IMG/VR virus record: IMGVR_UViG_2740892427_000001 | DNA length: 64,000 nt | Direction: 5' to 3' (one strand) | From: a virus | Taxonomy: Duplodnaviria > Heunggongvirae > Uroviricota > Caudoviricetes | In this document: in pieces, positions 1 to 64,000 of the stretch | Position numbering within the stretch: position 1 is the first letter of the stretch | Layout of the letters: every line of letters begins with the position of its first letter | Made by a program: the position numbers and the translations under genes | Notes under the pieces: model-generated | Databases searched by the model: none | What the model saw: the letters and a program-made list of their open reading frames with translations, nothing else | What the model was told of the DNA's origin: nothing

Positions 1-236
1 TGACTCATTTCGCCAATCATCTGCTCCGGTGTGATACCAAGTTGCTGTGCTTTCAGCATGATCGGCGTACCGTGGGCATCGTCGGCACAGATGAAATTAA
101 CCTCGTGGCCGCGCATTCGCTGGTAACGAACCCAGACATCAGCCTGGATGTGCTCCAGCATATGGCCGAGGTGGATTGAGCCGTTAGCGTACGGCAGCGC
201 GCACGTCACCAGAATTTTCTTCGCGACTTGGGTCAT
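1..236 (-). CDS. metG: methionyl-tRNA synthetase, N-terminal part (gene continues beyond window start)
   Basis: Minus-strand ATG at 236..234; translation reads [60 protein letters not shown], the HIGH-motif N-terminus of MetG; divergent from mrp as in enterobacterial chromosomes. Confidence 0.85.
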
Positions 237-393
237 AGTAGGCATTACTTCTTTGTAGTGAAAAGGGGCTTGATAGTAACAAAATGGCCTTATGTCTGCC
301 ATGTGATAACAGCATTTCTCATAAATGATTAAATGTCGCAGCTGGAGTACACTACAAGGCGACAATTGCGCAAATTAAAATAAAGGAGACGGG

Positions 394-1494
394 ATGAGCG
401 AGTCCAAATCGCCGGATGCCCTGAGAGCAATGGTAGCCGGTACGCTGGCTAATTTTCAGCACCCAACCCTGAAACACAACCTGACTACGCTTAAAGCGTT
501 ACACCATGTTGCGTTGATGGATGACACACTGCATGTCGAACTAATCATGCCTTTCGTGTGGAATAAGCCTTTTGAAGACCTGAAAGAGCAATGTAGTGGT
601 GATCTGCTCCGTATCACTGGCGCAAAGGCTATTGACTGGAAGCTGTCGTACAACATTGCCACGCTTAAGCGCGTCAAAAACCAACCAGGCATTAATGGTG
701 TTAAGAATATTATCGCCGTAAGCTCAGGCAAGGGCGGTGTAGGCAAATCGTCCACAGCAGTAAACTTGGCACTGGCTTTGGCTGCTGAAGGTGCGAAAGT
801 TGGTATTTTGGATGCCGATATCTATGGTCCATCAATTCCAACCATGCTGGGCGCGGAAAACCAACGTCCAACCTCACCGGACGGTACTCACATGGCACCT
901 ATCATGTCTCATGGCCTGGCAACCAACTCTATTGGTTATCTGGTCACCGACGACAATGCAATGGTGTGGCGTGGACCGATGGCCAGCAAGGCGCTGATGC
1001 AGATGTTGCAGGAAACACTGTGGCCTGATCTGGACTATCTCGTTCTCGATATGCCGCCGGGCACTGGTGATATTCAATTGACGCTGGCGCAGAACATTCC
1101 TGTAACTGGTGCGGTTGTGGTAACTACGCCGCAAGACATCGCGCTGATCGATGCGAAGAAAGGCATTGTGATGTTCGAAAAAGTCGAAGTGCCGGTACTA
1201 GGTATCGTCGAAAACATGAGTGTGCATATTTGCAGTAACTGCGGTCATCACGAGCCAATTTTTGGCACCGGTGGCGCACAGAAACTGGCCGAGAAATACA
1301 ACACGCAGTTGTTAGGCCAAATGCCACTTCATATCTCTCTTCGTGAAGATCTGGATAACGGAACACCAACCGTTATTAGTCGTCCAGATAGCGAATTTAC
1401 GGCTATTTATCGTGACCTCGCAGATCGCGTTGCTGCCCAAATGTATTGGCAAGGTGAAGTAATACCTGGCGAAATCGCATTCCGCGCAGTGTGA
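394..1494 (+). CDS. apbC: Fe-S cluster carrier P-loop ATPase Mrp/ApbC
   Basis: 366 aa ORF; deviant Walker A SGKGGVGKS; CxxC near C-terminus; N-terminus close to E. coli Mrp. Confidence 0.9.
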   Translation: MSESKSPDALRAMVAGTLANFQHPTLKHNLTTLKALHHVALMDDTLHVELIMPFVWNKPFEDLKEQCSGDLLRITGAKAIDWKLSYNIATLKRVKNQPGINGVKNIIAVSSGKGGVGKSSTAVNLALALAAEGAKVGILDADIYGPSIPTMLGAENQRPTSPDGTHMAPIMSHGLATNSIGYLVTDDNAMVWRGPMASKALMQMLQETLWPDLDYLVLDMPPGTGDIQLTLAQNIPVTGAVVVTTPQDIALIDAKKGIVMFEKVEVPVLGIVENMSVHICSNCGHHEPIFGTGGAQKLAEKYNTQLLGQMPLHISLREDLDNGTPTVISRPDSEFTAIYRDLADRVAAQMYWQGEVIPGEIAFRAV

Positions 1495-1498
1495 TAAA

Positions 1499-1525
1499 AA
1501 GGTGGTGCAATGCACCACCTAAACA
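1499..1525 (-). terminator. hairpin ggtggtgcaatgcaccacc followed by T-run on the minus strand; terminator for the UmuD'-like gene
   Basis: Perfect 9-bp inverted repeat at 1501..1519; minus strand reads hairpin then TTTTTATC. Confidence 0.45.
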
Positions 1526-1531
1526 GTTCTC

Positions 1532-1921
1532 CTACATCACAGGACAATCATCAAACTCGCCACTTCTTGCGTCGTTGATAATGTGAGTGATCACACCAAA
1601 CACGGCATTGCTGCCCGTGCATCCATCATCATCCTTTGGCAATGCTTCCTTCTTACCAGTTCTTAAATCCTCCAGATGCTGACGTGGATACTTCCGGTAT
1701 CTTTTTACGCGATATTCCCCATCCAGAGCACATACAAGAAGAGATCCATCAACAGGAGTCAGTGAGGAATCGACCACCAGCAATGCACCCTGCAATATTC
1801 CCTCACGATGATGACTATCAGCCGCCCTCATGAAGTAGGTCGCTGAAGGATGTCTAATTATCTGCTGATCAAGAGAAATACGGCTCTCAGCATAATCCGC
1901 CGCAGGAGAAGGGAAGCCCAT
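1532..1921 (-). CDS. UmuD'/HumD-like SOS mutagenesis protein (S24 peptidase fold), naturally lacking the UmuD N-terminal arm
   Basis: MGFPSPAADY...SATYF..DS..VKR closely parallels UmuD/MucA from the RecA-mediated cleavage site onward; in-frame stop two codons upstream of the ATG, so no longer N-terminus is possible. Confidence 0.75.
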   Translation of the reverse strand: MGFPSPAADYAESRISLDQQIIRHPSATYFMRAADSHHREGILQGALLVVDSSLTPVDGSLLVCALDGEYRVKRYRKYPRQHLEDLRTGKKEALPKDDDGCTGSNAVFGVITHIINDARSGEFDDCPVM

Positions 1922-1937
1922 AATACTCGCCTCTTAA

Positions 1938-1957
1938 TGCTGTATATGCATACAGTA
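1938..1957. promoter_or_regulatory. LexA (SOS) box tgCTGTatatgcatACAGta upstream of the UmuD'-like gene
   Basis: CTGT-N8-ACAG consensus, 17 bp upstream of the start codon at 1921. Confidence 0.65.
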
Positions 1958-2258
1958 TATGTTGAAGCTATATATTTTTGAACTCTATCTCTTAAAAAAG
2001 ATGTTAATAAGATGCTAACTATTGAAAGGCATAAATATATACAATTCCAACAAACGTTATTTTTAACAAATTTTTACTTCCCATTGACTTTCCCAGACTC
2101 CTTGTCTGAACTAATGTCCGCGGAAACCACTTTTTCCTTTACGAGTTATCCACAAAGTTATGCACTTGCACATAGTCTCTATAAATCCTATCTTAATTCG
2201 CAAGACACTGATGTTGCGGTATTGTGGGTACATTTGGTTAAAAACGGACATTAAAAAA

Positions 2259-2284
2259 GCCCAGTTGACTAGGCTGGGCTTTTT
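2259..2284. terminator. bidirectional intrinsic terminator (gcccagttgactaggctgggc flanked by A-run and T-run)
   Basis: 7-bp stem, A6 upstream, T4 downstream. Confidence 0.5.
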
Positions 2285-2321
2285 AAAAGGAAACAGAGTT
2301 TGCGCCTCTGTTCCTGAGCCA

Positions 2322-2604
2322 TAAGTATCTGGCGACTGAGCTAAGATTAACCGAATGTACTGGATTCATCAAGAAACGTTGAGCCGTCATGCTAGGTAAT
2401 AATGACCATTTACCAAACATCGTTGTTCTCAAAGAAGATTTAAGTCCAGGTTTTTGGTGACTCTAAAACCTTACCTTAACTCGAAATCGTGCCGTAAGTA
2501 TCTGGCGACTACAGATATTGCAACTGCAAAGGCAAGCTCAAAGGTATTTGCAGCTAGGTGCGATAAAACTAAGTGAGGCCTATAGTGCTTAACTTACTTT
2601 TCAA
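2322..2604. repeat. direct repeats in the noncoding junction between chromosome and element: TAAGTATCTGGCGACT (2322..2337 and 2495..2510) and AAATCGTGCCG (2484..2494 and 2594..2604)
   Basis: Exact 16-bp and 11-bp direct repeats in a ~430-bp region with no ORF; ends with hairpin ggccccatccaaatggggcc at ~2683..2702. Confidence 0.45.
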
Positions 2605-2717
2605 AATCGTGCCGCCTATGTTCGCAATCATCGAAGCGATCATTGAGTACGTCAACCAGCGCCCATAATGCTAGTTGTTACCGGCCCCATCCAAATGGGG
2701 CCATTTTATTGTATTGA

Positions 2718-3350
2718 CTACATACTTTCTGATCTAATTGAGTTGTTCACTGCTCTGGCAATTTTCTCCCGCAATTGCTGCGTTCCGTGGTACTGAACCG
2801 CAATATCCCGCAACTCATTCACCAGTTCTCTAATCTGGTGATCTTTAAGCTCATTATTTGGGTGATGGGCAACAACTCTGGTTAATTCACCCTTGTCTTT
2901 TGCTCTTACGTATGCAGCTCTTGTGCATTCGACCCATGTATTACCGCCTACATTAACTTCGTAGATTAGGCTGGACTTATCTGTCAATTCGGAACAAATA
3001 CGGGCCGTGGTCTGGCAACTAGAGCATTCGCAGTTATCGCGGAAACCGTGATCTACCGGTCGAGAAAGAGGTTTAACTTTTTCATCCAACTTCATCACAG
3101 CATCGTGATAAGCGTTCCAGCCGTCATCTTTACCAAGTTGATAAATCTCTGAAGGCTCCATGTAGTCTATATCGCAACCTTCTTCATCTGATCTATCTGG
3201 TCGTTTCCCTGGTAATCGTTCATAAAAACGATTTCTGTCTCGACGTTCGGCTCTCAGTGCTAACGCAAGAAGTTGCTCAAGCGAGGTATTTGCACCAGCA
3301 ATAATTTCATTGAGAATATCTTCTGTGAGATCTTTCGCTACCGTGCTCAT
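2718..3350 (-). CDS. hypothetical protein with Cys cluster (CECSSC)
   Basis: 210 aa ORF, start overlaps upstream gene stop (operon); no confident family assignment. Confidence 0.5.
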   Translation of the reverse strand: MSTVAKDLTEDILNEIIAGANTSLEQLLALALRAERRDRNRFYERLPGKRPDRSDEEGCDIDYMEPSEIYQLGKDDGWNAYHDAVMKLDEKVKPLSRPVDHGFRDNCECSSCQTTARICSELTDKSSLIYEVNVGGNTWVECTRAAYVRAKDKGELTRVVAHHPNNELKDHQIRELVNELRDIAVQYHGTQQLREKIARAVNNSIRSESM

Positions 3351-3730
3351 TTATCTCTCTCAGTATGTTGCGATGGCGTAAATTTGACGACATCAAATAT
3401 TTTGGATGGCATCAACTTTATCCGCGAGCTTAGTTCGGCTCTTCTCTGTAATGCGGTTAATAATGTTTTCGTTCTGACGCCTTCGTGTATCCTCATCCCT
3501 GGCACAAGGACTACATCGCAGGGGAGATGCTCAGGTGACAAATCATTTTGGGCATCACCAATAAGTTGTGTAATCTCTCTTTCAAGCCGACCGCCTAACT
3601 CCGTTTTAGTGCAATGTTCTGACCAATCGCCAGCCTCAAGCAGCGCGAGAATGCTTAAAATATCGTCCAATAGATCAGTGGTATTATCGACTTCCTTCTG
3701 AAACTCACCGGCTACTGATTTATGCATCAT
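3347..3730 (-). CDS. hypothetical protein (possibly MazG-like pyrophosphohydrolase fold)
   Basis: 127 aa ORF, overlapping stop/start with neighbours; weak EAGDW..E motif resemblance only. Confidence 0.45.
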   Translation of the reverse strand: MMHKSVAGEFQKEVDNTTDLLDDILSILALLEAGDWSEHCTKTELGGRLEREITQLIGDAQNDLSPEHLPCDVVLVPGMRIHEGVRTKTLLTALQRRAELSSRIKLMPSKIFDVVKFTPSQHTERDK

Positions 3731-4380
3731 TCGTCATCCTCATCCGAGTCATCCTCATCACAGGATGAGAGTAGTGGGTTAGTCATTCGCCCTACTTGAG
3801 TGGCGTAGCCACGCCGACAGAGATTGCGCAGCACACTGTATATTTCGAACATCTCGGTTCGTTCATCGCCAACATCAAGCTCAGATGCTATAGCGTGGCA
3901 TTCAGTCGCGAGAGCCGATATTTTCTGAAATAACTCTGCATTATTCACTGTTCGACTCCTGCGGCGTTCTGGTAGTGGCATCCAGTGTGTGACATTGCTA
4001 ATCAGACCATATTCATTAGTTTGAGGATGGTTGCCGTTATCGTCTCCGTATTTAAGACTCTCCATAAAGCCATAATGCCTATCACCATTAACGCTCACAA
4101 AGCCGTAATAAGCAGGTATAACGCCGATCTCACACGTAACCAGTAAAGGAAAACTAGTTCTCCAATTTAGCTCGCCAATTACAGGCATTCGCTCACTACA
4201 GCTTATCCAACCATCCTTAGATGCGGCTGTATTGGCATAGGCCTTACGGTGCTTCTGTAGCTCTGCTGCAATCGCTCTCACGACTTCAACTGGTGCCCTT
4301 GCAGCAAACTCAATGTTGGTGATCAGCTCATTAAGATATTTCTCGCTTGGGTAGCATTTCTTATTGGTAAAGGTTGTCAT
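3727..4380 (-). CDS. hypothetical phage protein (DUF551-like), acidic C-terminal tail
   Basis: 217 aa ORF; W..C.ERMP and WMPLPE motifs reminiscent of DUF551; ends in DEDDSDEDDE. Confidence 0.5.
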   Translation of the reverse strand: MTTFTNKKCYPSEKYLNELITNIEFAARAPVEVVRAIAAELQKHRKAYANTAASKDGWISCSERMPVIGELNWRTSFPLLVTCEIGVIPAYYGFVSVNGDRHYGFMESLKYGDDNGNHPQTNEYGLISNVTHWMPLPERRRSRTVNNAELFQKISALATECHAIASELDVGDERTEMFEIYSVLRNLCRRGYATQVGRMTNPLLSSCDEDDSDEDDE

Positions 4381-4568
4381 TAGGCAGCTCTCTCAACAAC
4401 AAGCAATTCGTCGTAGTCATAATCAGTTTCGGAACCATCCGTACCGAACAGAGTCACTTTGTCACCGTCCATCCAGAAAGATTTAACCGCACATTGTTGA
4501 CCTTTAGATGTTATGACCACATCACCAGGTATTACGTCCTCAGCGCGAACTTCTATAGTTCTCATCAT
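4380..4568 (-). CDS. small hypothetical protein (~62 aa)
   Basis: ATGATG start overlapping the stop of the upstream gene (ATGA); the longer ORF in the track (to 4697) runs antisense-frame through the upstream gene. Confidence 0.4.
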
Positions 4569-4888
4569 GCTGATCCCTCTTTCTCTCCCCGGATAATTCT
4601 GTTGCACACATCCACGCACTCGTCGCAGATGAAAACGGCGTCCCCAGCAATTAACTTTTTGACGGCGTGCTGGGATTTGTTGCAGAAGCTGCAACAAAGT
4701 GTTCGCCTGACTGATAAGGATGGAGCGCCAGATGTCAGCCGCTCCATATCGTTCTTGCGACGCAATATCACACGGCTGAACTCAACCAGTTTCTCCGGGG
4801 ATATATCCTCCTCCGTAGCGAGCGTCTCTAGTCGTTCGAGTATGTTGAAGGCTTTTTCTTGGGTAATAGCAGAGTGCGATGTGGTCAT
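4565..4888 (-). CDS. small protein with C-terminal ClpX-type zinc-binding (ZB) domain
   Basis: C-terminus [38 protein letters not shown] parallels the ClpX N-terminal C4 zinc-binding domain (CSFCGKSQ..ICDECV..CN.II). Confidence 0.55.
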
Positions 4889-5286
4889 TTTCTTTCACCT
4901 TCAATGTTCGTGGCGCTGGCAAGATTGTCCTTGCGAAGAAGAGCGGCTATGCGCTTACTTCCATCCGAGATAACGCCCTCGTAATACTCACGCTGCTCGT
5001 TGAGTTTTGATTTTGCCAACTCCAGTTGTTTTGTTAGTTCCGCAATACGGCAAACATCGTTGATACGCGTTTCCTCTAATGCGTTGATCTCATCCAGTAG
5101 TGCCAGCACGGTTTCTGGTCCGGCCAGAAATTTGAAGGCGTTGAGGGCATCAATATCAACACCGCTATCTTTAAGTTCCTGTTCGCTTATCAGATCATCA
5201 TCAACTGGCAACATTAACAGGCGTTCCATTGCCGGAATTGCACGCTCTGCCGCCTCACGCAGTGCCTGATAGTCAATCTTGCTCAC
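4885..5286 (-). CDS. Ead/Ea22-like coiled-coil protein
   Basis: [15 protein letters not shown]-terminus typical of lambdoid Ea22-like proteins (from memory). Confidence 0.5.
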
Positions 5287-5783
5287 TGGATGACTCCTTT
5301 ACGAAGCTGTTCAGCAATACTTACGCATATCTCTGCGCCTCTAATCAGCCCCGGAACGTTCTTGTTTGGCCCAACTTCACCATCAACAAAATCAATCATC
5401 GCGTTACGAGCCATATCCACGCCCTGCGCACGTACTTCAGCCAGAAAAGCATCGGTGGCTGGAGTCTCCGTTAATTCGCTAACCCAATTATCTCCGTGTT
5501 CCTCGGCACACATCGTATCGAATGCTCGCTCAGATTCTTTCAGGGCTGCATTCTCCGCCGCTAATGCGTCTCTTTGCGCCCGCAACTTCTCAATTTCGGC
5601 AGCCATGTAGTAACCAACCATAGCGAAGACGGCAAAAGAGTTGTCTGCCTCATCAGGCGACACTGAGGCCATTAGCAGGCCATCGTAAAAATCGTGACTC
5701 CCATTGGTGATCGCCACCGCATAGGAGTCGTGGTTCTCGCGCTTGTGAATGAGAACTACGGGATTTTCGATTTTGTTACTCAT
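5283..5783 (-). CDS. hypothetical protein
   Basis: 166 aa ORF with conserved GGAAAAACACATG-type start context. Confidence 0.5.
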   Translation of the reverse strand: MSNKIENPVVLIHKRENHDSYAVAITNGSHDFYDGLLMASVSPDEADNSFAVFAMVGYYMAAEIEKLRAQRDALAAENAALKESERAFDTMCAEEHGDNWVSELTETPATDAFLAEVRAQGVDMARNAMIDFVDGEVGPNKNVPGLIRGAEICVSIAEQLRKGVIQ

Positions 5784-5921
5784 GTGTTTTTCTCTTCTTT
5801 GCTGTTACATAAGCACTACCAAGTGCTGGTTTATTTTCACAAATAAGAAAAGGTAGAAAACAATTTATTTAAGGCCACAACTTATGGCCTTTATTTATTC
5901 ATGCCGAAGGATTTGTAGCGT

Positions 5922-6302
5922 CTAATTGCCGGATAAAATGGGGTGAGGTGCTTGCCAGTAGGCTCCACCGGTCCATGTGAACCCCATGCGAATAAGAGTG
6001 TTTATTGCGGCTTTGGTAGACTCCGATTCGACACTGGCTTTTCGAAACTCTTGAACCTCTTTCGCCAACTTGTATGTAATTGTGCAGGGGACGATTGCAG
6101 CCCAGCCTTTCTCATGACTGTTAATGACCATCTGGATGTGACCATCCAGAATAGGTTGATTAGGCATGTTATTGAAAATGTCTGCCTGTTTTTGAATGTG
6201 AAGAAAAAGCCTTGCCAGCTCCATTTGCTCACTACGAGACAAGGGATTATCAAGAGGGCTTTTTGCAAAAGCGGCTATACGCTGTGCGTCAATGCCAAAC
6301 AT
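5922..6302 (-). CDS. hypothetical protein
   Basis: 126 aa ORF, stop overlaps next start. Confidence 0.45.
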   Translation of the reverse strand: MFGIDAQRIAAFAKSPLDNPLSRSEQMELARLFLHIQKQADIFNNMPNQPILDGHIQMVINSHEKGWAAIVPCTITYKLAKEVQEFRKASVESESTKAAINTLIRMGFTWTGGAYWQAPHPILSGN

Positions 6303-7006
6303 CAGCGCACCTCACCATCTTTATGGCTGGAGTTAACTTCCGCCATTAAATGTCTGACGTAATCGACAAGAGAGCCACCTGGTGGAATCTGGCATTCCTC
6401 AACTAACTGGAAGTAGATATCCGCTGCATTACGTGTATTGCTACCCGCACATATTCTTTCTTCCCGAAGTGCATGAAGCTCGTTGATCAAACGGTCACAC
6501 TCTCCGTTACGCTGATCCACAACGGCCTCAAGCTCTGCGACGCGTTCACCTGGCGTCTTACCTTCTTTGCGTTGGATGGTAACGACGAAATCGCCAATTG
6601 CAGGGACGTTGTAATCCAGCTCAAGGTAGTTTTTGGCACCGCTGCGGACGAACTCACCCGCGAACATGGTGGCGAACATCGCAGAGGCCACTTCGTCGTT
6701 GAAAAGTGACTCCAGATCTAACGGAGTCCCGGCAGCAAGAGCCTCTTTTGCTGTATCCATTGCATCCATGAACCGATCAAACTCACTAGCGCGCTTTTCC
6801 AGGTCTTTCCATTGCTCGCTCCAACGTTTGGCAACGAAGTCTATGAATGTTTTCGCGGATTCATCAAAATCCCCCTCAAACTTAACGATGCCTTTATCAA
6901 TAATGATCTGGCCTACCGCATCCTCTGCATAACCTTTCAATGTAAACTTGAAAGGAAAATCAGAATGGCCTGTGACGTTAAAATGCTCTAACTGGAGGTT
7001 GTTCAT
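6302..7006 (-). CDS. hypothetical protein
   Basis: 234 aa ORF with conserved start context catgtgtttttc. Confidence 0.5.
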   Translation of the reverse strand: MNNLQLEHFNVTGHSDFPFKFTLKGYAEDAVGQIIIDKGIVKFEGDFDESAKTFIDFVAKRWSEQWKDLEKRASEFDRFMDAMDTAKEALAAGTPLDLESLFNDEVASAMFATMFAGEFVRSGAKNYLELDYNVPAIGDFVVTIQRKEGKTPGERVAELEAVVDQRNGECDRLINELHALREERICAGSNTRNAADIYFQLVEECQIPPGGSLVDYVRHLMAEVNSSHKDGEVR

Positions 7007-7067
7007 GTGTTTTTCTCTTATCGTTTAGTTATTACATTCTTACACAAATTAAGTAAGTATTTACCTA

Positions 7068-8753
7068 TCATTTAACGCGTTTGAAAACGTATACGCTGAC
7101 TGTGATCCCTGTGTCTTCAAACTCGTTGGTAAACGACTTCCCTCTGGCATAAACGTAATTATCCATCGTCATCCAGTCCAGTATTGGCGCAGTGCCCGGC
7201 AATACTGCTACAAGACGCCCGCCGACTTTCAGATGCCCCAGCGCAGCCAGCGTGTGCTCTCTATGACGACCAAGCGAGTACGGCGGGTTCATAACGATTT
7301 TGTCGAACTGATAACCTACGTTGTCCTCAGACCACTTTATGAAGTCGCAGCAAATCGTGTTCGTATACCCTTTTCCGCGCAGGATATCAGCGAAGAGAGG
7401 TGCGATTTCTATGCAGGTAACATCTTCCAGATCGGCGTTAATATAGGCCAGAAGATCCCCACGTCCGGCTTGAGGCTCCAACAACTTCTCACCAGGCTTC
7501 AATTCAGTGGCTCTGGCAACGTACTCAGCAATCAAGCGTGGGGTAGGGTAGAACTGGTGTGATTTTGTATCCGGTATTAAACCGGTAGCCACAATCGTAT
7601 TTAGCGTATGGCCGATCTCATACGGGAACTGCCAGTGCTTTTTCTCCTGCACGCCGCCAATGAAGCTCAGTGTGCGCTCAAGCTCTTCCACCTGCGACTT
7701 CTGGAGAGCTGAATCAGAGAAGTACCATACGCCTTTGTCTTTGCTAAATCGCCCGTCACGAAGCGCAGTGCGAACCGGCACGGAGATCGTCTTCTGGATT
7801 AACCCGAACTGCTTTGGTGCCCGTGTTTTTGGCGCAGTTCGGCATGGCGCGGGAATTGCAGCAGGCATACTGTAAGCCAGCACCTCATTCAACTTCCAGG
7901 CCACGTCAGGATGTATTTCAAAGTGAACGTTGCCGTTCTTGAACATCTTCACGCGCATCAGATTTCCATCGACGTTCATCCAGTCACCGGTCTGGCAGTC
8001 GTTTGCCCGATACGCAGCTGATAGCACCTCAGCAGTGCGGTTGATGGTAATAAATTCTTTGTGCGCGAAGAAATGAAGCAAGACACGCAGATCGTCGATA
8101 TAGTCCTCTTTGCGATAGTTCACACTAACGCTGTCCCGCCAGAAATCAGAAATGCAGTCAGCGATTATCAGACGTTCGCTGAAACCGTTTGTCTTATTTG
8201 TCTTGTGCGCAGGACTCAGCGCCTTAAACAAGCCATACACGCGCTCAGAGAGATATTTGTGCCTGTCATTCAGCAAATTAAGCATCGTGGGTATGACCGT
8301 TTCTGCTTTGAACTCCGGTACACCAACGAACTCTTTAACCTTCATCTGGTAGCCGGTTCTGTCAGTTTTGATGACTTCCTGTTTGCCCTCTATAAACTGC
8401 TCGCGCCACTCATCTCGACGGGAAGCTGGCATGATCAGCAAAACGTTAGTCATGTCCGTGACCTTCCTCCAGTACTCGGCCCAAATATTCTGTTTCACCC
8501 ATTCCAGATCGACTTTATCCAACCAACCTCGATTTAAACGCGAGCGATCTTCATCTGGTCGATGGTTTAGTCTCAGCAGGCGATTAATCATGTTGTGGCG
8601 TTCGTCGCCATAAACGAAGTCGTGTACCTGATACATGAAGGCGATCTCTTTCTCGCACTCGGCCACAATTTCGTGGATGACGTTCATTTCCTGCCGATAG
8701 TCGATAGCAGTGTTTGAGTTGGCATCGTCGATGATGGAAAGGGCTGTATTCAT
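7068..8753 (-). CDS. DNA N6-adenine methyltransferase fused to a large uncharacterized N-terminal domain
   Basis: C-terminal third carries FYPTP, EPQAGRGDL (AdoMet-binding) and NPPY motifs; N-terminal ~380 aa unassigned. Confidence 0.65.
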   Translation of the reverse strand: MNTALSIIDDANSNTAIDYRQEMNVIHEIVAECEKEIAFMYQVHDFVYGDERHNMINRLLRLNHRPDEDRSRLNRGWLDKVDLEWVKQNIWAEYWRKVTDMTNVLLIMPASRRDEWREQFIEGKQEVIKTDRTGYQMKVKEFVGVPEFKAETVIPTMLNLLNDRHKYLSERVYGLFKALSPAHKTNKTNGFSERLIIADCISDFWRDSVSVNYRKEDYIDDLRVLLHFFAHKEFITINRTAEVLSAAYRANDCQTGDWMNVDGNLMRVKMFKNGNVHFEIHPDVAWKLNEVLAYSMPAAIPAPCRTAPKTRAPKQFGLIQKTISVPVRTALRDGRFSKDKGVWYFSDSALQKSQVEELERTLSFIGGVQEKKHWQFPYEIGHTLNTIVATGLIPDTKSHQFYPTPRLIAEYVARATELKPGEKLLEPQAGRGDLLAYINADLEDVTCIEIAPLFADILRGKGYTNTICCDFIKWSEDNVGYQFDKIVMNPPYSLGRHREHTLAALGHLKVGGRLVAVLPGTAPILDWMTMDNYVYARGKSFTNEFEDTGITVSVYVFKRVK

Positions 8754-8856
8754 AATTGCACCATTAAGAAGTGATTTGTTTAATGGTGCAATTATTTCAA
8801 AAATGAAAAGGTACTAAATAGAAATAAACAGGCAATCCTTCAAATAAAGGCATTGG

Positions 8857-9471
8857 CTAATCATACTTGGAGGTATTTATCACCAGAATTTTGTTTGTAT
8901 AAATCTTCTTAATATCCCATGTGACATTACCGGAATACCATTGACCGTTATATACTTGGTTTCCAGTTGCACCTGTCATTGTTACATAGACAGGTCTGTC
9001 GTAATCGGTTCGTCTATAGTTATATACCCCAACCATAGCAGGCATTACCGCACATGGATACCCCATATCTATTGTAAATTGAGGGTCAGAAATAGTGATA
9101 AGTTTCGCATCAAGGGGCATCATCTCACCGTGATACACCATTGCGCCTGCGCTGTTATACATGGCAATGCCATAGCCAGAATGTGGTAACACCATATCAG
9201 AAAAAGCATAAACTATTATTGTTCCGGGGCTACCATTTACCTGATGCAATCTGAGAGCATTGTATCCGTTACTATGCTCATGAATAAACATCATGTTCGC
9301 CTTATTACTGCTTTTTATGAAGAAAAAGCATGATTTGTTTGATGGGATTGATGTTTGAAAAACAGAACCTTTAGATGCAGACATTGTCCCTTTATTAATC
9401 AGATTTTGCGGAGTAAATTCTGGACTCATCCACAAACTTCCATCTGATTGAGTAATTGACATCCCGAACAT
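8857..9471 (-). CDS. hypothetical Tyr/Gly/Asn-rich protein in AT-rich island
   Basis: ORF in track extends to 9528; ATG at 9471 lies 2 nt after the stop of the upstream gene (TAATTATG), so two tandem genes rather than a frameshift. Confidence 0.4.
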   Translation of the reverse strand: MFGMSITQSDGSLWMSPEFTPQNLINKGTMSASKGSVFQTSIPSNKSCFFFIKSSNKANMMFIHEHSNGYNALRLHQVNGSPGTIIVYAFSDMVLPHSGYGIAMYNSAGAMVYHGEMMPLDAKLITISDPQFTIDMGYPCAVMPAMVGVYNYRRTDYDRPVYVTMTGATGNQVYNGQWYSGNVTWDIKKIYTNKILVINTSKYD

Positions 9472-9473
9472 AA

Positions 9474-9755
9474 TTATCCCCAGTATGTGTATATGTAAGA
9501 ACCAAGCCCCGTATATAAATTTGACCAACTAACCGTATTTCCATTAATAGTAACATTTGGAACAGGTAAATTGATGTAGTTGTCGTTGTTAAGAGGCATT
9601 AATGACCACACGGCATGTAGTGATTTACCCGGTGGCGGATTAGAGTACGTCTTAGAGCCTGATGACGCCGTAAATCGATCAAGAAAAAAAATAGGTGTAA
9701 GGAAGCCAGTAACGTTAATTCCTTTATTGTTGTAAATCCCTGTACCGTATGCCAT
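9474..9755 (-). CDS. hypothetical protein in AT-rich island
   Basis: 93 aa ORF; locally low GC versus flanks. Confidence 0.4.
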   Translation of the reverse strand: MAYGTGIYNNKGINVTGFLTPIFFLDRFTASSGSKTYSNPPPGKSLHAVWSLMPLNNDNYINLPVPNVTINGNTVSWSNLYTGLGSYIYTYWG

Positions 9756-9809
9756 TTTTCACCCTTGTTTTTATCAACACAATATGGCCGATCATGCGGC
9801 CATATCAGA

Positions 9810-10379
9810 TCAATTAGAGCTTTGAAAGACTTTGTGTGGTTGTGTTGCGAGGTTATGTCGATGGCTTAACTCACGCATCATGTCTTCAAGGCGACTCTTT
9901 GTGTCGTCGAGTTGGTCGGCCATTGCTCCCAAAAGCTGACGAACGGCCATCGGATCATCGCTGTTTAGTGATGGCATTTTATAACCCGCCTGAGAAGACA
10001 TAAGATTGAACGCAGACATCAACATCGTTAGAGAGGATTTAAGCCCAGCAATTTCACGATCTTTGCTGGCAATAATCGCCTCACTCTTGTTAGTGTCATC
10101 AGTTCGTTGAGTCTCGCTCACCATATCCAAAGTCGCCTGCAACTTATCAGCGCGCTCTTTTTCAGCAAGATAATGAACACCGAAATGATGTGCTAAAGCT
10201 ACAACCTGAGTTGGCTCTTCAAAGGTGGACTCAAAATTAAGTGCTGTAACCACTCTCTCAAATATGGAAACGTCTTCTATTCCTCGAAGAATGGCTAACA
10301 TTTTGACCAGTTCATTAGCATCCATTTCTTCGAATAAGGCGTTTTGTTCATCAGCTATCGCTTTGCATTTCTTGCACAT
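9810..10379 (-). CDS. hypothetical protein
   Basis: 189 aa ORF; conserved leader motif ttaaacaagttgttttc 16 bp upstream. Confidence 0.5.
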   Translation of the reverse strand: MCKKCKAIADEQNALFEEMDANELVKMLAILRGIEDVSIFERVVTALNFESTFEEPTQVVALAHHFGVHYLAEKERADKLQATLDMVSETQRTDDTNKSEAIIASKDREIAGLKSSLTMLMSAFNLMSSQAGYKMPSLNSDDPMAVRQLLGAMADQLDDTKSRLEDMMRELSHRHNLATQPHKVFQSSN

Positions 10380-10676
10380 GTGTTTTTCCTAATGCTTAAA
10401 CAAGTTGTTTTCTTATTGGCTTTATTGTGATGTGGCATAAAAGGGGAGCAAGCTAAACGTAAAGGTGCAAACTCTCTATTTCGGTCAACGAAACACAAGG
10501 GCCATTTGGCCCTTGTCATTAACACGTTGCTTTACGGACTAGCGGATAAGCGAAGTAGATCGCCAAACCAATGAGGACGCCATCAGAAATGACAGACATC
10601 ATCTTTCCCGTAAAATCCACCAACACCGCCATCACCAGAAGAGCAATGACGATCACAAGCCGGAATCTCTCAAGCA

Positions 10677-11102
10677 TTAGAGATAAGCATCCAGTGACAA
10701 CTGAAGCGCCTGGGCGATCTTTTTCAGTGCCTGCTCTTCTTGTTCACCAATGCCATCCTGATCGGCAATATCAAGGCACAGACACAGAACATCGACCGCC
10801 TCTGGAGTACCCGCAATATCAGAAAGCTCACGAATAGCCTGTGCATTAGCAGAACGAGGGGACGCTTCGTAACGAGCACGGATATTGGCGCTCATTTGGG
10901 CAATTTCACCAGCAAACGGAGAAAACGCAGGCAGAGCTGCAATTGTCTTCTCAAGAATGGCAATTTCTTTTGCGTCACATGTGCCGTCGGCATAGGAGAT
11001 CATGTACGCGCCCCACACGGTGGCCTCAACCGCATCACGGTTCTCCATTTTTTTGACTTCGATAACTGCTTTACGAGTTTTCTTTTTGAAGAAACCTAAC
11101 AT
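10677..11102 (-). CDS. TerB-like domain protein
   Basis: 141 aa; resembles TerB/DjlA-N type helical domain (low-certainty motif recognition). Confidence 0.4.
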   Translation of the reverse strand: MLGFFKKKTRKAVIEVKKMENRDAVEATVWGAYMISYADGTCDAKEIAILEKTIAALPAFSPFAGEIAQMSANIRARYEASPRSANAQAIRELSDIAGTPEAVDVLCLCLDIADQDGIGEQEEQALKKIAQALQLSLDAYL

Positions 11103-11195
11103 GTGTTTTCCTTTTGTTATTTGTCAAAACAAGTTGTTTTATAGTTTCATAAATTGCTTACGCAAAGATGGTCAATGCATATGCACTAACAGCCG

Positions 11196-11384
11196 TCAGA
11201 AATAACCAAGTACCGAACCGACTGGAAAAACAAAAATCCCAACTACACGAGCCAAGGTCATGCCAGCCTGAAACTGGAGATCGCCAGAGCAAACAAGTTT
11301 TATAATGTTCGATACCCAACCGGCGGCCATGAGGGCAAGAATTGCCAGCCAAATTTTTCCAAAGTGATTTGAAAACCAGTTCAT
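11196..11384 (-). CDS. small membrane protein
   Basis: 62 aa, two hydrophobic segments; start overlaps upstream stop. Confidence 0.4.
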   Translation of the reverse strand: MNWFSNHFGKIWLAILALMAAGWVSNIIKLVCSGDLQFQAGMTLARVVGIFVFPVGSVLGYF

Positions 11385-11632
11385 ACAACCGCCTTAGTCA
11401 CAGCATGATCCTGAGTAACCGGATGAACTTGAGGTATCGCATCCACCGTCATCCCATCCAGAGTGACAGGACGCTCTACTGGAGTGGTGGTAATTGTCGT
11501 CGACGGAGGTGTGGTGATGGATGAACCCGGCATCAAAAGGCTCTGGCCGGCTGGAACGGCTACCGTCGCCAGTGAAACTATAATGAGAACGTAGGCCATT
11601 GGTTTCAGCCTCTTTCTTTGAAAATTTTCCAT
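11381..11632 (-). CDS. small secreted/membrane protein (alternative frame to 11394..11888)
   Basis: Hydrophobic N-terminal segment MAYVLIIVSLATVAVPAG; overlaps another long ORF in a different frame, so only one is likely real. Confidence 0.3.
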   Translation of the reverse strand: MENFQRKRLKPMAYVLIIVSLATVAVPAGQSLLMPGSSITTPPSTTITTTPVERPVTLDGMTVDAIPQVHPVTQDHAVTKAVV

Positions 11633-11888
11633 TCGAACTGTCCTTGTTGTTTTTCTCCTTCACTAAAGGCCGTGTACTTTTCGCTTCGCGTGAAGAACCA
11701 GAGGCAACAATCGCCCCCACGTTCGCAACAACTGACGCTTGATTATCTAAACGTTCATTCAGCAACCGAACGGTAGTCTCTAGTTCATCAAGACGTGACA
11801 TAACACGACCGCTAAACAATTCGGCCAAAATTTGACGTAAAGAACGAGGACGTTTAGTTGCAGAAGTGAAATAGGTTTGACGTGCCAT
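11394..11888 (-). CDS. hypothetical protein (N-terminal ~90 aa convincing, C-terminal low-complexity part doubtful)
   Basis: 164 aa ORF; C-terminal S/G/C/H-rich stretch looks like out-of-frame read-through. Confidence 0.3.
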   Translation of the reverse strand: MARQTYFTSATKRPRSLRQILAELFSGRVMSRLDELETTVRLLNERLDNQASVVANVGAIVASGSSREAKSTRPLVKEKNNKDSSNGKFSKKEAETNGLRSHYSFTGDGSRSSRPEPFDAGFIHHHTSVDDNYHHSSRASCHSGWDDGGCDTSSSSGYSGSCCD

Positions 11889-12033
11889 GTGGACTCCATC
11901 CAGTGTCAGAAAGAGTTGCGGCTGGCGATTGCCAGCCGCCTTTCTCGTTCCATCCTGGAACTGTGTCTTACCGACACATTGTCATCCTGACGCTGATAAG
12001 ATACATGATTTAAAATGATAGGTAAACACTTAC

Positions 12034-12678
12034 TTACTGCTTGTTATAAACAAAACCAATATCTTTCTTGTGAGGCATATCTGCTGCTGAAAAAGCTGCG
12101 ATCTTCGCGAGTCGATCACATATTTCATTTTCACGATGCCCGGCGTGACCTTTAACCCACTTCCAGCGAACATTATGTCGACTTGCGGCCTCATCCAGAC
12201 GTTTCCACAGATCAACATTCTTTACCGGTTTTTTATCAGAAGTCATCCATCCATTACGTTTCCACCATTTCATCCACTGTGTCATGCCGTTTTTCAGATA
12301 CTGGCTATCAGAGTACAAAATAACGTTGCATGGATATTTCAAACGCTCCAGCCCGATAAGTGCGCCCATCATCTCCATGCGGTTATTGGTGGTGCTATGA
12401 AAACCATCTGAGAACTCGCGTTCCTCACCACGATACTGGAGAACGATACCGTAACCGCCCGGGCCACCCGGATTTTTAAGGCAAGAGCCATCACTAAAGA
12501 TTTTCACGGTTTTGAGCTGGGGATTGAACTCTACGACAGGCGTTGTGGGATTGGTGCGGGGAGAATTTTTGTTTTTGGCTTTTTTGCGAGTTTTTGCTTG
12601 CGATCGGGCTGGTGTCTTCGTCGTCATATAAACTCCTGAATCAAGCGCCGCGCCGATTTTTTCCTCGCGCGTGCGCAC
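12034..12678 (-). CDS. rnhA: RNase H (RNase HI family); true start may be internal
   Basis: Core KIFSDGSC...NRMEMMG...[14 protein letters not shown] matches RNase HI; first ~20 codons overlap a GC palindrome and may be 5' UTR. Confidence 0.75.
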
Positions 12679-12699
12679 ACGCGTGCGTGTTAATAATTA

Positions 12700-13200
12700 T
12701 TAAAATAAACAAATTACTTCCCAGAACAGGTTTTTATAAACCTGAACTGAACGAACGAAGTGAGTGAAGTTCACCTCGAACGAAGTGAGAGGTTGTCTTT
12801 TCAGGTAATACTCTCCCAGGGAGGTGAGTATAAAATTCCTCACCAACCTGGTCGTTTCATAACCTGAAAAGCTATGGTCTAAGTCTACTGCCAGCTTAGA
12901 CTTGGGAAGTTATGGATGACAGCACCCCAGAACCGAGATCTTCCCACACTTTATGAAGGGGAGTACTGGATTCAACCTCTCGAAACACCCCAGACTCGAC
13001 AATCATAAAGTGACCCTTGTCTCTGCTCACTTTGGTTCCCCCTTCCCCGACACCTATACGGCACCGGTTCTACGCTGGTAGTGAGCTTTTTTAAACCTGA
13101 CGCCAGTGACGCTTACCCCCACCCATCAGGTCGAGCCTCCAGTCTACGACTGGAAACTATCATATCTTAGCACTTACAATTCACTTTATGAATAGTTTGT
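12700..13200. other. ~500-bp ORF-free island with internal direct repeats and palindromes; candidate structured RNA or replication/packaging site
   Basis: No ORF of 60 aa or more in any frame; GAACGAAGTGAG x2 flanking palindrome GTGAAGTTCAC; several 5- to 7-bp stem pairs. Confidence 0.3.
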
Positions 13201-13209
13201 ACTTATCTA

Positions 13210-13464
13210 TCATTGTGATTGATTATTTTCTCGACCATGTAGTTGAACATTCAAGGCAAACACCTCATTGATCAACTCACCTAAAAGCTGTTCAACAAGT
13301 TCGCGATGCTCTCCAAGATGCAAGCACTTAATTGCCCACTCGTACAAGTTGAAAGCCTGCTCACGATCTTTCATCATTTCACGAGCCTGGGCCAGAAAAT
13401 CGCTCTCTACGAGCGCAACGACATTAGTCGGGTATGACATGTTGGTTTCCTTAAAGTGGTTCAT
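13210..13464 (-). CDS. hypothetical protein
   Basis: 84 aa ORF. Confidence 0.4.
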   Translation of the reverse strand: MNHFKETNMSYPTNVVALVESDFLAQAREMMKDREQAFNLYEWAIKCLHLGEHRELVEQLLGELINEVFALNVQLHGRENNQSQ

Positions 13465-13545
13465 AAAATCGATTTTAAAGCGTCTGGGAAGGGGTTCTAG
13501 TGGATTCTGTAGTGATGTTCAGGTCTGGAGTCTCTGATACAAAAC

Positions 13546-13604
13546 AGCCTGCTTCCGTATATTAATAATTAATATGTAGTTATTTATATATACAGAAGCA
13601 GGCT
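13546..13604. terminator. long hairpin AGCCTGCTTCCGTATAT / ATATACAGAAGCAGGCT with AT-rich loop; one of two copies of this element
   Basis: 17-bp stems with one mismatch; second copy at 61112..61169. Confidence 0.5.
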
Positions 13605-13625
13605 AATTACAGACGCCAGAACAAA

Positions 13626-14219
13626 CTAAGCAGCCTTCTTTGATGGTCTTTTTTTCCTGATCACATTCGCAGGATCATACCCTCCCAGACTTTTCATGAC
13701 GTCCAAAGGGATCTTGCTTATAGAGTGCCCAGCGTCCTGACAGAATCCTCGAAAAACAACGAGCATACTGCCACCGGGGTTGATGTTTACTTCTACCTGA
13801 CCCAAATTGACGTCAGGCTCGACAAACGCTACGCGGCCACCAGACAGAATAATCGTCTCATTCGCATACTCTGTTGCACGCTCATACCACTTTGTATCGA
13901 GGGATTGAGGAATTAGCATCACTGTTGTAACTCCGCGAGCCTGCTCACGTATAGCAGCATCAATCCAGGGGGAGATTTTGGAGTAGGGTGGATTGAGGAA
14001 GGCAATTGTACCTGGCTGTCCCCATTCAGATTTCAAAGCATCACGCTCAATGCCTATGAAATTAGGCAGCTTTGCGTTGTCCTTGTTGCAGGCAACGTCA
14101 ACATCAAATGTCACTCCAAGATAACGTTGAATGGCAGAAAACAGCCAATCAGGTGTTCTCCAGAGGTCACGAAGAGAGTTGTCGCGCTTTCGCTGTTTGA
14201 TTTTTTCGGCTGCAATCAT
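13626..14219 (-). CDS. phage-type DNA N6-adenine methyltransferase
   Basis: 197 aa; NPPY motif (FLNPPYS) and phage Dam-like layout. Confidence 0.65.
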   Translation of the reverse strand: MIAAEKIKQRKRDNSLRDLWRTPDWLFSAIQRYLGVTFDVDVACNKDNAKLPNFIGIERDALKSEWGQPGTIAFLNPPYSKISPWIDAAIREQARGVTTVMLIPQSLDTKWYERATEYANETIILSGGRVAFVEPDVNLGQVEVNINPGGSMLVVFRGFCQDAGHSISKIPLDVMKSLGGYDPANVIRKKRPSKKAA

Positions 14220-14402
14220 CTTCTTTCTCGATAGGTAAGTGATTACCTATTTTTGCATTTGATTTTATGTCTGGCAATCAAATAAAACGCGCCAGAAATG
14301 CAAACGAGAAGCTCTCTGGCGCGTTTTTGTGGTGCTGGGTATGTGATTGGCTTACCCAGCACTATAAAGCTCTCTATGGGCTTTATTTTCAGTAGGGGAA
14401 CG

Positions 14403-15212
14403 TCATCCAATAGTGTACTCCGCGACAAACTTCTTAACGATCGGTGATTCTTCGTTCAATGTTAGATTTCCACCGTCTCTAACGGCAATTCCTGTCGCTG
14501 GAAATACAGCCATCATTTGCCCAGCCTGAGTTGACGCAGTGTTAAGCGGATACGGTTTTTCTGGATTGCTCATTAAAGCAATCTTAATACTATTACTTGT
14601 AGCCTTCTTTTCTGTGAGAAGGTGTCTCATGGAAATTACCGTGTAAACACTAATATCTGGACCTCCGCTAAACCAATTAAGAAGGTTTAATATCTTATCC
14701 TTTGCTTTGACAGGCGCGTTATCGTAAGCGTCTAAGAAAATATCTTTTTCTAAGCCCGCTTTATTGAAAAACGAATCATCTTTATCACTTAAAGTAAAAC
14801 GAGGACCTCTTGCAGTACGAGCTTTTTTATTTGTATTGCTATCATTTGACTGTTGAACTTTTAATTCATCATTAACCTCAACACACTCTTCAACCTCAAT
14901 AAATCCCAATTGTTCTGGCTCGTTTTCGGCAGATTCAACACTTTCAGCGTTAATTACGTTTATAGGCTCATGCGCTAACTCCAACTCATTTAAAGCAGAG
15001 CTGAAATCACCTGCTTTTTCTTCATTGAACAGTTCTTCGGCAACATCATCAGAACTCATGGCTACGCCAGCATCGAGGCCGAGCAGCAGATCGTCAATAT
15101 CATCAGTATTTTCAACCTGTGCGGCTTTCTTTACTGGTTCATCAAGTGATTGCAACATGGCTGTCAGCTCGTCCAGATCATCATTTGTCATTACATTTTC
15201 AACCGAACTCAT
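14403..15212 (-). CDS. acidic hypothetical protein
   Basis: 269 aa, D/E-rich N-terminal half. Confidence 0.5.
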   Translation of the reverse strand: MSSVENVMTNDDLDELTAMLQSLDEPVKKAAQVENTDDIDDLLLGLDAGVAMSSDDVAEELFNEEKAGDFSSALNELELAHEPINVINAESVESAENEPEQLGFIEVEECVEVNDELKVQQSNDSNTNKKARTARGPRFTLSDKDDSFFNKAGLEKDIFLDAYDNAPVKAKDKILNLLNWFSGGPDISVYTVISMRHLLTEKKATSNSIKIALMSNPEKPYPLNTASTQAGQMMAVFPATGIAVRDGGNLTLNEESPIVKKFVAEYTIG

Positions 15213-15370
15213 GTAAGTCTCCTTCTGTTTGGTTACATTTGCGTTTCGATGGCTACATTTTGACTAAACCTATCAGGCGGAAAAGTATTAAATACAGGCA
15301 GGAAATGATTGAAAGGCGACTGTTCTTTAAAAGAAAGCCTACTTTAAACTTTTTAAAGTAGGCTTTTGTT

Positions 15371-15925
15371 TTACACAATTTCAGAGGGTAATTTAAAAAA
15401 TCCGTACTTATTACGTGCCTTAAAGAAGCATTGCATCATTAAGTTTGTGTCATATAAGGCACTATGTGCTTTGGCATGATCGTATATAAAGCCAAGAGAG
15501 AAGGCCAACTCTTCAAGGCGGGGACGTTTACCGTCTTCTGTGGCCCACAGGGAAAATATAGTGTCAATCAATGGGATGTCTGGAAGCGAAAAACCGTAAC
15601 TTTTCAGCTCATGCCTAATAAACGGAATATCGAACGCTTCGCCGTTGTGGGCTATCCAAATATCGGAAGAAGAGAGATACGAAGCGACAGATGAAGCGTG
15701 ATCGGCTAGTAACGGCTCGGCGGCTAAATCTTCAAGACTGATGCCGTGTACCGCTTGCGCTTTCGGATCGATACTGCGACGCGGGTTGAACCGCATTACA
15801 AAACTATCAACCATTGTCTGTGTCTCCAGTTCATAGCGGGTAATTGCGATTTCAATAATTTTATGACCAGCAAGGAAATCCAGTCCCGTAGACTCGATAT
15901 CGATGCCTGCAACAATCGTTGTCAT
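15371..15925 (-). CDS. DnaQ-like 3'-5' proofreading exonuclease (DEDD family)
   Basis: Exo I motif GIDIESTGL near N-terminus; 184 aa. Confidence 0.7.
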   Translation of the reverse strand: MTTIVAGIDIESTGLDFLAGHKIIEIAITRYELETQTMVDSFVMRFNPRRSIDPKAQAVHGISLEDLAAEPLLADHASSVASYLSSSDIWIAHNGEAFDIPFIRHELKSYGFSLPDIPLIDTIFSLWATEDGKRPRLEELAFSLGFIYDHAKAHSALYDTNLMMQCFFKARNKYGFFKLPSEIV

Positions 15926-15934
15926 CAGAACTCC

Positions 15935-16354
15935 TTACAACTTCTTAGCGCCCTTAAGTAGTGCGCTACGTACAAATTGAGCCGCTTTTTTCAAAGTTTC
16001 TTCACTGGTTTCACAGACAATCGGATCTTTCCACTTACCTGACACAGTGTTGAGAATATTGATTTGGTTGCTATCCAGACAAACAGAGATATAAAGCACC
16101 GTGCCACCAGCCAGCATCAAATGCATAGGAAACAGAGGCTTTTTACTGCCTTCACTGAACTGAGACATGGCGATGTTAATGGCTTCACCCACTTGTGTAC
16201 CAACAAGCCCCTGCGCAGTTTCGAATATGGCACGAATAGCCAGACGAGCCTCTCGATCGCTCATAAGCGACCGGGAATGTTCGTCCGCTACACGAATCAA
16301 AGCCTCTGTTGTTTTCCGATCCAGTTCATCTTCAAGCAACATTTCACTAAACAT
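15935..16354 (-). CDS. hypothetical protein
   Basis: 139 aa ORF. Confidence 0.45.
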   Translation of the reverse strand: MFSEMLLEDELDRKTTEALIRVADEHSRSLMSDREARLAIRAIFETAQGLVGTQVGEAINIAMSQFSEGSKKPLFPMHLMLAGGTVLYISVCLDSNQINILNTVSGKWKDPIVCETSEETLKKAAQFVRSALLKGAKKL

Positions 16355-16415
16355 TTTTTATCCTTAACCCATTTTGAGAGTTTTATTGTCGCAATGTCGA
16401 AGAGGCGAACAATTT

Positions 16416-17060
16416 CTAATGAACGGTCACTCGGCCACAGAACCGGTTTTCTATCTTTTCTACAGCGTTATCTAGCATTCTCATCACTGATCTGGCTCTT
16501 GCTTCAACTGTGCGATACCGGTTGGAAACGACGAAGGTTTGCAGATCTCCCCTTTGCGGATGCAGGTGAATTTTTGTCAGTTCCCCGCACATCAACGCAT
16601 CAATACGAGCGACATACAGACGGTCTAATGATGCTCGTTGTGACCGCAAGTAATCTCGCTCTGAGAGAGCGACCCCCGGGCGTAGGCCAGCAATGGCGTT
16701 AAAGTTTGAAATAGCAGTTTTGTGGCAAAACTTTTCGATATCGAGGGCTAACTCAATACACCGATCTTCATTTGTATGGCCGACCAAATCCAACGTGTAG
16801 GCCATAACATCAGCAGGTGTGCGATCGATAACAAAGCCTTCAACACCACGCGTAAGTAGCTCTATATGCTTTGCTATTTCCATTTGAATCTGAAGCCGCT
16901 CATATAGAGGCATAGAATCACCTACTCGAACACCGAGGCGGCTCATCAAACTTCCGACACCAGCATCCACGTAAGGGATTCCGTAATGTTTGTCGATATA
17001 TTTAGCCAGGGTTGTTTTCCCACTGCCCTGAGCACCAGTGATCCCAATCCGGTAATCCAT
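16416..17060 (-). CDS. deoxynucleoside monophosphate kinase
   Basis: P-loop GITGAQGSGKTTL; position in nucleotide-metabolism operon. Confidence 0.6.
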   Translation of the reverse strand: MDYRIGITGAQGSGKTTLAKYIDKHYGIPYVDAGVGSLMSRLGVRVGDSMPLYERLQIQMEIAKHIELLTRGVEGFVIDRTPADVMAYTLDLVGHTNEDRCIELALDIEKFCHKTAISNFNAIAGLRPGVALSERDYLRSQRASLDRLYVARIDALMCGELTKIHLHPQRGDLQTFVVSNRYRTVEARARSVMRMLDNAVEKIENRFCGRVTVH

Positions 17061-17536
17061 TACGACCTTCTGTATACGATCTGCGAAAAGCCAGGCTCTT
17101 CCTCGCTGGCTCGTTGGGTATAAGCTGTTTCAACAGGCACAAAGCCTAAGTTACGCATCATGCTTGCCGGGAAGAAGGCATCGGCGTTTGGTACATCAAC
17201 GCCGATGTGGGAGAGCCAAATCTCTTCAACATGCGGCATGAATAGCGAGTAAATTTGTTCCCCGCCAATCACCCACACAGGCTCTGGTAATCGCAACACA
17301 TCATCCACACCAGCAGGGTAGAATCCATTTGGTACAAAGCCATGAGAGCGCGTCAAAACGAGGTTATGACGCTCTGGAAGAGGGCGTTTGAGACTTTCCA
17401 TCGTTTTACGCCCCATAACGACAGTGGCGTTTTTGGTGAGTCTCTTAAATAGCTTCAGATCGGTAGAACAACGCCAGGGCAGTTCGTTCGCTATGCCGAT
17501 CTCATAGTTACGGCCAACAGCAGCGATCATCTTCAT
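17060..17536 (-). CDS. folA: dihydrofolate reductase
   Basis: MKMIAAVGRNYEIG...ELPW N-terminus typical of DHFR; 158 aa. Confidence 0.75.
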   Translation of the reverse strand: MKMIAAVGRNYEIGIANELPWRCSTDLKLFKRLTKNATVVMGRKTMESLKRPLPERHNLVLTRSHGFVPNGFYPAGVDDVLRLPEPVWVIGGEQIYSLFMPHVEEIWLSHIGVDVPNADAFFPASMMRNLGFVPVETAYTQRASEEEPGFSQIVYRRS

Positions 17537-17946
17537 TTGCTCACCTCATAGATGACCGGTCGATGGTGAGAGTCGGCTAAAGCGGCACGGAGTCGAGGAT
17601 CGTGCACCAGCGCAGCGATAAGCAGATCGCCTTTATGCTCCGCTAATGTGCGCTTAATATGCTTCTCATAACTGGTGCCATTCGGTACGAGATGAAGCCA
17701 GTCATAATCAACGCCAAAATCTTTCAGCCATCGTTTAGTTGGCGCTTCAAGAGTTTCAGAGCGGCTACTGATAAGCACCACTTCAGCCCCTGAGCGAGCA
17801 AAACCACGCAACATACGGCTGGTGGGGAAAATGAGTTCATCACCGGCAATGAGCTGGCCTGCATCCGCGTCAGATACTGATTTACGATGGCTGGCATTTG
17901 CCAGCACACCTTCAATTTCGCATAAGACATACATACCTCTTGCCAT
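17533..17946 (-). CDS. 5'(3')-deoxyribonucleotidase-like HAD-fold protein
   Basis: VLCEIEGVLA resembles the DxDGV motif of 5'-nucleotidases but with Glu in place of Asp; start set to ATG 2 nt after thyA stop rather than the longer track ORF. Confidence 0.4.
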   Translation of the reverse strand: MARGMYVLCEIEGVLANASHRKSVSDADAGQLIAGDELIFPTSRMLRGFARSGAEVVLISSRSETLEAPTKRWLKDFGVDYDWLHLVPNGTSYEKHIKRTLAEHKGDLLIAALVHDPRLRAALADSHHRPVIYEVSK

Positions 17947-17947
17947 A

Positions 17948-19051
17948 TCACACCGCCACTGGAACCTTGATCCACGGTAGAGGGTCATAGCCAAGAATTA
18001 AAACCTCGTCCCATTTGAAATCATCCAACTCTGACCATTCATGAGGGAAAATAACGACCGGATCTGAATGCTCTGGAGCCTGTCGTTTCATTAGCTCACA
18101 CACACCTTCCATGTGGTTGTTGTACAAATGCACGTCAAAGCCAAAATGCACAAATGCACCGGCCATGTGACCCGTAATCTTCGCGAGAAAATGAGTGAGA
18201 ATGCCATAGCCAGCAATATTGAATGGCATACCAACAAAAGTGTCTACGCTACGCTGTACGAGGCAGGAGTTGAGGATGCGTTTGGGGATTCCAAGTTCAT
18301 CCAGTTCAGCTTCAGTAACACTGCCGTCCATCTCCAGATCGTATAGCATCTTGGTGTAGATAGACTCGTAACCGAGGCGACTGTGTTGAAGACCAATGTC
18401 AGTTGCCATCGTTAAACGGGTTTCAAAATCCAGCTCACGACTCCACAAAGAGAAGACAAAGTGGCAAGGTGGCAGTTTCATATCCTCAAGCTCGCCTACG
18501 TTCCATGCGTTAAGCATGATGCGACGATCGGTAGGGTTCGTGCGCAGTGTATCGACAATACGCTGTAGCTGATCGATTTCACGGGACAGCACTACGCGAT
18601 CTTCACTGATACCCAGGTATCCCTCGACTTTGTACCCGCGTTCACGGAAAGTAGCGATCTTGCTCAGATATTCACTATGGCTCACGATGCGGGTATCTTC
18701 CCATCGACGCCACTGCTTACCGTAAACCGGCCCCAAATCGCCATTCTCATCGGCCCATGCATCCCAAATCTTAACGCCGTTATCCTTGAGAAATTGGATG
18801 TTGCCCGTGCCTTTCAGATACCACTCAAGTTCGACAAGTAGTGGCTTAAGATTTACCGCCTTTCCAGAAATAAGCGGCACAGTCCCACCAGTAAGCATGT
18901 AGTAAGAGGGAACGTAGCAGGTGCTTAAAGTGCCAGTGCCTGTGCGATCATCAGCCTGCACGCCGCTTTTAAGCACCGTCTCAATAACTTTTGCATACGA
19001 TGCGTTTGTTACCTGACCGTTCGTATGCTCTCGATTCAAAAGGAGTGACAC
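17948..19051 (-). CDS. thyA: thymidylate synthase (long form)
   Basis: 367 aa with ThyA-like blocks (PPCH, DxGxPFN); start codon appears to be GTG at 19051. Confidence 0.7.
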   Translation of the reverse strand: MSLLLNREHTNGQVTNASYAKVIETVLKSGVQADDRTGTGTLSTCYVPSYYMLTGGTVPLISGKAVNLKPLLVELEWYLKGTGNIQFLKDNGVKIWDAWADENGDLGPVYGKQWRRWEDTRIVSHSEYLSKIATFRERGYKVEGYLGISEDRVVLSREIDQLQRIVDTLRTNPTDRRIMLNAWNVGELEDMKLPPCHFVFSLWSRELDFETRLTMATDIGLQHSRLGYESIYTKMLYDLEMDGSVTEAELDELGIPKRILNSCLVQRSVDTFVGMPFNIAGYGILTHFLAKITGHMAGAFVHFGFDVHLYNNHMEGVCELMKRQAPEHSDPVVIFPHEWSELDDFKWDEVLILGYDPLPWIKVPVAV

Positions 19052-19221
19052 AAAAACCTCACAAAGATAAGTAATTACTTATTCATCGTGTGAGTTTACA
19101 TTCATTGAGAGAACAAGACCAGACAGATAAAAAAATGGTGGCCATAGGCCACCAAAACGAATAGTCATTCCAGAGTTTTATTACGCATGTTAAATATACA
19201 CAGATAGATAACTACCTACAA

Positions 19222-20091
19222 TTATTTTTTGATCATTCCGTACATTGCTGAGGCTTTAGCTTGCTCAACAAAGGAGGATAAATCGACATCACTATAGGTT
19301 GGAGACTTCAGAATCTTTCCATCGGAAATTCGAAAACCGATCATCTTATCGGTGCCATCAGCATGGCGGAATCCCAGATCTGAAGAGTCGTATTTGCAGT
19401 TGGCCACAGCCTGGCGACGTTCCTCAACATCAGCAGGCCATAATTTTGTCATGTTAGACCGATGAATTTCGCCAACCAGCTCGACGACATTGATACCGAG
19501 GAAATCAGCCAGTCGATAAGTCATCATGCACGCCACATAGATTTTGTTCATTACACGGCGCAGTTCCTGAATCAGCTCAGAATCCTTAACAGTCTTCTTC
19601 TCAAGTTTATCTGCCAGCTCTTCGAGCATACATGACGCCTCACGAGCTTCCTGAAATGGCATTGCCATATCATCGAAAACAGTGTTACCGGGCACAAAAA
19701 TTGTCTGCATAAAGCGATCAATGCTCTGTTCCTGCGTGTAATAGGTCATGCCGGTAGAAATACCACCTTTGATGGAGACCATCGTACCAACACCAACGTA
19801 TAAAAAGTCGGCCATTGCATCCAGCAGTTGCTCAATATCCCCATTCATTGCGGCTGGAATACCTTCCACTACAGCTTCTTCATGAATCAGGCTTGCACGG
19901 AGACGAAGCAGCTCTGGTGTCGGCATAACGCGTCTCGGATGCTGGAAGAGTTCATGAAACTGATCGACCATCTTGTAAATACTTTCAGTGGCTACACCAT
20001 GGCCTTCATGCAACTCATATGGTTCTGGCTTAAATCCAATGAGTCGATCGGTGGCAAGTTTCAGGTGGTCAGTCAGTTTGGTAAAGTTCAT
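19222..20091 (-). CDS. hypothetical nucleotide-metabolism protein (possibly MazG-like NTP pyrophosphohydrolase)
   Basis: Start moved to internal ATG at 20091 with RBS AAGAAGGA; longer track ORF overlaps nrdB in another frame. Confidence 0.4.
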   Translation of the reverse strand: MNFTKLTDHLKLATDRLIGFKPEPYELHEGHGVATESIYKMVDQFHELFQHPRRVMPTPELLRLRASLIHEEAVVEGIPAAMNGDIEQLLDAMADFLYVGVGTMVSIKGGISTGMTYYTQEQSIDRFMQTIFVPGNTVFDDMAMPFQEAREASCMLEELADKLEKKTVKDSELIQELRRVMNKIYVACMMTYRLADFLGINVVELVGEIHRSNMTKLWPADVEERRQAVANCKYDSSDLGFRHADGTDKMIGFRISDGKILKSPTYSDVDLSSFVEQAKASAMYGMIKK

Positions 20092-20168
20092 GCTAGTTTT
20101 GTTCCTTCTTAATTCTTGTGATCCATTGTGGCCCAGCGTTGCCAGGCCACATAATGCTTTGTATCGGT

Positions 20169-21311
20169 TTACAGGTCTGCAAACTGGCTTAGAGAAGCCT
20201 TGTCCACGGTAGAATCGATCTGACCTACCAGATATGTGCTTTGCTCTGCCTCTTGTGGTGCAATTTGCAGTGTGTCGGTTAACAACCACTTGTTCATCCA
20301 GACCAGCGGATCAGTGGTAACTTCTGGAAATAAAGCCTTCAGGCCAAGACGATTCATAGCCAGATTGGTTCGGTATTTTACATAGGTCTTCAGAATATCC
20401 GCGTTTAAACCAATCATCGAACCGTCTTTGAAGAGATAGTCTGCCCAGTTCATTTCTTGTTCGGCGACTGATTTCATGGTGTCGTAAATGACGTTTTCTT
20501 CATCAGCAGCAATCTCTTTCCACAATAAACCTTCGCGACCGGTACGCATGAAGCGGATCATGCGTTCAGTTCCTTCGCAATGCAGAGCTTCATCACGGGC
20601 AATAAAGCGCATAATTTTGGTGTTACCCTCAAGCAACTTCCGTTCGCCAAAGGCAAACGTACATGCAAAACTTACATAGAAACGGATCGCCTCAAGCGCA
20701 TTAATGGACACTAACGTGCGGAAAAGCTGACGGTGCAAAGGGTATGGCTCCCAGCCATATTCATTTACGTACAGACGTTCAAACTCTTTCTCACCTAACG
20801 ACTGGCGCTCGCAGGTCATCCCATAAAGCCTGTCATATTCAGCAGAGATACTGATCGCTCGGTTGATGATTTCTTCATCCGTAACAATACCGTCAAAAAC
20901 AATGCTCGGATCGTCCACCATGCCACGAATAATGTGGGTGTAGCTGCGGCTATGGATAGTCTCAGAGAAAGACCATGTTTCAACCCACGTTTCCAGTTCA
21001 GGAATAGAGATAAGCGGCAGCAGCGTTGCATTTGGGCTACGTCCCTGAACTGAATCGAGCAACGTTTGATAACGGAGATTACTCAGGAAAATGTGGCGTT
21101 CGTGGTCCCGCAGCTTCGTATTGAAGTCGATGCGATCGCTCGAAATATCAACTTCTTCCGGCCGCCAGAAGAAAGACAATTGACGTTCAATCAACTTTTC
21201 AAAATCACGGTATTTTTGTTGATCGTAACGAGCCACGTTGACAGATTGTCCGAGGAACATAGGCTCTTTGGTTGCATCATTAGCACCCAAACGGAACGTT
21301 GAATATGACAT
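20169..21311 (-). CDS. nrdB: ribonucleotide reductase class I small subunit
   Basis: 380 aa; R2-type iron/radical-site layout; adjacent to nrdA. Confidence 0.85.
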
Positions 21312-21393
21312 GTGTTTTTCCTTTTTCTTTTTTGGTGCGTTTAAACAAGTTGTTATCTTATGTGTTTAAACAAGGCTTACAAATCAAAGAGAA

Positions 21394-21412
21394 GGTGGGG
21401 ATATCCCCCACC
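21394..21412 (-). terminator. near-perfect palindrome ggtggggatatcccccacc between nrdA and nrdB (attenuator/terminator-like)
   Basis: Hairpin followed by T-rich run on the minus strand. Confidence 0.35.
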
Positions 21413-21417
21413 ATATG

Positions 21418-23733
21418 TCAGATTTTGCAGGCTCCGTCGCACTCATCTTCTGGCTCGACGGCTACAGCTTGCGTCAGTGGATTCTGCGGTTCGTCGTCAT
21501 CACGCTTTCCTGCCCCATCTCTGGTGTTGTGGTAGTAAAGCGTTTTAACTCCCATCTTGTAGGCGAGAAGCAAATCTGACAGTAGCGTCATCATTGGGAC
21601 TTTATCGCCTTCAAAGCGAGAAGGGTCATAGTTGGTATTGGCTGAAATAGCCTGGTCAAAGAACTTCTGGATGATCGCCACCTTTGTCAGATAGCCGCGG
21701 TTGTCCGGCATATCCCACAGGTATTCATACTGTTCCTTCAGTTTTTCAAACTCAGGCACGACCATCTTAACGATGCCGTCCTTAGAAGATTTCACCGACA
21801 CCGGGCCACGAGGCGGTTCGATGCCGTTGGTGGAATTAGTGATCTGGCTGGAAGTCTCGCATGGCATTTGTGCCGTCAGTGTGGAGTTGCGAAGGCCGTA
21901 TTTTGCAATACGTTCACGCAGTTCTTCCCACGGCATCTTTAACTCAAAGTTGGTTTCGCCACTTTCGTCTAATGAAGAACGGTAATGGTCGATCGGCAAC
22001 TGACCAATTGCGTACTTGGTCTGCTCAAACCAGTCACACTCACCTTTTGCTTCAGCAAGTCGGCAGCTGGCGTCAAGAAGGTAATACTGGATAGCTTCGA
22101 ACGTTTCATGCACCAGTTTATTGCCAGCGGTATCAGAATAACGAACGCCATTCTTTGCCAGGTAATAAGCAAAGTTGGTTACACCAATTCCCAGGCTACG
22201 ACGAGCTTTGGCAGGCACTTCGGCTGCCTCCATCGGATAGTCTTGATAATCCAGTAACGAATCCAGTGCAGCAACGGCATAGAACGCCACCTCTTTAAGA
22301 GACTCCAGTGAACGGATGGCTCCGAGGTTAAAAGCGGATAAAGTGCATAGCGCGATCTCACCGTTCGGGTCGTCGGTAAATGCCAGTGGACGGGTGGGTA
22401 GAGTGATCTCCATGCACAGGTTTGACTGGCGAACAGGTGCAAGAGCAGGAATGAAAGCGCCATGCTCGTTAATATGATCGACGTTCGCAATATAAATTCG
22501 GCCCGTGGACGCTCGTTCCTGCATCAGAGATGAGAACAGCTCAATGGCAGGTACTGACTTCTTGCGAATTGAATCATCGGCTTCGTATTTATGGTACAGC
22601 TTTTCAAACAGATCCTGGTCTGTGAAGAAGGCTTCGTACATATCAGGCACATCATGCGGGCTGAACAGAGTGATGTTCTCGCTTCTGACGAGTCGACGGT
22701 ACATTAGACGGTTACTCATGACGCCGTAATCAAGATGGCGAACGCGGTTTTCATCAATACCACGGTTATTTTTCACCACCAGCAGACTTTCAACCTCAAG
22801 ATGCCAAATCGGGTAAAACGCTGTTGCTGCGCCACCACGAACACCACCTTGCGAACAAGATTTAACAGCCGTCTGGAAATGCTTCAGGAATGGAATAACT
22901 CCGGTATGGGTGGCTTCACCATTGCGGATCTCGCTGCCCAGCGCACGGATACGGCCAAAACCAATACCAATTCCAGCACGACGTGAAACGTAGTCGATAA
23001 TTGCGGCTGAAGCTGCACTAATCCCTTTCAGACTATCGCCAGACTCAATCAGCACACAACTGGAGAACTGACGGGTTGGAGTACGGACGCCGGCCATGAT
23101 TGGTGTGGGCAGAGACAGTTTGAACGTACTTGTAACGTCATAGAAACCTTTGACCATCTCCATACGTGTTTTGCCAGCGCAGTCGTCTTCCCAATTCTGG
23201 AACAGACACATGCCTACCAGCATATAGATATGTTGCGGCCCCTCATGAATCTCACCAGTAACACGGTTTTGAACGAGGTATTTGCTTTGCAACTGCACCG
23301 TAGCTGCATAGCCAAAAAGATCGTCACGTTTAGGCTTAATGTAATTGCCGAGTTCTTCGATCTCTTCAAATGAATAATGTGTCAGCAAATCCTTGTCATA
23401 AACGCCCTTGTTAACGTTCTTGACAATGTGTTGGTGGAAGTTCGGATAGTCGTAACGACCGAAGGCATCTTTGCGGATTTTAAAAATGTTCAGGCGGGCA
23501 GCCACCTGCGAGTAATTTGGTGCATCTGGTGAGATCAAATCAGCGGCAGATTTAACCAAAGCCTCATGCAACTGGCTGGTGGTAATCCCATCAAAAATGC
23601 TGGCCGCAGCTCCCATTGCTACAGCGGATGCGCTTACACCACGAATGCCTTCTACGCCATACATTACGACGCGGTTGTATTTTTCTTCGGATAACGGCTC
23701 TGTTTGGCCGTTACGTTTTACGATGCTTATCAT
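21418..23733 (-). CDS. nrdA: ribonucleotide reductase class I large subunit
   Basis: 771 aa with N-terminal ATP-cone and C-terminal redox cysteines. Confidence 0.9.
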   Translation of the reverse strand: MISIVKRNGQTEPLSEEKYNRVVMYGVEGIRGVSASAVAMGAAASIFDGITTSQLHEALVKSAADLISPDAPNYSQVAARLNIFKIRKDAFGRYDYPNFHQHIVKNVNKGVYDKDLLTHYSFEEIEELGNYIKPKRDDLFGYAATVQLQSKYLVQNRVTGEIHEGPQHIYMLVGMCLFQNWEDDCAGKTRMEMVKGFYDVTSTFKLSLPTPIMAGVRTPTRQFSSCVLIESGDSLKGISAASAAIIDYVSRRAGIGIGFGRIRALGSEIRNGEATHTGVIPFLKHFQTAVKSCSQGGVRGGAATAFYPIWHLEVESLLVVKNNRGIDENRVRHLDYGVMSNRLMYRRLVRSENITLFSPHDVPDMYEAFFTDQDLFEKLYHKYEADDSIRKKSVPAIELFSSLMQERASTGRIYIANVDHINEHGAFIPALAPVRQSNLCMEITLPTRPLAFTDDPNGEIALCTLSAFNLGAIRSLESLKEVAFYAVAALDSLLDYQDYPMEAAEVPAKARRSLGIGVTNFAYYLAKNGVRYSDTAGNKLVHETFEAIQYYLLDASCRLAEAKGECDWFEQTKYAIGQLPIDHYRSSLDESGETNFELKMPWEELRERIAKYGLRNSTLTAQMPCETSSQITNSTNGIEPPRGPVSVKSSKDGIVKMVVPEFEKLKEQYEYLWDMPDNRGYLTKVAIIQKFFDQAISANTNYDPSRFEGDKVPMMTLLSDLLLAYKMGVKTLYYHNTRDGAGKRDDDEPQNPLTQAVAVEPEDECDGACKI

Positions 23734-23806
23734 GTATCACCAAATAAAGAGGGCCACTATATTTAGTGGCCCATGTTAATAGATAAGCACTTACCTATCA
23801 ATGAAA

Positions 23807-24376
23807 TCAAATGAGAGACTTAAGAACATCGCGCACCTGGCGGAACTGATCCGTTTGCATACCGGTATGGATGGCAGCCACCGCATCAGCCAAATGTTCG
23901 TTTTTGTTCACGAGAACATCCTGTCCAGATTGCTTACGACGCAGCCACGGTGCTTTAGGGTGTTTTTTCGTAGCCCACTGGATAATCTCTTCTTTCGATG
24001 TAGTAAGTTTATTGCCAACAAAATGCTTGATTTCGTTTGGAGTGACCTGGATCAATGGCTTATCCACACACGCAAGTACACCGATACAAATACCGTAAGA
24101 CGTCTGCGAACGAGAGTTTTGGCTCCCAACCGGTAGTTCACAAAAAACCATATTCGCCTTATCAATGATTGGCTTCGCAACACGCCATATTTCACTGGCA
24201 CGGCGCAGATCGTCACTGTTCACACGAACAGTCTTTTTGTTACTCCCCGCTTTAGTCTCAACAAGAGTAAGGCCGTGAATCTCAAGTTCGTCCGTTTCAA
24301 GGTCTAAAGTGCCCACAGCAAGCCCAAAGTTGCTCATAGAGGGATCAACACCAACTACGCTGATTTTTTTACTCAT
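23807..24376 (-). CDS. RuvC-like Holliday junction resolvase
   Basis: VVGVDPS N-terminus and DAVAAIHTG near C-terminus parallel RuvC catalytic blocks. Confidence 0.6.
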   Translation of the reverse strand: MSKKISVVGVDPSMSNFGLAVGTLDLETDELEIHGLTLVETKAGSNKKTVRVNSDDLRRASEIWRVAKPIIDKANMVFCELPVGSQNSRSQTSYGICIGVLACVDKPLIQVTPNEIKHFVGNKLTTSKEEIIQWATKKHPKAPWLRRKQSGQDVLVNKNEHLADAVAAIHTGMQTDQFRQVRDVLKSLI

Positions 24377-24385
24377 ATAGTCTCC

Positions 24386-25128
24386 TTACCATGTTCCCCA
24401 TAGAGGGTTTTCCAATAATCTCGCCTCCAACGAATTGGTTACTATTGCCGTTTGCAACGTTGGTTGGGGATAGTTTGCAAAGTCTGAATACTCATTTTCC
24501 TGCGTGACACGTTTATCTACGGCATGTTTAACGCCACTTGCTATGAAATGACGCATGATACCCAACAGCCTCCGACTGTCTGCACTATCGTTTGCTAAAA
24601 CATGAGGGAGCTGAAGTTCGATTTCTACCATTTCTCCATACTTACCAACAAACTGTAGTTTGTCCGCACTGTACTTTTTATCCCTCCTTTGGATAAGGAA
24701 ACCAGTAAAAGCATCACCTGGCGATGCCAAACTATCCACCCGCTTATTGGCAAGTCGAATAAGGTTCGTGAAAGCCATACAGTGATGCGCATCCATTGCC
24801 CCAAAGAACCCTTCGCTATCAATGTTAAGATCTTCAGTTTCATGGGTTGCGATAAACCCAGGCCCGACGTTGGGGAGATATCCCCCTCAACAAAAGGATT
24901 AATCAGGATCGGCGCAATACATCCAGGTGGTAGTGATTTCAAACTTTGCATCAATGGTGTCTCGGATATTAGACCAAGCAACGAGGCGAATTGTACTCCG
25001 TCAATATTGTTGCTGCCCCACAGAATACGTGGAGCCGAACCATTGGAAGTATGCCCATTGATCAGTTTTATCGACTGCATCACTGCAAATACCTGCAAAA
25101 ACTGCGAGCGGCTTAATTTAAACGACAT
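24386..25128 (-). pseudogene. gene interrupted by a frameshift at a G5 tract (two overlapping ORFs in different frames)
   Basis: Upstream frame is protein-like to ~24890, then the other frame is protein-like to the stop at 24386; switch point is the ccccc run at 24882..24886 inside palindrome GGGGAGATATCCCCC. Confidence 0.5.
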
Positions 25129-27034
25129 AGCTGCGCCCCTCTTTAACTTCCAGCGTAATAGTTTCCCGGAACCATGACTTCATCTCTTTATGGGAGATAA
25201 TCAGCACAGTACCTCGCTCGCGAGCTTTGGACTCCAGAATACCCATGAGGCGTTCAAGACCGGCTGTATCGAGTGCATCGTCAATTTCGTCGCCGATAAA
25301 CAAATCGATGTTTTTACTCGCCCGGTTACTAACCAGATCCTGCAATGCCAAAGAACACGCAATGCGAACCTTCCGCTTCTCACCACCAGAGAGGGTTTGG
25401 AACGACTTACTTGAACCTTTCTTCTGCACACTAATGTTGAATTTGTCGCGATACTCACCTTTTTTAGTGGTATCCATCGTCGACCACTCAGCAGTAATAT
25501 TCCCGTCAGACAACGTATTGAGATACTCGGCAGTGCGTGTATTCAGGAAAGGCGTAACAGACGTCAAAATATGAGAACGCACCCCGGCAGGAGAGTAGAC
25601 CTGACGAGCTTTTTCCAATAGCAACGTTTGTTCCTGAATAGCCTTCAACTCATCTTTTAAGGACTTTAAGGTAGACTTACTGGATACCAGGTTATCTTCG
25701 TGTCTGGCGATAAGAGCAATAAACGGATTAATCTCTTTTGATATACGATCGACCTCAGTACGAGCACGAGTCACAAGAGACTCAATAGCAACAACCTCCT
25801 TCTCACGATGACGCAAAGATGAGAGTTGTTTCGTAAGCTCTTCAATCCGGGCAATGATAGCCGTTACATCAGGTGTCGTTTTAACAAGGGCAGACTCAAT
25901 GCTTAACGCTTTCTCAAGATTCGTTTTGTGTTTAGCCATTGCCTCTGCAAGTGTCTTCGCCTGACCAATTTCCTGACGTGCTTGTTCAATGAAACTCTCC
26001 TTCACCGTTGATAGATCTTCTTCGCAGTAGGCTTTGCCACAAGTAGGGCATGGTGATCCCACTTTAGTACCAACCTCTTCTGCTTTGGTCTTAAAATTAC
26101 GCGCGCGGTTCATTGCATCAGCCTGACTATTTTCTGTAGCTTTGATGCTTGCCCGAATATCAGTTATCGCACCACGAACTTTGAGCAACTTGGCGTCATG
26201 TTCTTCTTTTGAGGCTAACTTTTTGCGCTCACTTTCGATTGCCTTCTCGGTATCACGTATCTGTTCGGGAAGAGTGCGGATCTCAAGTTCAACTTCCGTT
26301 AACTCAACTTCGGCACTGGCCAGCCCAGCCAGGGCATCGTCATAACGTTTAGAACGCTCTTGCTCCCATGATTCAGAGGAGGCTTTCGCTGACTCAATTT
26401 CTGACTGTGTTGCCTCAATGGTCGAGATTGTCGACTCCAATTTGGTTTTAACCACGTCCATACGTGCGGCAGCTGCGTTAGCTCGTTCACGAGCAATAGC
26501 GTAGGCGCGTGTCAGTCTGTCAACGCCAGCGGCTTCTTCTACGATGGTTTTGAGGTTTTTGTCGGACATTCCAGGTAGATCTGGCATTGCTTCCTGACTG
26601 GCGTAGATGGACGCCATGAACACCTCTTTCGATGCACCAATCAGGCGTTCAACGAACTCCTGCGTCAGCGTGTCCTTGCCTTTGGTCATGTCACCGTCTT
26701 CACCGCGGACGATCAGCCGGTTCTTGAACTCTTTGTGTTTACGGTGACGAATGATCGCGTATCTCTTGCCTTCATCCTCAACAGTCACCATTACACGACA
26801 GTTTTTCTCGTAGCCTGTAGACAGCACGTCGTCACCTTTGACTCCATGCGCAGTTTCGCCATACAGACACCACATCAGGCTGTTCATCAAAGTAGATTTA
26901 CCAGCGCCATTACTTGATGCGGAACTATCATCACTATTAACACCCTGAATGAGCACTAAACCACGCTGATCTAACTCGACCTCCGCGCTGGCGATAGCCA
27001 TAAAATTCTCAACCTGGAGCTTTAAAAACTTCAT
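25118..27034 (-). CDS. sbcC: SbcC/Rad50-like recombination ATPase
   Basis: Walker A GAGKSTL, long coiled coil, CPTCGK zinc hook, Walker B LFIGDEIDDALD. Confidence 0.8.
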   Translation of the reverse strand: MKFLKLQVENFMAIASAEVELDQRGLVLIQGVNSDDSSASSNGAGKSTLMNSLMWCLYGETAHGVKGDDVLSTGYEKNCRVMVTVEDEGKRYAIIRHRKHKEFKNRLIVRGEDGDMTKGKDTLTQEFVERLIGASKEVFMASIYASQEAMPDLPGMSDKNLKTIVEEAAGVDRLTRAYAIARERANAAAARMDVVKTKLESTISTIEATQSEIESAKASSESWEQERSKRYDDALAGLASAEVELTEVELEIRTLPEQIRDTEKAIESERKKLASKEEHDAKLLKVRGAITDIRASIKATENSQADAMNRARNFKTKAEEVGTKVGSPCPTCGKAYCEEDLSTVKESFIEQARQEIGQAKTLAEAMAKHKTNLEKALSIESALVKTTPDVTAIIARIEELTKQLSSLRHREKEVVAIESLVTRARTEVDRISKEINPFIALIARHEDNLVSSKSTLKSLKDELKAIQEQTLLLEKARQVYSPAGVRSHILTSVTPFLNTRTAEYLNTLSDGNITAEWSTMDTTKKGEYRDKFNISVQKKGSSKSFQTLSGGEKRKVRIACSLALQDLVSNRASKNIDLFIGDEIDDALDTAGLERLMGILESKARERGTVLIISHKEMKSWFRETITLEVKEGRSYVV

Positions 27035-27309
27035 ATAACACCTCTGATACCGTGTGTTAGCTTTTGGCCTTCTTTCAATCTGAACTCCGTATGCGCCGGG
27101 AAGGATCTGCGCCTCAATACGCCTTTTCTTGTTAACCTTCCAAGATAAAACGCTACGGGATTTCCTTGTGGCGGGTAGGGCTTGTGAAACATCACCGTCT
27201 GGCCTCGTTCAAGTCTTTTCATCGCGATGGCAAAGTCTCGAAAGCTCCCATAACGACTTTGCTTCACATAGCCTCCGAACTCTCCGCTTCGGTGAGGATT
27301 TCCTGACAC
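27031..27309 (-). CDS. small hypothetical protein
   Basis: 92 aa ORF overlapping the 3' end of sbcD. Confidence 0.3.
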   Translation of the reverse strand: MSGNPHRSGEFGGYVKQSRYGSFRDFAIAMKRLERGQTVMFHKPYPPQGNPVAFYLGRLTRKGVLRRRSFPAHTEFRLKEGQKLTHGIRGVI

Positions 27310-28349
27310 AAAATATCCAATTTGCTCAGATCAAATCCGCCGTCAGTATCGTGGACAATCTTGCAATAAGCAGATACCGACTCTCCCAGGCTATCGATTT
27401 TGCTGGTTTCAGTTGTGCTGGCTGTCCCTTCCATCATTGATGACTTACGGATGAAGTTGCACACGACACCTTTTGCACCCATTGTTTTGAGGATGTTCTG
27501 GTACTTAATGCCTTCTTCATCGTTCTCAATTACGGCGCGGAAACGCACGTAGTTGCCGCGAATTTGGTCATCAGCAACATCATCTTCCAGGTTAATGAAT
27601 TTAGGCGCACTGGTTTCGTAGTGACTGAAACTGCCGTCCGGGTTTACGATCATGTAGCCAGCCAGAGATCCAACATCTCCCCAATTTTGATGAGTCAGTG
27701 CACCGACACTGATAACTCCAGGAATGACCTCTTTGTGGTTGTGGTAATGCCCACTAAGCACGAGACGAAAGCCGATATCCTTTAACTCCTGCGCATCGAT
27801 ACCGACGTCAGGCATTGTTGGAATGGCTTTGTTAATGGATGTATGGATAACAACGTCATGATTGTCACCTTCTACGCTCTTACGTAATGCTTTCAGATCG
27901 CTGATAAGCTCCGCATGATTGTTACGCCAGCTAATCAGGTGGACAGTCACATCACCAATTTTTATTGAGTGTGGGCGCTTGCCACATACGATTACCACGC
28001 CGATAGAACTCAGCGATGCTGCTGCGTTGGCGCTATATACTGAATCGTTGGTTTCAAGATCGTGATTACCGGCCAGCATTACTACTGTCAGATCAAGCTC
28101 GTTGATAATCCACTTGTACGTTTCAGTTACGTAATGCAAAACAGAAGGGGACACAGTTCCTCGGACGTGAAATGTATCACCGGCAACCAACATGTACTTA
28201 CAACCGGCCTTCTTCATGGCGATGGCTGCTTCTTTCGTTGCTTCCAACTGTATTTCAAGTCTGGAGTTAAGCCCCTCAGCGTTCGTCGTGGAGAACGCAT
28301 CCCATTTGTGGTAGTGGCAGTCAGAAATGACGCCGTATGGCAAAGTCAT
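27264..28349 (-). CDS. sbcD: SbcD/Mre11-like nuclease
   Basis: Metallophosphatase motifs DCHYH, GDTFH, GNHDLE; start set to ATG at 28349, which has the conserved leader, rather than 28445. Confidence 0.75.
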   Translation of the reverse strand: MTLPYGVISDCHYHKWDAFSTTNAEGLNSRLEIQLEATKEAAIAMKKAGCKYMLVAGDTFHVRGTVSPSVLHYVTETYKWIINELDLTVVMLAGNHDLETNDSVYSANAAASLSSIGVVIVCGKRPHSIKIGDVTVHLISWRNNHAELISDLKALRKSVEGDNHDVVIHTSINKAIPTMPDVGIDAQELKDIGFRLVLSGHYHNHKEVIPGVISVGALTHQNWGDVGSLAGYMIVNPDGSFSHYETSAPKFINLEDDVADDQIRGNYVRFRAVIENDEEGIKYQNILKTMGAKGVVCNFIRKSSMMEGTASTTETSKIDSLGESVSAYCKIVHDTDGGFDLSKLDILCQEILTEAESSEAM

Positions 28350-28575
28350 GTGTTTTTCCTTTGTGGTTATTTTGATACAGATATTAAGTGTGTTTGAGAG
28401 GCGAACAATCCAGATAACACGGCCATTAAGAATGTTCACAGACACATGATTATGGCAAATTCATAGGTAAGTGAATACCTATTTTTATGGACAGCAAAGA
28501 CTTCTAGATGTTACAAGCCACTCTATAATCGCAGTCACTTAATGATGACAACCAAACGAAAAAGGAGAACTGACG

Positions 28576-29079
28576 GTGAAACGCGTAATTATAGGGACGA
28601 TGGCCATTGCTCTGATCGGATGCGTACCAAAACCACCTCAAGATGAAAAGTCAGCTGGCGGGTACGTTGATATTTACTCCACTTCAAGCGTAGCAATTGC
28701 CCAAGACAGAGCCGACAAATTGTGTGGAAGCCATGCCTATTATGTCTCTAACGACAATGATTTAACCAAAGTCATGGGTAGATACGCGCCTTCATTCCCA
28801 AAAATCAGGTTCAACTGTGATCTTGAAATGGCCGCTTATCTGGGCAGCAAAGAGGCAAAGGAGATCAAAATGAAACGCATAGAGGAAGCCTACAAGGAGA
28901 TGTACAAGGCCCAATATGAGCTGAAAGAAGTGCGCCGTAAGAACGCTGATCCGAAGAAGCTGGAGTCTTACACAGAACGCGATCCGGACGGTACTATTCG
29001 CAGCTACAGCTTCTTGAATGGCAAGTCGTGCGAATCAATCGTGTACCCAGACGGCACGGGCAAAACGACTTGTGATTAA
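28576..29079 (+). CDS. lipoprotein (plus-strand cassette)
   Basis: Signal peptide with lipobox LIGC; own terminator downstream. Confidence 0.6.
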   Translation: MKRVIIGTMAIALIGCVPKPPQDEKSAGGYVDIYSTSSVAIAQDRADKLCGSHAYYVSNDNDLTKVMGRYAPSFPKIRFNCDLEMAAYLGSKEAKEIKMKRIEEAYKEMYKAQYELKEVRRKNADPKKLESYTERDPDGTIRSYSFLNGKSCESIVYPDGTGKTTCD

Positions 29080-29088
29080 TTCTTCAGG

Positions 29089-29115
29089 AGCACCTCGTAT
29101 GGGGTGCTTTTTATT
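29089..29115 (+). terminator. intrinsic terminator after lipoprotein gene
   Basis: agcacc/ggtgct stem followed by TTTTTATTTT. Confidence 0.55.
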
Positions 29116-29551
29116 TTGGGTCGCGAAACAGCATGTCGGCCATTTGCGAGGATTTGACGTAGCACTTTGCCATCATCGGCTGACTAGGGTTTGATGCGAT
29201 CATGTCGGACACCAGCATTGACCCATAGCCTTTTCCGCGAAGCTCTTTGACAATACTGACGGCACGGAGTTCAAGTCAAGGTGCGCCAGTCGGATCGAGT
29301 GCGGCACAGAACCAGATTAGTCCTACTTTTTGTCATCAGAACGATGCAGCAGGATGTAGATAAAATGCCCGGAGTATTGGCCCCGCTCGTTCGTCTTGAT
29401 TGCCAGTCTGGTCTGCTGCTCAAAGGTTTTACCCCCCCTTTGATGTGAGGATCTCTTCGTAGAAGTGACCTTTGCGTGCGCCGTCCTCGAACTCAGCCAT
29501 GATAAAAGGCATGTCTGTCACAGTTGCTGCCCTTGAATAAAATTCACTCAT
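29111..29551 (-). pseudogene. decayed GNAT acetyltransferase-like gene (frameshift at C7/G7 tract plus further disruptions)
   Basis: Minus-strand reading MSEFYSRAATVTDMPFIMAEFEDGARKGHFYEEILTSKGG stops at the G7 run (29432..29438); C-terminal fragment in another frame has LRGKGYGSML (GNAT motif A-like). Confidence 0.45.
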
Positions 29552-29626
29552 GTATTAATCCTAAAAGCCCTCAGTGTCTTTCTAATGCACCATATTTTAT
29601 GCCTCGGTTAAACCCTGAGATTACGT

Positions 29627-30271
29627 TTAAAACGTCTCAGTGGGCTTTTTACGCGCTGCGTTTATGCTTATGACGCCAGCTTTTGGACGTGGGTCAACAA
29701 GGTTAAGCTCTTCTTCACTGTGGTATTCGAGGTCGAACTCACGTTTTACATGTCTGATGTAGATTGCGGTGAGCAGGCTATCTTTGGTCAGGAAGTGTCC
29801 GTAGGATTTGCGGATCACTTCTTCTACCTTCTCGATTTTCTCACCACCCATACAGAGATGATTAAACCGGCTGTGTTTCCGCAACATTTCGTCTACTGGG
29901 CCTGAGTAAACCTTGTCTACTTTCCCAAAACGGATGATTTTCCCTGTGTCTGCGGATACAAGGCAAATCAGCTTGTCTGGTGATAAACGATCTTGCCACG
30001 TCACACCTGAACGGAGTGTGTTGAAGTAGGGTGCATCCAATCCGATGATCGGTTTACGAAATGCGAGCAATGGAACGTACCTGATGCAACTGTTTAAATG
30101 AAAATTCACACCAGCCTTATCAAGTTTAATTCTGGTTTCGTAGATCGGGCACTTCGCCGCTATACCGCAGATGTCACAAAGCAACTTCTGCTTATTCAGG
30201 TTGGAATTTGATTCGATAGTGTAGGAGCCGTCCTCAAGACGACGAACCCAGCGCGTGCGTTTTAGATCCAT
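29627..30271 (-). CDS. hypothetical protein adjacent to replication origin
   Basis: 214 aa ORF. Confidence 0.5.
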   Translation of the reverse strand: MDLKRTRWVRRLEDGSYTIESNSNLNKQKLLCDICGIAAKCPIYETRIKLDKAGVNFHLNSCIRYVPLLAFRKPIIGLDAPYFNTLRSGVTWQDRLSPDKLICLVSADTGKIIRFGKVDKVYSGPVDEMLRKHSRFNHLCMGGEKIEKVEEVIRKSYGHFLTKDSLLTAIYIRHVKREFDLEYHSEEELNLVDPRPKAGVISINAARKKPTETF

Positions 30272-30358
30272 AATCGTTTTTTCAGTAGTTATTGGCCGAT
30301 GCTACGATAACTCATTAGGCATACCTTAATCTGCATTTGCCTGTTTTACTTATCCCAG

Positions 30359-30806
30359 TTATCCACTGGATAGATCCAAATAAGAGATCCCAAGTAAGAT
30401 CAAATAGAAGATCCAAAGAGATCCCCGATCGCCTCTAGCCGTTGCGGTTACTGGTCTGAAAGGGTGTTGCCATCCACTATGGAGAGCAAAGAAACCTCTG
30501 TAGAGAGCTGAATAACCGCTATGAAGAGTAAAACAACCACTCTGGAGAGCTGTATATATCCACTGTAGAGAGTAGAGCACATTGTCTTTTATGGATAACT
30601 TAATGACTTAATTCTTCATTAACATACTGATATACATAGATATATTTTAAACTCTACTCTTAGTCATGATTCTTATGTCCTTAAATATCCACAGAAGAGT
30701 AGAGTTACCTGTTCTTGAAATCCTCTGATTTTATCCACAGGCCCGATCCAGTAATTCAGATCACAAAGAGAACCAAAGAGACCCATAAAGACCCAATAAG
30801 ATCCCC
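30359..30806. promoter_or_regulatory. origin-type region: DnaA boxes and two GATC-rich clusters
   Basis: DnaA box-like sites at 30359..30367, 30685..30693 and perfect TTATCCACA at 30731..30739; GATC clusters at ~30373..30430 and ~30752..30806. Confidence 0.5.
30472..30573 (+). repeat. iteron array A (5 copies, 21-bp period, consensus AWCCRCTNTRGAGAGY)
   Basis: Copies at 30472, 30493, 30514, 30535, 30558. Confidence 0.75.
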
Positions 30807-30851
30807 GCCCACCTCAAACCGTTGCGCCATCTGCCTTCAGACATGATCGAT

Positions 30852-30973
30852 ATCCACTATAGAGAGCGAATAATCCACTATAGGGAGCAAAGCAACCACT
30901 ATAGAGAGGAGAAAAACCACTATAGACGGTAGGATAACCGCTGTGATGAGTGCTACTATCCACTGTAATCAGC
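30852..30973 (+). repeat. iteron array B (6 copies, 21-bp period) immediately upstream of repA
   Basis: Copies at 30852, 30873, 30894, 30915, 30936, 30958. Confidence 0.8.
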
Positions 30974-31013
30974 AAAGGCCACCAAAGCCGTCGAATAACA
31001 AGAGACATTTGGA

Positions 31014-32069
31014 ATGAGCGAAAACGGCAATAAAAACATAGCGATCGTTGAAGCATTTTCAGAAACAGATAAAAAGACAGGCGAAGTTGTTACGTTGGTT
31101 CCTAACACTAATAACACTGTTCAGCCTGTTGCTTTGATGCGTCTGGGCCTCTTCGTTCCGACGCTGAAATCGACATCCAGAGGAAGAAAGGGGCAAATGG
31201 TCTCTATGGATGCCTCTGCTGAACTCAAACAGCTGTCTCTGGCAAAAGCCGAAGGGTACGAAGACATAAGGATCTCTGGCCTTCGGCTTGATATGGATAA
31301 CGACTTTAAAACGTGGGTGGGAATAATCCACGCGTTTGCCAAACACAAGGTCGTTGGCGATACTGTCACGTTGCCGTTCGTTGAGTTTGTAAGGCTGTGT
31401 GGCATTCCGACCGCCAGGTCATCAGCGAAGTTACGCAAACGCCTGGACAGTTCGCTAAGCCGTATTGCCACAAATACCATCTCGTTCCGTAGCAAAGGCT
31501 CTGATGAGTTTTACGTAACGCATCTTGTGCAAACGGCAAAATATAGTGTCAAGCACGATACGGTCGAACTGAAAGCAGATCCCAAGATTTTCGAACTCTA
31601 CCAGTTCGACAAAAAGGTTCTTCTGCAACTCCGGGCTATAAACGAACTCTCAAGAAAAGAATCCGCTCAGGCGCTTTATACTTTTATTGAAAGTTTGCCG
31701 CCTGATCCGGCACCAATATCACTAGCTCGTTTACGCGCCAGACTTAATCTGACAAGTCGCACTATTACTCAGAATGCGACGGTAAGAAAGGCTATGGAAC
31801 AGCTGCGAGAGATAGGATATCTCGATTACACGGAAGTTAAGCGCGGAAACTCGGTCTACTTCATCATCCACTATAGGCGGCCAAAGTTACGCCAGGCACA
31901 AATATCAACAAAAATCGATAATGATGAGACGGAATATAGCCTCCCAGATGAGAATCAAGATGACATTATCGACGTTGTGCCTGACGAAAAAGAAGGCAAA
32001 ATGGTCATGTTGAGTAAAGAAGAACTGGCGCTTCTCGAAGAGTTGCGCAAGGCAAAGACTCGCAAATAG
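31014..32069 (+). CDS. repA: P1/RepFIB-type replication initiator RepA
   Basis: Blocks [51 protein letters not shown] match P1 RepA from memory; flanked by iterons. Confidence 0.85.
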
Positions 32070-32071
32070 CC

Positions 32072-32555
32072 CAACCACTGTAGTTAGTAGTAAGGCTCAC
32101 TATCCACTGTAGTGAGCCTTACTTATATCTGTAATTCGCTATCCACTATAGTGAGTATCGTTATCTGTTGATAACCACTGTAGGCAGTAGAATGCAAATA
32201 CTGAATTAAATGTTAGTGATCACTAACACTGATGAAACAAGGGCTGCGAGGTTAGTGGTCACTGGGTATCTTGGAAAATTTACTGTCTATAGTGGTTGTT
32301 GTCGCCCTCATCTTTGAGCGTATCCACTGTGGCGAGTGGATATCCACTGAAAACAGCAAAGGCTTACTCACCATAGTGGATACCCGCTGGACATCTCACT
32401 CCAATACTCACCATAGTGGTTGTTTGATGCGAATGAAAGGCTGTCTACTCGCTACAGTGGTTAGCAGATATGTAGGAAGAGAGGACTGCAGACCACAGTG
32501 GATAATGAGCTGATACGAATGCGGTGAGCTGGCTACTCACCGCAGTGGTTGGTGC
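32072..32555. repeat. iteron array C downstream of repA (~11 copies, both orientations; incA-like)
   Basis: Repeated CCACTGTAG/CACTATAGTG-type units; also palindrome GTTAGTGATCACTAAC at ~32212..32227. Confidence 0.7.
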
Positions 32556-32557
32556 TA

Positions 32558-32770
32558 TTAGTGTATTTTCTTCAACAGGCCCCAAAGTGTTCCGGCTTTT
32601 GTAGTCAGTTTTCCTGTTTCTGGATCGTACATACGCCATTCACGCCGCTGGTGGACGATATACCCATCTTCACGTTCCAGACGCTCAAGAATGCCAGGCT
32701 GCTTGAAACCCTTAGCACGCCAGTAGCCGCTTGTTTTCTCGATTTCCAGACCTGCCAGTGTTAATGCCAT
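32558..32770 (-). CDS. small hypothetical protein
   Basis: 70 aa ORF. Confidence 0.4.
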   Translation of the reverse strand: MALTLAGLEIEKTSGYWRAKGFKQPGILERLEREDGYIVHQRREWRMYDPETGKLTTKAGTLWGLLKKIH

Positions 32771-33105
32771 TATCCAACCTCCTTGCAGTCATCGAAAAGG
32801 TAGCTTTGCTGAGAAGCGTGAACGCCATAGAAGCCCTTGTATTTGTTGTATACGAAGTGGTCTTCTCCGACGCCGGTTAATTTGCCATTACGATTTGTGA
32901 GATATGGGGATGACAACACTCGATCGTCACGCACAACATAGAACTGGTCGCCGCTGTCTACGACCATCGCTCCATATGGTGCTTTTATGACGTCGGTAAG
33001 AGCGCCATTCTTAACGTCGGCTACAGACATTTCACACTGATAAACAGTGGTGTCGGCCACAACGATCGAGGAAAGGAACAACAGAGCGAATGGGATGGCC
33101 TTCAT
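32770..33105 (-). CDS. secreted hypothetical protein
   Basis: N-terminal signal peptide MKAIPFALLFLSSIVVA. Confidence 0.5.
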   Translation of the reverse strand: MKAIPFALLFLSSIVVADTTVYQCEMSVADVKNGALTDVIKAPYGAMVVDSGDQFYVVRDDRVLSSPYLTNRNGKLTGVGEDHFVYNKYKGFYGVHASQQSYLFDDCKEVG

Positions 33106-33281
33106 GCTGCCACCTCTTTGATTACATCAAATGCTGAATTAAATACGAGCACGATAGCCAAAGCGTTTATGACTACGTCGTTCACCGGGGAAAAGACTTT
33201 ACGAATGACACCGGTGAAAATGCAGTCGATGACAAAAGCTATTGAAACGATGAGTAACAAGTATTCAATAAAAATCTTCAT
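33102..33281 (-). CDS. small membrane protein (59 aa; below ORF-track cutoff)
   Basis: MKIFIEYLLLIVSIAFVIDCIFTGV...; stop overlaps downstream start (ATGA). Confidence 0.35.
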   Translation of the reverse strand: MKIFIEYLLLIVSIAFVIDCIFTGVIRKVFSPVNDVVINALAIVLVFNSAFDVIKEVAA

Positions 33282-33320
33282 GATAGGTAGATACTAACTT
33301 ATATAAATTTTACTGTAAAC

Positions 33321-33596
33321 TCACTCAAAAGTGCTGATGCTTAAAATACGCTCAAGATGTGCGGCATCTTCATCACTGATTTGTTGAGTCTCTTCTACGT
33401 ACCAACAGTTGCCGTTATGCCAACAAACACCATCATCATCAACCATCACTGAATCAGCGTCATGACCTGTATATTCAACGAGAATACGCTGGATCAGCGC
33501 GTCAGTTTCTTCGTCGTTAAGGCCATCGGCTTTGACCATAAAAAGCGGAAACACGTCATAGACAGTGCTGGTAACGATTCGAACTAAAACTCTCAT
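33321..33596 (-). CDS. hypothetical protein
   Basis: 91 aa ORF with conserved start context. Confidence 0.45.
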   Translation of the reverse strand: MRVLVRIVTSTVYDVFPLFMVKADGLNDEETDALIQRILVEYTGHDADSVMVDDDGVCWHNGNCWYVEETQQISDEDAAHLERILSISTFE

Positions 33597-33651
33597 GTGT
33601 TTTTCCTTTTGTGGTTAGTGTTTACTTATTTTGTTAGTTATGAATAGGCGA

Positions 33652-34077
33652 TCAATCTTCTTGTTTAGGGAAAAACTGTTCAATAACTCTGTCAACGGCT
33701 GTGTCTATATGGAGTAGATGCCACACAACCATATCTTTGCTTCCCATGCCTTGTGTGAATATCACGTCATACTTACGCCATGCGCAGTGGAACCAATATG
33801 CTGAGTCATCAATTGGTAAATCCTCTCCCGCCTCTTTGAAGTATTTCAGCAGCATTGCCTGCTCTGCCGTTGGCGTTGGACCTATTTCCTGAGCGTACAT
33901 ACGGATGAATCGCTGCCAGTCTGTCTCGTCGGGGGTTGGATCTGGTGGGGTCATTTCTGCGATAGCGTTTCGTAGCTGATGCGCCCAATCAGGTTCAGGA
34001 AAGCCTTTTGCTACTTCATCATCAATAACATCCAGAGCCACGTTTGCGGCATCGTAGAGTTTCTTAATAGCTGTCAT
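33652..34077 (-). CDS. hypothetical protein
   Basis: 141 aa ORF; leader motif ttaaacaaattgttttc upstream. Confidence 0.5.
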   Translation of the reverse strand: MTAIKKLYDAANVALDVIDDEVAKGFPEPDWAHQLRNAIAEMTPPDPTPDETDWQRFIRMYAQEIGPTPTAEQAMLLKYFKEAGEDLPIDDSAYWFHCAWRKYDVIFTQGMGSKDMVVWHLLHIDTAVDRVIEQFFPKQED

Positions 34078-34168
34078 GTTTTCTTATCCTTTTAAACAAA
34101 TTGTTTTCTTAATAAGATAATTGCGATAAAAAAGGCGTCCAACTGGACGCCTGAACTTTTTAGGGGAG

Positions 34169-34999
34169 TTATTTCACTGTAATGAAAGGAGTGTTAGCCC
34201 CTTGAGTCATGTACTGCGGTAACTGGCCATTCCATTTATTGATGGCTTCCAGTTCCATAACGTTCGGGTTTTGACGCAGAGCTTCACCGCGCAGACGAAT
34301 GGCGTCTGCTTCTGCTTGCGCACGAGCACGGATAGCATCAGCTTCACCATTAGCCTGTTCACGTAGCATATTCGCCTCAGCTTTACGCTGTTCGACTTCC
34401 TGCTGACGTTGCAGAGTACGCTGGTTAGCCGTTACTTTGGCGTTAATAGATTCAATGACGGTTTTTGGGTAATCAGGCTTTCCAACCCATGACAGGCTCA
34501 GTACCTCAATACCAACCGGAGACATCTCTTTCTGAATATCTTTCAGTGCGTTGTCCAGCAATTGTGCCTTACCACCGTCGATAAATGAGTCAGTGGTCAT
34601 ACGGCTGGCCAAACGGTTTAGAGAGTCGGCAATTTTCTGACGCAGATCTGATTCGGTGATATCGTCTACGCCTTTGCGATAGGTCTGGAACACCGTCGTT
34701 ACCTTGTCACGATTAACCAGATACGCAACGCCAATTTTGTGACCAATAGCAGTACCGTCACTCATCTGGAATGTGAACGGTTCGTCGTAGGTCTTCATTT
34801 GTTTGAAGGTCGGGAATACGTAAAGTTCGGTGTTAAGACCTGTCCATTGGCGACCAACGCCAACCACTTCACCAATCCCTTTGTCTTCACCTAATTTGTT
34901 TACTTTGATGCCAACGTATCCAGGCTCCACGCGATCACAGCCAGTAAGACCCATTGTGCAAATAGCCGCCAGAGCAACTGCAAGTAAACCTTTCTTCAT
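34169..34999 (-). CDS. SPFH/band-7 domain lipoprotein
   Basis: Lipobox LTGC; SPFH-like core; Ala/Glu-rich coiled-coil C-terminus. Confidence 0.55.
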   Translation of the reverse strand: MKKGLLAVALAAICTMGLTGCDRVEPGYVGIKVNKLGEDKGIGEVVGVGRQWTGLNTELYVFPTFKQMKTYDEPFTFQMSDGTAIGHKIGVAYLVNRDKVTTVFQTYRKGVDDITESDLRQKIADSLNRLASRMTTDSFIDGGKAQLLDNALKDIQKEMSPVGIEVLSLSWVGKPDYPKTVIESINAKVTANQRTLQRQQEVEQRKAEANMLREQANGEADAIRARAQAEADAIRLRGEALRQNPNVMELEAINKWNGQLPQYMTQGANTPFITVK

Positions 35000-35002
35000 T
35001 AC

Positions 35003-35203
35003 TTATTTCCCCTTTGCTTTGATTAATGAGTTGATAAACTTACGACCAGCAATAAGACCGATTACAGGAGCACCAAAACCAACGATAACTCCAAACATGA
35101 CGGCTAAATCACTCTTGGTAGAAATCAGCGACGGAACCAGTAAACCGTAGATGAGAGCCACTGAAAGGCCTGTGGTTACTGCCAATAGATAGATTTTGAT
35201 CAT
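35003..35203 (-). CDS. small membrane protein (possible NfeD-like partner of SPFH protein)
   Basis: 66 aa, two TM segments, immediately upstream of SPFH gene. Confidence 0.4.
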   Translation of the reverse strand: MIKIYLLAVTTGLSVALIYGLLVPSLISTKSDLAVMFGVIVGFGAPVIGLIAGRKFINSLIKAKGK

Positions 35204-35295
35204 GTGTTTTCCTATGTGGTTGTTATGCGAAAATAATAAGTAAGTACTTATATATTTTCAAGAGATAAAAAAGGCGTCCTGTGGACGCCTTGTGT

Positions 35296-37635
35296 TTACT
35301 CTTCTACTGACTCGGTGGGGTTGTCTTTTGCTCTTCGGTCGTCGATTGCCTGCAAAGCCGCAATGATTTCAGCCAGTGGCTTCTCCCGATACATCTCGAC
35401 GATCTGCGATTTGGTGTATTTCTTGTCACCAATTTCAACTCGCCCGCTGGCGTTCTTTGGCAGGTATCCTTCTTCCAGCATGTACTCGACGAGCGATTCG
35501 ATAACGTCGAGGCCACGAGTAGGATCGAAGTAGAATTTCCAGGTGCATTTGCCATACGGTGGTGCAACTTTGTTTTTGATGCATTCTGCGCCTACGTCCT
35601 GGCCGATCTTCTCTTTACCATCCTTCATCACCGATGCACCAAGACGGATACGTACAGAAGCGTAGAACTTCGGTGAATCGCCGCCTGGTGACGTAGTAGG
35701 GTCGCCAAACATTACACCGATTTTTGTGCGAACCTGATTCAAGAAGATGATGCAGGCGTTGTATTTGCGTGCCCACAAAGCCAGAGTAGGGAAGTTCGCA
35801 CTCGTCGCACGAGCCAGTGCCGTATTGTCGTTCATGTTTAGCTGATCTTTGTCTTTGGCAGTGCCTTCAGCCATCTTTTCGAACTTCTCGGCTTTGGAGT
35901 TCGGAACCATAGACGCAAGAGAGTCAGCCACGATACAGATAGGTGCTGATTCGGGGATAAGCTCTTCATCACGAACCAATTTAAGTATTGTGCCGATCAA
36001 CTCTACAGAGTCTTCGAAGGTATCTGGCTGCTTGTATACCCACTGACCGTCATCCTCATCTGCGTTCAGGCCATTGGCTACAGCCAGGCCAACGTCAAAA
36101 CTGTTTTCATGATCGAGGAATACCGCCAGACCATCTTGTTTTTGAGCGGAGATCATCGCTGCTGTTGCAAGGAATGTGTTGTGGCTGATAATCCCGTTAG
36201 ACCAGAAAGAGTGTGTTTCCGGCATCGCTACGTCGAACGTTGGTGCTTCACCTTCCTCAATAGCCACGACTTCGTCGTAGAACAAGTTAGAGCCAATTAC
36301 CGCTGCCAGTTGTGCAAACAGATGCTCGTTAAAACGATTCTTTCTGCCAATGAAGGAGACATAGATTTCTCGCAGTTTGTCTATTCCGACACGATCGCCG
36401 CGGCCAATAACGTGGTCTACCAGAGCGTAGTCTTCACGGGTGGTCTTGGTGAGCGACTCGTAGAGTGATTTCACTAAGCCGCTGATGTGCGGAACATAGC
36501 CTGAGTAAGTGCGGTCAAAACCAATGTCCCGTTTGGTTGCCACTGATAAACGTGCCGGAGATTCGAAACCAATCGTTGACAGAAAAAGGTCGTAATTAGA
36601 GCCACTGAATGACAGCCGGTAATATGTATTTTCATAACCCGCGACGTGTTTTTCAGAGATAGTTGACGTAATCCCCAGATTCAGGAGCATGAGGCGAATT
36701 TGCTGTAGCAGCAGCCCACTCGCGCTCACAACCTCAATGCAGCGACCATCATTGACGTGGCATTCCAGCTCAAAGTAGCCGCGAAGGAATGCAATTTGAG
36801 CCTCGCTATTGGCGCGACGCACACTCAACGGAACCTGCTTGCCAGCATCTTTCTCATACTCCAGACCATATTCTTTAAAAAGCAGCGAACGCACCTCTTT
36901 GCTAAACAGCACATGGTCTTCCGAGCCGTTATGTTTTCTCGTAACTGGCATCTTGTCTGATACCAGCGAAATGAGGCGGTAGTACTCATCCTTGATGAAA
37001 GGATCTGTGTTAGAAAAATTCACTGAATTTTCAGAGGCCACGTATCCGTCAGCAATTAAATAGCCCATCAGTTTTGCGATATTGGCATCCAGGTGCTGAT
37101 CGCCGAATTGATGTGTGCCAACCATTGAAGGAATCGTGTCGCCTACACTGATTTTTTCAGCATGTCGCCAGACGACATTACCTAAGTCGTCAACCACACG
37201 GATTGGGTGACGGAACGTAGCCTCGATATAACCGCCTGATGCCAGCTTAATACGCTTGAATTTGCGACGGTTGTTCCATGTCAGGTGTGAGGTCTTCTCT
37301 ATCACGCCATTTTCATTGATGAGTCCAACGTTATGCTCTACATCGCGAGTAGTGCATGTCGCTTTGTACCCTTCAATCTCAAACAACTCTTTCACTGTTA
37401 CCATTCCACGCTCCGTCAGCAGCATGGTGTCTGCGGTAACACATTTCCCCGCGCTTGGTGGCCCGAATACTTCGACGATACGACCACATGGGAAGCCGCC
37501 ATCGTAACGACCAGAAATAGCTTTGTTTAACGGTGGAAAGCCTGTATCAATCCAATGAGTTACTTTCTGAATTTCGTCGTTGCTACCGATTTTCTTTTTC
37601 AGAGCAAGTGCCAGTGCGGATTTTCCTTTTGCCAT
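35296..37635 (-). CDS. recA: RecA recombinase containing an in-frame intein
   Basis: Exteins read ...RIVEVFGPPSAGK / TFLATAAM...LNQVRTKIGVMFGDPTTSPGGDSPKFYASVRIRLG (RecA core); 779 aa total versus ~357 aa extein. Confidence 0.85.
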   Translation of the reverse strand: MAKGKSALALALKKKIGSNDEIQKVTHWIDTGFPPLNKAISGRYDGGFPCGRIVEVFGPPSAGKCVTADTMLLTERGMVTVKELFEIEGYKATCTTRDVEHNVGLINENGVIEKTSHLTWNNRRKFKRIKLASGGYIEATFRHPIRVVDDLGNVVWRHAEKISVGDTIPSMVGTHQFGDQHLDANIAKLMGYLIADGYVASENSVNFSNTDPFIKDEYYRLISLVSDKMPVTRKHNGSEDHVLFSKEVRSLLFKEYGLEYEKDAGKQVPLSVRRANSEAQIAFLRGYFELECHVNDGRCIEVVSASGLLLQQIRLMLLNLGITSTISEKHVAGYENTYYRLSFSGSNYDLFLSTIGFESPARLSVATKRDIGFDRTYSGYVPHISGLVKSLYESLTKTTREDYALVDHVIGRGDRVGIDKLREIYVSFIGRKNRFNEHLFAQLAAVIGSNLFYDEVVAIEEGEAPTFDVAMPETHSFWSNGIISHNTFLATAAMISAQKQDGLAVFLDHENSFDVGLAVANGLNADEDDGQWVYKQPDTFEDSVELIGTILKLVRDEELIPESAPICIVADSLASMVPNSKAEKFEKMAEGTAKDKDQLNMNDNTALARATSANFPTLALWARKYNACIIFLNQVRTKIGVMFGDPTTSPGGDSPKFYASVRIRLGASVMKDGKEKIGQDVGAECIKNKVAPPYGKCTWKFYFDPTRGLDVIESLVEYMLEEGYLPKNASGRVEIGDKKYTKSQIVEMYREKPLAEIIAALQAIDDRRAKDNPTESVEE
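36178..37443 (-). mobile_element. intein (422 aa) with LAGLIDADG homing-endonuclease motifs, inserted in the RecA P-loop
   Basis: Begins with Cys directly after GK of Walker A, ends with HN followed by Thr; internal LMGYLIADGYV and LRGYFELECHV blocks. Confidence 0.8.
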
Positions 37636-37637
37636 GA

Positions 37638-37910
37638 TCAGGCTCCTTTTGTTTCGTTGATTCGTTTTAAAGCGGCGGATTCGTCGAATACAATCGCATC
37701 GTGGTTAAGGAGTCTGGATACACGAGCGAGGATTTTTACGACCTGCTCGCTGACTAATCCAAACTCGCGATCTGTCGCTTTCATTCCGGCAGCGCCCAGA
37801 ATTGACGGCAGTGCGATGACAGCGTACTCACCGTGATAAAAGACAATCTCTTTTGCCAGTTGGGTAGGGGTGGTTGTAGCGCCATTAATAATCGATTTAA
37901 GCATTAGCAA
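37638..37910 (-). CDS. small hypothetical protein
   Basis: 90 aa ORF. Confidence 0.4.
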   Translation of the reverse strand: MLMLKSIINGATTTPTQLAKEIVFYHGEYAVIALPSILGAAGMKATDREFGLVSEQVVKILARVSRLLNHDAIVFDESAALKRINETKGA

Positions 37911-38899
37911 TACCTTTCGAATGGAAGAACAAACACTTCAAGGTCTTCAAGGAACGAACGGAAATTCAGCTCGTAGCACAGTTGCTCGAATGCTTTCACG
38001 TCACGATTGCCTTTGATTGTTTCGATTTCGGTAGGCGGAAACTTCGTCTCAATCAGGTTCATTAGCGTGATGTTTCTCTTGAACGCTTCGAGCATTCGAC
38101 AGCCTGTTTTCTCGTTGAAGGCATTCTTCGCTAGTTTGTTGAAGGCGGTCTTATGGCGTCCTTTGTCAACCACGATTGAGCCGTCGTTGATGCCGCGTAC
38201 CATCGTTGCGACACTTCCCCATTCATGCAGCAGCTCTTTCGCACCGCCAGCACCAATGCCACCAACACCGCTAATGTTGTCCGATTTATCGCCTTGTAAT
38301 GCTTTTGCTTCCAAAAATGCGCGAGGCGTGGCGAATCCTGTCAGCTCCGCAAATTGCTCAAAATTAACCTGCTTGTTTTTGGCGTCTTCACGCAGGCTTA
38401 CCCAGCTTACGTTTTCACGAACTAACTGAAGCCAGTCGCTATCGCCTGTTAACAGATAGATGTGTTCAACGGTTGGCTGCGGTGCCATGCGGGATACCAG
38501 CAGCCCGGCCAGATCATCCGCTTCTGCATCTTTTGCAATGAGTTGGGTAACTCCAAGCGCGGTCATCATTTTGAGGATGTATGGCTTCTGGATAGCAAAG
38601 CCTTCCTTCATCTTTTTCATATCAGGATCGTCGTCGCGATTTGCTTTGTAGTCCGGGTAAAAGTCGCGACGCTTGTCACTAAATCCATCCCAAAGAATCA
38701 TAGGTCGGGCATGGAGGATGGAGGCATAACGACGGACGTTCTTAACAAAGCCGAAAGCAGCCTGTACTTCCATTTCGCCGTTGTGCAATTTGTCAGATTG
38801 TTGGTGGTAATAACCCAGGCTATTGCCATCTACGAAGAGATAATTCACCGGTACATTCCTTCCAAAAAGTAAGGCGTCCGTAGAGGCCTTACTGGTCAC
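37904..38899 (-). CDS. 5'-3' exonuclease / flap endonuclease
   Basis: FVDGNSLGY N-terminal block and H3TH-like GDKSDNISGVGGIG. Confidence 0.7.
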   Translation of the reverse strand: MTSKASTDALLFGRNVPVNYLFVDGNSLGYYHQQSDKLHNGEMEVQAAFGFVKNVRRYASILHARPMILWDGFSDKRRDFYPDYKANRDDDPDMKKMKEGFAIQKPYILKMMTALGVTQLIAKDAEADDLAGLLVSRMAPQPTVEHIYLLTGDSDWLQLVRENVSWVSLREDAKNKQVNFEQFAELTGFATPRAFLEAKALQGDKSDNISGVGGIGAGGAKELLHEWGSVATMVRGINDGSIVVDKGRHKTAFNKLAKNAFNEKTGCRMLEAFKRNITLMNLIETKFPPTEIETIKGNRDVKAFEQLCYELNFRSFLEDLEVFVLPFERYC

Positions 38900-38908
38900 G
38901 TAATGGGA

Positions 38909-39937
38909 TTACAGAGAGTCCAGCTCTCTCAGTAGGTCATCCAGACCTTCATCTTCCGTCGCAGATGCGGTTGCTACAGATGTCGCTGCGACTGCTTCAG
39001 ACTCTTTGACTGATACGGCAACGGCAGCGGAACTTGCCTCTGGTTTAAATTCAGTTTCAACGGCACGGAGGATTTCTTCATCAACCAGACTGGTTGGTTC
39101 AGAAGCCGGTGTGTGCGCGGTTGCTACAGCCGTCGCTCCTTCTGTATGACCAGTGACAGAGCCAAATCCAGGTAGTGCCGCAGCCGATGTTTTCGCGGTT
39201 GAGGAAATTGCTGGTGCAGATGCTGCGGCAGTTGGTGCAGCGATGCCAATCAGACGACCCATAGTGCGAACTGTCGACAGAAGACGAGTTTCATCAGCCT
39301 GATTTGCGTATGCGATCAGATCATGCTGGGTGTTCCAGAATTTATCTTCGATATCGCCTTTGTAGACTTTACGCTTAGGCGAGACGTCATATTTGGTATC
39401 GCGACCAGAGCCAGTACGTTTAATCAGGAATGCGTAGCCTTCCTCTTTGCTCAGTGGATTGCCGATATCATCAGCGATGTCTTCGGTGATTGCTTTGCAG
39501 ATATCATCGAATACAGTAGACGGCAGCTCGATTAACTGGCATTTCTCAGCATCTGCGAAATCCTCACGAGCAGAAAGAATGCCGTTGACCAGGTAGCGAG
39601 GAGTGGCACGCATTTGACCGATGCGTTCTTCCATTGCTTTGTTACCCTTGTGACGAGCGCGACCTTCCATCACCATTTCGCATAGCTGACAAGCGCGACC
39701 GTGAGTATGTTGCTCACAAATATAAGCGTTGGTTGCTTCTTTACCTTCCTCGTTCTGATACTTAACGTAGTGCATACCGAAAGTCTGGAAGAACTTACCG
39801 TTTGGGTCGTCTTTATTCGGGAAGATGCGGATATAGTTGACGCCGTCTTTTAAGCGAGTCAGATCAACGTTGTTGCCACGTTTGGCGGCAATGTCTTCAC
39901 GAGTTTTGTTAAGCAAATCAAGTAATGTCTTAGACAT
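38909..39937 (-). CDS. T4 gp32-like single-stranded DNA-binding protein
   Basis: Zn-binding pattern CEQHTHGRACQLCE; Ala/Ser-rich linker; acidic C-terminus DEGLDDLLRELDSL. Confidence 0.6.
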   Translation of the reverse strand: MSKTLLDLLNKTREDIAAKRGNNVDLTRLKDGVNYIRIFPNKDDPNGKFFQTFGMHYVKYQNEEGKEATNAYICEQHTHGRACQLCEMVMEGRARHKGNKAMEERIGQMRATPRYLVNGILSAREDFADAEKCQLIELPSTVFDDICKAITEDIADDIGNPLSKEEGYAFLIKRTGSGRDTKYDVSPKRKVYKGDIEDKFWNTQHDLIAYANQADETRLLSTVRTMGRLIGIAAPTAAASAPAISSTAKTSAAALPGFGSVTGHTEGATAVATAHTPASEPTSLVDEEILRAVETEFKPEASSAAVAVSVKESEAVAATSVATASATEDEGLDDLLRELDSL

Positions 39938-40054
39938 GTGTTTCTCCTTGTTGTGATTTGGCCGATGGCGCTATGCGCGTTGGGCTTTCGTTCATTCGTG
40001 GCTCTTTCGAGCTGTTAAATGATAGATCAGTACTTACTTATTATCTATCAAAAA

Positions 40055-40486
40055 TCAACGGGGAGTAATAAAGCGTTCAGAGCCTAATCGCTCTAATTCA
40101 ACGATGGCCATCTTTGACGCCTGAACGATCATGTCTCGGCGATGCGAAAAGGCGGCGACAGCATGTTTGTATATGTCTGCGATGTGCCGTGCTTCATCCA
40201 ACTTCTGCCGTTTAGACAGATACTGTGGGTTTGTTTTAACCTTAGCGTCCAGTACAGACTCGTTGAACTTAATGCCGTTCATACTCAAGTTCTTACGCTC
40301 TGTGTCGTATAGCTTTGCTTCAACAGCTTCAAGGTTAAGTTTTGCCTCTGCGACATCTCGATCTGCCTGCGCTAGTTTTGACCCATACTCCATTAAAAGC
40401 CGTGGCTGTTTACGCCATACTTCCTCAAGGTTGTCGCGGTCGAACTCCAGATCGGCCATGATTTTAGAAAAAATATCAGTGTTCAC
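40055..40486 (-). CDS. hypothetical protein (possible recombination mediator, by position only)
   Basis: 143 aa helical protein next to SSB and RecA genes. Confidence 0.35.
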   Translation of the reverse strand: MNTDIFSKIMADLEFDRDNLEEVWRKQPRLLMEYGSKLAQADRDVAEAKLNLEAVEAKLYDTERKNLSMNGIKFNESVLDAKVKTNPQYLSKRQKLDEARHIADIYKHAVAAFSHRRDMIVQASKMAIVELERLGSERFITPR

Positions 40487-40693
40487 TCTAATAGGTTCCT
40501 ACTTATAAAATCTGTATCAATTATATCAAACAGAGAACGGGTTTATGGCGTCATGTCAACTTTGTTCAGGGGAAAATATTGAGATCACCGAAGATAATTA
40601 GTTGTCTTATTTTGGTAAGCTGTGCTGACCATCTTTAGGTCACATACATGAGATGGATGGGGGTGTGGCATGAACGGATGAAATTCAGTCGCC

Positions 40694-40723
40694 GTTGACA
40701 GATGTCAACACTGTGAATAGAAT
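40694..40723 (+). promoter_or_regulatory. sigma70-type promoter TTGACA-17-TAGAAT with palindromic operator GTTGACAGATGTCAAC over the -35
   Basis: Perfect inverted repeat overlapping -35; 18 bp upstream of a GGAGG RBS and ATG at 40741. Confidence 0.5.
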
Positions 40724-40740
40724 ACTATTATCGGAGGCGA

Positions 40741-40965
40741 ATGAAGCAACATCCGAATAAGCATATTCAAGCAGCCATTGACTATGCATTAAGTAAAGGC
40801 TGGATCTGGGTAGCAGCTGGTGGTGCTGCACATTGTTTTTGCAGACTGCGATGCGGTAATCCAGAAGGTGAACACAAAACTCACCAAATGAGCGTATGGT
40901 CGACTCCGGGTAATCCCGAAAACCATGCCAAACAGATCAAACGAATGGTTGATCGTTGTAAATGA
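40741..40965 (+). CDS. small Cys/His-rich protein, possibly HicA-like toxin
   Basis: 74 aa; strong RBS; weak HicA-like pattern (GW...GG.AH...P.NH..KQIKR). Confidence 0.4.
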   Translation: MKQHPNKHIQAAIDYALSKGWIWVAAGGAAHCFCRLRCGNPEGEHKTHQMSVWSTPGNPENHAKQIKRMVDRCK

Positions 40966-41025
40966 TTTCAAGGCGGCATTAGCCGCCTTTTGCAGAAACT
41001 GTCCAACTATCTTCAAAGGAAAACT

Positions 41026-41589
41026 ATGGCGCTTTATAACTTCACTCTGACGCTCTCAGGCGTATCGTATGAGACGGAAGGACTGGAAGACGCGCTGTAC
41101 CAAAACGGCTGTGACGATGCGCTAATTTGCGCATATGGAAACTCCGTCTATGTAGAATTTGACCGCGAAGCACAATCACTTGATGCAGCTATCGCATCTG
41201 CGGTCGACAATATTGAATCAGCCGGTATCGGTGCAATTGTTGAATCCGTCGACTCGGCTCTTGTGGGCTTAAGCGATATCGCGGAACTGACAGACCTGTC
41301 TCGCCAGGCAGTGGCGTTGCTCAAAGACGGTAAGCGCGGAAGCGGCGACTTCCCTTGCCCTGTACAACGCATAAAAGGCCAGTCTCCTCTCTGGGATTGG
41401 GCTGATGTGGCTGAATGGCTCATGAATAACGGACGACTTAAAGAGGGCGATCAAATTGTCCAAAATGCCCGAACTTTGAGTAAATGGAATCTGGCGCTTC
41501 GAAACAGCGTCTCGAAAGATTTCAACGAAATAGAGCAAATTGCGGAGAAACTGATTAAACGCCGCAAAGATATTGCGAAATGCGCATAA
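41026..41589 (+). CDS. possible HicB-like antitoxin with C-terminal HTH
   Basis: Start at ATG 41026 with AAGGA RBS; N-terminus YNFTLTL...YETEG and C-terminal HTH-like LSRQAVALL. Confidence 0.35.
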   Translation: MALYNFTLTLSGVSYETEGLEDALYQNGCDDALICAYGNSVYVEFDREAQSLDAAIASAVDNIESAGIGAIVESVDSALVGLSDIAELTDLSRQAVALLKDGKRGSGDFPCPVQRIKGQSPLWDWADVAEWLMNNGRLKEGDQIVQNARTLSKWNLALRNSVSKDFNEIEQIAEKLIKRRKDIAKCA

Positions 41590-41918
41590 TGATGCCCGCC
41601 AATTGGCGGGCATCTGTTCTCTGTAAAGGTGTCTGGCATCGTCTGGTTCGTTAACGTTTACTAAACCAATGGTGACAAAAATTAGTTATCTTTGAAAAAT
41701 AAAGGTTGCATGAAAAGAAGGGGTATGCGTTAATAGCATCGTTGGTTTGCAAGACAGACCTTATGTAAGCAGTTTTAGTAAAGCAGTCTCAGTTCAGTGT
41801 TATCTTCTGATTTCCCTTCTTCGTGAGTCTCCTCCTTAAGTGCCTAAGTAAGTCCCAATCTATACAGATCAAATTCTCGCCGCACTATGTGGCTCACAAA
41901 ATTAAGAAGGTAATATCT

Positions 41919-42134
41919 ATGTCTAATAAAATGACTGGTTTAGTAAAATGGTTTAACTCTGATAAAGGCTTTGGCTTTATTTCTCCTGCTGATGGCAGTA
42001 AAGATGTTTTTGTACATTTTTCGGCAATTCAGAGTAATAATTTCCGCACTTTGGAAGAAGGCCAGCAGGTCGAATTCTCTATCGAGAATGGTGCTAAAGG
42101 CCCAGCAGCAGCAAATGTCGTTGCTCTAAGCTGA
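41919..42134 (+). CDS. cold-shock protein (CspA family)
   Basis: [38 protein letters not shown] is near-identical in pattern to E. coli CspA/CspE; long 5' UTR. Confidence 0.85.
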
Positions 42135-42412
42135 TTCAACGCTGATGATCCTCATTTCTACAATAACGAAGACGGTGTAAGCCTGAGTGGATAGATTTGT
42201 AGGATTGTACAAGTTGAATAAATTAGCATGGTAAGGCCATGCTAATTAAATCGACACAACGGCCAGTTTATTCCATAAAAGTGAATTGCCCATTGTGGCG
42301 AAATGCGGGGTTGCCGCATGAATAGTCAAAGGCAGAAGCTAACTGCCGGCATGGCAAAACAAAGTGCGTAAGAGGAGTGACTTCCTCAACAAGCGCCATA
42401 ATTCTTTATAAA

Positions 42413-42435
42413 CCCGCCAACAGGCGGGTTTTCTT
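42413..42435. terminator. bidirectional intrinsic terminator (cccgccaacaggcggg + T-run) between csp and dnaE
   Basis: 6-bp GC stem, T-run downstream, A-run upstream. Confidence 0.6.
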
Positions 42436-42437
42436 TA

Positions 42438-45400
42438 TTACTTATTTATTGTCTCCGCGATATCAGCCAGAATGGCCTCCAGTCGCTCTCCTTCTTCCGG
42501 TCGGAAGTACAGGATATTCGGGTTAAATCCGTAGAAGACGGTTGCATCAAGCTCTGGGAAGTACTCCTTACGACCAATCAGATCTGATGGTTTACTCTTA
42601 TTGTTAAATAGTGCGGTTGAACGACTACCACACGTCAAAATGTAGGTTGGTCGTACAAGATTAATTTCTTCCCGCATAAAGTCTGTGAACTGGCCTATCT
42701 CGTCTTTGGTATAGTCTTTCTCTTTGTCCTTAACCTTCTTACAAACACCCGTGACATAAAGATCGCCCATGCGCAGATCTCCAACTGTCAGTAGTTTTGC
42801 CTTAAAGTCGTCGTATCCGTTCTCCATGAAGTAGCCGGTACGAGCGTCATTGCCGTTCGCATTGTCCAGAATGATCATGATTTTGGGTTTAATACCAATA
42901 GTCGGGCGTATCAACTCCTCACCCAAGCCCATTTCAGCCGCCATACGTGTCATGAGTACGTTGATTTCGGCAGAACGCTTAGGATTCATTTCGAACGGAC
43001 GTGATGCTTTAACAGCGTCAATGATGAGATTGCCCATCAGCTCAGCCTGGTCGCGCAGTCGTTCAGGATCAGTTGCTGGCAGACTGCCTGGCTCAATTGA
43101 CGCAAAAGCCCCTACTTTATGAAGCGACTCGCGTACACGACTGTTACATGCACGCTTCTCGACCGCTTCATCGAATTGTGCCACTGACTCGAATTTGCCA
43201 CCAACTTTCTCACGCGCACGCATAATTGCCTGACAACCATTTTCAGAACAGCCTTTCACAGCAGAGAATGGCGCATACAGTGCCTGACTGCCGTCTTCGA
43301 GTGTGCGGATCTCAATTCGGTTAGATGACACATTAACGTCTGGTGGCAATACGCGAATGCCATAGGTCAGCGCATCCTTCACCAGCCCCTGATGCTTATC
43401 CTCGCCCAGAATGGTGAGCGCAGCTGCGAAGAACTCAGCAGGGTAGTGCGTCTTTAGCCACATAGACTGATAACTGATTAAAGAATAAGCAACACTGTGT
43501 GATTTGTTGAAGGCATATCCACCGAACTTCTCAAAGGCGTCCCATATTTCTTGGGCTTTTTCCTTACTGAGACCTTCTTGTTCAGAGACGATCTCCACGT
43601 AGTCTATGCCGTCACTAATAGCCTCGCTGTAGCTTCTACGCTTACCGTCTGAGCAATCCAGTTTTGCGTGTTTGTGAACCTCTACAGTACCTCCATTTTT
43701 GAGTGACAGTGTCACCCAGCCTGCTTGTGCTCGTTCTACAAAATCGCTGCCGATCGCTTTCATCTTATCCATGTTCTTTTTACCGATAGCGGAACGCAGA
43801 GCGTCTGCTTCGGCCATAGAGAACCCGGCAAGTACTCGGGAACTTTGCATGATTTGTTCCTGATAGAGCAAAACACCATTAGTCTCCCGGGTGACTTCCT
43901 CAAGACGCGGATGAATTGAATGTGGAGCCATGAAGCCTTTGGCCACGGAGACATAGTCGTCCAACATGCCGGATTGGATCGGGCCTGGTCGGAAGAGTGC
44001 GGTCGTGGCGACAACGGTCTTGAAGCTCATTGGCTCGATGCCACCGCCCAGATCTTTAAGCAACTTACGCATGGGGCCGGACTCCAGCTGGAATACGCCC
44101 TGCGTGTACCCTGCAGCGAACCCATCCAGAACCTTGCGATCGTCCAGTGGGATAGCGTCGAGATTGATGTCTTCCCCGGTACTCTCTTTGATGTAGCGTT
44201 TCGCGCTATCCAGAAGATCGAGCGTTGCCAGGCCAAGCACGTCCAGCTTAATTAGGCCCATAGCCTCGCAGTAACGCTTGTCAAATGCGATACAACGCGC
44301 GTCACCACGGCGCTCAACCGGTGTACGTTCTGTCAGAGGAACACCTGCTACGATCATCCCTGCCGCATGTCTACCAAAGCCACGCATAAGGCTTTGTAAC
44401 TTGCAGGCTGCATTGAATGCATCAGGATATTTTGTTGCGTATTTGTCGAGACTTGCCAGTTGTTCGCGCAGCTCTTCCAATGGAAGGCTATCATCCTCGA
44501 CGTTCTTCAGTTCTTTTGATACCGCCATATCTGCGGACTCCACACCATAAATACGAGCGGTGTCACGTAGTGCAGATGCCGCGCCCAGATAGGTGAAGTT
44601 CGGAATGCCTGCAACGTAATCTTCGCCGTAGCGTTCATTCAGATACTCGATCACCTCATGGCGACGTGCCTGGCTGAAGTCCAAGTCCGCATCCGGCAAG
44701 TCGAGACGCTCAGGGTTGATGAAACGCTCAAACAGAAGACCGTGACGGATTGGGTCGACGTTGGTTATGCCTATGCACCACGCCACCAGAGAACCGGCAG
44801 AGGAACCACGACCAGGCCCGACAGGAATGCCAGTTTCACGGCTGTGATTCATCAGATCGCGTACCATCAGGAAGTAACCACAGAATCCCAGGCGAGTCAG
44901 CGTGTCCATTTCGTACTTTAGCCGCTCAACATAAACCCTGTTCTCAGAAGCAGGTGGTGTGTATCCAAACTCTTTTGTGGTAAGACGTTTACGCAGCCCT
45001 GCAACAGCCAGTTTCATCAGCGTTGCAGGTTCGTCGTCTGCCATCTTGGGCAGTGCTGGTGGCAATTCATGCCAGCGCCATGTGCAGGCATCGATAATGG
45101 AGTCCTGCGTTGTTGAGGCCATTGCAGCTGTTACCGGCACATCCATGCGAACGGAGAAGGCTTTAAGCGCCTCAAGGAGATGGCGACGACCATTGATGGC
45201 GTTATCTCGCTGGTGGGGGATACGCAGACGATGCGGCTGGTCGATTTTTATGTTGTTCGTAACCATGTGCGCAATGTCTTTAATGTCTGCATCGTCGATC
45301 GATTCGTAATAAGCGGGATAGAACGCCACTGGCTCTATTTTCAATGCGCTGGCTACTTTCATCGCTCGGACGTTAATCTGGTCGTAGAATGGGGTAGGGT

Positions 45401-45944
45401 GCGGATAAACCACGCTATAGAAGTTGTCTTTCCCGCCCGCTGTAATCAGTGAGCTTATGATTTTTGCAAAATCGTTGCGTTGGAACACGCTACCGATGTC
45501 GGAAGTGAGCAGGATGATGTTGCCTTTGGCATATGTAGAAACCAACTGTTCGAGCGAGAGACGCGGTACAAAGTAGAACTGTTCTCGTGTGTTGGCCACC
45601 GTCATTAGTTCGCAGATGTCGCGATATCCTTTCTCATTTTTAATTAGAGCGGTAAACGAGTAGTTACGTCCTCGCTCCAATGATTCCATACATCCCTTAG
45701 ACTCTTTAGCAAGTTTAGCCCGGTGCTCGTATGTGGGATCATCAACGATGTTTAGTTTCACACCACAAATAACCGCCATGTCGTCACCAGCGGCACGTTG
45801 TAGTGGAATAACGCTCGCAATATTCATGCTATCTGCTGAAATTACAGCGGTGTAGCCAGCTTCTCTGGCAATCTTCACCGCGTTTTCTGCTTTTAGAGCC
45901 GACTCCCCAAGTGAGAAGTCAGTTCGAACCATCAGTGCTTTCAT
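42438..45944 (-). CDS. dnaE: DNA polymerase III alpha subunit-like replicative polymerase
   Basis: 1168 aa; N-terminal PHP-like domain; PDADLDF catalytic aspartate block parallels DnaE PDIDIDF. Confidence 0.8.
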   Translation of the reverse strand: MKALMVRTDFSLGESALKAENAVKIAREAGYTAVISADSMNIASVIPLQRAAGDDMAVICGVKLNIVDDPTYEHRAKLAKESKGCMESLERGRNYSFTALIKNEKGYRDICELMTVANTREQFYFVPRLSLEQLVSTYAKGNIILLTSDIGSVFQRNDFAKIISSLITAGGKDNFYSVVYPHPTPFYDQINVRAMKVASALKIEPVAFYPAYYESIDDADIKDIAHMVTNNIKIDQPHRLRIPHQRDNAINGRRHLLEALKAFSVRMDVPVTAAMASTTQDSIIDACTWRWHELPPALPKMADDEPATLMKLAVAGLRKRLTTKEFGYTPPASENRVYVERLKYEMDTLTRLGFCGYFLMVRDLMNHSRETGIPVGPGRGSSAGSLVAWCIGITNVDPIRHGLLFERFINPERLDLPDADLDFSQARRHEVIEYLNERYGEDYVAGIPNFTYLGAASALRDTARIYGVESADMAVSKELKNVEDDSLPLEELREQLASLDKYATKYPDAFNAACKLQSLMRGFGRHAAGMIVAGVPLTERTPVERRGDARCIAFDKRYCEAMGLIKLDVLGLATLDLLDSAKRYIKESTGEDINLDAIPLDDRKVLDGFAAGYTQGVFQLESGPMRKLLKDLGGGIEPMSFKTVVATTALFRPGPIQSGMLDDYVSVAKGFMAPHSIHPRLEEVTRETNGVLLYQEQIMQSSRVLAGFSMAEADALRSAIGKKNMDKMKAIGSDFVERAQAGWVTLSLKNGGTVEVHKHAKLDCSDGKRRSYSEAISDGIDYVEIVSEQEGLSKEKAQEIWDAFEKFGGYAFNKSHSVAYSLISYQSMWLKTHYPAEFFAAALTILGEDKHQGLVKDALTYGIRVLPPDVNVSSNRIEIRTLEDGSQALYAPFSAVKGCSENGCQAIMRAREKVGGKFESVAQFDEAVEKRACNSRVRESLHKVGAFASIEPGSLPATDPERLRDQAELMGNLIIDAVKASRPFEMNPKRSAEINVLMTRMAAEMGLGEELIRPTIGIKPKIMIILDNANGNDARTGYFMENGYDDFKAKLLTVGDLRMGDLYVTGVCKKVKDKEKDYTKDEIGQFTDFMREEINLVRPTYILTCGSRSTALFNNKSKPSDLIGRKEYFPELDATVFYGFNPNILYFRPEEGERLEAILADIAETINK

Positions 45945-46128
45945 GTGTTTTTACCTTTATGGTTTTTTTGATTTTGTCATTGGGGAAGCCTACGAACTTC
46001 CCATACATCGAAATCGCAACTTCTTTTGCTGATTGGTGACAATCGGTCTTGTCTGGACATACCAGACAAGCCTTACCAGTTTCAGAAGCAGCGATAAGAG
46101 AGCCGAAACATCCTTTACGCACGATCAA
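45919..46128 (-). CDS. small Cys-rich protein
   Basis: 69 aa, CLVCPDKTDCH. Confidence 0.35.
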   Translation of the reverse strand: MIVRKGCFGSLIAASETGKACLVCPDKTDCHQSAKEVAISMYGKFVGFPNDKIKKTIKVKTHESTDGSN

Positions 46129-47360
46129 CCAAATATTTTTTGAACAACTTCACGAGCCGCTTGTGCAGAAGCTGAAGGGAGTTTGTTAATGAAAGAACGC
46201 TCAATACCTGTCACAAAGTCGCCTCGCATCATTCCAATCTTGGCCGACAACAAAAGTTCACGAGGGCCAATTGGCTGACTGATAAGGTGTTCTTCGTATC
46301 CATCGCGAACGATACCGGCAAACTTAACCATCTTTTCTGCGTATTCATCCACGATACCGGCATTTATCAACATGTTGATCTCTGCCTCTTTGCTCATGTA
46401 TTTCACATTCGAAACGATGCCAAAACGCGAAAAGTTCGCGGCGTTCTGGATGTTTGTACCCTGGTACAAGCCGGTTTCATCACCAGATCCGTTCGTGTTG
46501 CCAGTGCCAATGAAAGCAAACCGTTCATGCGGAGTAATGCGACGCCATTCTGGAGTCGCCTCTTTGATGACCAACGCTTCACCTTCCAGCACTGGCTGAT
46601 ACACGCCAAGAATCTGTGGAAACGCAAAGTCGTATTCATCCGCGAGGTAAACCCAGCCATGCTTCATTGCGAGCGCAAGCAAGCCAGGCTCGAAATACGT
46701 AGAGCCATCACGCGCCAGAATTTGCCCCGTAACATGTGCCTCTTCCATTGATGCTGTATGTTGGGCACGGATCAACGGACGATTGAGCAAAGCACATAGT
46801 TGTGTAGGCAATGACGATTTGCCTGTTCCTGCATGACCCCACAAATAGCCAGGTATGCCAAGTTCAAGCATCATGAAAATGTCTTTGATCAGTTCGAAGT
46901 CGCCATATACGTAGCCCTTCTTCACTTCTGGAACGAACTCTGGAAACGGCGTATTGACGTTGACGCTAACCATGAGCGGCGTCCCACGTTTTGTTCCGAG
47001 TTCTTTCACCGTTACATTTAGCAGTTCGTGAGCTGCGACCAGATCTGTCTTGTACTCAACTGTGCCTGTGTAGCCTGGGCTACTGGTCACGCCAGATGAT
47101 TTGGCCATTTCGCTTTTTTGCTCGGCACGTTTAGCTTGAATTGCATCAAGTGCCTTTTTCGATAGCGTTGGCTCATCTGGAAACTGTGTTGTGTACATTT
47201 TCAGTACGGTGTCAGGATCGGCATCTTTTACTGACTCAGGAATGCCCTCGCAATTACCATTGGCTACATGGGACTTAAAATAGTGAAATGATTTTCCGCA
47301 CCACTTGCAAACAAGGTAATCAGAAGGATTTTTTTCATTTTGCAGTGCAGTAGTAGTCAT
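46125..47360 (-). CDS. CobS-like AAA+ (MoxR-family) ATPase
   Basis: Walker A GHAGTGKS; pairs with downstream vWA protein. Confidence 0.6.
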   Translation of the reverse strand: MTTTALQNEKNPSDYLVCKWCGKSFHYFKSHVANGNCEGIPESVKDADPDTVLKMYTTQFPDEPTLSKKALDAIQAKRAEQKSEMAKSSGVTSSPGYTGTVEYKTDLVAAHELLNVTVKELGTKRGTPLMVSVNVNTPFPEFVPEVKKGYVYGDFELIKDIFMMLELGIPGYLWGHAGTGKSSLPTQLCALLNRPLIRAQHTASMEEAHVTGQILARDGSTYFEPGLLALAMKHGWVYLADEYDFAFPQILGVYQPVLEGEALVIKEATPEWRRITPHERFAFIGTGNTNGSGDETGLYQGTNIQNAANFSRFGIVSNVKYMSKEAEINMLINAGIVDEYAEKMVKFAGIVRDGYEEHLISQPIGPRELLLSAKIGMMRGDFVTGIERSFINKLPSASAQAAREVVQKIFG

Positions 47361-47455
47361 GCGTTTTTCCTTTGTTTTCTAATGAGCGTTCAACTTCTTA
47401 TATAAATATATCATTATCTATCGTAAGTGGTTACTTATCGTTAAGGCTGTTTTGT

Positions 47456-49564
47456 TCACTTTAAAATGATACGAGATAGTTCAGTAACTACAGATGAACC
47501 AAGACTATCAACGCTCGTTACCAGGGCATGATTTGAGTAAAATCTCTCCGGTGCGTCAGTCATGATGCCAATTGCCATCAAATCAATGTCAGTCTGCGTT
47601 TCAATTTGCTTCGCAACCGAACGCAAATGAGCGTCAAAACCTCTCCCAACAGCCCACGGCTCGCCATCGCTCAGAACAAGCATGATCTTCCTGTCCTCCA
47701 TGCGACCGGAAAATAACGATGCAAGGCTGGCTATGCTTTCACCATCCACGTTATTAAGAAGTGGGAATGTGTAGCCTACGCACCCCATACGTGAGCGAAC
47801 TTCGCGAGAATTTACCTTTTCATTCCAATTTTTGATGATAGGTAGCATTAAAGATTCAAAGCGAGAGAACTCATACTTGACAGCCTTAAGTTCTCCTGCC
47901 GCCATATGACTACCAAATGTAGTGAAGCCGGTGATAATGTTGGGAACATTTATTCGATCAAGGGCATCGGCGATGGTATATGCACTTGCAAGAGCCAATT
48001 GTATCGTTATACCCCTCATTGAACCTGATAAATCAATCACTTGTTGAACACAGGCGTTAACGGCTTTAGATTCTTCTTTTTTACGAAACACGCGATCATC
48101 ATTCATTGCTAATCTGTAGATACTAGAACCATGAATGCGCCCCCGACGCTGGCCCGGTATAAACTGAACTCTGTTTCTGCTTGCTATTGCTCGCTCCAGG
48201 TCTTTTGCCAGCGTCGACGAAACACCTGACGAAAGATGCTTTTCAATATATTTGTCGAAGAGCTGGTTGCCTTCAGGAACGATGCGATAGCGGCTGATTG
48301 GACATCCTCCTAAATCAATATCGGAGAATGTTTTAATAAGCCGTTTGATATGGGCTTCTGCCTGATCAATCGAGCCGATGAAGTCGTATGAGCGATTGTA
48401 TGGCCTGTATTCGCTTTTCGAGCTTTCTGTTAACTCGCTTTTAATCGTTTCGGATAGAGCATCTTCTGTCATGCCTCCGACTTCATCTTCTATGCTATCC
48501 AGCTCCTCTAAAGCCTCTTCCAGACTCATTTTTGACGGAGTTGGGATATCTGAAGAGCCGTCTTCTGTCGTTTTTCTTTTTTCGTGGTCAGCGGTTAATG
48601 ATTCTGACGCCGCGTTATCAGAAGCATCAGAATCTGATACCTCTTTATCATTTTCTGTATCATCGAATATTGTTTCTGATGATTCAGAATTATCTGAATC
48701 ATCACTGTTGTTATTATCATGTTTGTGCTTACTATGTGATTCTGATTTGATAGATTTGTGATTATCTAACAATGAAGGTGTCTCATGATCTTCGTTGTCT
48801 TCATTGTTTTCTCCAGAGGCATCCGTCTGGTCAGCGTCAGAAGGATCGGAAGTTTTTCCCGGAGCTGACTCCTTACCTTTGCTTTCACTTTCAGTGTCTT
48901 TGAGGATCTTAGCTATGGTCGCAGCCACCTTTACACAATCCTCGGTGCAAGACATGTTACGCACGGCCACATCGATACCATGTTCTTTTAATAATGAAAT
49001 TGGTTTCTCAATGACAGGCCAGTATTCATCCATGAAATCTACGAACGGTGCTTGGCCATCCCAGGCTCTTACAACCGGACAGAGAAAGAAGTTTAGAAAA
49101 AGCGCGCGCTGATCTTTGCCACAATAAGCAATAGCCTCTGAAGCCTTTGGTTTAAAGACTTTTTCGATTATAAGGCGCTGAGTTGCCATCAGATTACGTC
49201 TTGTTCCGTTAAAGACCTGACCCATTTTTCGCTCGATGAACACGTCTTCTAAGGCATTCCATAGCGACCAGGAAGGAACGCGTCCTTTTTCTCTCATTTT
49301 GTTGGACACACGAATATCGGTAAACAAAATGTGAGCAACCTCATGATCGAGAAATCCGCGCACAGCATTCATCAATGCCGGTGTTGCGTTATCCGGGATT
49401 GATGGGATGTTTACGAGAATTGGCTCTCCATCATCGTTATAGCGTACATAAGCGTCGTCCCCTCGTTCTGCAACAGGGATGTTTTTACCTGAAAGGAGAG
49501 CGACTACTCGTTTTACACTGTCACGGAAGTCCTGAACCTCTTTGATGGAACGTTTTTTAGACAT
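47456..49564 (-). CDS. CobT-like protein with C-terminal von Willebrand A domain and long acidic low-complexity linker
   Basis: vWA-like blocks DLSGSM ... MLVLSDGEP; ~150-aa D/S/E/N-rich region. Confidence 0.55.
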   Translation of the reverse strand: MSKKRSIKEVQDFRDSVKRVVALLSGKNIPVAERGDDAYVRYNDDGEPILVNIPSIPDNATPALMNAVRGFLDHEVAHILFTDIRVSNKMREKGRVPSWSLWNALEDVFIERKMGQVFNGTRRNLMATQRLIIEKVFKPKASEAIAYCGKDQRALFLNFFLCPVVRAWDGQAPFVDFMDEYWPVIEKPISLLKEHGIDVAVRNMSCTEDCVKVAATIAKILKDTESESKGKESAPGKTSDPSDADQTDASGENNEDNEDHETPSLLDNHKSIKSESHSKHKHDNNNSDDSDNSESSETIFDDTENDKEVSDSDASDNAASESLTADHEKRKTTEDGSSDIPTPSKMSLEEALEELDSIEDEVGGMTEDALSETIKSELTESSKSEYRPYNRSYDFIGSIDQAEAHIKRLIKTFSDIDLGGCPISRYRIVPEGNQLFDKYIEKHLSSGVSSTLAKDLERAIASRNRVQFIPGQRRGRIHGSSIYRLAMNDDRVFRKKEESKAVNACVQQVIDLSGSMRGITIQLALASAYTIADALDRINVPNIITGFTTFGSHMAAGELKAVKYEFSRFESLMLPIIKNWNEKVNSREVRSRMGCVGYTFPLLNNVDGESIASLASLFSGRMEDRKIMLVLSDGEPWAVGRGFDAHLRSVAKQIETQTDIDLMAIGIMTDAPERFYSNHALVTSVDSLGSSVVTELSRIILK

Positions 49565-49662
49565 GGCTAATCCTTTGTTATGAAAACAAATTATTTACTA
49601 GTGTGTTTAATGTAGCACTGCGCGAACAGGGAACTAAGCCATTCGCGCAGGGAGAAGAGGGG

Positions 49663-49875
49663 TTAACAGATTCTGACGGCTAAAGACCCGGAGCCGGTAT
49701 TGAGAAGCGTGAAGCGTTTGTTGTTAAGTTCGAATATAAATCCAGTTGTGTCATTCACACCAACCTGAATCTGCTCATTCGGTAGATCGGTGAGGATGTC
49801 AGCTACACACTCATCAACTAATTTCTGTACGTGTCCGATCTCAAGAGCGATTAGGCTGGAAATAGTGGTGTTCAT
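49663..49875 (-). CDS. small hypothetical protein
   Basis: 70 aa ORF. Confidence 0.4.
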   Translation of the reverse strand: MNTTISSLIALEIGHVQKLVDECVADILTDLPNEQIQVGVNDTTGFIFELNNKRFTLLNTGSGSLAVRIC

Positions 49876-50053
49876 TCAATCAGTCCATTCTAACTTATAC
49901 TATGGTAAGGAATACTACTAAAATTTGTATCAATACTGAATACATTCATATCATATGCAAGTTGATTTTCTTACCTATTTTTGGCTAATTTTTCTCCGTG
50001 CAATGGCCTTTAACCGGTCTTTTAAGTGCCTATCGAAAAAAATGATAATAGCT

Positions 50054-50097
50054 TTACAACCCTAACCTTTGATGTAATATCGGTAAGCACTTACCAG
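50054..50097 (+). promoter_or_regulatory. promoter TTTACA-16-TAATAT with palindromic operator GGTAAGcaCTTACC just downstream of the -10
   Basis: Located 30-70 bp upstream of the HTH regulator ATG; the palindrome belongs to the dispersed motif family. Confidence 0.5.
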
Positions 50098-50126
50098 AGA
50101 GAATTGAACGCGCAAAGGTTGTAACC

Positions 50127-50513
50127 ATGTCTGATAACAAGATTGAATTTATAGAAAGTCGCTACGCTGCTTTTATCGCAGGGTTGATTGAATCCTCACC
50201 TATGAGCCAGGCCCAGATAGCCAAAACAATTGGGTATAAAAACGCCAACAACCTTTCTTTAATTAAAAGCGGCAAAATTCCTTTGCCTATCGATAAGGTT
50301 CGTCCGCTGGCGCTGGCACTGGGTATTGAGCCAAGTCGTCTTATGATGATGGTGCTGGAAGAACGCCAACCCGAACTCGCAGCATTTTTATACAAAGAAG
50401 GCACTGCTCCTCTTAACGAGGACGAAAAACAGGTTCTTGCTGCATATAACGAGCGATTCGGTAAAGAGAAAGGCGCATCACAAAAGGTTGTTGAGGCCAT
50501 AAAGTCTCTATGA
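50127..50513 (+). CDS. HTH (XRE/Cro-C1 type) transcriptional regulator
   Basis: 128 aa; HTH-like MSQAQIAKTIGYKNANNLSLIKSGK. Confidence 0.6.
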   Translation: MSDNKIEFIESRYAAFIAGLIESSPMSQAQIAKTIGYKNANNLSLIKSGKIPLPIDKVRPLALALGIEPSRLMMMVLEERQPELAAFLYKEGTAPLNEDEKQVLAAYNERFGKEKGASQKVVEAIKSL

Positions 50514-51611
50514 AAAATTTACACGAATAAGCTCTGTTGATAGACGATCTCCCTTAAATTTGTGGTCAATTTCGTCTAAATCCGGTTGCTCTACGATTGA
50601 TGCGATGTACGTCGAGAAACTTTCTAAGGCGTCTCGCATCTCGTCCATATAATCGTGCCGGTCGTAGACCCGATCTATCCCCTCAAGACTGTGGTTCATG
50701 ATTTTACGTGATACCTCCTGGCTTATGCCTAATGCTGGGAAGTAACTACGCGCAGTACGGCGCAAATCTCGGGGTGTAAATGGCTCAAGCTCCATCAGTT
50801 CTGGTCGTTCCAGAATACGACGTAATGCCTGGGCTATTGCCACTTTAGACATAGGAAGGTCTTTCCCGATTTTTTTATTCGAAGGCACGAGCCACTGGCT
50901 GTCTTTACCATATTCGAACAACTCTTCAATACAAGTGCGCATTAATGAGCTTAAAGGCAGAGAATGCTCACGGGCAGATTTGTTCCTCTTGCCTTGATTC
51001 CAAACCCCACGCTTAAGATTGAACTCACTTTTTTTAGCCCGCAGTACTTCGTCAGGTCGTCTTGCGGATACAAGACATAGCCTGGCCGCCCATTTTGTAC
51101 CAGCACACACATTGAAGTAGTCCCATATATTCCAGAACACCCATACCTCTGCGTCGGTCAGCTTCCGCTCGCGAGGTGTGGGCTTTGCGCCACCGGCAAC
51201 TTTGTTAAGTGACATATCGTTTAACGGTGACACGTCTATCATCCCCTGGAAGGCGCACCAGCTAAGGAACTGCTTCATCAGAGAGAAAACGCGGCGACCC
51301 ATAACAATTTTGCCATCCAGTATTAGTGGGTTGACCAGTTGGTTCACCATGAACCTATTAATGTCACTTACTTTTACATCGGCAATGTGCGGCAAAACAT
51401 GTATCAAAATACAATGAACAGCGATCTCTGGCCGACGTCTGGTTATCAGCAGAGATAAGCGAGTGAATAACATGAATGCGTCCGAGAATCTCATGTCATT
51501 GCTGACCTGGGAGATCGTAACGGCCTGCATTTGAGATGCTCTTTCGAGATACTCTATCGCCTCTTTTGAGGTGTTCTCCGCAGCGCGTGCTCTGTCAAAG
51601 CTATTTTTCAT
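50508..51611 (-). CDS. tyrosine recombinase / integrase family protein
   Basis: C-terminal region DLRRTARSY ... HSLEG ... VYDRHDY matches the catalytic R..H..R..Y pattern. Confidence 0.6.
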   Translation of the reverse strand: MKNSFDRARAAENTSKEAIEYLERASQMQAVTISQVSNDMRFSDAFMLFTRLSLLITRRRPEIAVHCILIHVLPHIADVKVSDINRFMVNQLVNPLILDGKIVMGRRVFSLMKQFLSWCAFQGMIDVSPLNDMSLNKVAGGAKPTPRERKLTDAEVWVFWNIWDYFNVCAGTKWAARLCLVSARRPDEVLRAKKSEFNLKRGVWNQGKRNKSAREHSLPLSSLMRTCIEELFEYGKDSQWLVPSNKKIGKDLPMSKVAIAQALRRILERPELMELEPFTPRDLRRTARSYFPALGISQEVSRKIMNHSLEGIDRVYDRHDYMDEMRDALESFSTYIASIVEQPDLDEIDHKFKGDRLSTELIRVNFS

Positions 51612-51637
51612 ATGACAATCACCGAGTTACGCCGATG

Positions 51638-51657
51638 TACTGTATAAGTAAACAGTA
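51638..51657. promoter_or_regulatory. LexA (SOS) box TACTGTataagtaaACAGTA upstream of the recombinase gene
   Basis: CTGT-N8-ACAG with flanking TA, 27 bp upstream of the recombinase ATG (51611). Confidence 0.6.
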
Positions 51658-51709
51658 TATTAGGCATAGATTCTTATAGGATCAAGAGTAAAAGTAACTC
51701 ATTTTTACT

Positions 51710-51742
51710 AATGATTCCATACATAGTAGGTATGGAATCATT
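51710..51742. repeat. perfect inverted repeat AATGATTCCATAC-N7-GTATGGAATCATT
   Basis: 13-bp arms; same ATGTATGGAATCAT core recurs at ~53479 and ~54506. Confidence 0.5.
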
Positions 51743-51798
51743 TTGACGTTGTTTTTTGAATTTTAAGGGAAACGGGAGTGAGTTTGGTGGGAATAAAA

Positions 51799-51816
51799 AC
51801 GGCTCCTGTGAGCCGT
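51799..51816 (-). terminator. intrinsic terminator after glutaredoxin gene
   Basis: acggctcctgtgagccgt stem followed on minus strand by TTTTTA. Confidence 0.5.
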
Positions 51817-51821
51817 TAAAA

Positions 51822-52067
51822 TCAGAGGGTGCTGACGTATGCAGCCAGTTCTGTGTATCCGCCAATCGGTTGGCCATCGATCAGCACTTGGGGGATAGTC
51901 TCTACCGGTTTACCAACAATTTCACTTAGTTTTTCCTTGTCGATACCGGCAGTGGTGATGTCGATGTACTCATAATCACCGTAGCCATGTCCCTTTAGTT
52001 GCTTCGCCAGCTCGACCGCACGTTTGCAGTATGAGCAGTTATCTCGTCCGTAGATAGTGATCGTCAT
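51822..52067 (-). CDS. glutaredoxin-like protein (RNR reductant)
   Basis: 81 aa; CSYC active site near N-terminus. Confidence 0.7.
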   Translation of the reverse strand: MTITIYGRDNCSYCKRAVELAKQLKGHGYGDYEYIDITTAGIDKEKLSEIVGKPVETIPQVLIDGQPIGGYTELAAYVSTL

Positions 52068-52414
52068 TGCTTTGCCTCATGCCACTTTTGCTTCAGGAGA
52101 TAGCCTTCCAGGGGCCAGATTTGATCGATAGCATCTTTTCGAGCGTACTCGCGACCAACATCAAAGTTGAAGATTTCTGGTCTTACGCACGCAGATTTTC
52201 CCGTTACGGTATATCCATTTTTGAGAACCATAACGCAGAACGTTAAGAGTTTTAACGACTCATGACCTTTGTCGATATCTGTTTTTGAATTGTAAACAGA
52301 GATGAAGTTATCCCCGTGGCTGGCATCATATGCAGTGAAATAATGTTCACTTTGAATGAGTTGTTCAATGTGTTCAGGGGTGACTTTTAGTGGTGTGTTA
52401 TCTTTGCTGGTCAT
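52064..52414 (-). CDS. hypothetical protein
   Basis: 116 aa ORF overlapping glutaredoxin start. Confidence 0.45.
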   Translation of the reverse strand: MTSKDNTPLKVTPEHIEQLIQSEHYFTAYDASHGDNFISVYNSKTDIDKGHESLKLLTFCVMVLKNGYTVTGKSACVRPEIFNFDVGREYARKDAIDQIWPLEGYLLKQKWHEAKQ

Positions 52415-52555
52415 TATTTCTTCCTACAAAGTTCGTAGACTTGACTCTTTCAGTTGCAAAAAAGGGGCCGAAGCCCCTTTGAATTTTGCGCTGAAAAAAA
52501 GTGTTGCTAGGATGTTAGCAAGCTATGGTTAAGAACGTCTGCCGTAATTGTCTAT

Positions 52556-52633
52556 CACAGCGTTGAGCGGTCTGGTTTATGTTAGCGGAGTCTTAATCTG
52601 GGTGATTAAAAGGCCAAACCGCTCAACGCTGTG
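52556..52633 (-). repeat. hairpin-bounded module H1 (15-bp perfect terminal inverted repeat CACAGCGTTGAGCGG), abuts tRNA-Ser
   Basis: 78 nt; one of four related modules in the tRNA region. Confidence 0.45.
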
Positions 52634-52635
52634 TT

Positions 52636-52722
52636 TGGCGGAGAGTAATGGAATCGAACCATCATCGCTTGCGCAATGGGACGGTTTTCAAGACCGCTTG
52701 AGCACCATGCTCCCTACTCTCC
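52636..52722 (-). tRNA. tRNA-Ser (anticodon TGA), long variable arm
   Basis: Cloverleaf folded by hand: acceptor GGAGAGT/ACTCTCC, anticodon loop CTTGAAA, T-loop GGTTCGATTCC, 87 nt. Confidence 0.7.
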
Positions 52723-52822
52723 AGCTATTGTGATGGTCGGTGCTGAACTCCGACACAGGGTTGTAGCAAGCCCCGCAAAGCGCGCACTACTGTAGTTGCG
52801 GCACATCAGCCTGTGCATTCAT

Positions 52823-52901
52823 CACAACGGTAAGATCACTACCTTTCGACCAGTCATTGTGCACATGAACGACGATTAACCGTAATGATCTTATCGTTGT
52901 G
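52823..52901 (-). repeat. hairpin-bounded module H2 (terminal inverted repeat CACAACGGTAAGATCA)
   Basis: 79 nt, 16-bp stems with one G-U position. Confidence 0.4.
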
Positions 52902-52952
52902 TTGTGAAGCCAGATGCTTATCTTCTGGTTGCTTCAAAGAGCTGCACTTCCT

Positions 52953-53041
52953 CACAACGGTAAGAGCACTGGTCTGACTCTATCGATTTACGGGCTTGTG
53001 GGTCAGTATCGCCGATTCGCCCAATGCTCTTACCTGTTGTG
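52953..53041 (-). repeat. hairpin-bounded module H3 (terminal inverted repeat CACAACGGTAAGAGCA), abuts tRNA-Thr
   Basis: 89 nt, 16-bp stems with one bulge. Confidence 0.4.
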
Positions 53042-53042
53042 T

Positions 53043-53118
53043 TGGTGCCGGTTAACGGGATCGAACCGCTGACATCCTGCTTACAAGGCAGACGCTCTAC
53101 CAACTGAGCTAAACCGGC
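53043..53118 (-). tRNA. tRNA-Thr (anticodon TGT)
   Basis: Acceptor GCCGGTT/AACCGGC, anticodon loop CTTGTAA, T-loop GGTTCGATCC, 76 nt. Confidence 0.8.
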
Positions 53119-53122
53119 AATT

Positions 53123-53209
53123 TGGTGGGGAGTGATGGAGTCGAACCACCCGAGTCGCAATGACAGTAGATTTACAGTCTACCCCGCTGCCCCTACGGAC
53201 TAACTCCCC
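53123..53209 (-). tRNA. tRNA-Tyr (anticodon GTA), long variable arm
   Basis: Acceptor GGGGAGT/ACTCCCC, anticodon loop CTGTAAA, T-loop GGTTCGACTCC, 87 nt. Confidence 0.75.
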
Positions 53210-53214
53210 TAAAT

Positions 53215-53289
53215 TGGCGATGGTGGGTGGATTCGAACCACCGACCAGTTGGTTAACAGCCAACTGCTCTACCGCTGAGCTACACCATC
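53215..53289 (-). tRNA. tRNA-Asn (anticodon GTT)
   Basis: Acceptor GATGGTG/CACCATC, anticodon loop CTGTTAA, T-loop GGTTCGAATCC, 75 nt. Confidence 0.8.
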
Positions 53290-53555
53290 AATTCAGCACT
53301 GCCAGTATTTATTACTCAACAGTGCCAATCGCGACGGTTTAGTTTCTGCCAGGAAACGCACCGCTACTTGCACTTTTCGTTAGTGCCAGACGCTTTCGAC
53401 TTCGCTCAATAGTAGAAGGCAAAATCTTTAAGTAGATGATGTTTCTGAGGACAGCACCTACTTTGTAATTTATACAATGTGATGTATGGAATCATTTGTT
53501 GTGAAAACAGGCACCAATGGCAACAGTGGTTAAACCTACACAACAATCCTGTCTT

Positions 53556-53677
53556 CACAACGTTGAGGCCACTACTCCGATTGAATGTTTGCCCAACATG
53601 TTACATATCAACGCTCGCCGGTATCTCTGTGAATAGAACCTTAGAATTGATAAAAATGTAATGGCCTCAACGTTGTG
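53556..53677 (-). repeat. hairpin-bounded module H4 (16-bp perfect terminal inverted repeat CACAACGTTGAGGCCA)
   Basis: 122 nt; upstream of the tRNA cluster. Confidence 0.4.
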
Positions 53678-54081
53678 TGCTGGCTAACCATACCAGCCGG
53701 GCTACGTCGCCGCTTTTTAACCCAGTATAAACGACATAATTGAACAAAATGACGTAACAGGATGGGCGGTCAGTGGCTAAGAATCCGGGAGTCATATGGA
53801 GTTGAAAATATACCAACCGCCCATTCTGTTACTTCATCGGATAGGGCATAGTGGTTTGGCTGTCTATGCCCTATCCTGCGTTCTGCAATCACACTCGCTC
53901 AGTGTGTCCCATTTCGGTAACGAGGCTGGAAACTGACCTCGCTGGTGTTTGGCTTATTAGGCTACTGCCAGATAGACTTCTTCGTTTGCACTTGTATTTA
54001 AGTTCAAACAGTCGCGTCTCAACGAAAACAAAGTCATCTTATACATAAAAGATAAGTAAGTAAATACTTATCATGATGTTT

Positions 54082-54372
54082 CTATTCGGTTGTGACTTTT
54101 TTGATCAAGGCCACTCTACGACTAGGTGTTCTTGTGATGGTGGCAGTGAATCGTTTCGCCTGGATAGTAATGGTTTCGTTCTCCTTAAGTTGCCCGTAGC
54201 GAGTTTCCACCAGGGTGCCAAGACGCCACAGACCATCATCGATACGTTTATGACTAGCAAATTTAATCAGCAACAGTTTTACGACTAACTGACCTACGTA
54301 AAAGGCGAATGCGACTCCGGTCGCTAAGAAATAGGTGGCCAACCACCATTCCCAAGAAGTTAAATTGCTCAT
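54082..54372 (-). CDS. membrane protein
   Basis: 96 aa; N-terminal TM segment WEWWLATYFLATGVAFAFYVGQLVV. Confidence 0.45.
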   Translation of the reverse strand: MSNLTSWEWWLATYFLATGVAFAFYVGQLVVKLLLIKFASHKRIDDGLWRLGTLVETRYGQLKENETITIQAKRFTATITRTPSRRVALIKKVTTE

Positions 54373-54521
54373 TTTTTCACCTTTGTTTCATGAACTACCC
54401 GATACACACGCTTTCCGATGCACAGTGTTTTGGTTTTAAGTTCCTGCTTAATTAAATCACGACAGATGCCGAAGCCGATAAGGAAGCCACCCATAAAAGC
54501 TAATGAGATGTATGGAATCAT
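54369..54521 (-). CDS. small membrane peptide (50 aa)
   Basis: MIPYISLAFMGGFLIGFGICRDL...; stop overlaps next start (ATGA); start lies in the ATGATTCCATAC motif. Confidence 0.3.
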   Translation of the reverse strand: MIPYISLAFMGGFLIGFGICRDLIKQELKTKTLCIGKRVYRVVHETKVKK

Positions 54522-54733
54522 TTTAACACTCCTGATTCTACTAATTGCTGTAGCAATACTTTCCCTTTATCAGTTAACTGGTAGTTGGCCGAACACCACG
54601 TTTCAGAAACGTTTGCAACCAACCCTAAACGCTCTAACTTAGCTCGCGTTTTAGGCTTCCAGTACTCAGGGAACTCCGGCCACTTACTGATTTCATGAAG
54701 CGTTTCCTTCTCCCGTTTACTTAATACGATCAT
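54518..54733 (-). CDS. small hypothetical protein
   Basis: 71 aa ORF. Confidence 0.4.
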   Translation of the reverse strand: MIVLSKREKETLHEISKWPEFPEYWKPKTRAKLERLGLVANVSETWCSANYQLTDKGKVLLQQLVESGVLK

Positions 54734-54896
54734 CCTTAATCTCCTTCAGGGTGTTGGTTATTTCTACAATGCGATAAATACGACCGCGTCTTTCTATAAC
54801 ACCGCTTTTAATGTAGTCATTGATGCAACTGGACATCACCACAATACCTATGAAAAAACCAACTGCTAAAAATGCAATCATCCAGCCGAGCATCAT
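54717..54896 (-). CDS. small membrane peptide (59 aa)
   Basis: MMLGWMIAFLAVGFFIGIVVM...; starts right after ligase stop. Confidence 0.3.
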   Translation of the reverse strand: MMLGWMIAFLAVGFFIGIVVMSSCINDYIKSGVIERRGRIYRIVEITNTLKEIKDDRIK

Positions 54897-56215
54897 TCTT
54901 TATCTCCGATTCGATCTTCTGTATCGCGTAAGCAACGCGGCCATTTCAGTCGGGGGTGGCGTAAGCTGCCATCCGGTGTTTTCTCGTGACAATGAACCTC
55001 AACAATACGACCACGGTACTTCTCTTTGTTGTTCCAGATCTCGTCCAGATATTTATGCTTAATACCGCTCGCACGAACGATGACGCCGTTTTCAAGACGA
55101 ATAACAATTTTTCCAAGCGTGTTGGCAAAACCAGAGTCCGGATCGCCCGGCTCAAAATCGATAATTTCACCATCTTCTGAATCTTCGTCTTTTAACTTCC
55201 ACCAGCTGCGGGTACGTTTAAACTCGTAAACAGAGTTCGGATCTTTGCCCATCTCCCCTTCTTCGTTATCGTCCAGGCGTTTCATGAAGCGTTCGATGAA
55301 GTCTTCGTGGCTATGGATGATATAGAACGGATGTAGGTGAATGTCTTGCGCGTAGTCTTCACTGCGATCGTTTTTGAACAACGCCACGAGAATAGCCAGG
55401 CGCTCTTTCAGCTTCATACCTGTCTTTGCATACTCTTTGGATTTAGCCTGTGCCCGCCATTCCGGTAGGAAAAAGTCGAAAACATGATAAATAGCGCCAA
55501 TTGCCTGCACGTTCTTTTTGCGCAATGCAGATACGGACTGGTTAAATGAACCGGCTGTTCCTTCACCATCGAAGAAGATGTGTTTGTGGCCTGAAAGTTT
55601 GCCTAATTCGAGCATTGCTGGCTTTAGGTGATCGAGAGACGTGATTGGATTACCAGTACGAGAAAGGAAGTTAACCTCTTCCTCGTCAACAATAACCTCG
55701 CAAATTACTCGCAAACCATCGAGCTTAAGACTGCCAATCATCGGCCATTTTGCTTTAGGATTTGGCTTGAAGGGGTATTTGTCGCCTTTTTCTTTATACG
55801 GTGACGCCAGCTGCACCTCGAATTTCGGAATGGGATTTTCAAAAACCTTGTTGCATAGGCTAATCCCAACACCTGCTTTCGGGTCTTTTAAGAGGAAACG
55901 ACGGAACACGTCCTGCCCATCGGCGCACATTGACGCCACGATAGACTCAACAGCTGCTATTGCTGCGTTCCCCGTCAGCTCGCGAGAGGCCAGCTTATTC
56001 AGTACATCAATGGCTTTTTCGTCACTTGGGACGGACTCACTAAGCGGCTCTGCCACTTTGTATTTCTTTACCCCAAAACGGATGAAAGGGTTGAGCATCA
56101 ATGAAACCATGCTTTGTTCAAAGTCATCCATGTTGGCCAATGCCTCTTTTTTTGCATTGGTTCCCATAGCTTTCATTTCGTCCAGCTTATGCTTAAGTGC
56201 GATCAACTTTTTCAT
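54893..56215 (-). CDS. ATP-dependent DNA ligase
   Basis: Adenylation motif I KLDGLR; 440 aa. Confidence 0.7.
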   Translation of the reverse strand: MKKLIALKHKLDEMKAMGTNAKKEALANMDDFEQSMVSLMLNPFIRFGVKKYKVAEPLSESVPSDEKAIDVLNKLASRELTGNAAIAAVESIVASMCADGQDVFRRFLLKDPKAGVGISLCNKVFENPIPKFEVQLASPYKEKGDKYPFKPNPKAKWPMIGSLKLDGLRVICEVIVDEEEVNFLSRTGNPITSLDHLKPAMLELGKLSGHKHIFFDGEGTAGSFNQSVSALRKKNVQAIGAIYHVFDFFLPEWRAQAKSKEYAKTGMKLKERLAILVALFKNDRSEDYAQDIHLHPFYIIHSHEDFIERFMKRLDDNEEGEMGKDPNSVYEFKRTRSWWKLKDEDSEDGEIIDFEPGDPDSGFANTLGKIVIRLENGVIVRASGIKHKYLDEIWNNKEKYRGRIVEVHCHEKTPDGSLRHPRLKWPRCLRDTEDRIGDKE

Positions 56216-56694
56216 TGTTGTTTTGCCTCCATATGTTGATCGATTTGCTCATGTGTTTCTTTTGTTGTTTCTTCAAGCAACGCCGCATACACGTCAGTGA
56301 TCGCTGTTTGTGATGTGGCGCTCTTCTTAACCATGCTATTAATCGTTACACTGTCACGTTTTCGTTTTATAGTTCTGGCTTGTTTATTCCGTTCTTCAAC
56401 CTCCTTAATGAGTGCGGTCATATCTTCGAAATACAGAGATTCTCCTTTACGAATCTCTTCAACCATCATTTTTAACGCCTTGCATTTGCCTGCTTTGATA
56501 GCGGTTGCGCACGACTGGAATGAAGTTCGAGGAAGACGGTTTTCTTTGAAGGCAAGAATGGTGTGCTGGCAAACGGAGTAGCTGCAATATGCCGACTCAC
56601 CGTTTATCTTTACTTCCTCACAACGAAGTGAATAACCATTATTTCCTGAAATAGAGGGGATTTTTGACAAATCAGCTTTCACAACCACCGCCAC
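56212..56694 (-). CDS. Cys-rich hypothetical protein
   Basis: 160 aa ORF, stop overlaps ligase start. Confidence 0.45.
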   Translation of the reverse strand: MAVVVKADLSKIPSISGNNGYSLRCEEVKINGESAYCSYSVCQHTILAFKENRLPRTSFQSCATAIKAGKCKALKMMVEEIRKGESLYFEDMTALIKEVEERNKQARTIKRKRDSVTINSMVKKSATSQTAITDVYAALLEETTKETHEQIDQHMEAKQQ

Positions 56695-56749
56695 AAATAA
56701 TCTTGTACTTACCTATCATTCTTTGCGTAAAAAACGACACACTGAGAGA

Positions 56750-57532
56750 TTACCAACTTCCCCAGCTAATCATCTTGCGCTGATTGCTTTCTAAGCGATA
56801 GGGGGCAAGAAGCTCTGTGACATGATTGGTGGCGTATGATTTAGCCTCTTGCTCTATCATCGGTAATTCGTTAGCAATCCTGACCACCTTCCCAGCAAAT
56901 TCCGCCATTACGCCATCACATGCCTTCCCAGCATCAATAACGATATGCACCAGATCCAACTGGCTTTTGCACATGTCCCAAAGAGTCGAATATTCGCTCT
57001 CCCTGATTACATTTACGGCATCATTAGCCCCTTTATTAAGCAAGACTTCCAACAGGTTTGTCGGGGTAACGAAATCGGCTTTAAGTGACAATGTTCTCTC
57101 ACCTTTTATCGACCGTAAGTACTCTTCGTAGTTTTGCTTGTCTTCCAGCAAAACTAAGCTATGCATAGTTAGAAGTGATTCCTGAATAGCCTCTTCAATA
57201 ATACTGTCGTTTGGCGCACAAAAAACGGTATTTGTGTAGATCACTTTGCCATCCATCCATGCCCCAACCTGCACTTTAAGACTGATCGGGTTTTCTTTGC
57301 TAATAAAAACAACTAATGCAGAACGCCGTGCACAAGAAGGTTCACCCCATACGTGTAACTTAACCTTCAGATAAGGTAGCCCCGGTAGCGGGATCTCGAC
57401 CAAACGAGTGGCGATATGATCCATTGCTGTTTTTACGGCTTTTTCAATGATGTCTAGCCGATTGCTCTCGCTGATTTCTAAACCAGTTTTATCAATGATG
57501 TCGCAGGCTAATTTCTGAATTTCGTCTTTCAT
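56750..57532 (-). CDS. hypothetical protein
   Basis: 260 aa ORF. Confidence 0.5.
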   Translation of the reverse strand: MKDEIQKLACDIIDKTGLEISESNRLDIIEKAVKTAMDHIATRLVEIPLPGLPYLKVKLHVWGEPSCARRSALVVFISKENPISLKVQVGAWMDGKVIYTNTVFCAPNDSIIEEAIQESLLTMHSLVLLEDKQNYEEYLRSIKGERTLSLKADFVTPTNLLEVLLNKGANDAVNVIRESEYSTLWDMCKSQLDLVHIVIDAGKACDGVMAEFAGKVVRIANELPMIEQEAKSYATNHVTELLAPYRLESNQRKMISWGSW

Positions 57533-57607
57533 ACAAACTCCTAGCTAACAGATGAAAGTATTCTTACAGAAAGATAAGTAATCATCTACTTATTTTATCG
57601 GCACTTG

Positions 57608-58789
57608 TTACGATAGCGCCTTAATGCCTAAAACCTTGCTTTGCAACTCCAACTGTCTGGTATACGGTTTTGCCCGATAATAGGCTTTGATAATTTGTTC
57701 TGGCGTTGCATCGCCTGGGTCGAGTCCTTCCTCGCCCAAACACGCTACTTTGACATTAAGACCAATACTGGTCAGTCGCCTGGCTGCGGCCATAGTGTTG
57801 CGTATAGCTTGCTTTTCACTATCCCACATCATGATCACATTACGTAATCCACGCGCCTTGAGCGTCAGGAACGCGCCCAACTGATCTTCTGCATCCTGAG
57901 TGGTGTTGCCAGATAGATGCATCCCGAACGTTCCTATTGGTTCCACGTAATCACGTAATGTTTCTTCATCAAAAATAGCTCGTTTAACTCCCATAACATC
58001 GAACGCCCCCTCACAGACAACTACAGTCTGTTTGCCAACTGCATTATGGCCGTTGTAGAGAAACTTACCTGAAGCTGGAAGCTGCATAGGAAAGAGGTAG
58101 CGGCGTTCTGCTGTACCGGTAATGTCTCGTCCCTGAAATGTCTTCATTACCCCATCCAGATCGTAAACCGGTATCAGTATTCGCATATCGAATATCTGTC
58201 CTTTAACCTGATCTGTATACGGATCTACATAGGCGTGCTTGCCTTCGACGCAGTATCGTAGGTCAAAATATTTTGCCATTTCAGGTGATATGTTTCGTTC
58301 AACCAGATAGTCTGGAAGACGGCCATCTATAGGAAGCTCGTAATGACGAGGGAGTGCAACTGGCCCCTCTAACTCGACTGTGCTTGCAAGCACTAGCTCT
58401 TCTTTCTTTGGTGCCCACCCCTGGGAAAGAAGAGCGTTCTGCACATATTCCTCGAACTGTCGTCGTGATTTACCGCTGTAGTGCTTGAGGAAGACCAGCT
58501 TATTGAACTGAATCTCTTCGGGATGATCACCAGCGAAGCATTTGCCGACGCCACTGGTCAGATTGAAATATACCTTCCAGTTGGAGCTGCCGCATACCGG
58601 ACACTCCTTGATATTCACTTCACGACCGCGAGTACTCACGCCTCCACGTCGATAAACGATACCTTCAGTATCCAACCATTGTTCAAAATCTAATTCGGTA
58701 ATTAGCTCTTTCAGCTCGCTCACGATAATTCCACTTTTAACAGGCAATATTGTGACCAACCTAAATGTTGATATAACATAAAGGCTCAT
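57608..58789 (-). CDS. DNA primase (zinc ribbon + TOPRIM)
   Basis: CPVCGSSNWKVYF zinc-binding element; start set to ATG 58789, which has the conserved leader, rather than 58861. Confidence 0.7.
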   Translation of the reverse strand: MSLYVISTFRLVTILPVKSGIIVSELKELITELDFEQWLDTEGIVYRRGGVSTRGREVNIKECPVCGSSNWKVYFNLTSGVGKCFAGDHPEEIQFNKLVFLKHYSGKSRRQFEEYVQNALLSQGWAPKKEELVLASTVELEGPVALPRHYELPIDGRLPDYLVERNISPEMAKYFDLRYCVEGKHAYVDPYTDQVKGQIFDMRILIPVYDLDGVMKTFQGRDITGTAERRYLFPMQLPASGKFLYNGHNAVGKQTVVVCEGAFDVMGVKRAIFDEETLRDYVEPIGTFGMHLSGNTTQDAEDQLGAFLTLKARGLRNVIMMWDSEKQAIRNTMAAARRLTSIGLNVKVACLGEEGLDPGDATPEQIIKAYYRAKPYTRQLELQSKVLGIKALS

Positions 58790-58870
58790 GTGTTTTTCTT
58801 TTGTGGTTTGGCAAAAGAAAAGTTGTTTCACCAATGAATCAAGCGTGGAGGTGTTCTCCACGCTTATTTT

Positions 58871-60211
58871 TTAGGTAACGTCTAAGATTCGCTCAATGAA
58901 GCGCATTTGTTCGAGGTTTTGTTTAACGCGAATGCTGATCCCTCCCTGCTGGTTACGTGAACCAGCAAAGTAGAGACGAGCCTCTCCTTTCGCTTCTTCT
59001 TCTTCGGTTTTGTTGATCGTTATTACCAGGTCAGCAATACGTACTTTTTCGATGTTGTCGGCAGCGTGCATCATTGTGGCAACTTCTGACGCGCCACCTT
59101 CACGGTTTGTCTGCGATGCCGTGATCCCAGCAACGTTATGCTTGTCATAAAGAGCACGTAAATCGGTGTAGATACTACGAATGTTGGCGCGATCATCACG
59201 AAGGTCATAACTGGCACGCATCAAATCTGCGTAGTCGACAACAACCATGTCAGGTACCATGCCGTTGGCTTTCATGCTGTTAAGCATACGGTCCAGATCT
59301 GCCGGTGACATACTTCCTGACGGACGCTCAACCACCCACAAACTACCAATCCCCTTCGTGGCTCCCAACTCTGCCAACTTACGATGAACCTCATCGCGCC
59401 GTTCCACCAGCTTGGACATTTCTGTCTCCGACAATCTTGCATCAAAACGGTCGGATAAAATGGTGGTGTGAACCTCCAGCGAGAGATACAGAACATTGTA
59501 GCCAGCAAGCGTTGCGTTTATGGAAAACTCACCCATTGCGGTCGATTTACCGGATTTAGCGAACCCCATGAAGAGCACCATTTCGCGCTTTGCCCAGCCT
59601 TTTTGGTACAGCAACCTATCGAGCAGAGGGAGTCCAGTTGTAATGCTGTTTGGCACATACTCCTCTGAAGCCTCATATTCACGCGCTTTCAATCGCTCAC
59701 TTGCGGAGGTGTAGTAGTCATAGATTCCGGTCGCTTCGTTCGATCCAATCTGCTGAACCTTGGCCATGATTGCCATCGCCCCCTGAAAGTCGCCTTTCTC
59801 TTTCAGTTCAGCAGCCTTAATCAGAGCATCATCAAACGCTACACTTTTTGCGAAGGTTGATACCTGGTCAACCATGTACGAGGTATCGGACAATTTTTCT
59901 GCAAGAATGCGCTTAAACGCAGCAACAACATCGGCGAATAGTTCCTCACGGATAGTCTTATCGCGTTTCGCACGCTTAAGCATATCCAGAATTGCAGATG
60001 AAGAGGGCGCGCTCTTGTACATACGGTAATAGCCCGAAACCATATTAACCAATATGGCATTGGCCGCATTGGCAAATTGGCTAGGCACAACCAGATCTCC
60101 CGCACGAGTAAGAAACTCGTGATCACGACAAAAATATGCCGTCAGTCTGTTCTGGAAATCTTCATCAAACTCTTCGGACAGCCCGCGTCCTGTATGGCAA
60201 AGTTCGGTCAT
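58871..60211 (-). CDS. DnaB-family replicative helicase
   Basis: Walker A GFAKSGKST and RecA-like C-terminal domain; 446 aa. Confidence 0.75.
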   Translation of the reverse strand: MTELCHTGRGLSEEFDEDFQNRLTAYFCRDHEFLTRAGDLVVPSQFANAANAILVNMVSGYYRMYKSAPSSSAILDMLKRAKRDKTIREELFADVVAAFKRILAEKLSDTSYMVDQVSTFAKSVAFDDALIKAAELKEKGDFQGAMAIMAKVQQIGSNEATGIYDYYTSASERLKAREYEASEEYVPNSITTGLPLLDRLLYQKGWAKREMVLFMGFAKSGKSTAMGEFSINATLAGYNVLYLSLEVHTTILSDRFDARLSETEMSKLVERRDEVHRKLAELGATKGIGSLWVVERPSGSMSPADLDRMLNSMKANGMVPDMVVVDYADLMRASYDLRDDRANIRSIYTDLRALYDKHNVAGITASQTNREGGASEVATMMHAADNIEKVRIADLVITINKTEEEEAKGEARLYFAGSRNQQGGISIRVKQNLEQMRFIERILDVT

Positions 60212-60254
60212 GTGCTTTCCTTTGTTTTTTAAACAAATTGTTTTCTAGTATTAG

Positions 60255-61004
60255 TTAATTAGATAGGGGATCAATAAACCGCCGTGCTTCTTCCAGTTCT
60301 TCTGGAAAGTGGGCGGAAATAAGGCGCTCTGGAACGATTTCCATTAGCCAGATAGCGGAGAAAATTGCGCGTATGCGCTTGCTGCGAGGGATGGTGCGCA
60401 AACGCTCCAGAATCCACTCAAAATAGCTTTCCTGAATCGGGTTGAACTGCATGTCTCCCATATGCTTAAAGCTAACCAGAGAGTCATCCAGACGGGTTGT
60501 TGCGCGTATGGCTAATTTCTCTTCAAATATCTCAATCAGTTCTGGCTGCCACAAATGCTGTGGGCGAGGCAGCTTGTCCCACAGACGTCGTGCAGCTGCG
60601 GAAAGAACAGTGGAGATAAAGTAGTCGTATGAGCAGCAATAGCGATCCGCAAACTGGCGTGCTTTCCATAGCGACGTTTTATTGGCAGTCGACAACTCCT
60701 GATAAGGCAGGCGTTTTAACCCGGTGGTGAACGGAGCTGTTTCAAAGTGTTCGCGACCGTGCGTCAGCATGATATTTGAGTACTGACGTTTGTATGCCTC
60801 CGTAAAAAGACAGGTGGCCATGAGAGGATGCATGTCGCGGTAATCAAACCACTTCGTCTCGAAGAGTTCAGCCTCGTCTTTACAGCGCGACAAACCAATG
60901 TTTTCAGCGACCCACTTGTCCATAACAGCGGTATTCCACTCTGTCATGAAGTCGTACTGGTCGTTGTCGATGGTATCGAAAAAGATTTGGCTCATGTGGC
61001 TCAC
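60255..61004 (-). CDS. hypothetical protein
   Basis: 249 aa ORF. Confidence 0.5.
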   Translation of the reverse strand: MSHMSQIFFDTIDNDQYDFMTEWNTAVMDKWVAENIGLSRCKDEAELFETKWFDYRDMHPLMATCLFTEAYKRQYSNIMLTHGREHFETAPFTTGLKRLPYQELSTANKTSLWKARQFADRYCCSYDYFISTVLSAAARRLWDKLPRPQHLWQPELIEIFEEKLAIRATTRLDDSLVSFKHMGDMQFNPIQESYFEWILERLRTIPRSKRIRAIFSAIWLMEIVPERLISAHFPEELEEARRFIDPLSN

Positions 61005-61111
61005 CTGGTAGGTAGTTACTTACTTATCACAATGAGCGGATGATAGCGACTGGTGGCAGTTTTTGGAAGTGGAAACGGAAGGGAATGTATCTGGGAAGTC
61101 AGCAGAGAAAA

Positions 61112-61169
61112 GACCTGCTTCCGTATAAATAATAATAAGTAACTTAGTATTTATATACAGAAGCAGGTC
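61112..61169. terminator. second copy of the long conserved hairpin GACCTGCTTCCGTATA / TATACAGAAGCAGGTC
   Basis: 16-bp stems with AT-rich loop; paralog of hairpin at 13546..13604. Confidence 0.5.
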
Positions 61170-61367
61170 AAAAACCAACCCAACCTAGTTTTTAGTCTCA
61201 TGGTATGCAACCTTAAGATCTACTTCAAAACAGCTGCACGCCAGACGGTTGTAACATTGTTAAGTGTAACAAATTATTGTAGATTACTCAGGCACAGAAT
61301 AGCATCTACAACTTAAGAAACGTCCAGAAATAAACAATGTACCAATCACGTAGAAAGGGAATTAAGA

Positions 61368-62045
61368 ATGAAGGCGAATAAGTCAGCGGCACTTTTAGTT
61401 TTATTATTAGCCGGTTGCGCGCAACAAAGTAACCCACAACAAAATGCCACTGTAAAACCAATCCTAACCCAAGAAATATTGCCTTCCTCTAACGTAGAGT
61501 CAAAGGCGAAAATGGGTGACCTTGTCGTTTATAACACGTTTGTGTCCACGTTAAAAACCGACATGGTCACTCTTGGTAACGCTTCTGGTTCGATGTCTGA
61601 GATTAAAGCGGGCAACTACTGCCACGTTGGTGGTGGGGTCTACCGGAACTTTGAAGACTCAAAAGCTGTGGGCCTGAAGGCCATTACAGGGCAGGTAGTG
61701 AGCCACACTGATAACGTCAAGTATGACAAGGTCAAAAACACTATATCTCCTCCAAACACCACGACGTTCGACGCCTCCGAAATATCCATAAAATTCGCAC
61801 AAAATGTCCCCTGCCATGTAGAGAAAAAGATTGTTCAGTCTATTTCTTATAATGGTAAAAGCGGCGAAGAACTTAAATTTATTTATTCCGAAAGCTACCC
61901 ATATTTAGATGAAACTAAGACTGAGTTTTCAGTGCCTCTTTCCGATGCAAAAACCAAAGTCGAATATAAAAACCTGGCATTCAAGGTTATTGAAATGGAG
62001 GGTACTACAATCCGCTACTATGTATTACCATCTGGCAATAAATAA
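61368..62045 (+). CDS. lipoprotein (plus-strand cassette)
   Basis: Signal peptide with lipobox LAGC; convergent with flanking operons. Confidence 0.6.
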   Translation: MKANKSAALLVLLLAGCAQQSNPQQNATVKPILTQEILPSSNVESKAKMGDLVVYNTFVSTLKTDMVTLGNASGSMSEIKAGNYCHVGGGVYRNFEDSKAVGLKAITGQVVSHTDNVKYDKVKNTISPPNTTTFDASEISIKFAQNVPCHVEKKIVQSISYNGKSGEELKFIYSESYPYLDETKTEFSVPLSDAKTKVEYKNLAFKVIEMEGTTIRYYVLPSGNK

Positions 62046-62083
62046 ACTGCTTTAAAATATAGGCGCCATCTGGCGCCTTATTC

Positions 62084-62443
62084 TTAACTCTTCTTCATTA
62101 ACTCGCGTTTAATTTCATCGGTACGCATCGTGACATCGGCAGCTGTGATCGCCTCGTTAAGTTTCACGATATCCTCGATTTCCTGCGGTGATTTCTCTGC
62201 CAAATGGAAAATAGCAGCACGAATCACATCAGAGCGGGTGAACTTCTCGAAACGAGGGATGAACTTCATCATCTCCAGCAGTTCGAAGTATTCGTCTTCC
62301 AGTGACATTGTGCGGCTTTTAATTTTCTCTTTGCCACGAGTCGGGCGTCCCTGTGGTCTGACTGGTTGGCGCAAAGGAGTTGTGTTCTTAGCCGGTGCAT
62401 CAGGCTCTTTGCGCTTTGCTAGGTCACCCATTTTCATGGACAT
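62084..62443 (-). CDS. ParG/ParB-like centromere-binding partition protein
   Basis: 119 aa, basic disordered N-terminus, immediately downstream of parA. Confidence 0.4.
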   Translation of the reverse strand: MSMKMGDLAKRKEPDAPAKNTTPLRQPVRPQGRPTRGKEKIKSRTMSLEDEYFELLEMMKFIPRFEKFTRSDVIRAAIFHLAEKSPQEIEDIVKLNEAITAADVTMRTDEIKRELMKKS

Positions 62444-63111
62444 TATTCTTCTTCCTCCAGACTCAACAGATAATCTACAAATTCTTCAAACTCGGCTTCC
62501 GCCTTTTTGTCGCGCTCGCTACCGGTCATTTCAAAGATAGAACGACCAGACTCTTCCGCATCATCATAGACGTTGCGGTTATATAGATTGACTGGCGCAG
62601 ACTCGATTCCAAACGTCTCAACAATCTCTTTAGCCGCCAGAATGCGAGACACTTGTGATGGCAAAGCCGGGCACTGGTTCATGACCGCGCGGACCTTCAC
62701 TTTATCGTTTACATTACGAACATTGTCGATAATAGGATCAATGTCACGCAGAGATTTCAAATCACGACGCTTAGGACGAAGCGGGATAATGATAACGTCG
62801 GCCATCAGCATCGCTTGTCGCTGAATTTCGGAGTCAAAGCCACCAGCATCTACCACTACATACTCAGCTCTACCCTGAAGCGATTTTAGGTGCTTAATGA
62901 TGTCATCCTGAACGTATGCAAAAGGAATCAGCTCAAGGTCTTCGTTCTGTCGACGGTCTTCACACCAGCTTGTTGTCGTGCGCTGAATATCTATATCGGT
63001 AATATAAACCTTCTTCTTCTTTTTGACTTTCAGGCAAACGGCAATTTGCTGGGCAACGGTGGATTTGCCAGGCCCGCCCTTTGTGCCGCCAACCACAAAG
63101 ATCTTGGTCAT
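62443..63111 (-). CDS. parA: ParA partition ATPase (small type Ib)
   Basis: Deviant Walker A VGGTKGGPGKST; 222 aa. Confidence 0.8.
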   Translation of the reverse strand: MTKIFVVGGTKGGPGKSTVAQQIAVCLKVKKKKKVYITDIDIQRTTTSWCEDRRQNEDLELIPFAYVQDDIIKHLKSLQGRAEYVVVDAGGFDSEIQRQAMLMADVIIIPLRPKRRDLKSLRDIDPIIDNVRNVNDKVKVRAVMNQCPALPSQVSRILAAKEIVETFGIESAPVNLYNRNVYDDAEESGRSIFEMTGSERDKKAEAEFEEFVDYLLSLEEEE

Positions 63112-63429
63112 TGGAGAGTTCCCTTTGCGTATATAATTATCGTCTGAAACAACTTGTTTTCTTATATGTGATATAGCCTAAATGCCTACGGCTGCGGTGT
63201 AAAGGTTAAATGGTAGGTTGTGATTAACAATTGGCAATCATAGCTTGTATTTGTCTGTTGAAAAAAGTAACAATGACCTCTATATTACAAGTACGGTGAT
63301 ATGCCGTACACAATTTGATAATGCACACGTAATGGGCTATAGCCTTTTAAAGTAATTTTTGAGTCGAAAACTCAGTTTGAACAGAGGAGATTGATGGCCT
63401 TCCTACATCACGGCCATCAGGAGGAATAC

Positions 63430-63699
63430 ATGTCAGCACTAAAAAAGCAGCGCATCGATTTGAGATTAACCGATGACGATAAAAGCATCATCGAGGAAGC
63501 TGCCGCAATGTCTAACCAGAGCATTACTCAGTTTATGGTTAGCAGTGCATCTGAACGTGCCGTGAAAGTTATAGAGCAACACCGTAGACTAGTTCTGAAT
63601 GAAGAATCCTGGAATCTGGTTATGGACGCTATAAGCAATCCTCCGGCACCGAACGACAAGCTGAAACGAGCTGCTGATCGTCTGAAAAGCATGGAGTAG
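63430..63699 (+). CDS. TacA-like (DUF1778) antitoxin
   Basis: AGGAGG RBS 5 nt before ATG at 63430; ~89 aa; precedes GNAT toxin gene. Confidence 0.55.
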   Translation: MSALKKQRIDLRLTDDDKSIIEEAAAMSNQSITQFMVSSASERAVKVIEQHRRLVLNEESWNLVMDAISNPPAPNDKLKRAADRLKSME

Positions 63700-63706
63700 T
63701 TTACTC

Positions 63707-64000
63707 GTGAGCAATACAACGATAGAGATTTTCTCTGGAGAGAAAGATTATGATCTAAACGGTTTTGATTGCGGCGAAGAGTCACTAAACGCCTTTTTAG
63801 CCAACCACTTAAAAAGGCAGCATGAGGGAAAAATTCTTCGTGCTTATGTGCTTTGCACTCAAGAAGAAAGGCCAAAAGTGTTAGGATATTACACTTTGTC
63901 AGGTAGTTGTTTTGAAAAGGAGTCCTTACCTTCAAGAAGCAAACAAAAGAAGGTTCCTTATCGGAATGTTCCAAGTGTTACTTTGGGTAGGCTGGCTTTG
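63707..64000 (+). CDS. GNAT acetyltransferase toxin (TacT-like), truncated by window end
   Basis: GTG start; reads VSNTTIEIFSGEKDYDLNGFDCGEESLNAFLANHLK...VTLGRLA; no stop before 64000. Confidence 0.5.
   Translation, partial: MSNTTIEIFSGEKDYDLNGFDCGEESLNAFLANHLKRQHEGKILRAYVLCTQEERPKVLGYYTLSGSCFEKESLPSRSKQKKVPYRNVPSVTLGRLAL

What the first reader, a model, noticed from the sequence alone, without database searches (positions are those of the whole stretch)
10381..10412. Conserved leader cassette: palindrome TTAAACAAGTTGTTTTC plus a near-invariant translation-initiation region
The imperfect palindrome AAACAA(G/A/C)TTGTTT occurs 15-35 nt upstream of several minus-strand start codons (~10396, 11124, 21341, 34092, 60229, 63145). 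Most operon-first genes begin with the same minus-strand context (CCACAAAGG)AAAAACACATG (plus-strand catgtgtttttcc at 5781, 7004, 10377, 21309, 28347, 33594, 35201, 45942, 58787). This looks like a shared post-promoter control element, either an operator or a translational enhancer.
Basis: seen in the sequence. Interest (0 to 1): 0.4.

Follow-up and report, generated by a model that had tools for sequence, protein, structure and literature searches.

The report
Dispersed operator palindrome in SSU5-type phage-plasmids
A 13-base palindrome repeated about 20 times in this phage-plasmid sits at fixed positions on its promoters and is most likely the docking site of a still-unidentified repressor, while the shared start-codon context is a separate, unusually unstructured ribosome-binding site.

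Summary
The window is an SSU5/pHCM2-type phage-plasmid, about 98% identical to Escherichia phage Cyrano. AAACAAnTTGTTT occurs 5 times exactly (0.02 expected) and at 8 intergenic loci in all. It is the most over-represented palindrome genome-wide in Cyrano, SSU5 and a Klebsiella relative, at orthologous promoters.

The full site is asymmetric: AAGAAAACAAnTTGTTTAAGG. Its position is locked to the promoter. The -10 hexamer ends 13-14 nt before the core (centre about +14), or an inverted copy ends 19 nt before the hexamer (centre about -38). Pairs 51 bp apart bracket single promoters in four replicons. The distance to the start codon varies from 11 to 84 nt, the RNA hairpin is negligible (-0.7 kcal/mol), and most downstream genes are at or near background in published lysogen RNA-seq.

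Best reading: a dispersed DNA operator for a dimeric element-encoded repressor, a regulon like P1 C1 or RK2 KorB. The binder is unresolved.

The ...AAAGGAAAAACACATG motif is a separable element on about 12 replication, recombination and nucleotide-metabolism genes. It is strand-specific, conserved at orthologues and significantly unstructured, so it is most likely an optimised ribosome-binding site.

The parts
10394..10414 (-). Flagged locus: full 21-nt site AAGAAAACAACTTGTTTAAGC (core 10398-10410), type A orientation with the AAGA extension on the promoter side, upstream of the 189-aa gene at 9810-10379.
   Evidence: Exact core match. PWM score 32.0 bits on the minus strand. Sequence read directly.
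10424..10451 (-). Inferred sigma-70 promoter of the flagged unit: -10 CACAAT (10424-10429), 16-nt spacer, -35 TTGCTC (10446-10451). The hexamer ends 13 nt before the palindrome core, so the inferred transcription start is near 10417 and the palindrome centre near +14.
   Evidence: Read. The 13-nt gap is the modal geometry (15 of 24 sites). The orthologues in SSU5 and Klebsiella have CACAAT and CAGAAT at the same gap. This is inference; no start-site data were available.
10377..10392 (-). Initiation-region motif of the flagged gene: AGGAAAAACACATG (SD AGGAA, 7-nt A/C-rich spacer, ATG at 10379-10377).
   Evidence: Exact 13-mer match. Context.
5858..5870 (+). Type B (inverted) palindrome. It lies immediately after a GGCC...GGCC terminator-like hairpin and 19 nt upstream of an extended -10 element TGTGAAAAT (hexamer 5833-5838, minus strand). 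Its centre is at about -38 of the promoter for the Eae-like gene at 5283-5783.
   Evidence: PWM score 27.9 bits on the plus strand. The 19-nt gap matches 8 of 9 type B sites. The terminator-like hairpin at 5871-5891 was found.
11127..11139 (-). Palindrome upstream of the TciA/TerB-like gene (10677-11102), 24 nt before the ATG.
   Evidence: Orthologous site in Klebsiella at 17795.
21343..21355 (-). Palindrome (1 mismatch) upstream of nrdB (20169-21311), 31 nt before the ATG.
   Evidence: Orthologous sites at SSU5 70219 and Klebsiella 7465/7490.
34094..34106 (-). Palindrome upstream of the 141-aa gene at 33652-34077, 16 nt before the ATG and directly after an intrinsic-terminator-like hairpin.
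   Evidence: Orthologues at SSU5 56848 and pFra 50842.
49584..49596 (-). Palindrome (1 mismatch, orientation ambiguous) upstream of the cobT-like gene (47456-49564), 19 nt before the ATG.
   Evidence: Orthologues at SSU5 42729, Klebsiella 91040 and pFra 36708.
60231..60243 (-). Palindrome upstream of the DnaB-like helicase gene (58871-60211), 19 nt before the ATG.
   Evidence: Orthologues at SSU5 34385 and Klebsiella 75767.
63147..63159 (-). Palindrome upstream of parA (62443-63111), 35 nt before the ATG. It is conserved together with its flanks in SSU5 and Klebsiella.
   Evidence: No stronger repeat was found in this promoter region.
62084..62443 (-). Second gene of the parA operon (119 aa, start overlapping the parA stop). 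It is one candidate binder and is possibly a ParG-like ribbon-helix-helix protein. This assignment is not established.
   Evidence: No Pfam family. The segments SRTMSxEDE and FTRSDVIRAAI are invariant while the rest of the protein diverges to about 50% identity. AF2 model with pLDDT 63: disordered tail followed by helices. Foldseek and PDB searches were uninformative. Weak sub-threshold hit to aCcr1. Against: the gene is absent from pFra, which keeps the palindromes.
5781..5796 (-). Initiation-region motif copy (Eae-like gene).
7004..7019 (-). Initiation-region motif copy (Ead/Ea22-like gene). No palindrome of the first family nearby.
11100..11115 (-). Initiation-region motif copy (AAAAGGAAAACACATG, tciA-like gene).
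21309..21324 (-). Initiation-region motif copy (nrdB).
28347..28368 (-). Initiation-region motif, long form AACCACAAAGGAAAAACACATG (sbcD-like gene). No palindrome of the first family.
33594..33615 (-). Initiation-region motif, long form (91-aa gene).
35201..35216 (-). Initiation-region motif copy (small membrane protein).
   Evidence: Cyrano 57498. Context.
39935..39950 (-). Initiation-region motif copy (gp32-like SSB gene).
45942..45957 (-). Initiation-region motif copy (DNA polymerase III alpha gene). The SD variant AAGGT is conserved in three genomes.
47358..47373 (-). Initiation-region motif copy (cobS-like gene).
58787..58802 (-). Initiation-region motif copy heading an ORF upstream of, and in this genome in frame with, the primase gene.
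60209..60224 (-). Initiation-region motif copy (AAAGGAAAGCACATG, helicase gene).

Best explanation
There are two separate elements.

(1) The palindrome. The full site is the asymmetric AAGAAAACAAnTTGTTTAAGG around the dyad AAACA-N3-TGTTT. It is a double-stranded-DNA operator, repeated about 20 times per genome, for a dimeric DNA-binding protein encoded by the phage-plasmid. It overlaps or directly follows the transcription start (core about +8 to +20). As an inverted copy it instead covers the -35 region (core about -44 to -32). At some promoters both copies are present, 51 bp (about five helical turns) apart. A protein bound there would block RNA polymerase binding or escape. The sites therefore define a regulon of independently terminated transcription units (parA, helicase, cobT, nrdB, tciA-like, terS and many small early genes) that is held down in the plasmid-prophage state.

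Shown: the enrichment, the geometry, the conservation, the lack of RNA structure, and the low expression of most of these genes in lysogens. Inferred: the transcription starts, repression as the mode of action, and the existence of a dedicated binder. The binder is not identified. My rough ranking is the parA-operon 119-aa protein, the FljA-family protein, the 92-aa C117, the 88-aa C123 and the 71-aa C37, with no clear leader. CYRAN_45, the CI-like repressor, appears to use a different palindrome.

(2) The initiation-region motif (A)ACCACAAAGGAAAAACACATG. It is a family-specific, strong and unstructured ribosome-binding site: SD AAGGA, a 7-nt A/C-rich spacer and an A/C-rich upstream tract. About 12 replication, recombination and nucleotide-metabolism genes use it, and each has free intergenic space upstream. 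It most likely maximises translation initiation without needing a dedicated factor.
For: Enrichment. 5 exact copies against 0.02 expected and 8 against 0.5 at up to 1 mismatch. PWM hits number 34, 35 and 34 against 0.8-1.9 in shuffles for three genomes. It is the top exact palindrome genome-wide. All 8 window sites are intergenic.

Conservation. Orthologous positions are kept in Cyrano, SSU5, Klebsiella pJN2-26 and Y. pestis pFra while the flanks differ.

DNA-level geometry. The gap from the -10 hexamer to the core is 13 nt in 15 of 24 sites and 14 nt in 4 of 24. For inverted sites the gap from core to hexamer is 19 nt in 8 of 9. Pairs 51 bp apart bracket one promoter in Cyrano, SSU5, Klebsiella (twice) and pFra. 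The distance from core to start codon ranges over 11-84 nt. Reverse-complemented upstream sites fit the same asymmetric consensus.

No compensatory changes. Variant sites change one arm only.

No RNA structure. The palindrome folds at -0.7 kcal/mol and leader z-scores are +0.1 to +1.4. There is no Rfam family at these loci.

Repression. Genes behind near-consensus TGnGATAAT promoters plus a palindrome (CYRAN_101, 105, 106, 108, 110) read 5.7-12.8 normalised counts in the LF82 lysogen, against a prophage median of 9.8 (PMC9928086 supplement).

A different operator for the CI-like repressor. The CYRAN_45/46 control region has GGTAAG..CTTACC palindromes and no copy of this one.

Initiation motif. 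10 matches against 0.17 expected. It is strand-specific, with 21/0, 15/0 and 15/1 hits against 0.4-1.4 in shuffles, at the same orthologous genes. Ensemble dG over -25..+25 is -4.46 against -7.36 kcal/mol (p = 0.0006), and p = 0.004 against other genes with an upstream gap of at least 40 nt.
Against: No transcription start sites were available, so all promoter positions are inferred from consensus. Within the window only 10398 (type A) and 5858 (type B) show the canonical geometry. At 11127, 21343, 60231 and 63147 no A2/T6 hexamer sits at the standard gap, and the site may overlap the -10 element or the start.

parA, which has a perfect site, is expressed at about 5 times background in the lysogen (helicase about 2 times, CYRAN_111 about 2.6 times), so repression would be partial at best at those promoters.

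No binder is identified. No candidate regulator other than the parA operon has the site at its own promoter, and that operon is missing from pFra, which keeps the sites.

Low expression in the lysogen is also what one would expect from activator-dependent promoters.

For the initiation motif, selection for lack of structure alone does not explain near-identity of a 13-mer across unrelated genes.
Confidence: 0.6

Rival explanations
1. RNA-level operator. The palindrome acts in the 5' leader of the mRNAs as the target of the element's FljA-family (Sm/Hfq-like) protein, which would block translation or destabilise the transcript, as Salmonella FljA does on the fliC leader.
For: CYRAN_114 / SSU5_121 matches PF03614 'Repressor of phase-1 flagellin' over its full length (E = 1e-80) and has a weak Hfq hit. 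It is expressed in the lysogen at log2 7-8 in four of five conditions. It is core to SSU5-type elements. It is kept at 78% identity on Y. pestis pFra, and from my own knowledge Y. pestis makes no flagella. It is only 35% identical to a plasmid-borne gene annotated as a phase-1 flagellin repressor. Type A sites lie in the inferred 5' UTR just upstream of the SD. The Salmonella fliC leader carries CAAGTTGT, the palindrome core, just upstream of its SD. FljA acting post-transcriptionally on fliC is stated in PMC2652032.
Against: The fliC leader scores only 0.7 bits with the site PWM, against 19-33 for real sites, and 4.3% of random windows do as well. The E. coli fliC leader scores lower still. 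Inverted copies sit upstream of promoters at a fixed -38, outside that promoter's transcript. The spacing is locked to the -10 element and not to the SD. Exact dyad symmetry with one-arm-only variation is typical of a dimer bound to duplex DNA. The RNA hairpin is negligible. Co-occurrence does not discriminate, because the gene is simply part of the SSU5 core.
Confidence: 0.12
2. Partition-linked global silencer. The sites are bound by the 119-aa second gene product of the parA operon, a ParG/omega-like centromere-binding protein. It would both autoregulate parA and silence the phage promoters, as omega does on pSM19035 or KorB on RK2. This is a specific version of the best explanation that names the binder.
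For: A perfect site sits at the parA promoter and is conserved together with its flanks. No better repeat is present there. The gene overlaps the parA stop codon. It is expressed in the lysogen at 89 against a background of 9.8. It has a disordered N-terminal tail followed by helices. The segments SRTMSxEDE and FTRSDVIRAAI are invariant while the rest of the protein diverges to about 50%. There is a weak hit to aCcr1, which from memory is a ribbon-helix-helix regulator. In Moellerella only parA keeps a half-conserved site.
Against: The fold is unconfirmed: pLDDT 63, and Foldseek, PDB and Pfam searches found nothing. pFra has the palindromes, including a 51-bp pair and the terS pair, but lacks this gene and the SSU5-type parA. 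Moellerella keeps a homologue with the same putative reading segments but has no regulon.
Confidence: 0.15
3. Recombination cassette without a dedicated binder. The conserved terminator-promoter-palindrome blocks are paralogous 'mobile regulatory cassettes', like the PeSLs of T4-type phages. On this view they are kept because they drive transcription and mediate shuffling of small genes, and the palindrome is a passenger or a weak bidirectional pause signal.
For: The strongest copies flank small, variable ORFs in one hyperplastic region (Cyrano 93-98.5 kb, SSU5 88-94.5 kb, Klebsiella 24.7-29.1 kb). About 60 nt of promoter sequence is shared (TTT..GCCTT-N11-TGnGATAAT). Type B copies follow terminator hairpins. 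PeSLs are described as composite terminator/promoter motifs in PMC4122927.
Against: At core genes (parA, helicase, cobT, nrdB, terS) only the 13-21-nt site is shared while the flanks are unrelated, which argues for selection on the site itself. The strict -38, +14 and 51-bp geometry and the promoter-facing asymmetry are not needed for recombination.
Confidence: 0.06
4. The initiation-region motif is the operator of a dedicated translational regulator, as with T4 RegA. Such a regulator would coordinate replication, recombination and nucleotide-metabolism genes.
For: Near-identical 13- to 22-mers head about 12 unrelated genes of one functional class. The motif is strand-specific and kept at orthologues in three genomes. 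The gene set resembles the T4 RegA regulon (own knowledge). The element encodes T4-like gp32, UvsX, UvsY and UvsW homologues.
Against: No RegA-like or other translational regulator is annotated in any of the four records. I did not scan every hypothetical protein. The spacer varies at orthologues (AAAAACAC, AAAGACAC, AAATACAC). The regions are significantly unstructured, which by itself explains high initiation.
Confidence: 0.2
5. The palindrome is a binding site for a host nucleoid or transcription factor such as IHF, Fis, PhoP or a LacI- or GntR-type regulator.
For: The hosts are all Enterobacteriaceae. The right arm contains TGTTTA, which resembles a PhoP half-site (own knowledge).
Against: By inspection there is no match to the LexA box, the IHF consensus (2 of 9 specified positions wrong), LacI-family even-centred sites, or the direct-repeat PhoP architecture. 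The true LexA boxes in the window are different sequences. The motif has no trace in the literature. I could not scan the host genome for it.
Confidence: 0.04

Closest known systems
Bacteriophage P1 C1 repressor and its dispersed operators (phage-plasmid immunity regulon)
   Same: The element is a phage-plasmid. One short operator is repeated at many separate promoters around the genome, in front of replication and accessory genes (a DnaB-type helicase in both; a tciA-like gene here). The downstream genes are mostly quiet in the plasmid-prophage state.
   Different: P1 operators are asymmetric 17-mers (ATTGCTCTAATAAATTT, own knowledge) bound by a monomer. Here the site is a dyad with an unrelated sequence. 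No C1 homologue is annotated. The CI-like repressor of this element seems to use another palindrome.
KorB (ParB-family) OB operators of IncP plasmid RK2, and omega of pSM19035
   Same: The architecture is a 13-bp 6-1-6 palindrome (OB is TTTAGCSGCTAAA, own knowledge). There are about a dozen or more copies per replicon. A global repressor there is tied to the partition system, and here a site sits at the parA promoter.
   Different: The sequence is different. KorB sites lie at variable distances from promoters, whereas these are locked at +14 or -38. The element's two ParB-like genes are at background expression in the lysogen. The parA-operon candidate is not a ParB homologue and is absent from pFra.
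FljA and the fliC 5' leader (Salmonella flagellar phase variation)
   Same: The element encodes a full-length PF03614 protein. Type A sites lie in the leader just 5' of the SD, as the CAAGTTGT-containing segment does in fliC.
   Different: The fliC leader is not a statistically convincing instance of the site (0.7 bits, p = 0.04). Upstream inverted copies and promoter-locked spacing point to DNA. The protein is only about 35% identical to a plasmid-borne gene annotated as a flagellin repressor.
PeSL (promoter-early stem-loop) cassettes of T4-type phages (PMC2839356, PMC4122927)
   Same: These are composite terminator-hairpin plus early-promoter blocks, repeated in front of small variable ORFs in a hyperplastic region.
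   Different: Here the repeated unit carries a weak AT-rich dyad at fixed positions. The dyad also occurs alone at core-gene promoters with unrelated flanks. Recombination between copies was not examined.
lac O1-type downstream operators (repressor bound just after the transcription start)
   Same: The dyad centre lies 11-14 nt downstream of the inferred start. An auxiliary site on the other side of the promoter is on the same helical face.
   Different: The auxiliary site is only 51 bp away, which looks more like flanking or cooperative occupancy than looping. The sequence and the protein are unrelated.
T4 RegA translational operators (comparison for the initiation motif only)
   Same: A shared sequence spanning the SD and AUG occurs on a set of replication and nucleotide-metabolism genes.
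   Different: No RegA homologue was found in the annotations. The motif is explained more simply as an unstructured strong RBS.

Membership tests
Dispersed operator of a phage/plasmid global repressor (generic class) | Short site repeated far above chance and confined to intergenic promoter regions | tested here: met
   8 of 8 window sites are intergenic.
Dispersed operator of a phage/plasmid global repressor (generic class) | Fixed position relative to core promoter elements, overlapping the RNA polymerase footprint | tested here: met
   Gap of 13 or 14 nt after the -10 hexamer in 19 of 24 sites, and 19 nt before it in 8 of 9. The promoters themselves are inferred from consensus.
Dispersed operator of a phage/plasmid global repressor (generic class) | Dyad symmetry without compensatory (RNA-type) covariation | tested here: met
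   Variant sites change one arm only. The hairpin folds at -0.7 kcal/mol.
Dispersed operator of a phage/plasmid global repressor (generic class) | Downstream genes repressed when the regulator is present | tested here: inconclusive
   Published lysogen RNA-seq shows most such genes at or near background (5.7-12.8 against a median of 9.8), with CYRAN_32 at 21, CYRAN_111 at 26 and parA at about 50. There is no regulator-minus comparison.
Dispersed operator of a phage/plasmid global repressor (generic class) | An identified cognate DNA-binding protein | not testable with these tools
   Candidates were ranked but not resolved.
P1 C1 operator | Asymmetric 17-bp consensus ATTGCTCTAATAAATTT and a C1 homologue | tested here: not met
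   The site sequence is unrelated by inspection. No C1-like gene is annotated.
KorB OB operator | 13-bp palindrome TTTAGCSGCTAAA bound by a ParB-family HTH protein | tested here: not met
   The 6-1-6 architecture is the same but the sequence differs. The ParB-like genes CYRAN_119 and 120 are at background in the lysogen.
FljA-type 5'-UTR operator | FljA-family protein encoded by the same element | tested here: met
   PF03614, E = 1e-80, full length.
FljA-type 5'-UTR operator | Resemblance to the known FljA target (fliC leader) | tested here: inconclusive
   The 8-mer CAAGTTGT is shared, but the PWM score is 0.7 bits and p = 0.043.
FljA-type 5'-UTR operator | Site always within the regulated transcript, positioned relative to the SD | tested here: not met
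   Inverted copies lie at -38 upstream of promoters. The core-to-ATG distance is 11-84 nt.
Structured cis-regulatory RNA / known Rfam family | Stable conserved secondary structure or a match to a covariance model | tested here: not met
LexA (SOS) box | CTGT-N8-ACAG | tested here: not met
   The palindrome does not fit. The true LexA-type boxes are elsewhere, at 1940 and 51640.
PeSL-type mobile regulatory cassette | Composite terminator hairpin plus early promoter repeated before small variable ORFs | tested here: met
   Type B sites follow hairpins and precede TGnGA(T/A)AAT. The cluster lies in a variable region.
PeSL-type mobile regulatory cassette | Indel and replacement endpoints between related genomes fall in the cassettes | not tested
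   Breakpoints were not mapped.
Sigma-70 extended -10 promoter (for the units carrying the site) | TGn immediately upstream of a TATAAT-like hexamer with A2 and T6 | tested here: met
   13 type A sites and 7 type B sites in three genomes have TGn plus a hexamer. In the window this holds only at 5833-5841. The other window sites have weaker or unrecognised -10 elements.
RegA-type translational operator (initiation motif) | Shared sequence over the SD and AUG on a functional gene set, plus a RegA-like protein | tested here: inconclusive
   The first part is met. No RegA-like gene is annotated, but not every hypothetical protein was scanned.

The most novel reading that the evidence does not exclude
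The palindrome may be the nucleic-acid target of the element's FljA-family Sm-like protein. On this reading, that protein is a core regulator of SSU5/pHCM2/pMT1-type phage-plasmids rather than a flagellin repressor. It is conserved at 78% identity even on Yersinia pestis pFra. The chromosomal FljA/fliC-leader pair of Salmonella would then be a domesticated offshoot of a phage-plasmid global regulator, and the CAAGTTGT core in the fliC leader would be a vestige of the operator.
Probability: 0.1. Interest if true: 0.75.

Novelty: new member of a known kind. Interest (0 to 1): 0.42.

Why it matters
SSU5/pHCM2/pMT1-type phage-plasmids are common. Homologues of two of their core genes occur on about 800 plasmids in PLSDB, in Klebsiella, Escherichia, Enterobacter, Salmonella (including serovar Typhi), Citrobacter and, for one of the two genes, Yersinia pestis. 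They carry resistance genes (PMC9600943). I found no description of their regulatory circuit.

The palindrome, together with a second palindrome family noticed here, gives a concrete, testable map of about 20 plus about 16 transcription units and their likely control points. With a 21-bp probe in hand, the repressor can be identified directly by pull-down, DAP-seq or EMSA. Knowing that switch would help explain what keeps these elements as quiet plasmids and what turns them into phages.

In kind, it is an ordinary operator regulon and not a new principle.

Tried and rejected
RNA hairpin or riboregulator. The palindrome folds at -0.7 kcal/mol, the leaders are no more structured than shuffles, and there is no Rfam family at these loci. 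Rejected.

fliC leader as an instance of the site. The Salmonella/Citrobacter and E. coli fliC leaders were fetched. The core 8-mer is shared in the Salmonella/Citrobacter leader, but the PWM score is 0.7 bits and p = 0.043. This is not enough to claim FljA recognises the site.

Co-occurrence of the FljA-like gene with the motif. The gene is confined to SSU5-like phages, so the test does not discriminate.

CYRAN_45 (CI-like HTH) as the binder. I first discounted it because SSU5 lacks it, then realised SSU5 may simply have lost its lysogeny module. It is better excluded because its own control region carries a different palindrome.

Fold of the parA-operon protein. Pfam and PHROGs gave nothing, PDB sequence search gave nothing, the AF2 model has pLDDT 63, and Foldseek gave nothing. 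The ribbon-helix-helix assignment stays an inference.

Phyletic tests. Moellerella pW18-2-b lacks both palindrome families although it keeps homologues of several candidates, so the result is inconclusive. Y. pestis pFra keeps the sites without the parA-operon protein, but it is nearly identical to SSU5 in the shared regions, so this is not a test of selection.

Literature. No paper holds the motif or describes SSU5-family operators. The primary FljA papers (PMC1347349, PMC156219) and a 2026 preprint on an SSU5-type element are not held.

Viral-contig scan for the 16-mer. Outside 90-112-kb SSU5-like contigs it returned mostly single chance hits.

LexA box, IHF, PhoP, LacI-type and P1 C1 operator consensus sequences were compared by inspection and rejected.
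Full report
**What the window is.** Window 9000-24000 aligns over its full length at 98.3% identity to Escherichia phage Cyrano (OV696614.1) and at about 77% to Salmonella phage SSU5. Cyrano is the SSU5-like phage-plasmid of E. coli LF82. The window's minus strand corresponds to Cyrano's plus strand. It covers the partition, replication, recombination and nucleotide-metabolism arm: parA, a DnaB-like helicase, primase, ligase, tRNAs, integrase plus a CI-like repressor, cobT/cobS, Pol III alpha, a gp32-like SSB, RecA/UvsX, RepA, sbcCD, nrdAB, thyX and others.

- AAACAANTTGTTT occurs 5 times exactly (0.02 expected) and 8 times at up to 1 mismatch (0.5 expected).
- All eight loci are intergenic. 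They are 5858, 10398, 11127, 21343, 34094, 49584, 60231 and 63147.
- For the seven co-oriented sites the core ends 16-35 nt before a minus-strand ATG.
- CATGTGTTTTTCC occurs 10 times at up to 1 mismatch (0.17 expected).
- An unbiased count of every exact 6-N(0-4)-6 palindrome ranks AAACAA-N1-TTGTTT first in Cyrano, SSU5 and Klebsiella phage pJN2-26, with 9, 11 and 11 copies. The largest count in shuffles is 1-2.

**Anatomy of the palindrome.**
- Aligning about 37 sites from Cyrano and SSU5 shows that the conserved unit is longer and asymmetric: AAGAAAACAAnTTGTTTAAGG.
- The innermost pair is the most variable, so the dyad is effectively AAACA-N3-TGTTT.
- Sites that first looked different, because they lie upstream of a promoter, are reverse complements of the same asymmetric site. 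In both arrangements the AGAA extension faces the promoter.
- A PWM gives 34, 35 and 34 hits of at least 12 bits in Cyrano, SSU5 and pJN2-26, against 0.8-1.9 in shuffles. In the window it gives 13 hits against 0.94.
- Orthologous positions are retained in all three genomes and in Y. pestis pFra, often with diverged flanks: before terS, parA, the helicase, cobT, nrdB, tciA/terB and the orthologues of the genes at window 9810-10379 and 33652-34077.

**Geometry.**
- Many sites, especially a cluster just outside the window (Cyrano 93-98.5 kb), follow a near-consensus extended -10 element TGnGATAAT.
- Across the three genomes the hexamer ends 13 nt (15 of 24) or 14 nt (4 of 24) before the core. With a start about 7 nt after the hexamer, the core spans +8 to +20 and its centre is at +14.
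- For inverted sites the core ends exactly 19 nt before the hexamer in 8 of 9 cases, so the centre is at -38.
- Pairs of one inverted and one direct site exactly 51 bp apart bracket a single promoter in Cyrano, SSU5, pJN2-26 (twice) and pFra.
- Two direct copies 25 bp apart precede terS in Cyrano, SSU5 and pFra.
- By contrast, the distance from the core to the start codon ranges from 11 to 84 nt.
- At the flagged locus the inferred layout on the minus strand is as follows:
  - -35 TTGCTC at 10446-10451
  - -10 CACAAT at 10424-10429
  - palindrome at 10398-10410
  - SD AGGAA at 10386-10390
  - ATG at 10379-10377
- Site 5858 is the inverted type. It lies directly after a terminator-like hairpin and 19 nt before TGTGAAAAT (hexamer 5833-5838).
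- Caveat: at 11127, 21343, 60231 and 63147 I could not find an A2/T6 hexamer at the standard gap. -10-like hexamers there abut or overlap the site (for example TATAAA, TAAGAT), so the operator may cover the -10 element or the transcription start instead.
- All promoter positions are inferred from consensus. No start-site data were available.

**DNA or RNA?**
- As RNA the palindrome folds at only -0.7 kcal/mol. Whole leaders are no more structured than shuffles, with z = +0.1 to +1.4.
- No Rfam family matches these loci.
- Variant sites change one arm only, never both in a compensating way.
- Taken with the promoter-locked spacing, the inverted upstream copies that lie outside the regulated transcript, and the exact 51-bp pairing, this points to a protein dimer on duplex DNA.

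**Expression.**
- The LF82 paper's supplementary table gives normalised counts for every Cyrano gene in the lysogen (PMC9928086).
- Genes directly behind strong TGnGATAAT promoters plus a palindrome (CYRAN_101, 105, 106, 108, 110) read 5.7-12.8. Those behind terS, cobT, nrdB, tciA and CYRAN_87 read 7-13. The prophage median is 9.8.
- Intermediate cases are the helicase CYRAN_32 at 21 and CYRAN_111 at 26.
- parA reads about 50 and its operon partner 89.
- Promoters this close to consensus should fire unless something holds them down, so repression is the simplest reading. The data lack a regulator-minus control, however, and parA shows that repression cannot be complete everywhere.

**Who binds?** This is unresolved.
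1. CYRAN_45, the CI-like HTH repressor next to the integrase (window 50127-50513).
   - Its divergent control region has no copy of this palindrome.
   - That region does carry several copies or half-sites of a second family, for example GGTAAGCACTTACC at 50082-50095.
   - It therefore probably uses that other operator.
2. The 119-aa product of window 62084-62443, the second gene of the parA operon.
   - In favour:
     - It is the only candidate whose own promoter carries the site.
     - It is expressed in the lysogen.
     - It has a disordered tail followed by helices.
     - Two of its segments are invariant while the rest diverges to about 50% identity.
     - It gives a weak sub-threshold hit to aCcr1.
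   - Against:
     - Its fold could not be confirmed.
     - pFra keeps the palindromes while lacking this gene.
3. CYRAN_114, which lies outside the window.
   - It is a full-length PF03614 (FljA, 'repressor of phase-1 flagellin') protein with a weak Hfq signal.
   - It is expressed in the lysogen.
   - It is core to SSU5-type elements and is retained at 78% identity on Y. pestis pFra.
   - It is only 35% identical to a plasmid-borne gene annotated as a phase-1 flagellin repressor.
   - FljA is reported to act post-transcriptionally on fliC (PMC2652032).
   - The Salmonella/Citrobacter fliC leader contains CAAGTTGT just 5' of its SD.
   - However, that leader scores 0.7 bits with the site PWM, against 19-33 for real sites, with p = 0.043.
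4. Other small conserved proteins also remain possible: C117 (92 aa), C123 (88 aa, weak winged-helix hits) and C37 (71 aa).
5. A distant relative in Moellerella lacks both palindrome families even though it keeps homologues of several candidates. That phyletic test is therefore uninformative.

**The initiation-region motif.**
- Its long form is (A)ACCACAAAGGAAAAACACATG.
- It is not genome-wide. In Cyrano 12 of 123 genes carry it, all between 32 and 86 kb and none in the structural module.
- A PWM finds it only on the coding strand, with 21/0, 15/0 and 15/1 hits against 0.4-1.4 in shuffles.
- The hits fall at the same orthologous genes in three genomes: the helicase, an ORF before the primase, cobS, Pol III alpha, the gp32-like SSB, sbcD, nrdB, tciA and three small genes.
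- All 12 have at least 43 nt of free intergenic space upstream, but they are only 12 of 79 such genes.
- Their -25..+25 regions are significantly less structured than those of other genes: -4.46 against -7.36 kcal/mol, p = 0.0006. Against other genes with an upstream gap of at least 40 nt, p = 0.004.
- The motif occurs with and without the palindrome, so the two are separable.
- I read it as an optimised, unstructured strong ribosome-binding site.
- A dedicated RegA-like regulator is a minority alternative. No such gene is annotated, and the spacer varies at orthologues.

**Comparison with known systems.**
- Functionally the palindrome behaves like the dispersed operators of P1 C1 or RK2 KorB (the latter is also a 6-1-6 palindrome), or like the omega regulon of pSM19035. 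By sequence it is none of these, and it is not a LexA box.
- The terminator-promoter-palindrome blocks in the variable region resemble PeSL cassettes of T4-type phages (PMC4122927). At core genes, however, only the site itself is shared.
- I found no description of this motif or of any SSU5-family regulatory circuit.

**Verdict.**
- The finding is real and conserved, and it is biologically meaningful.
- It is most likely a new operator regulon of a familiar kind in a widespread but poorly studied family of phage-plasmids.
- Its repressor is not yet identified.
- It is accompanied by an independent family-specific ribosome-binding-site consensus.

Noticed in passing
window 7050-7067, 12019-12036, 14236-14249, 19068-19081, 23784-23797, 28468-28481, 33284-33297, 33615-33628, 35237-35254, 40027-40040, 47424-47437, 54053-54070, 57579-57592, 61009-61026; also 49900-50100: A second dispersed palindrome family, consensus about TAGGTAAGT-nn-ACTTACCTA. 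TAAGTANNTACTTA at up to 2 mismatches gives 22 matches against 1.65 expected. It is the runner-up exact palindrome in three genomes. It often abuts the SD or start codon of other operon-first genes (thyX, nrdA, the methylase, sbcD, SSB, cobS and others). Several copies or half-sites cluster in the divergent control region of the CI-like repressor CYRAN_45 (GGTAAGCACTTACC at 50082-50095). It is probably that repressor's operator, although as RNA it would also form a 7-bp hairpin.
   Followed up: partly
window 1940-1955 and 51640-51655: Two good LexA-type boxes. CTGTATATGCATACAG lies 19 nt upstream of the UmuD-like gene (1532-1921, minus strand). CTGTATAAGTAAACAG lies about 30 nt upstream of the integrase gene (50508-51611, minus strand). 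This fits the published SOS (ciprofloxacin) inducibility of Cyrano.
   Followed up: partly
Cyrano 100780-101301 (outside the window); SSU5 96897-97343; pJN2-26 31722-32252; Y. pestis pFra 65931-66458: A full-length FljA-family (PF03614) gene is part of the SSU5/pHCM2/pMT1 core and is kept at about 78% identity in Y. pestis. It is only about 35% identical to a plasmid-borne gene annotated as a flagellin repressor. Its role in these elements is unknown.
   Followed up: partly
window 41741-42159 (+): A full-length match to the Rfam cspA thermoregulator (RF01766, 187.6 bits), implying that the element carries a cold-shock protein gene with its regulatory leader.
   Followed up: no
window 1-20000: Matches to the sigma-70 -35/-10 consensus are depleted relative to shuffles: 15 found against 32.5 +/- 5.5 expected.
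   Followed up: no
window 58787-58811 (minus strand); SSU5 35837; pJN2-26 77226: A copy of the initiation motif heads an ORF upstream of the primase gene. The ORF is only 22-23 codons long in SSU5 and pJN2-26, but it runs on for 393 codons in frame in Cyrano and, by the 417-aa ORF at 57608-58861, in this window. It may be a leader peptide or an alternative primase start.
   Followed up: no
Cyrano 95805 (CYRAN_105), 97903 (CYRAN_110), 94381 (CYRAN_103): The annotated starts of these genes overlap palindrome sites. The sequence suggests that the real starts are the SD-preceded ATGs downstream of the operator, at about 95826 and 97972. These are likely mis-called starts in the public record.
   Followed up: partly
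window 34075-34077 versus Cyrano about 58630: The gene behind the 34094 palindrome has an intact ATG in this window, but Cyrano reads ATA at the same place and the gene is annotated there with an ATT start. It may be inactivated in Cyrano.
   Followed up: no
window 52636-53289: ARAGORN finds four tRNA genes (Ser, Thr, Tyr, Asn), whereas the Cyrano record annotates three. The window also appears to lack CYRAN_43, the most highly expressed Cyrano gene in the lysogen, and there is an offset of about 1 kb from Cyrano coordinates in this region.
   Followed up: no
Cyrano 57/82; SSU5 56/81; pFra 72388/72413 (outside the window): Two direct copies of the palindrome 25 bp apart precede the small terminase gene, so the packaging and late operon seems to belong to the same regulon. 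pJN2-26 has a single site there, at 38628.
   Followed up: partly

What the first reader, a model, noticed from the sequence alone, without database searches (positions are those of the whole stretch)
12700..13200. 500-bp ORF-free island with internal repeats between operons
No ORF of 60 aa or more exists in any frame, which is unusual in this densely coding element. The region contains GAACGAAGTGAG twice around the palindrome GTGAAGTTCAC, several short stem pairs (for example GCTCACT...AGTGAGC and CCAGT...ACTGG), and a GC palindrome pair (GTGCGCAC, CACGCGTG) at its downstream edge. Candidate functions are a structured regulatory RNA, a lytic origin or a packaging site.
Basis: seen in the sequence. 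Interest (0 to 1): 0.45.

Follow-up and report, generated by a model that had tools for sequence, protein, structure and literature searches.

The report
New large structured RNA in phage-plasmids
The "empty" 500 bp is a gene for a roughly 445-nucleotide, intricately folded non-coding RNA that matches no described RNA family, is better conserved than the protein genes beside it, and is carried by hundreds of SSU5/pHCM2-type phage-plasmids of E. coli, Salmonella and Klebsiella.

Summary
The window is an SSU5/pHCM2-like phage-plasmid, and the true gap is 12628-13209.

- **Conservation:** the core, about 12714-13158, is 90-100% identical between genera. The flanking genes are only 65-80% identical.
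- **Structure:** sequences down to about 58% identity keep a 15-helix fold. 97% of cells are paired. 40 of 108 pairs changed on both sides, against 13 in shuffles (0/500).
- **Strand:** G-U pairs place the RNA on the minus strand.
- **Own promoter:** an extended -10 promoter sits just upstream in every clade. In most clades it abuts a palindrome that recurs 13 times in the window and looks like a repressor operator.
- **Not something else:** no ORF is conserved, and nothing in Rfam 15 matches.
the "stem pairs" are helices P1 and P3. The first repeat copy is one strand of a probable pseudoknot.

The function is not established. My leading guess, at about 0.3, is an RNA II-like pre-primer or activator of the lytic replication origin. 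A trans-acting "ornate" RNA (about 0.3) and an antitermination leader (about 0.15) remain open. DNA-only readings such as iterons or a packaging site are poorly supported.

The parts
13187..13192 (-). -35 hexamer (TTCATA here; TTTAAA, TTTACG or TTTACC in other clades)
   Evidence: Read from the sequence. The same position and spacing is seen in all clades. The simple scan does not call it because it matches 8 of 12.
13164..13172 (-). Extended -10 (TGcTAAGAT). TAAnAT or TAGAAT is present in every clade, preceded by TGn in all but pJN2
   Evidence: Upstream alignment of ten homologues. Inferred promoter, with the transcription start predicted near 13157-13158.
13193..13212 (.). Degenerate copy of a roughly 20-bp palindrome (consensus ATAGGTAAGTACTTACCTAT) abutting the -35. 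It is perfect in SSU5 and Buttiauxella; no clear copy was seen upstream in L080, L088 or L089
   Evidence: The 14-mer core occurs 13 times in the window against 1.3 expected. The best copy is 32 nt upstream of the HTH repressor gene (50082). Putative operator (inference).
12714..13158 (-). The structured RNA, about 445 nt: 15 helices including two pseudoknot helices
   Evidence: Conservation profile, alignments A3 and A4, RNAalifold, pair counts with controls and strand test.
13139..13153 (-). The sequence differs in every clade but the stem is always kept
   Evidence: CCAGUC/GACUGG, CCGGA/UCCGG, UCGA/UCGA, GGCAGAU/AUCUGCC, UCCGGAC/GUCCGGA, CUUCCAGC/GCUGGAAG.
13095..13131 (-). P2 hairpin (ACCUGAUG/CGUCAGGU). 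It encloses the G-rich strand GGGUGGGG (13116-13123)
   Evidence: helix 2: 6 of 8 pairs changed on both sides.
13025..13086 (-).
   Evidence: helices 4 and 5: 3 + 3 pairs with double changes. The GUGAG strand can alternatively pair with 12824-12828.
12947..13012 (-). P4 (CACUUUAUG/CAUAAAGUG) enclosing P5 (12961-12997)
   Evidence: helices 6 and 7: 7 of 9 and 6 of 9 pairs with double changes.
12903..12946 (-). P6/P6a hairpin. Its internal loop GAUCU(C/U)G(G/A)UUCUGGGGU varies at only two positions across clades and holds the palindrome AGAUCU
   Evidence: helices 8 and 9: 100% paired. Invariance.
12877..12901 (-). P7 hairpin with the invariant loop GCUGGCAGUAG
   Evidence: helix 10: 100% paired, 5 double changes.
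12797..12876 (-). P8 hairpin whose loop pairs with 12797-12805 (P9, pseudoknot). P10 and P11 lie in between
   Evidence: helices 11-13. The P9 compensation (CAGG/CCUG to CUGG/CCAG in the L080 clade) was seen by hand after moving the alignment gap (alignment).
12783..12792 (-). It is the 3' strand of a long-range pseudoknot helix with the G-rich strand 13116-13123
   Evidence: helix 3: 98.6% paired, with only one-sided compatible changes (G-U to A-U, G-U to G-C) and no double change.
12766..12777 (-). The loop is GAAA in the L080 clade
   Evidence: helix 14.
12753..12764 (-). Second copy of the repeat. It is partly deleted in the L080 and L088 clades, so probably dispensable
12714..12749 (-). 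P13, the 3' hairpin, plus the conserved tail UUCUGGGAAGUAA. This is a second UUCUGGG, also seen in the P6 loop
   Evidence: (helix 15).
12690..12713 (-). A+U-rich spacer. Its length (25-45 nt) and sequence vary between clades. There is no intrinsic terminator
12645..12689 (-). The GCGCGAG core is kept, with small variation (GCGTGAG, GCACGCGAG), in the clades examined whatever gene follows
   Evidence: Whether it belongs to the RNA element is not settled.
13210..13440 (-). Upstream small gene (76 aa, phrog_5343, acidic three-helix protein). It accompanies the RNA in every locus that carries the RNA
12034..12627 (-). Downstream RNase HI gene with a basic N-terminal extension. It is the usual but not obligatory neighbour
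   Evidence: It is replaced by betT (L008), by Gabija-like genes (L090) or by an unknown 200-aa gene (L080).

Best explanation
Shown (about 0.95): the interval is a gene for a roughly 445-nt non-coding RNA read from the minus strand, about 13158 down to 12714. The RNA folds into at least 15 helices, including pseudoknots. The fold is held by compensatory changes, and many unpaired bases are invariant between genera.

Inferred from sequence: the RNA has its own sigma-70 promoter with an extended -10. In most clades the -35 abuts a palindrome that looks like the operator of the element's HTH repressor. The RNA would then be switched on with the early DNA-metabolism genes.

No terminator follows. 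What follows is an A+U-rich spacer and then a conserved GCGCGAG + A-rich motif.

Mechanism I commit to (inferred, about 0.3): the RNA acts in cis as a ColE1 RNA II-like pre-primer or activator of the phage-type (lytic) replication origin.
1. Derepressed transcription makes the folded RNA.
2. Its 3' extension stays hybridised to the template at the A+T-rich/G+C-rich junction.
3. RNase HI, phage-encoded or host, trims it to a 3'-OH.
4. Synthesis starts in the same direction as nearly all genes, using the element's own helicase, primase and Pol III alpha.
For: RNA nature:
- Core 90-100% identical between genera, against 65-80% for the neighbouring genes.
- 97.3% of cells paired. 40 of 108 pairs changed on both sides, against 13.0 +/- 2.8 in shuffles and 6-12 in slid controls, 0/500. 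RNAalifold found 30 of 96 compensatory pairs.
- G-U pairs favour the minus strand, for example P7 1.00 against 0.81 and P3a 0.94 against 0.70.
- No ORF is shared by all clades. No Rfam match.
- The promoter is conserved in all clades. The operator-like palindrome is enriched 13 against 1.3.

Origin idea:
- The RNA lies inside a co-directional replication and nucleotide-metabolism module holding helicase, primase, ligase, Pol III alpha, epsilon exonuclease, RNR, ThyX, Dam and RNase HI.
- RNase HI is the usual next gene. It also follows the non-homologous structured gap in L084.
- No terminator. The A+T-rich spacer is conserved in composition only, and is followed by a GCGCGAG + A-run.
- Precedent: 400-500-bp RNA-expressing regions are required for extrachromosomal prophage maintenance in mycobacteriophages (PMC7157519). 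ColE1 RNA II is from my own knowledge.
Against: - An R-loop primer always matches its own template. It therefore does not explain why so many unpaired bases are invariant, or why several pseudoknots are kept. These features fit a trans-acting RNA particle better.
- rnhA is dispensable for keeping the RNA (L008, L090 and the L080 clade).
- A U-rich RNA:DNA hybrid right after the fold would be weak.
- No GC-skew change at the site.
- No antisense RNA I-like promoter inside the 5' region.
- The element already has a RepA replicon about 17 kb away.
- There is no transcript, end-mapping or replication data of any kind.
Confidence: 0.3

Rival explanations
1. A stand-alone, trans-acting 'ornate' RNA. 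It would be transcribed early, cut free in the A+U-rich spacer (RNase E-type site) and protected by its terminal hairpins P1 and P13. It would then act as a compact RNA-only or RNA-protein particle that binds a conserved host or phage partner. It might self-associate through palindromic loops such as AGAUCU.
For: - Many invariant unpaired bases and at least two pseudoknots.
- Further candidate long-range pairings CUCGAC/GUCGAG and GGGGA/UCCCC, both with covariation.
- Terminal hairpins. A hypervariable but always paired P1.
- The RNA is kept at 87-95% identity where the downstream gene is replaced, or is convergent.
- Precedent: GOLLD, ROOL and OLE are large phage- or bacteria-borne RNAs that form homo-oligomers (PMC12286853, listed).
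Against: - No partner is identified.
- The co-occurring 76-aa protein is acidic, has no informative fold match, and is an unlikely RNA binder.
- No terminator or mapped 3' end.
- Nothing tested shows that the RNA accumulates.
Confidence: 0.3
2. A cis-acting leader that modifies the transcribing RNA polymerase (processive antitermination, like put, EAR or ConAn2), or otherwise controls or stabilises the downstream transcript. It could use the alternative pairings of the GUGAG/CUCAC strands as a switch.
For: - Promoter directly upstream and no terminator after the RNA.
- Several terminator-like hairpins in the co-directional genes downstream.
- One strand (13026-13030) can pair with either of two partners in all clades.
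- ConAn is a protein gene followed by a 260-600-bp RNA region with an essential G+C-rich tract, and it acts in cis (PMC8191782).
Against: - The gene array is divided into many short units, each with its own operator-bearing promoter region. Long-range antitermination therefore seems less needed.
- In L090 the next genes are convergent.
- Known RNA antiterminators are smaller (put, EAR) or poorly conserved in sequence (ConAn2), unlike this one.
Confidence: 0.15
3. A DNA-level site: an iteron-type origin, a packaging (pac) site or a protein-binding array. On this reading the repeats and palindromes would be the functional parts.
For: - Two 12-nt direct repeats, unique in the window, flank a palindrome.
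- A+T-rich and G+C-rich tracts lie at one edge.
Against: - Compensatory changes with G-U intermediates on one strand are not explained by duplex DNA recognition.
- Only two repeat copies exist, and the second is partly deleted in the L080 and L088 clades.
- No GC-skew change.
- The terminase genes are at the other end of the Cyrano genome.
Confidence: 0.04
4. One or more small proteins below the 60-aa cut-off are encoded here and account for the conservation. An example is the 44-aa ORF annotated as CYRAN_81 in phage Cyrano.
For: - Cyrano annotates a 44-aa ORF.
- A 20-aa GTG-started frame (VGRSRFWG...) is open in most clades.
Against: - No ORF of 25 aa or more keeps its frame and position in all clades. 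The 44-aa ORF is absent in five of the seven representative sequences checked.
- The changes that do occur are paired across helices.
- RefSeq annotation of the plasmid records examined places no gene here.
Confidence: 0.03

Closest known systems
ColE1/pMB1 RNA II replication pre-primer (own knowledge; cited as background in PMC7157519)
   Same: A roughly 500-nt untranslated, folded transcript from its own promoter, with no terminator. It has a G-rich 5' part, an RNase H connection, and runs in the direction replication would take.
   Different: No sequence or covariance-model similarity. No antisense RNA I partner was found. It has far more pseudoknots and invariant loops. It sits in a 100-kb phage-plasmid that also has RepA. 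R-loop formation is untested.
RNA-based prophage replication regions of cluster A mycobacteriophages (Alma, LadyBird; PMC7157519)
   Same: A 400-500-bp region inside an extrachromosomal prophage that expresses a non-coding RNA. In those phages it is required for stable prophage maintenance.
   Different: Those phages lack repA, and the region lies next to parABS. The host phylum is different. No homology was tested or expected.
Large 'ornate' bacterial and phage RNAs: GOLLD, ROOL, OLE, raiA (Rfam; PMC12286853)
   Same: More than 400 nt, many helices and pseudoknots, strong covariation, carried by a phage element that also has tRNA genes, and function unknown.
   Different: No Rfam model matches even at E = 10. 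The hosts are enterobacteria rather than Firmicutes or environmental lineages. Oligomerisation is untested.
RNA processive antiterminators: HK022 put, EAR, ConAn2 (PMC8191782)
   Same: An RNA element just after a promoter, in front of co-directional genes of a mobile element. It is preceded by a protein gene and contains a G+C-rich tract, as ConAn does.
   Different: Much larger than put and EAR. Far better conserved than ConAn2, which shows 30-40% identity. The partner protein is 76 aa and unrelated. Antitermination is untested.
P1 lytic replicon (C1-controlled promoter P53 reading through repL/oriL; own knowledge)
   Same: A repressor-operator-controlled promoter whose transcription would activate a lytic origin in a phage-plasmid. 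Operators are scattered over the genome.
   Different: P1 oriL lies inside a protein gene (repL). Here there is no ORF, and the transcript itself is structured.

Membership tests
Any Rfam 15 family | Covariance-model score at or above the family's gathering threshold | tested here: not met
   four hits in the window, none here. at E <= 10 give only microRNA-type noise of about 26 bits or less. One search found nothing in the divergent homologues.
ColE1-type RNA II origin | Promoter followed by a roughly 500-nt untranslated structured transcript without a terminator | tested here: met
ColE1-type RNA II origin | Antisense RNA I gene or promoter overlapping the 5' end of the primer RNA | tested here: not met
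   The consensus scan finds no plus-strand promoter inside 12714-13158. The only nearby one (13151-13180) points away from the RNA. This is a weak test. Rfam RNAI gave no hit.
ColE1-type RNA II origin | Persistent RNA-DNA hybrid cut by RNase H, with DNA synthesis starting at the cut | not testable with these tools
   Needs DRIP, in-vitro priming or 5'-end mapping of nascent DNA.
Ornate large RNAs (GOLLD/ROOL/OLE class) | More than 400 nt, many covarying helices, pseudoknots and invariant loops | tested here: met
   15 helices, 40 double-change pairs. Searches give extra long-range candidates.
Ornate large RNAs (GOLLD/ROOL/OLE class) | Homology to one of the named families | tested here: not met
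Ornate large RNAs (GOLLD/ROOL/OLE class) | Homo-oligomeric RNA-only assembly | not testable with these tools
   Needs native gels, SEC-MALS or cryo-EM.
RNA processive antiterminators (put / EAR / ConAn2) | Lies between a promoter and co-directional genes that contain terminators | tested here: inconclusive
   True in most loci. However, the downstream genes are convergent in L090, and the array has many internal promoter-operator regions.
RNA processive antiterminators (put / EAR / ConAn2) | Terminator read-through depends on the RNA in cis | not testable with these tools
   Needs reporter assays.
Iteron-type replication origin | Array of at least 3 direct repeats for an initiator, plus an A+T-rich unwinding element | tested here: not met
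   Only two copies exist. The second is partly deleted in two clades. An A+T-rich tract is present. There is no GC-skew change.
Protein-coding small gene | ORF kept in frame and position across homologues | tested here: not met
tRNA / tmRNA | Detected by ARAGORN | tested here: not met
   the only genes found are at 52.6-53.3 kb.

The most novel reading that the evidence does not exclude
This is a previously undescribed class of large, pseudoknotted RNA specific to SSU5/pHCM2-type phage-plasmids. It would be switched on by prophage derepression and work as an RNA machine. It could prime or license phage-type DNA replication, or act as an RNA-only or RNA-protein particle on a conserved host target. 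A non-homologous structured RNA may fill the same slot in a sister lineage (L084).
Probability: 0.55. Interest if true: 0.8.

Novelty: new variant of a known kind. Interest (0 to 1): 0.66.

Why it matters
These phage-plasmids are common in clinical E. coli, Klebsiella, Enterobacter and Salmonella. 687 PLSDB plasmids carry the RNA, including pHCM2 of S. Typhi CT18, and the group is reported to carry resistance genes.

Their best conserved segment at this locus is an RNA annotated in none of the records I examined and absent from Rfam. Most large structured RNAs of unknown function sit in organisms that are hard to manipulate. This one sits in E. coli K-12-compatible elements (PhiR41_1, Cyrano, SSU5), so genetics, structure probing and cryo-EM are immediately possible.

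If it is the lytic origin primer, it would be an RNA-primed origin in an enterobacterial phage-plasmid that brings its own Pol III-type replisome. I know of no described example of that.

Tried and rejected
- **Rfam:** searched at gathering and at permissive thresholds on the window and on divergent homologues. Nothing found.
- **tRNA/tmRNA:** none here.
- **Small-ORF explanation:** rejected.
- **GC skew as an origin test:** no signal.
- **Small upstream protein:** Pfam and PHROGs are uninformative, and a Foldseek search of the AlphaFold model against the PDB has no hit below E = 8. The Rop-like idea was dropped.
- **Literature:** searches on SSU5, pHCM2, sRNA, phage-plasmid ncRNA and large phage RNA screens found no description of this RNA. 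The supplement of the 10,006-candidate phage screen is not held, so I cannot exclude an unnamed listing there.
- **Search for distant relatives:**
  - A GTDB species-representative scan gave 3 hits.
  - Viral and metagenome scans designed to skip the main clade gave 7 true hits, all in the L080 clade, and 15 chance matches.
  - nhmmer found no second copy in the window and none in L084.
- **Artefact:** L087 looked like an 80% homologue but is a bisulfite-converted (C to T) library and was discarded.
- **Fold choice:** RNAalifold on 25 mostly similar sequences gave an energy-driven fold that disagreed with covariation. I therefore built the model helix by helix.
- **My own errors:** my first helix table had column errors for P10-P12 and the pseudoknot and was redone. 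My recollection of ColE1 placing RNase H cleavage at CAGAAAAAAAGG was wrong, and I do not use it.
- **Confounded query:** the dnaE-region plasmid count overlapped a cspG homologue because my coordinate mapping was off by about 1 kb. I use it only loosely.

Full report
**What the window is.** The DNA around the finding is 98% identical to Escherichia phages CMS-2020a, Cyrano and PhiR41_1. It is 77-80% identical to Salmonella phage SSU5 and several Klebsiella phage-plasmids. It is therefore an SSU5/pHCM2-type phage-plasmid.

All annotated genes nearby are on the minus strand. In order of transcription they are:
- a Dam methylase (13626-14219)
- a 76-aa gene (13210-13440)
- the gap
- RNase HI (12034-12627)

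In Cyrano this stretch lies inside a long co-directional block of replication and nucleotide-metabolism genes. The block holds helicase, primase, ligase, Pol III alpha, RNR, ThyX, Pnkp, DHFR, epsilon exonuclease, Dam and RNase HI. The plasmid-type RepA is about 17 kb away.

**Checking the observation.**
- The gap is 582 nt (12628-13209).
- No ORF longer than 48 aa lies inside 12700-13200. A spurious 74-aa plus-strand ORF intrudes by 68 nt.
The 12-mer repeat occurs only at these two places in 64 kb.
- The two G+C palindromes lie at 12671-12685, just outside the stated interval.
- Both strands fold about 4 sd better than dinucleotide shuffles.

**The interval is the best conserved part of the locus.** In an alignment of E. 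coli, Salmonella, Klebsiella, Enterobacter and Citrobacter elements, 50-nt windows between about 12707 and 13104 are 89-100% identical to the query. The RNase HI, small-gene and Dam windows are 51-84%.

blastn finds the interval in 687 PLSDB plasmids and in all 12 related phage records. The plasmids comprise Klebsiella 310, Escherichia 195, Enterobacter 88, Salmonella 49, Citrobacter 24, Cronobacter 10 and a few others. pHCM2 of S. Typhi CT18 is among them. RefSeq places no gene there in the plasmid records examined.

**It is a structured RNA.** More divergent copies were needed, so I followed homologues of the small upstream protein. That family has only 29 clusters, the most distant at 61% identity. 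Their contigs gave copies at 82% (L089) and 68-70% blastn identity (L080, L082, L088). These figures are 54-60% over the whole element.

- On a 12-sequence alignment, RNAalifold predicts 96 pairs, 30 of them with compensatory double changes.
- I then built a model helix by helix and counted it on a 26-sequence alignment.
- Of 108 pairs in 15 helices, 97.3% of cells are standard pairs. The figure is 92.7% in shuffles and 36-53% when partners are slid by 1-3 columns.
- 40 pairs changed on both sides. That compares with 13.0 +/- 2.8 in shuffles and 6-12 in slid controls. No shuffle out of 500 reaches any observed measure.

The changes come from only four clades, so the number of independent events is much smaller than the number of cells. 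Even so, whole helices are rewritten:
- GUCUAAG/CUUAGAC becomes ACCGGGA/UCUCGGU.
- UCUGG/CCAGA becomes CCAGA/UCUGG.

**Strand.** Many pairs are G-U, or move between G-U, A-U and G-C. Read on the plus strand, the same helices lose pairing:

| Helix | Minus strand | Plus strand |
|---|---|---|
| P7 | 1.00 | 0.81 |
| P6a | 1.00 | 0.82 |
| P3a | 0.94 | 0.70 |
| P2 | 0.96 | 0.85 |

The minus strand also folds 27 kcal/mol better. The functional strand is therefore the minus-strand transcript, co-directional with the genes.

**Anatomy, 5' to 3' on the minus strand.**
- **P1** (13153-13139) is a terminal hairpin. Its sequence differs in every clade, but it always pairs.
- **P2** (13131-13095) encloses a G-rich strand, GGGUGGGG.
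This long-range helix is 98.6% paired and shows only one-sided compatible changes. It is plausible but not proven by covariation.
- **P4-P5, P6-P6a and P7** follow.
- **P8**: its loop pairs with 12797-12805 (P9). P10 and P11 lie between them.
- **P13** is the 3' hairpin, followed by the conserved tail UUCUGGGAAGUAA, ending at 12714.
- The second repeat copy is partly deleted in the L080 and L088 clades.
- Additional long-range candidates also covary. They are CUCGAC/GUCGAG, GGGGA/UCCCC, and an alternative partner for the GUGAG strand. They overlap other helices, so the RNA may have triples or alternative conformers.
- Several loops and junctions are invariant or vary at only one or two positions across all clades. 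Examples are GAUCU(C/U)G(G/A)UUCUGGGGU, CUGGCA, ACCAGCG and AACCUCUCACU(U/C)CGUUCGAGG.

**Other identities excluded.**
- No ORF of 25 aa or more keeps frame and position in all clades. The 44-aa ORF annotated in Cyrano is open in only two of the seven representative sequences checked.
- No Rfam 15 family matches at gathering score or at E <= 10, nor in the divergent homologues.
- ARAGORN finds nothing here.
- I found no paper describing the RNA. An unnamed entry in a large phage RNA screen cannot be excluded.

**Expression signals (inferred).** In every clade a -35-like hexamer (TTTAnn, or TTCATA in this window) sits about 17 nt upstream of a -10. The -10 is TAAnAT or TAGAAT, preceded by TGn in all clades but pJN2. 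It ends 10-15 nt before P1. In this window the -35 is 13192-13187, the extended -10 is 13172-13164, and the start is predicted near 13157.

Abutting the -35 in most clades is a palindrome that is perfect in SSU5 and Buttiauxella (GGTAAGTACTTACC). I did not find a clear copy upstream in L080, L088 or L089.
- Allowing up to 3 mismatches, the window holds 13 copies against 1.3 expected (0 of 100 shuffles).
- The extended consensus is ATAGGTAAGTACTTACCTAT.
- Most copies lie 15-90 nt upstream of minus-strand gene starts, including Dam and RNR.
- The best copy is 32 nt upstream of the HTH repressor gene.

I read the palindrome as the repressor's operator. On that reading the RNA is an early, derepression-induced gene. 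The copy in this window is degenerate in one half-site.

No intrinsic terminator follows the RNA. Instead there is an A+U-rich spacer of 25-45 nt that varies in sequence. After it comes a G+C-rich tract whose core GCGCGAG plus an A-rich run is kept, with small variation, whatever gene comes next.

**Neighbours.** The small gene always precedes the RNA. RNase HI usually follows, but it is replaced in three settings:
- by betT in pEH4236
- by a convergent Gabija-like pair in a Buttiauxella plasmid, leaving a stub of rnhA
- by an unknown 200-aa gene in the L080 clade

The RNA is therefore not a dedicated rnhA leader.

**Distribution.**
- A motif scan of one genome per GTDB species found it only in Buttiauxella gaviniae and two Kluyvera genomes. 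The B. gaviniae copy has its 5' 170 nt replaced.
- Scans built to skip the main clade found only more L080-type copies.
- No Yersinia plasmid matched the RNA, although Yersinia plasmids match other parts of the element.
- The family is confined to this phage-plasmid group.

**A sister lineage.** In L084-L086 the small protein is 70% identical. The same slot holds an unrelated 715-nt gap that also folds unusually well (z = -5.25), and two RNase H genes follow it.

**Mechanism.** What is shown is an RNA-level, strand-specific, structure-dependent element with its own promoter. Everything beyond that is inference.

*RNA II-like pre-primer or origin activator (about 0.3).* This is the hypothesis with the most specific support:
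- It sits in the replication module.
- It has the usual RNase HI neighbour, as does the non-homologous L084 variant.
- It has an operator-controlled promoter, as in the λ and P1 lytic origins.
- It lacks a terminator.
- An A+T-rich tract is followed by a conserved G+C-rich and A-run motif.
- The element has a replisome but no recognised lytic initiator.
- There are precedents in ColE1 and in mycobacteriophage prophage origins.

The main weakness is that a primer RNA always matches its template. That does not explain the invariant loops and the pseudoknots.

*Trans-acting ornate RNA particle (about 0.3).* The invariant loops and pseudoknots fit this reading better, but it has no identified partner.

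*Antitermination or leader role (about 0.15).* This fits the promoter and missing-terminator layout and the ConAn precedent. It is weakened by the many internal operator-bearing promoter regions, and by the convergent neighbours in one plasmid.

*DNA-only and small-ORF readings.* Unlikely, at 0.04 and 0.03.

**Verdict.** It is a new, large, highly conserved structured RNA in a clinically widespread and genetically tractable family of phage-plasmids. Its function is unknown, and the competing mechanisms can be separated by the experiments listed under next steps.

Noticed in passing
window 7052, 12021, 14234, 19066, 23782, 28466, 35239, 39786, 40025, 50082, 54059, 61007 and 61011 (14-mers): A palindrome of about 20 bp (consensus ATAGGTAAGTACTTACCTAT) recurs 13 times against 1.3 expected. 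Most copies lie just upstream of minus-strand gene starts, and the best copy is next to the HTH repressor gene (50127-50513). It is probably the repressor's operator set, scattered as in phage P1.
   Followed up: partly
window 13541-13609: A long A+T-rich, near-perfect hairpin (AGCCTGCTTC...GAAGCAGGCT) lies right after the Dam stop codon. On the minus strand it is followed by GUUUUGU. It is likely the terminator that separates the Dam unit from the small-gene/RNA unit.
   Followed up: no
window 12665-12689: A 25-nt perfectly alternating purine-pyrimidine tract with Z-DNA or cruciform potential holds GTGCGCAC and CACGCGTG. Its core GCGCGAG plus an A-run is conserved in the clades examined, upstream of whatever gene follows the RNA.
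   Followed up: partly
L084:3226-3938 (also L085, L086): A sister phage-plasmid lineage has an unrelated 715-nt ORF-poor gap in the same slot. It folds very well (z = -5.25), has no Rfam or PLSDB match, and is followed by two RNase H genes. It may be a second, non-homologous RNA with the same role.
   Followed up: partly
L090:3780-6231; L008:1-1500: The site just downstream of the RNA is a swap point. rnhA is replaced by a convergent Gabija-like OLD/UvrD pair in a Buttiauxella plasmid, leaving an ATGACTACCATGGCATAA stub. It is replaced by betT in Enterobacter pEH4236. The L080 clade carries a Tad2-like gene nearby.
   Followed up: partly
L096:4805-5164: In the Buttiauxella gaviniae genome the RNA lacks its first roughly 170 nt and its promoter, which are replaced by unrelated DNA. 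It looks like a decaying or recombined copy.
   Followed up: no
L087 (SRR8137545): This 'homologue' has nearly every C read as T. It comes from a bisulfite-converted library assembled as if it were normal DNA. Such contigs can pose as divergent relatives.
   Followed up: yes
window 41741-42159 (+) and 52636-53289 (-): A full-length cspA thermoregulator leader is present (Rfam, 187 bits). There is also a cluster of four tRNA genes (Ser, Thr, Tyr, Asn). The element further encodes MetRS and a T4 Pnkp-like kinase-phosphatase, by homology to the Cyrano annotation.
   Followed up: no
window 12926-12932 and 12720-12726 (minus strand): The heptamer UUCUGGG occurs twice in the RNA, once in the conserved P6 internal loop and once in the 3' tail, and is conserved at both places. 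Its DNA complement CCCAGAA occurs only 4 times in the 64 kb.
   Followed up: no

What the first reader, a model, noticed from the sequence alone, without database searches (positions are those of the whole stretch)
28576..29079. Two plus-strand lipoprotein cassettes embedded antisense to the main operons
The genes at 28576..29079 and 61368..62045 each encode a lipoprotein with a classical lipobox (LIGC, LAGC). Each has its own promoter region, and the first has its own terminator; both run against the prevailing transcription direction. Independently expressed envelope lipoproteins in phages are often superinfection-exclusion or receptor-masking factors.
Basis: partly seen in the sequence, partly recalled or inferred. 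Interest (0 to 1): 0.35.

Follow-up and report, generated by a model that had tools for sequence, protein, structure and literature searches.

The report
Two stand-alone lipoprotein cargo genes
Two real, selectively maintained outer-membrane lipoprotein genes sit as swappable single-gene cargo in an SSU5-like phage-plasmid; what they do is unknown, but the evidence argues against the classic trick of masking the phage's own receptor.

Summary
ORF1 (28576-29079, 167 aa, lipobox LIGC) and ORF2 (61368-62045, 225 aa, LAGC) are genuine genes on the minority strand of an SSU5-like phage-plasmid. Each has a ribosome-binding site and a stable terminator hairpin. The lipobox cysteine is invariant in both families, and dN/dS is 0.03-0.22.

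Each gene lies in an insertion/deletion cassette (28389-29636 and 61174-62090) that close relatives lack or fill with other cargo. The two cassettes assort independently.

Both families are small, restricted to Enterobacterales, unnamed, and without sequence or fold relatives. Both move between mobile elements:
- ORF1 relatives sit in integrase-AlpA-primase islands and on an IncFII-replicon plasmid.
- ORF2 relatives sit in the P2 defence hotspot, on IncC plasmids, and as the only gene of a 2.69-kb ColE1 plasmid.

A promoter is only inferred. ORF1 has an invariant TATAAT; ORF2 has weak candidates.

Llp/Cor-style masking of the element's own receptor is disfavoured. The genes are far from tail genes, three times larger than those factors, and carried by virion-less plasmids. 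Near-identical ORF1 alleles also pair with unrelated tail tips.

The most likely role is a stand-alone envelope protection factor, which remains untested. The finding is ordinary in kind, and these are new families.

The parts
28389..29636 (.). Cassette 1: the variable block between the SbcD-like gene and the ASCH-like gene. It holds ORF1 and a decayed GNAT gene.
   Evidence: Against phage Cyrano, homology breaks at window 28388/28389 and resumes at 29636/29637. These 1,248 bp replace 225 bp in Cyrano (annotation).
28524..28529 (+). Candidate -10 hexamer (TATAAT) of the ORF1 promoter. Inferred, not shown.
   Evidence: It lies inside the block CACTCTATAATCGCAG, which is invariant in five copies including the 78% nt-identical Cronobacter copy. 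The best -35 match is only 2-3 of 6. The consensus scan did not report it.
28563..28567 (+). Ribosome-binding site (AGGAG) of ORF1, 8 nt before the GTG start.
   Evidence: Read directly from the sequence. Conserved in SSU5, SARA26 and ESBL242.
28576..29079 (+). ORF1: 167-aa lipoprotein precursor. Signal peptide and lipobox LIGC, with Cys16 at 28621-28623; Val at +2. The mature part of about 151 aa has four further conserved cysteines.
   Evidence: lipobox rule. C16, C50, C81 and C166 are invariant and C152 nearly so; dN/dS 0.03-0.18. AF2 mean pLDDT 81.7; phrog_18989, unknown function.
28729..28809 (+). Hypervariable patch of ORF1 (residues 52-78).
   Evidence: For window versus SARA26, non-synonymous divergence is 0.46 here against 0.02-0.05 in the flanking segments. 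The patch is also the least conserved stretch in the family alignment.
29086..29120 (+). Intrinsic terminator of ORF1: an 11-bp stem, a 4-nt loop and a T-run.
   Evidence: terminator scan.: -15.1 kcal/mol, z = -3.1.
29111..29551 (-). GNAT acetyltransferase pseudogene, an orthologue of SSU5_071, convergent with ORF1.
   Evidence: Relative to SSU5_071 it has two frameshifts, one in-frame stop and a C-terminal deletion. The gene is intact in SSU5 and SARA26 and absent in Cronobacter pH322_1.
61112..61169 (.). Conserved long inverted repeat at the left edge of cargo slot 2. It belongs to the backbone, not the cassette.
   Evidence: present in Cyrano and SSU5, and homology ends at about 61173.: -24.4 kcal/mol, z = -8.0.
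61174..62090 (.). Cassette 2: the variable block between the conserved 249-aa gene and the small gene upstream of parA. It holds ORF2 with its upstream region and hairpin.
   Evidence: Against Cyrano and SSU5, homology breaks at 61173 and resumes at 62091. The slot holds CYRAN_30 in Cyrano and a DUF2971 gene plus others in SSU5.
61257..61272 (.). Perfect palindrome TTGTTA-AGTG-TAACAA in the ORF2 upstream region, overlapping the weak -35/-10 candidates. A possible operator or promoter element (inferred).
   Evidence: It lies in a stretch that differs at only one position, in the central spacer, between the window and the Citrobacter and Klebsiella grimontii copies, whose coding regions are 88-91% identical to the window. 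Promoter candidates score 8 of 12.
61368..62045 (+). ORF2: 225-aa lipoprotein precursor. Lipobox LAGC with Cys17; Ala at +2. It has a low-confidence tether of about 10 residues after Cys17, then an all-beta domain with two conserved cysteines.
   Evidence: G16, C17, C85 and C149 are invariant; dN/dS 0.07-0.22. AF2 mean pLDDT 77.2, all-beta; phrog_1353, unknown function.
62061..62078 (.). GC-rich hairpin between ORF2 and the convergent small gene. A shared, bidirectional terminator.
   Evidence: z = -4.8 on the plus strand and -4.9 on the minus strand. The GGCGCC stems are conserved while the loop varies in the Citrobacter and Klebsiella copies.

Best explanation
Shown:
- Both genes are genuine single-gene accessory cassettes ('morons') in two variable cargo slots of an SSU5-like phage-plasmid.
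- Each encodes a precursor with a canonical signal peptide and lipobox, and each is under purifying selection.
- Each belongs to a small, unnamed, Enterobacterales-only family.
- Both families are exchanged among phage-plasmids, prophages, satellite-like islands and plasmids.

Inferred from established lipoprotein biology (Lgt/LspA/Lnt processing and the Lol '+2 rule'):
- The proteins are exported, lipidated on the invariant cysteine and sorted to the outer membrane, because position +2 is Val or Ala and not Asp.
- The conserved cysteine pairs form periplasmic disulfides.

Inferred mechanism:
- Each protein acts alone in the cell envelope and gives the carrier cell a benefit that does not depend on which mobile element carries it.
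- The most likely benefit is protection against incoming phages or other agents that attack the envelope.
- This is generic envelope-level exclusion or defence, not masking of the element's own receptor.
- The hypervariable patch of ORF1 (residues 52-78) is the candidate contact surface.

My confidence is about 0.9 for the genetic and anatomical part and about 0.35 for the protective function.
For: Real genes:
- The lipobox cysteine is invariant and every motif variant remains a valid lipobox.
- dN/dS is 0.03-0.18 for ORF1 and 0.07-0.22 for ORF2.
- ORF1 stays intact while the adjacent GNAT gene has decayed.

Cassettes:
- The boundaries are exact.
- The ORF1 locus occurs in four states: empty, lipoprotein alone, lipoprotein with GNAT, and lipoprotein with a decayed GNAT.
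- Slot 2 carries different cargo in each relative.
- Cargo at the same slot in Cyrano (CYRAN_30) is transcribed in lysogeny (PMC9928086).

Patchy and independent distribution:
- ORF1 is in 106 PLSDB plasmids and in one phage, SSU5.
- ORF2 is in 13 SSU5-like plasmids.
- Among 5,426 complete E. coli genomes, cassette 1 is complete in 2 and cassette 2 is in 41, and no record has both.

Mobility between element types:
- ORF1 relatives at about 60% identity are the only opposite-strand gene next to alpA in integrase-AlpA-primase islands, and also sit on an IncFII-replicon plasmid.
- ORF2 relatives sit between the gene A region and the portal gene in Fels-2, which is the P2 tin/old defence hotspot (PMC9519451).
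- ORF2 relatives also sit on Edwardsiella IncC plasmids.
- An ORF2 relative is the only convincing gene of a circular 2.69-kb RNAI/ColE1 plasmid. This shows the protein needs no partner gene.

Precedent: one validated single-gene defence system from the E. coli pangenome is 'a lipoprotein' (PMC9519451).
Against: - There is no expression or phenotype data for either family. The one literature lead, HCM2.0069c, turned out not to be the orthologue.
- The consensus scan found no sigma-70 promoter upstream of either gene.
- Upstream DNA is not carried along between different backbones.
- Neither protein matches any PADLOC defence model.
- The folds have no known neighbours, so the mechanism rests on context alone.
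- A location in a defence hotspot is suggestive but not specific, because such slots also carry toxin-antitoxin and virulence cargo.
Confidence: 0.5

Rival explanations
1. This is the first reader's reading, an Llp/Cor-type self-exclusion factor. The lipoprotein binds and blocks the outer-membrane receptor that this phage-plasmid itself uses. That prevents superinfection by the same or related phages and stops progeny adsorbing to cell debris.
For: - Both are probably outer-membrane lipoproteins of a temperate phage and are transcribed apart from the neighbouring operons.
- Disulfide-stabilised small lipoproteins are the known format of Llp and Cor (own knowledge).
- ORF1 has a hypervariable patch that could track a variable partner.
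Against: - Known factors of this type are encoded at the receptor-binding-protein locus (PMC11990801). These two genes lie in the replication and partition half of the element.
- ORF1 alleles that are 97.6-98.8% identical occur with pHCM2-type tail-fibre tips and also with tips only about 34% identical over half the length. They likewise occur with J-like C-termini that are 99.6% identical and with ones alignable over only 60-70% of the query at 62-66% identity.
- Both families are also carried by plasmids with no virion and by satellite-like islands.
- There is no sequence or fold similarity to any known protein.
- The mature proteins are 2-3 times larger than Llp or Cor (own knowledge).
Confidence: 0.12
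2. Host-fitness or virulence conversion. In this reading the lipoproteins change host envelope properties, such as serum or complement resistance as with lambda Bor and plasmid TraT, or adhesion, or stress tolerance. They would not act against phages.
For: - The genes are carried by many element types in clinical Enterobacterales, including S. Typhi pHCM2-type plasmids.
- The function is stand-alone.
- Purifying selection acts on both genes.
- The C-terminus of ORF1 carries a 'DPDGxIxSYxF' motif that is shared with PKD/Ig adhesin repeats.
Against: - There is no similarity to Bor, TraT or any Pfam or NCBIfam family.
- The PKD resemblance is one short motif, not a domain.
- The ORF2 homologue sits in a locus enriched specifically for anti-phage genes (PMC9519451).
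Confidence: 0.2
3. Periplasmic immunity or inhibitor protein. In this reading the lipoprotein neutralises an envelope-targeting toxin or enzyme, such as a bacteriocin, a T6SS or contact-dependent effector, or lysozyme (as MliC/PliC-type lipoprotein inhibitors do).
For: - These are probably outer-membrane-anchored, disulfide-bonded periplasmic domains.
- An ORF2 relative is the sole cargo of a small ColE1-type plasmid, a backbone that classically carries bacteriocin-related genes (own knowledge).
- ORF1 has a hypervariable patch of the kind seen in toxin-immunity arms races.
Against: - No toxin gene is adjacent in any context examined.
- There is no fold similarity to known inhibitor or immunity proteins in the PDB.
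Confidence: 0.12
4. Lysis component. In this reading one or both genes encode an outer-membrane spanin subunit (Rz1-like).
For: ORF2 gives a weak hit to phrog_812, 'Rz-like spanin' (E = 0.03). The hit covers only residues 1-39, which is essentially the signal peptide, lipobox and tether.
Against: - No i-spanin, holin or endolysin gene is adjacent to either gene. The neighbours are SbcD/ASCH/RepA for ORF1 and helicase/ParA for ORF2.
- SSU5 already has its own assigned two-component spanin (PMC6139136).
- Close relatives lack both genes yet produce virions, as shown for Cyrano (PMC9928086).
- Homologues sit on non-phage plasmids.
Confidence: 0.01

Closest known systems
T5 Llp and the Cor proteins of T1/phi80/N15/HK022 (receptor-blocking superinfection-exclusion lipoproteins)
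   Same: They are phage-encoded outer-membrane lipoproteins with a lipobox and disulfide-forming cysteines. They are expressed apart from the structural operons and act in the envelope.
   Different: - No sequence or structural similarity was found.
- The mature ORF1 and ORF2 proteins are 2-3 times larger (own knowledge).
- The genes are not next to receptor-binding genes.
- ORF1 does not co-vary with tail tips.
- Both families also occur on virion-less plasmids.
Classical phage morons (lambda bor and lom; P2 tin, old and fun): accessory genes inserted between conserved genes with their own transcription signals
   Same: - Presence or absence between otherwise collinear genomes, with sharp boundaries.
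- Opposite orientation to the neighbours.
- A dedicated terminator.
- An ORF2 homologue lies in the P2 tin/old slot (PMC9519451).
   Different: - No promoter has been demonstrated.
- Expression in the carried state is unknown.
- Base composition is barely atypical: 47.2% and 41.9% GC against 46.0% for the window.
The single-gene 'lipoprotein' defence system reported in the E. coli pangenome selection (Vassallo et al. 2022, PMC9519451)
   Same: It is a stand-alone lipoprotein gene on a mobile element that confers phage defence, and it sets a precedent for this format.
   Different: Neither ORF matched any model in PADLOC-DB v2.0.0, so no relationship to that system was found. I did not confirm that this system is represented there. 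That system did not block adsorption, whereas the mechanism here is unknown.
Plasmid surface- or entry-exclusion lipoproteins (TraT, TrbK)
   Same: They are small lipoproteins carried by plasmids that act at the envelope against incoming mobile DNA. ORF1 and ORF2 relatives do occur on plasmids with transfer genes.
   Different: The only hit is to TrbK, at E = 0.11 and confined to the signal peptide, and there is no TraT hit. In the Edwardsiella IncC plasmid the gene sits beside integrase and DUF2971 cargo, not within the transfer genes.

Membership tests
Bacterial lipoproteins (Lgt/LspA/Lnt substrates; PROSITE PS51257 pattern) | A positively charged n-region, an uncharged hydrophobic h-region, a lipobox of the form [LVI][ASTVI][GAS]C, and the cysteine at position 15-35. 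| tested here: met
   ORF1 is MKRVIIGTMAIALIG-C16 and ORF2 is MKANKSAALLVLLLAG-C17. Both pass the rule, and none of 20 random windows gave a passing ORF of 150 aa or more.
Bacterial lipoproteins (Lgt/LspA/Lnt substrates; PROSITE PS51257 pattern) | The lipobox cysteine is conserved across homologues. | tested here: met
   C16 is invariant in 11 ORF1-family sequences and G16-C17 is invariant in 11 ORF2-family sequences. All motif variants are valid lipoboxes. Distant ORF1 relatives also carry a lipobox.
Bacterial lipoproteins (Lgt/LspA/Lnt substrates; PROSITE PS51257 pattern) | Actual lipidation, LspA cleavage and outer-membrane localisation. | not testable with these tools
   This needs globomycin sensitivity, palmitate labelling and membrane fractionation. 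Outer-membrane sorting is inferred from the non-Asp residue at +2 (the Lol rule, established knowledge).
Llp/Cor-type receptor-blocking exclusion lipoproteins | Sequence or structural homology to Llp or Cor. | tested here: not met
   No Pfam, PHROG or NCBIfam family other than unknown-function PHROGs. No Foldseek hit at E <= 0.001 in the PDB for either protein, or in BFVD for ORF1. No match in PDB sequences.
Llp/Cor-type receptor-blocking exclusion lipoproteins | The gene is located at the receptor-binding-protein or tail-tip locus. | tested here: not met
   ORF1 lies between SbcD and ASCH/RepA. ORF2 lies between a helicase-adjacent gene and parA. The ten large genes scanned in the window are replication, metabolism and maintenance genes. 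In pHCM2 the nearest tail-fibre gene lies about 2.5 kb beyond parA. The locus rule comes from PMC11990801.
Llp/Cor-type receptor-blocking exclusion lipoproteins | Co-variation with the phage's receptor-binding specificity. | tested here: not met
   For ORF1, carriers with 97.6-98.8% identical ORF1 have tail-fibre tips that are either 100% or only about 34% identical to the pHCM2 type. Their J-like C-termini are either 99.6% identical or alignable over only 60-70% at 62-66%. This was not tested for ORF2. Caveat: which tail protein reads the terminal receptor is not known for this group.
Llp/Cor-type receptor-blocking exclusion lipoproteins | An exclusion phenotype through loss of adsorption or DNA entry. 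| not testable with these tools
   This requires efficiency-of-plating and adsorption assays.
Phage morons | Presence or absence between otherwise collinear related genomes. | tested here: met
   Cassette 1 is absent in Cyrano, CMS-2020a and PhiR41_1. Cassette 2 is replaced by other cargo in Cyrano, SSU5 and pHCM2.
Phage morons | An own terminator. | tested here: met
   For ORF2, the stem is conserved while the loop varies.
Phage morons | An own promoter, and expression from the repressed prophage. | tested here: inconclusive
   No consensus promoter was found. ORF1 has an invariant TATAAT upstream and ORF2 has weak candidates plus a conserved palindrome. There are no transcript data. Other cargo in the same slot is transcribed in lysogeny in Cyrano (PMC9928086).
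Outer-membrane spanin subunits (Rz1-like) | The gene is embedded in or adjacent to an i-spanin gene within a lysis cassette. | tested here: not met
   The neighbours are not lysis genes. The phrog_812 hit (E = 0.03) covers only residues 1-39. SSU5 has a separate assigned spanin (PMC6139136).
Known anti-phage defence systems (PADLOC-DB v2.0.0) | A significant match to a defence-system protein model. | tested here: not met
   ORF2 has no hits. ORF1 has only chance-level hits at E = 0.0036 and 0.066 to unrelated helicase and Csx27 models.

The most novel reading that the evidence does not exclude
ORF1 and ORF2 would be founding members of two new families of stand-alone envelope lipoproteins that block phage infection, or another envelope attack, by a mechanism unrelated to Llp and Cor. 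They would be traded as single-gene modules among phage-plasmids, P2-like prophages, satellite-like islands, conjugative plasmids and tiny ColE1 plasmids. The hypervariable patch of ORF1 (residues 52-78) would be the arms-race interface.
Probability: 0.25. Interest if true: 0.55.

Novelty: new member of a known kind. Interest (0 to 1): 0.32.

Why it matters
Phage-plasmids of the SSU5 group are common in clinical Enterobacterales, including S. Typhi pHCM2, and most of their cargo has no known function.

This work shows that two of their 'hypothetical' genes are conserved, partner-independent envelope lipoproteins that circulate among very different mobile elements. That singles them out as cheap, testable candidates for new envelope-level protection factors. 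Each needs only one gene, one plasmid and a phage or colicin panel.

The result also corrects the default assumption that any phage lipoprotein masks the phage's own receptor. In addition, it flags an annotation problem: NCBI's start-codon call for ORF1 in one record removes the signal peptide, so the protein is no longer recognisable as a lipoprotein.

Tried and rejected
- **Family assignment.** Pfam, PHROGs, NCBIfam and PADLOC gave only unknown-function PHROGs and hits confined to the signal peptide.
- **Fold assignment.** The AF2 models were usable (pLDDT 81.7 and 77.2). Foldseek against the PDB for both proteins, and against BFVD for ORF1, gave nothing at E <= 0.001. Profile searches against PDB sequences gave nothing.
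- **Profile search of 1.84 billion representatives for ORF1.** It returned only 30 hits. The hits to giant proteins were PKD/Ig adhesins that share just the short 'DPDGxIxSYxF' hairpin motif, so I rejected them as homology.
- **Portable promoter.** Upstream DNA is not conserved across different backbones for either gene. Only about 20 nt around the ribosome-binding site of ORF2 is conserved.
- **Expression evidence.** The LF82/Cyrano transcriptome is not informative, because none of my searches found either gene in Cyrano. HCM2.0069c, an immunogenic pHCM2 protein in typhoid carriers, looked promising. However, the orientation and gene order of pHCM2 show it is not the ORF1 orthologue.
- **GNAT as a functional partner of ORF1.** Rejected. 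GNAT is decayed here, absent in Cronobacter, and not adjacent in the other contexts.
- **Spanin reading.** Rejected on gene context.
Full report
**What the window is**

A megablast of 27500-30500 hits Salmonella phage SSU5 over the full length at 84% identity. It hits the E. coli phage-plasmids Cyrano, CMS-2020a and PhiR41_1 at 96-98%, but over only about 57% of the query. The ten large genes I scanned encode DNA polymerase, ribonucleotide reductase, ligase, methyltransferase, a recombinase-like protein, integrase, ParA and related functions. So this window is the replication, metabolism and maintenance half of an SSU5-like phage-plasmid, with no tail or lysis genes among them. Nearly all long, non-shadow ORFs are on the minus strand.

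**The observation**

Both ORFs exist at the stated coordinates.
- ORF1 starts at GTG 28576, with AGGAG 8 nt upstream. A 78% nt-identical Cronobacter copy has ATG at the same position, which fixes the start.
- The N-termini MKRVIIGTMAIALIG-C and MKANKSAALLVLLLAG-C both satisfy a PROSITE PS51257-type rule. None of 20 randomised windows gave a passing ORF of 150 aa or more.
- ORF1 is followed by an 11-bp hairpin plus T-run, at -15.1 kcal/mol and z = -3.1.
Its stem is conserved while the loop varies in diverged copies.

The promoter claim is the weak point. The consensus scan finds no plus-strand sigma-70 site upstream of either gene.
- ORF1 has a perfect TATAAT (28524-28529) inside a 16-nt block that is invariant in five copies, but its -35 is poor.
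- ORF2 has only 8-of-12 candidates, which overlap a conserved palindrome, TTGTTA-AGTG-TAACAA.

Independent transcription is therefore inferred from geometry.

**Are they real genes?**

Yes.
- In the ORF1 family the lipobox cysteine and three further cysteines are invariant, and a fifth cysteine is nearly so. In the ORF2 family G16-C17 and two further cysteines are invariant. Every lipobox variant is still valid.
- dN/dS is 0.03-0.18 for ORF1 and 0.07-0.22 for ORF2.
- The GNAT acetyltransferase gene convergent with ORF1 has decayed here, with two frameshifts, a stop and a deletion relative to SSU5_071. ORF1 is intact and 98% identical to SSU5_072.

**They are cassettes in variable slots**

Cassette 1:
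- Against Cyrano, homology breaks at 28388/28389 and resumes at 29636/29637. These 1,248 bp replace 225 bp.
- The locus exists in four states: empty (Cyrano), lipoprotein alone (Cronobacter pH322_1), lipoprotein plus intact GNAT (SSU5, SARA26), and lipoprotein plus decayed GNAT (this window and ESBL242, which is 100% nt-identical in ORF1).

Cassette 2:
- Window 61174-62090 replaces CYRAN_30 in Cyrano and a DUF2971 gene plus others in SSU5. pHCM2 has yet another arrangement.
- A conserved 58-bp inverted repeat (61112-61169, z = -8.0) marks the left edge of the slot.
- In Cyrano, the cargo of this slot is among the genes transcribed in lysogeny (PMC9928086).

**Distribution**

- ORF1 is in one phage of the collection, SSU5, and in 106 PLSDB plasmids. 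All 106 are non-mobilizable and most are 100-120 kb. They span Enterobacter, Salmonella (including pHCM2-sized S. Typhi plasmids), Citrobacter, Escherichia, Cronobacter, Klebsiella and Raoultella.
- ORF2 is in none of the SSU5-like phages in the collection and in 13 SSU5-like plasmids.
- Among 5,426 complete E. coli genomes, cassette 1 is complete in 2 and cassette 2 is present in 41. All copies are on plasmids, and no record has both.

The two cassettes therefore assort independently, and none of the records returned by these searches carries both.

**Both families move between mobile-element types**

ORF1 relatives at about 60% identity are not in SSU5-like elements.
- They are the only opposite-strand gene, next to alpA, in islands of about 6-7 kb with the order integrase-AlpA-...-DUF4222-primase. 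These resemble phage satellites.
- Another relative lies on a plasmid with an IncFII replicon and TrbI/SLT transfer genes.

ORF2 relatives are found in three further settings.
- In Fels-2 and other P2-like prophages (38% identity) they lie between the gene A/DinI region and the portal gene. That is the tin/old locus, which Vassallo et al. describe as a defence hotspot (PMC9519451).
- On Edwardsiella IncC plasmids (65%) they lie next to a DUF2971 gene.
- At 70% identity, one is the only convincing coding gene of a circular 2.69-kb plasmid with an RNAI/ColE1 replicon. The evidence is a 93-bp terminal overlap, permuted copies from independent samples, and an RNAI match of 84 bits.

The last case shows that the protein works without a partner gene and confers something selectable on its own.

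**What the proteins look like**

- No curated family matches either protein. The PHROG matches are phrog_18989 and phrog_1353, both of unknown function.
- No PADLOC defence model matches.
- ORF1 (AF2 mean pLDDT 81.7) has a small alpha/beta N-domain, a long charged helix at residues 92-123 and a C-terminal beta-meander.
- ORF2 (mean pLDDT 77.2) has a low-confidence N-terminus (residues 1-27) followed by an all-beta domain.
- Neither has a structural neighbour in the PDB, and ORF1 has none in BFVD, at E <= 0.001. Neither has a sequence relative among solved structures.
- A profile search of 1.84 billion representatives returned only 30 hits for ORF1. These were small Enterobacteriaceae lipoproteins annotated 'hypothetical', plus giant PKD/Ig adhesins that share only the short 'DPDGxIxSYxF' motif.
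- Two distant relatives share only the N-terminal module.
- ORF1 has a hypervariable patch at residues 52-78. Non-synonymous divergence is 0.46 there against 0.02-0.05 in the flanking segments, for window versus SARA26.

**Mechanism**

From established lipoprotein biology, both precursors should be lipidated on the invariant cysteine, cleaved by LspA and sent to the outer membrane by Lol, since +2 is Val or Ala and not Asp. The conserved cysteine pairs fit periplasmic disulfides. These steps are inferred, not shown.

The functional inference rests on context. Stand-alone envelope proteins that are kept under selection and traded among phages, satellite-like islands and plasmids most plausibly protect the carrier cell at the envelope. 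The P2 hotspot location and the precedent of a validated single-gene 'lipoprotein' defence system (PMC9519451) point to phages as the target.

I put this at about 0.35. Conversion of host fitness or virulence (0.2) and immunity to an envelope toxin (0.12) remain live alternatives.

**Why not Llp/Cor-type self-receptor masking**

- Known factors of that type are encoded at the receptor-binding-protein locus (PMC11990801). These two genes are not.
- There is no homology to those factors.
- The mature proteins are 2-3 times larger (own knowledge).
- Both families also occur on plasmids that make no virion.

A direct comparative test also argues against it.
- Tail-fibre tip: the pHCM2-type tip occurs at 95% identity or more in only 34 plasmid records. 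ORF1 at 95% or more occurs in 86 records across seven genera.
- Named ORF1 carriers have tips only about 34% identical over half the length: CP074286.1, NZ_CP133340.1 and NZ_CP134668.1, with ORF1 at 97.6-98.2%.
- J-like tail protein: CP082664.1 is 99.6% identical in the C-terminus. NZ_CP136050.1 and NZ_CP047967.1 align over only 60-70% of the query at 62-66%. All three carry ORF1 at 98.2-98.8%.

Caveats: the protein that reads the terminal receptor is unknown for this phage group, and I did not run this test for ORF2.

**Verdict**

In kind they are ordinary moron-type accessory lipoproteins of a temperate element. They belong to two uncharacterised families with no known fold, an unusually broad range of carrier elements and, for ORF2, proven autonomy.

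Noticed in passing
window 29111-29551 (minus strand): The GNAT acetyltransferase gene convergent with ORF1 is a pseudogene here, with two frameshifts, an in-frame stop and a C-terminal deletion relative to SSU5_071. It is intact in SSU5 and SARA26 and absent in Cronobacter pH322_1.
   Followed up: yes
It is a 276-aa SPFH/Band-7 protein (Pfam E = 2.6e-30) with lipobox LTGC followed by Asp at +2, which predicts inner-membrane retention. It is on the majority strand and is conserved in pHCM2.
   Followed up: partly
window 61112-61169: A long, conserved inverted repeat (-24.4 kcal/mol, z = -8.0) lies exactly at the left boundary of cargo slot 2 and is also present in Cyrano and SSU5. It could be a terminator or insulator, or a recombination hotspot that explains cargo turnover.
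   Followed up: partly
L018 (about 70-8039); L019 (about 1973-8039); L020, L021: ORF1 relatives sit in integrase-AlpA-primase islands of about 6-7 kb that appear to be inserted inside a phage head module. On one side is a ClpP-protease fragment or S49 protease with portal and terminase; on the other is a full protease-capsid fusion or capsid E. This is either a capsid-forming satellite or a satellite integrated into a prophage head gene.
   Followed up: no
L013 (2,786 bp, 93-bp terminal overlap); L014, L015: A circular 2.69-kb ColE1/RNAI plasmid, seen in several independent assemblies, has a 221-aa ORF2-family lipoprotein as its only convincing protein-coding gene.
   Followed up: yes
L006 2525-3004 (NZ_KP792123.1, plasmid ESBL242): The RefSeq annotation starts the ORF1 orthologue at an internal ATG (Met9). 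This removes the n-region and half of the h-region, so the signal peptide and the lipoprotein nature are lost. The GTG/ATG start 24 nt upstream is supported by the ribosome-binding site and by the Cronobacter ATG.
   Followed up: yes
L010 3376-4167; L008 1894-2652; L025 33349-34104: A DUF2971 gene recurs with this system. It is adjacent to the ORF2 homologue on Edwardsiella IncC plasmids, and it occupies cargo slot 2 in SSU5 and pHCM2, which lack ORF2. This may indicate a shared ancestral cargo block.
   Followed up: no
window 63391-63699 (plus strand): A TacA-type antitoxin (Pfam TacA1, E = 8.6e-26) is another plus-strand accessory unit next to parA. In the near-identical plasmid NZ_CP117972.1 it is followed by a GNAT family N-acetyltransferase gene.
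   Followed up: no
window 28969-29073 (ORF1 residues about 132-166): The C-terminal beta-hairpins of ORF1 carry a 'DPDGxIxSYxF' motif. It scores against 5-11 repeats each in giant PKD/Ig-repeat adhesins. This is motif-level resemblance only, and its significance is unknown.
   Followed up: partly
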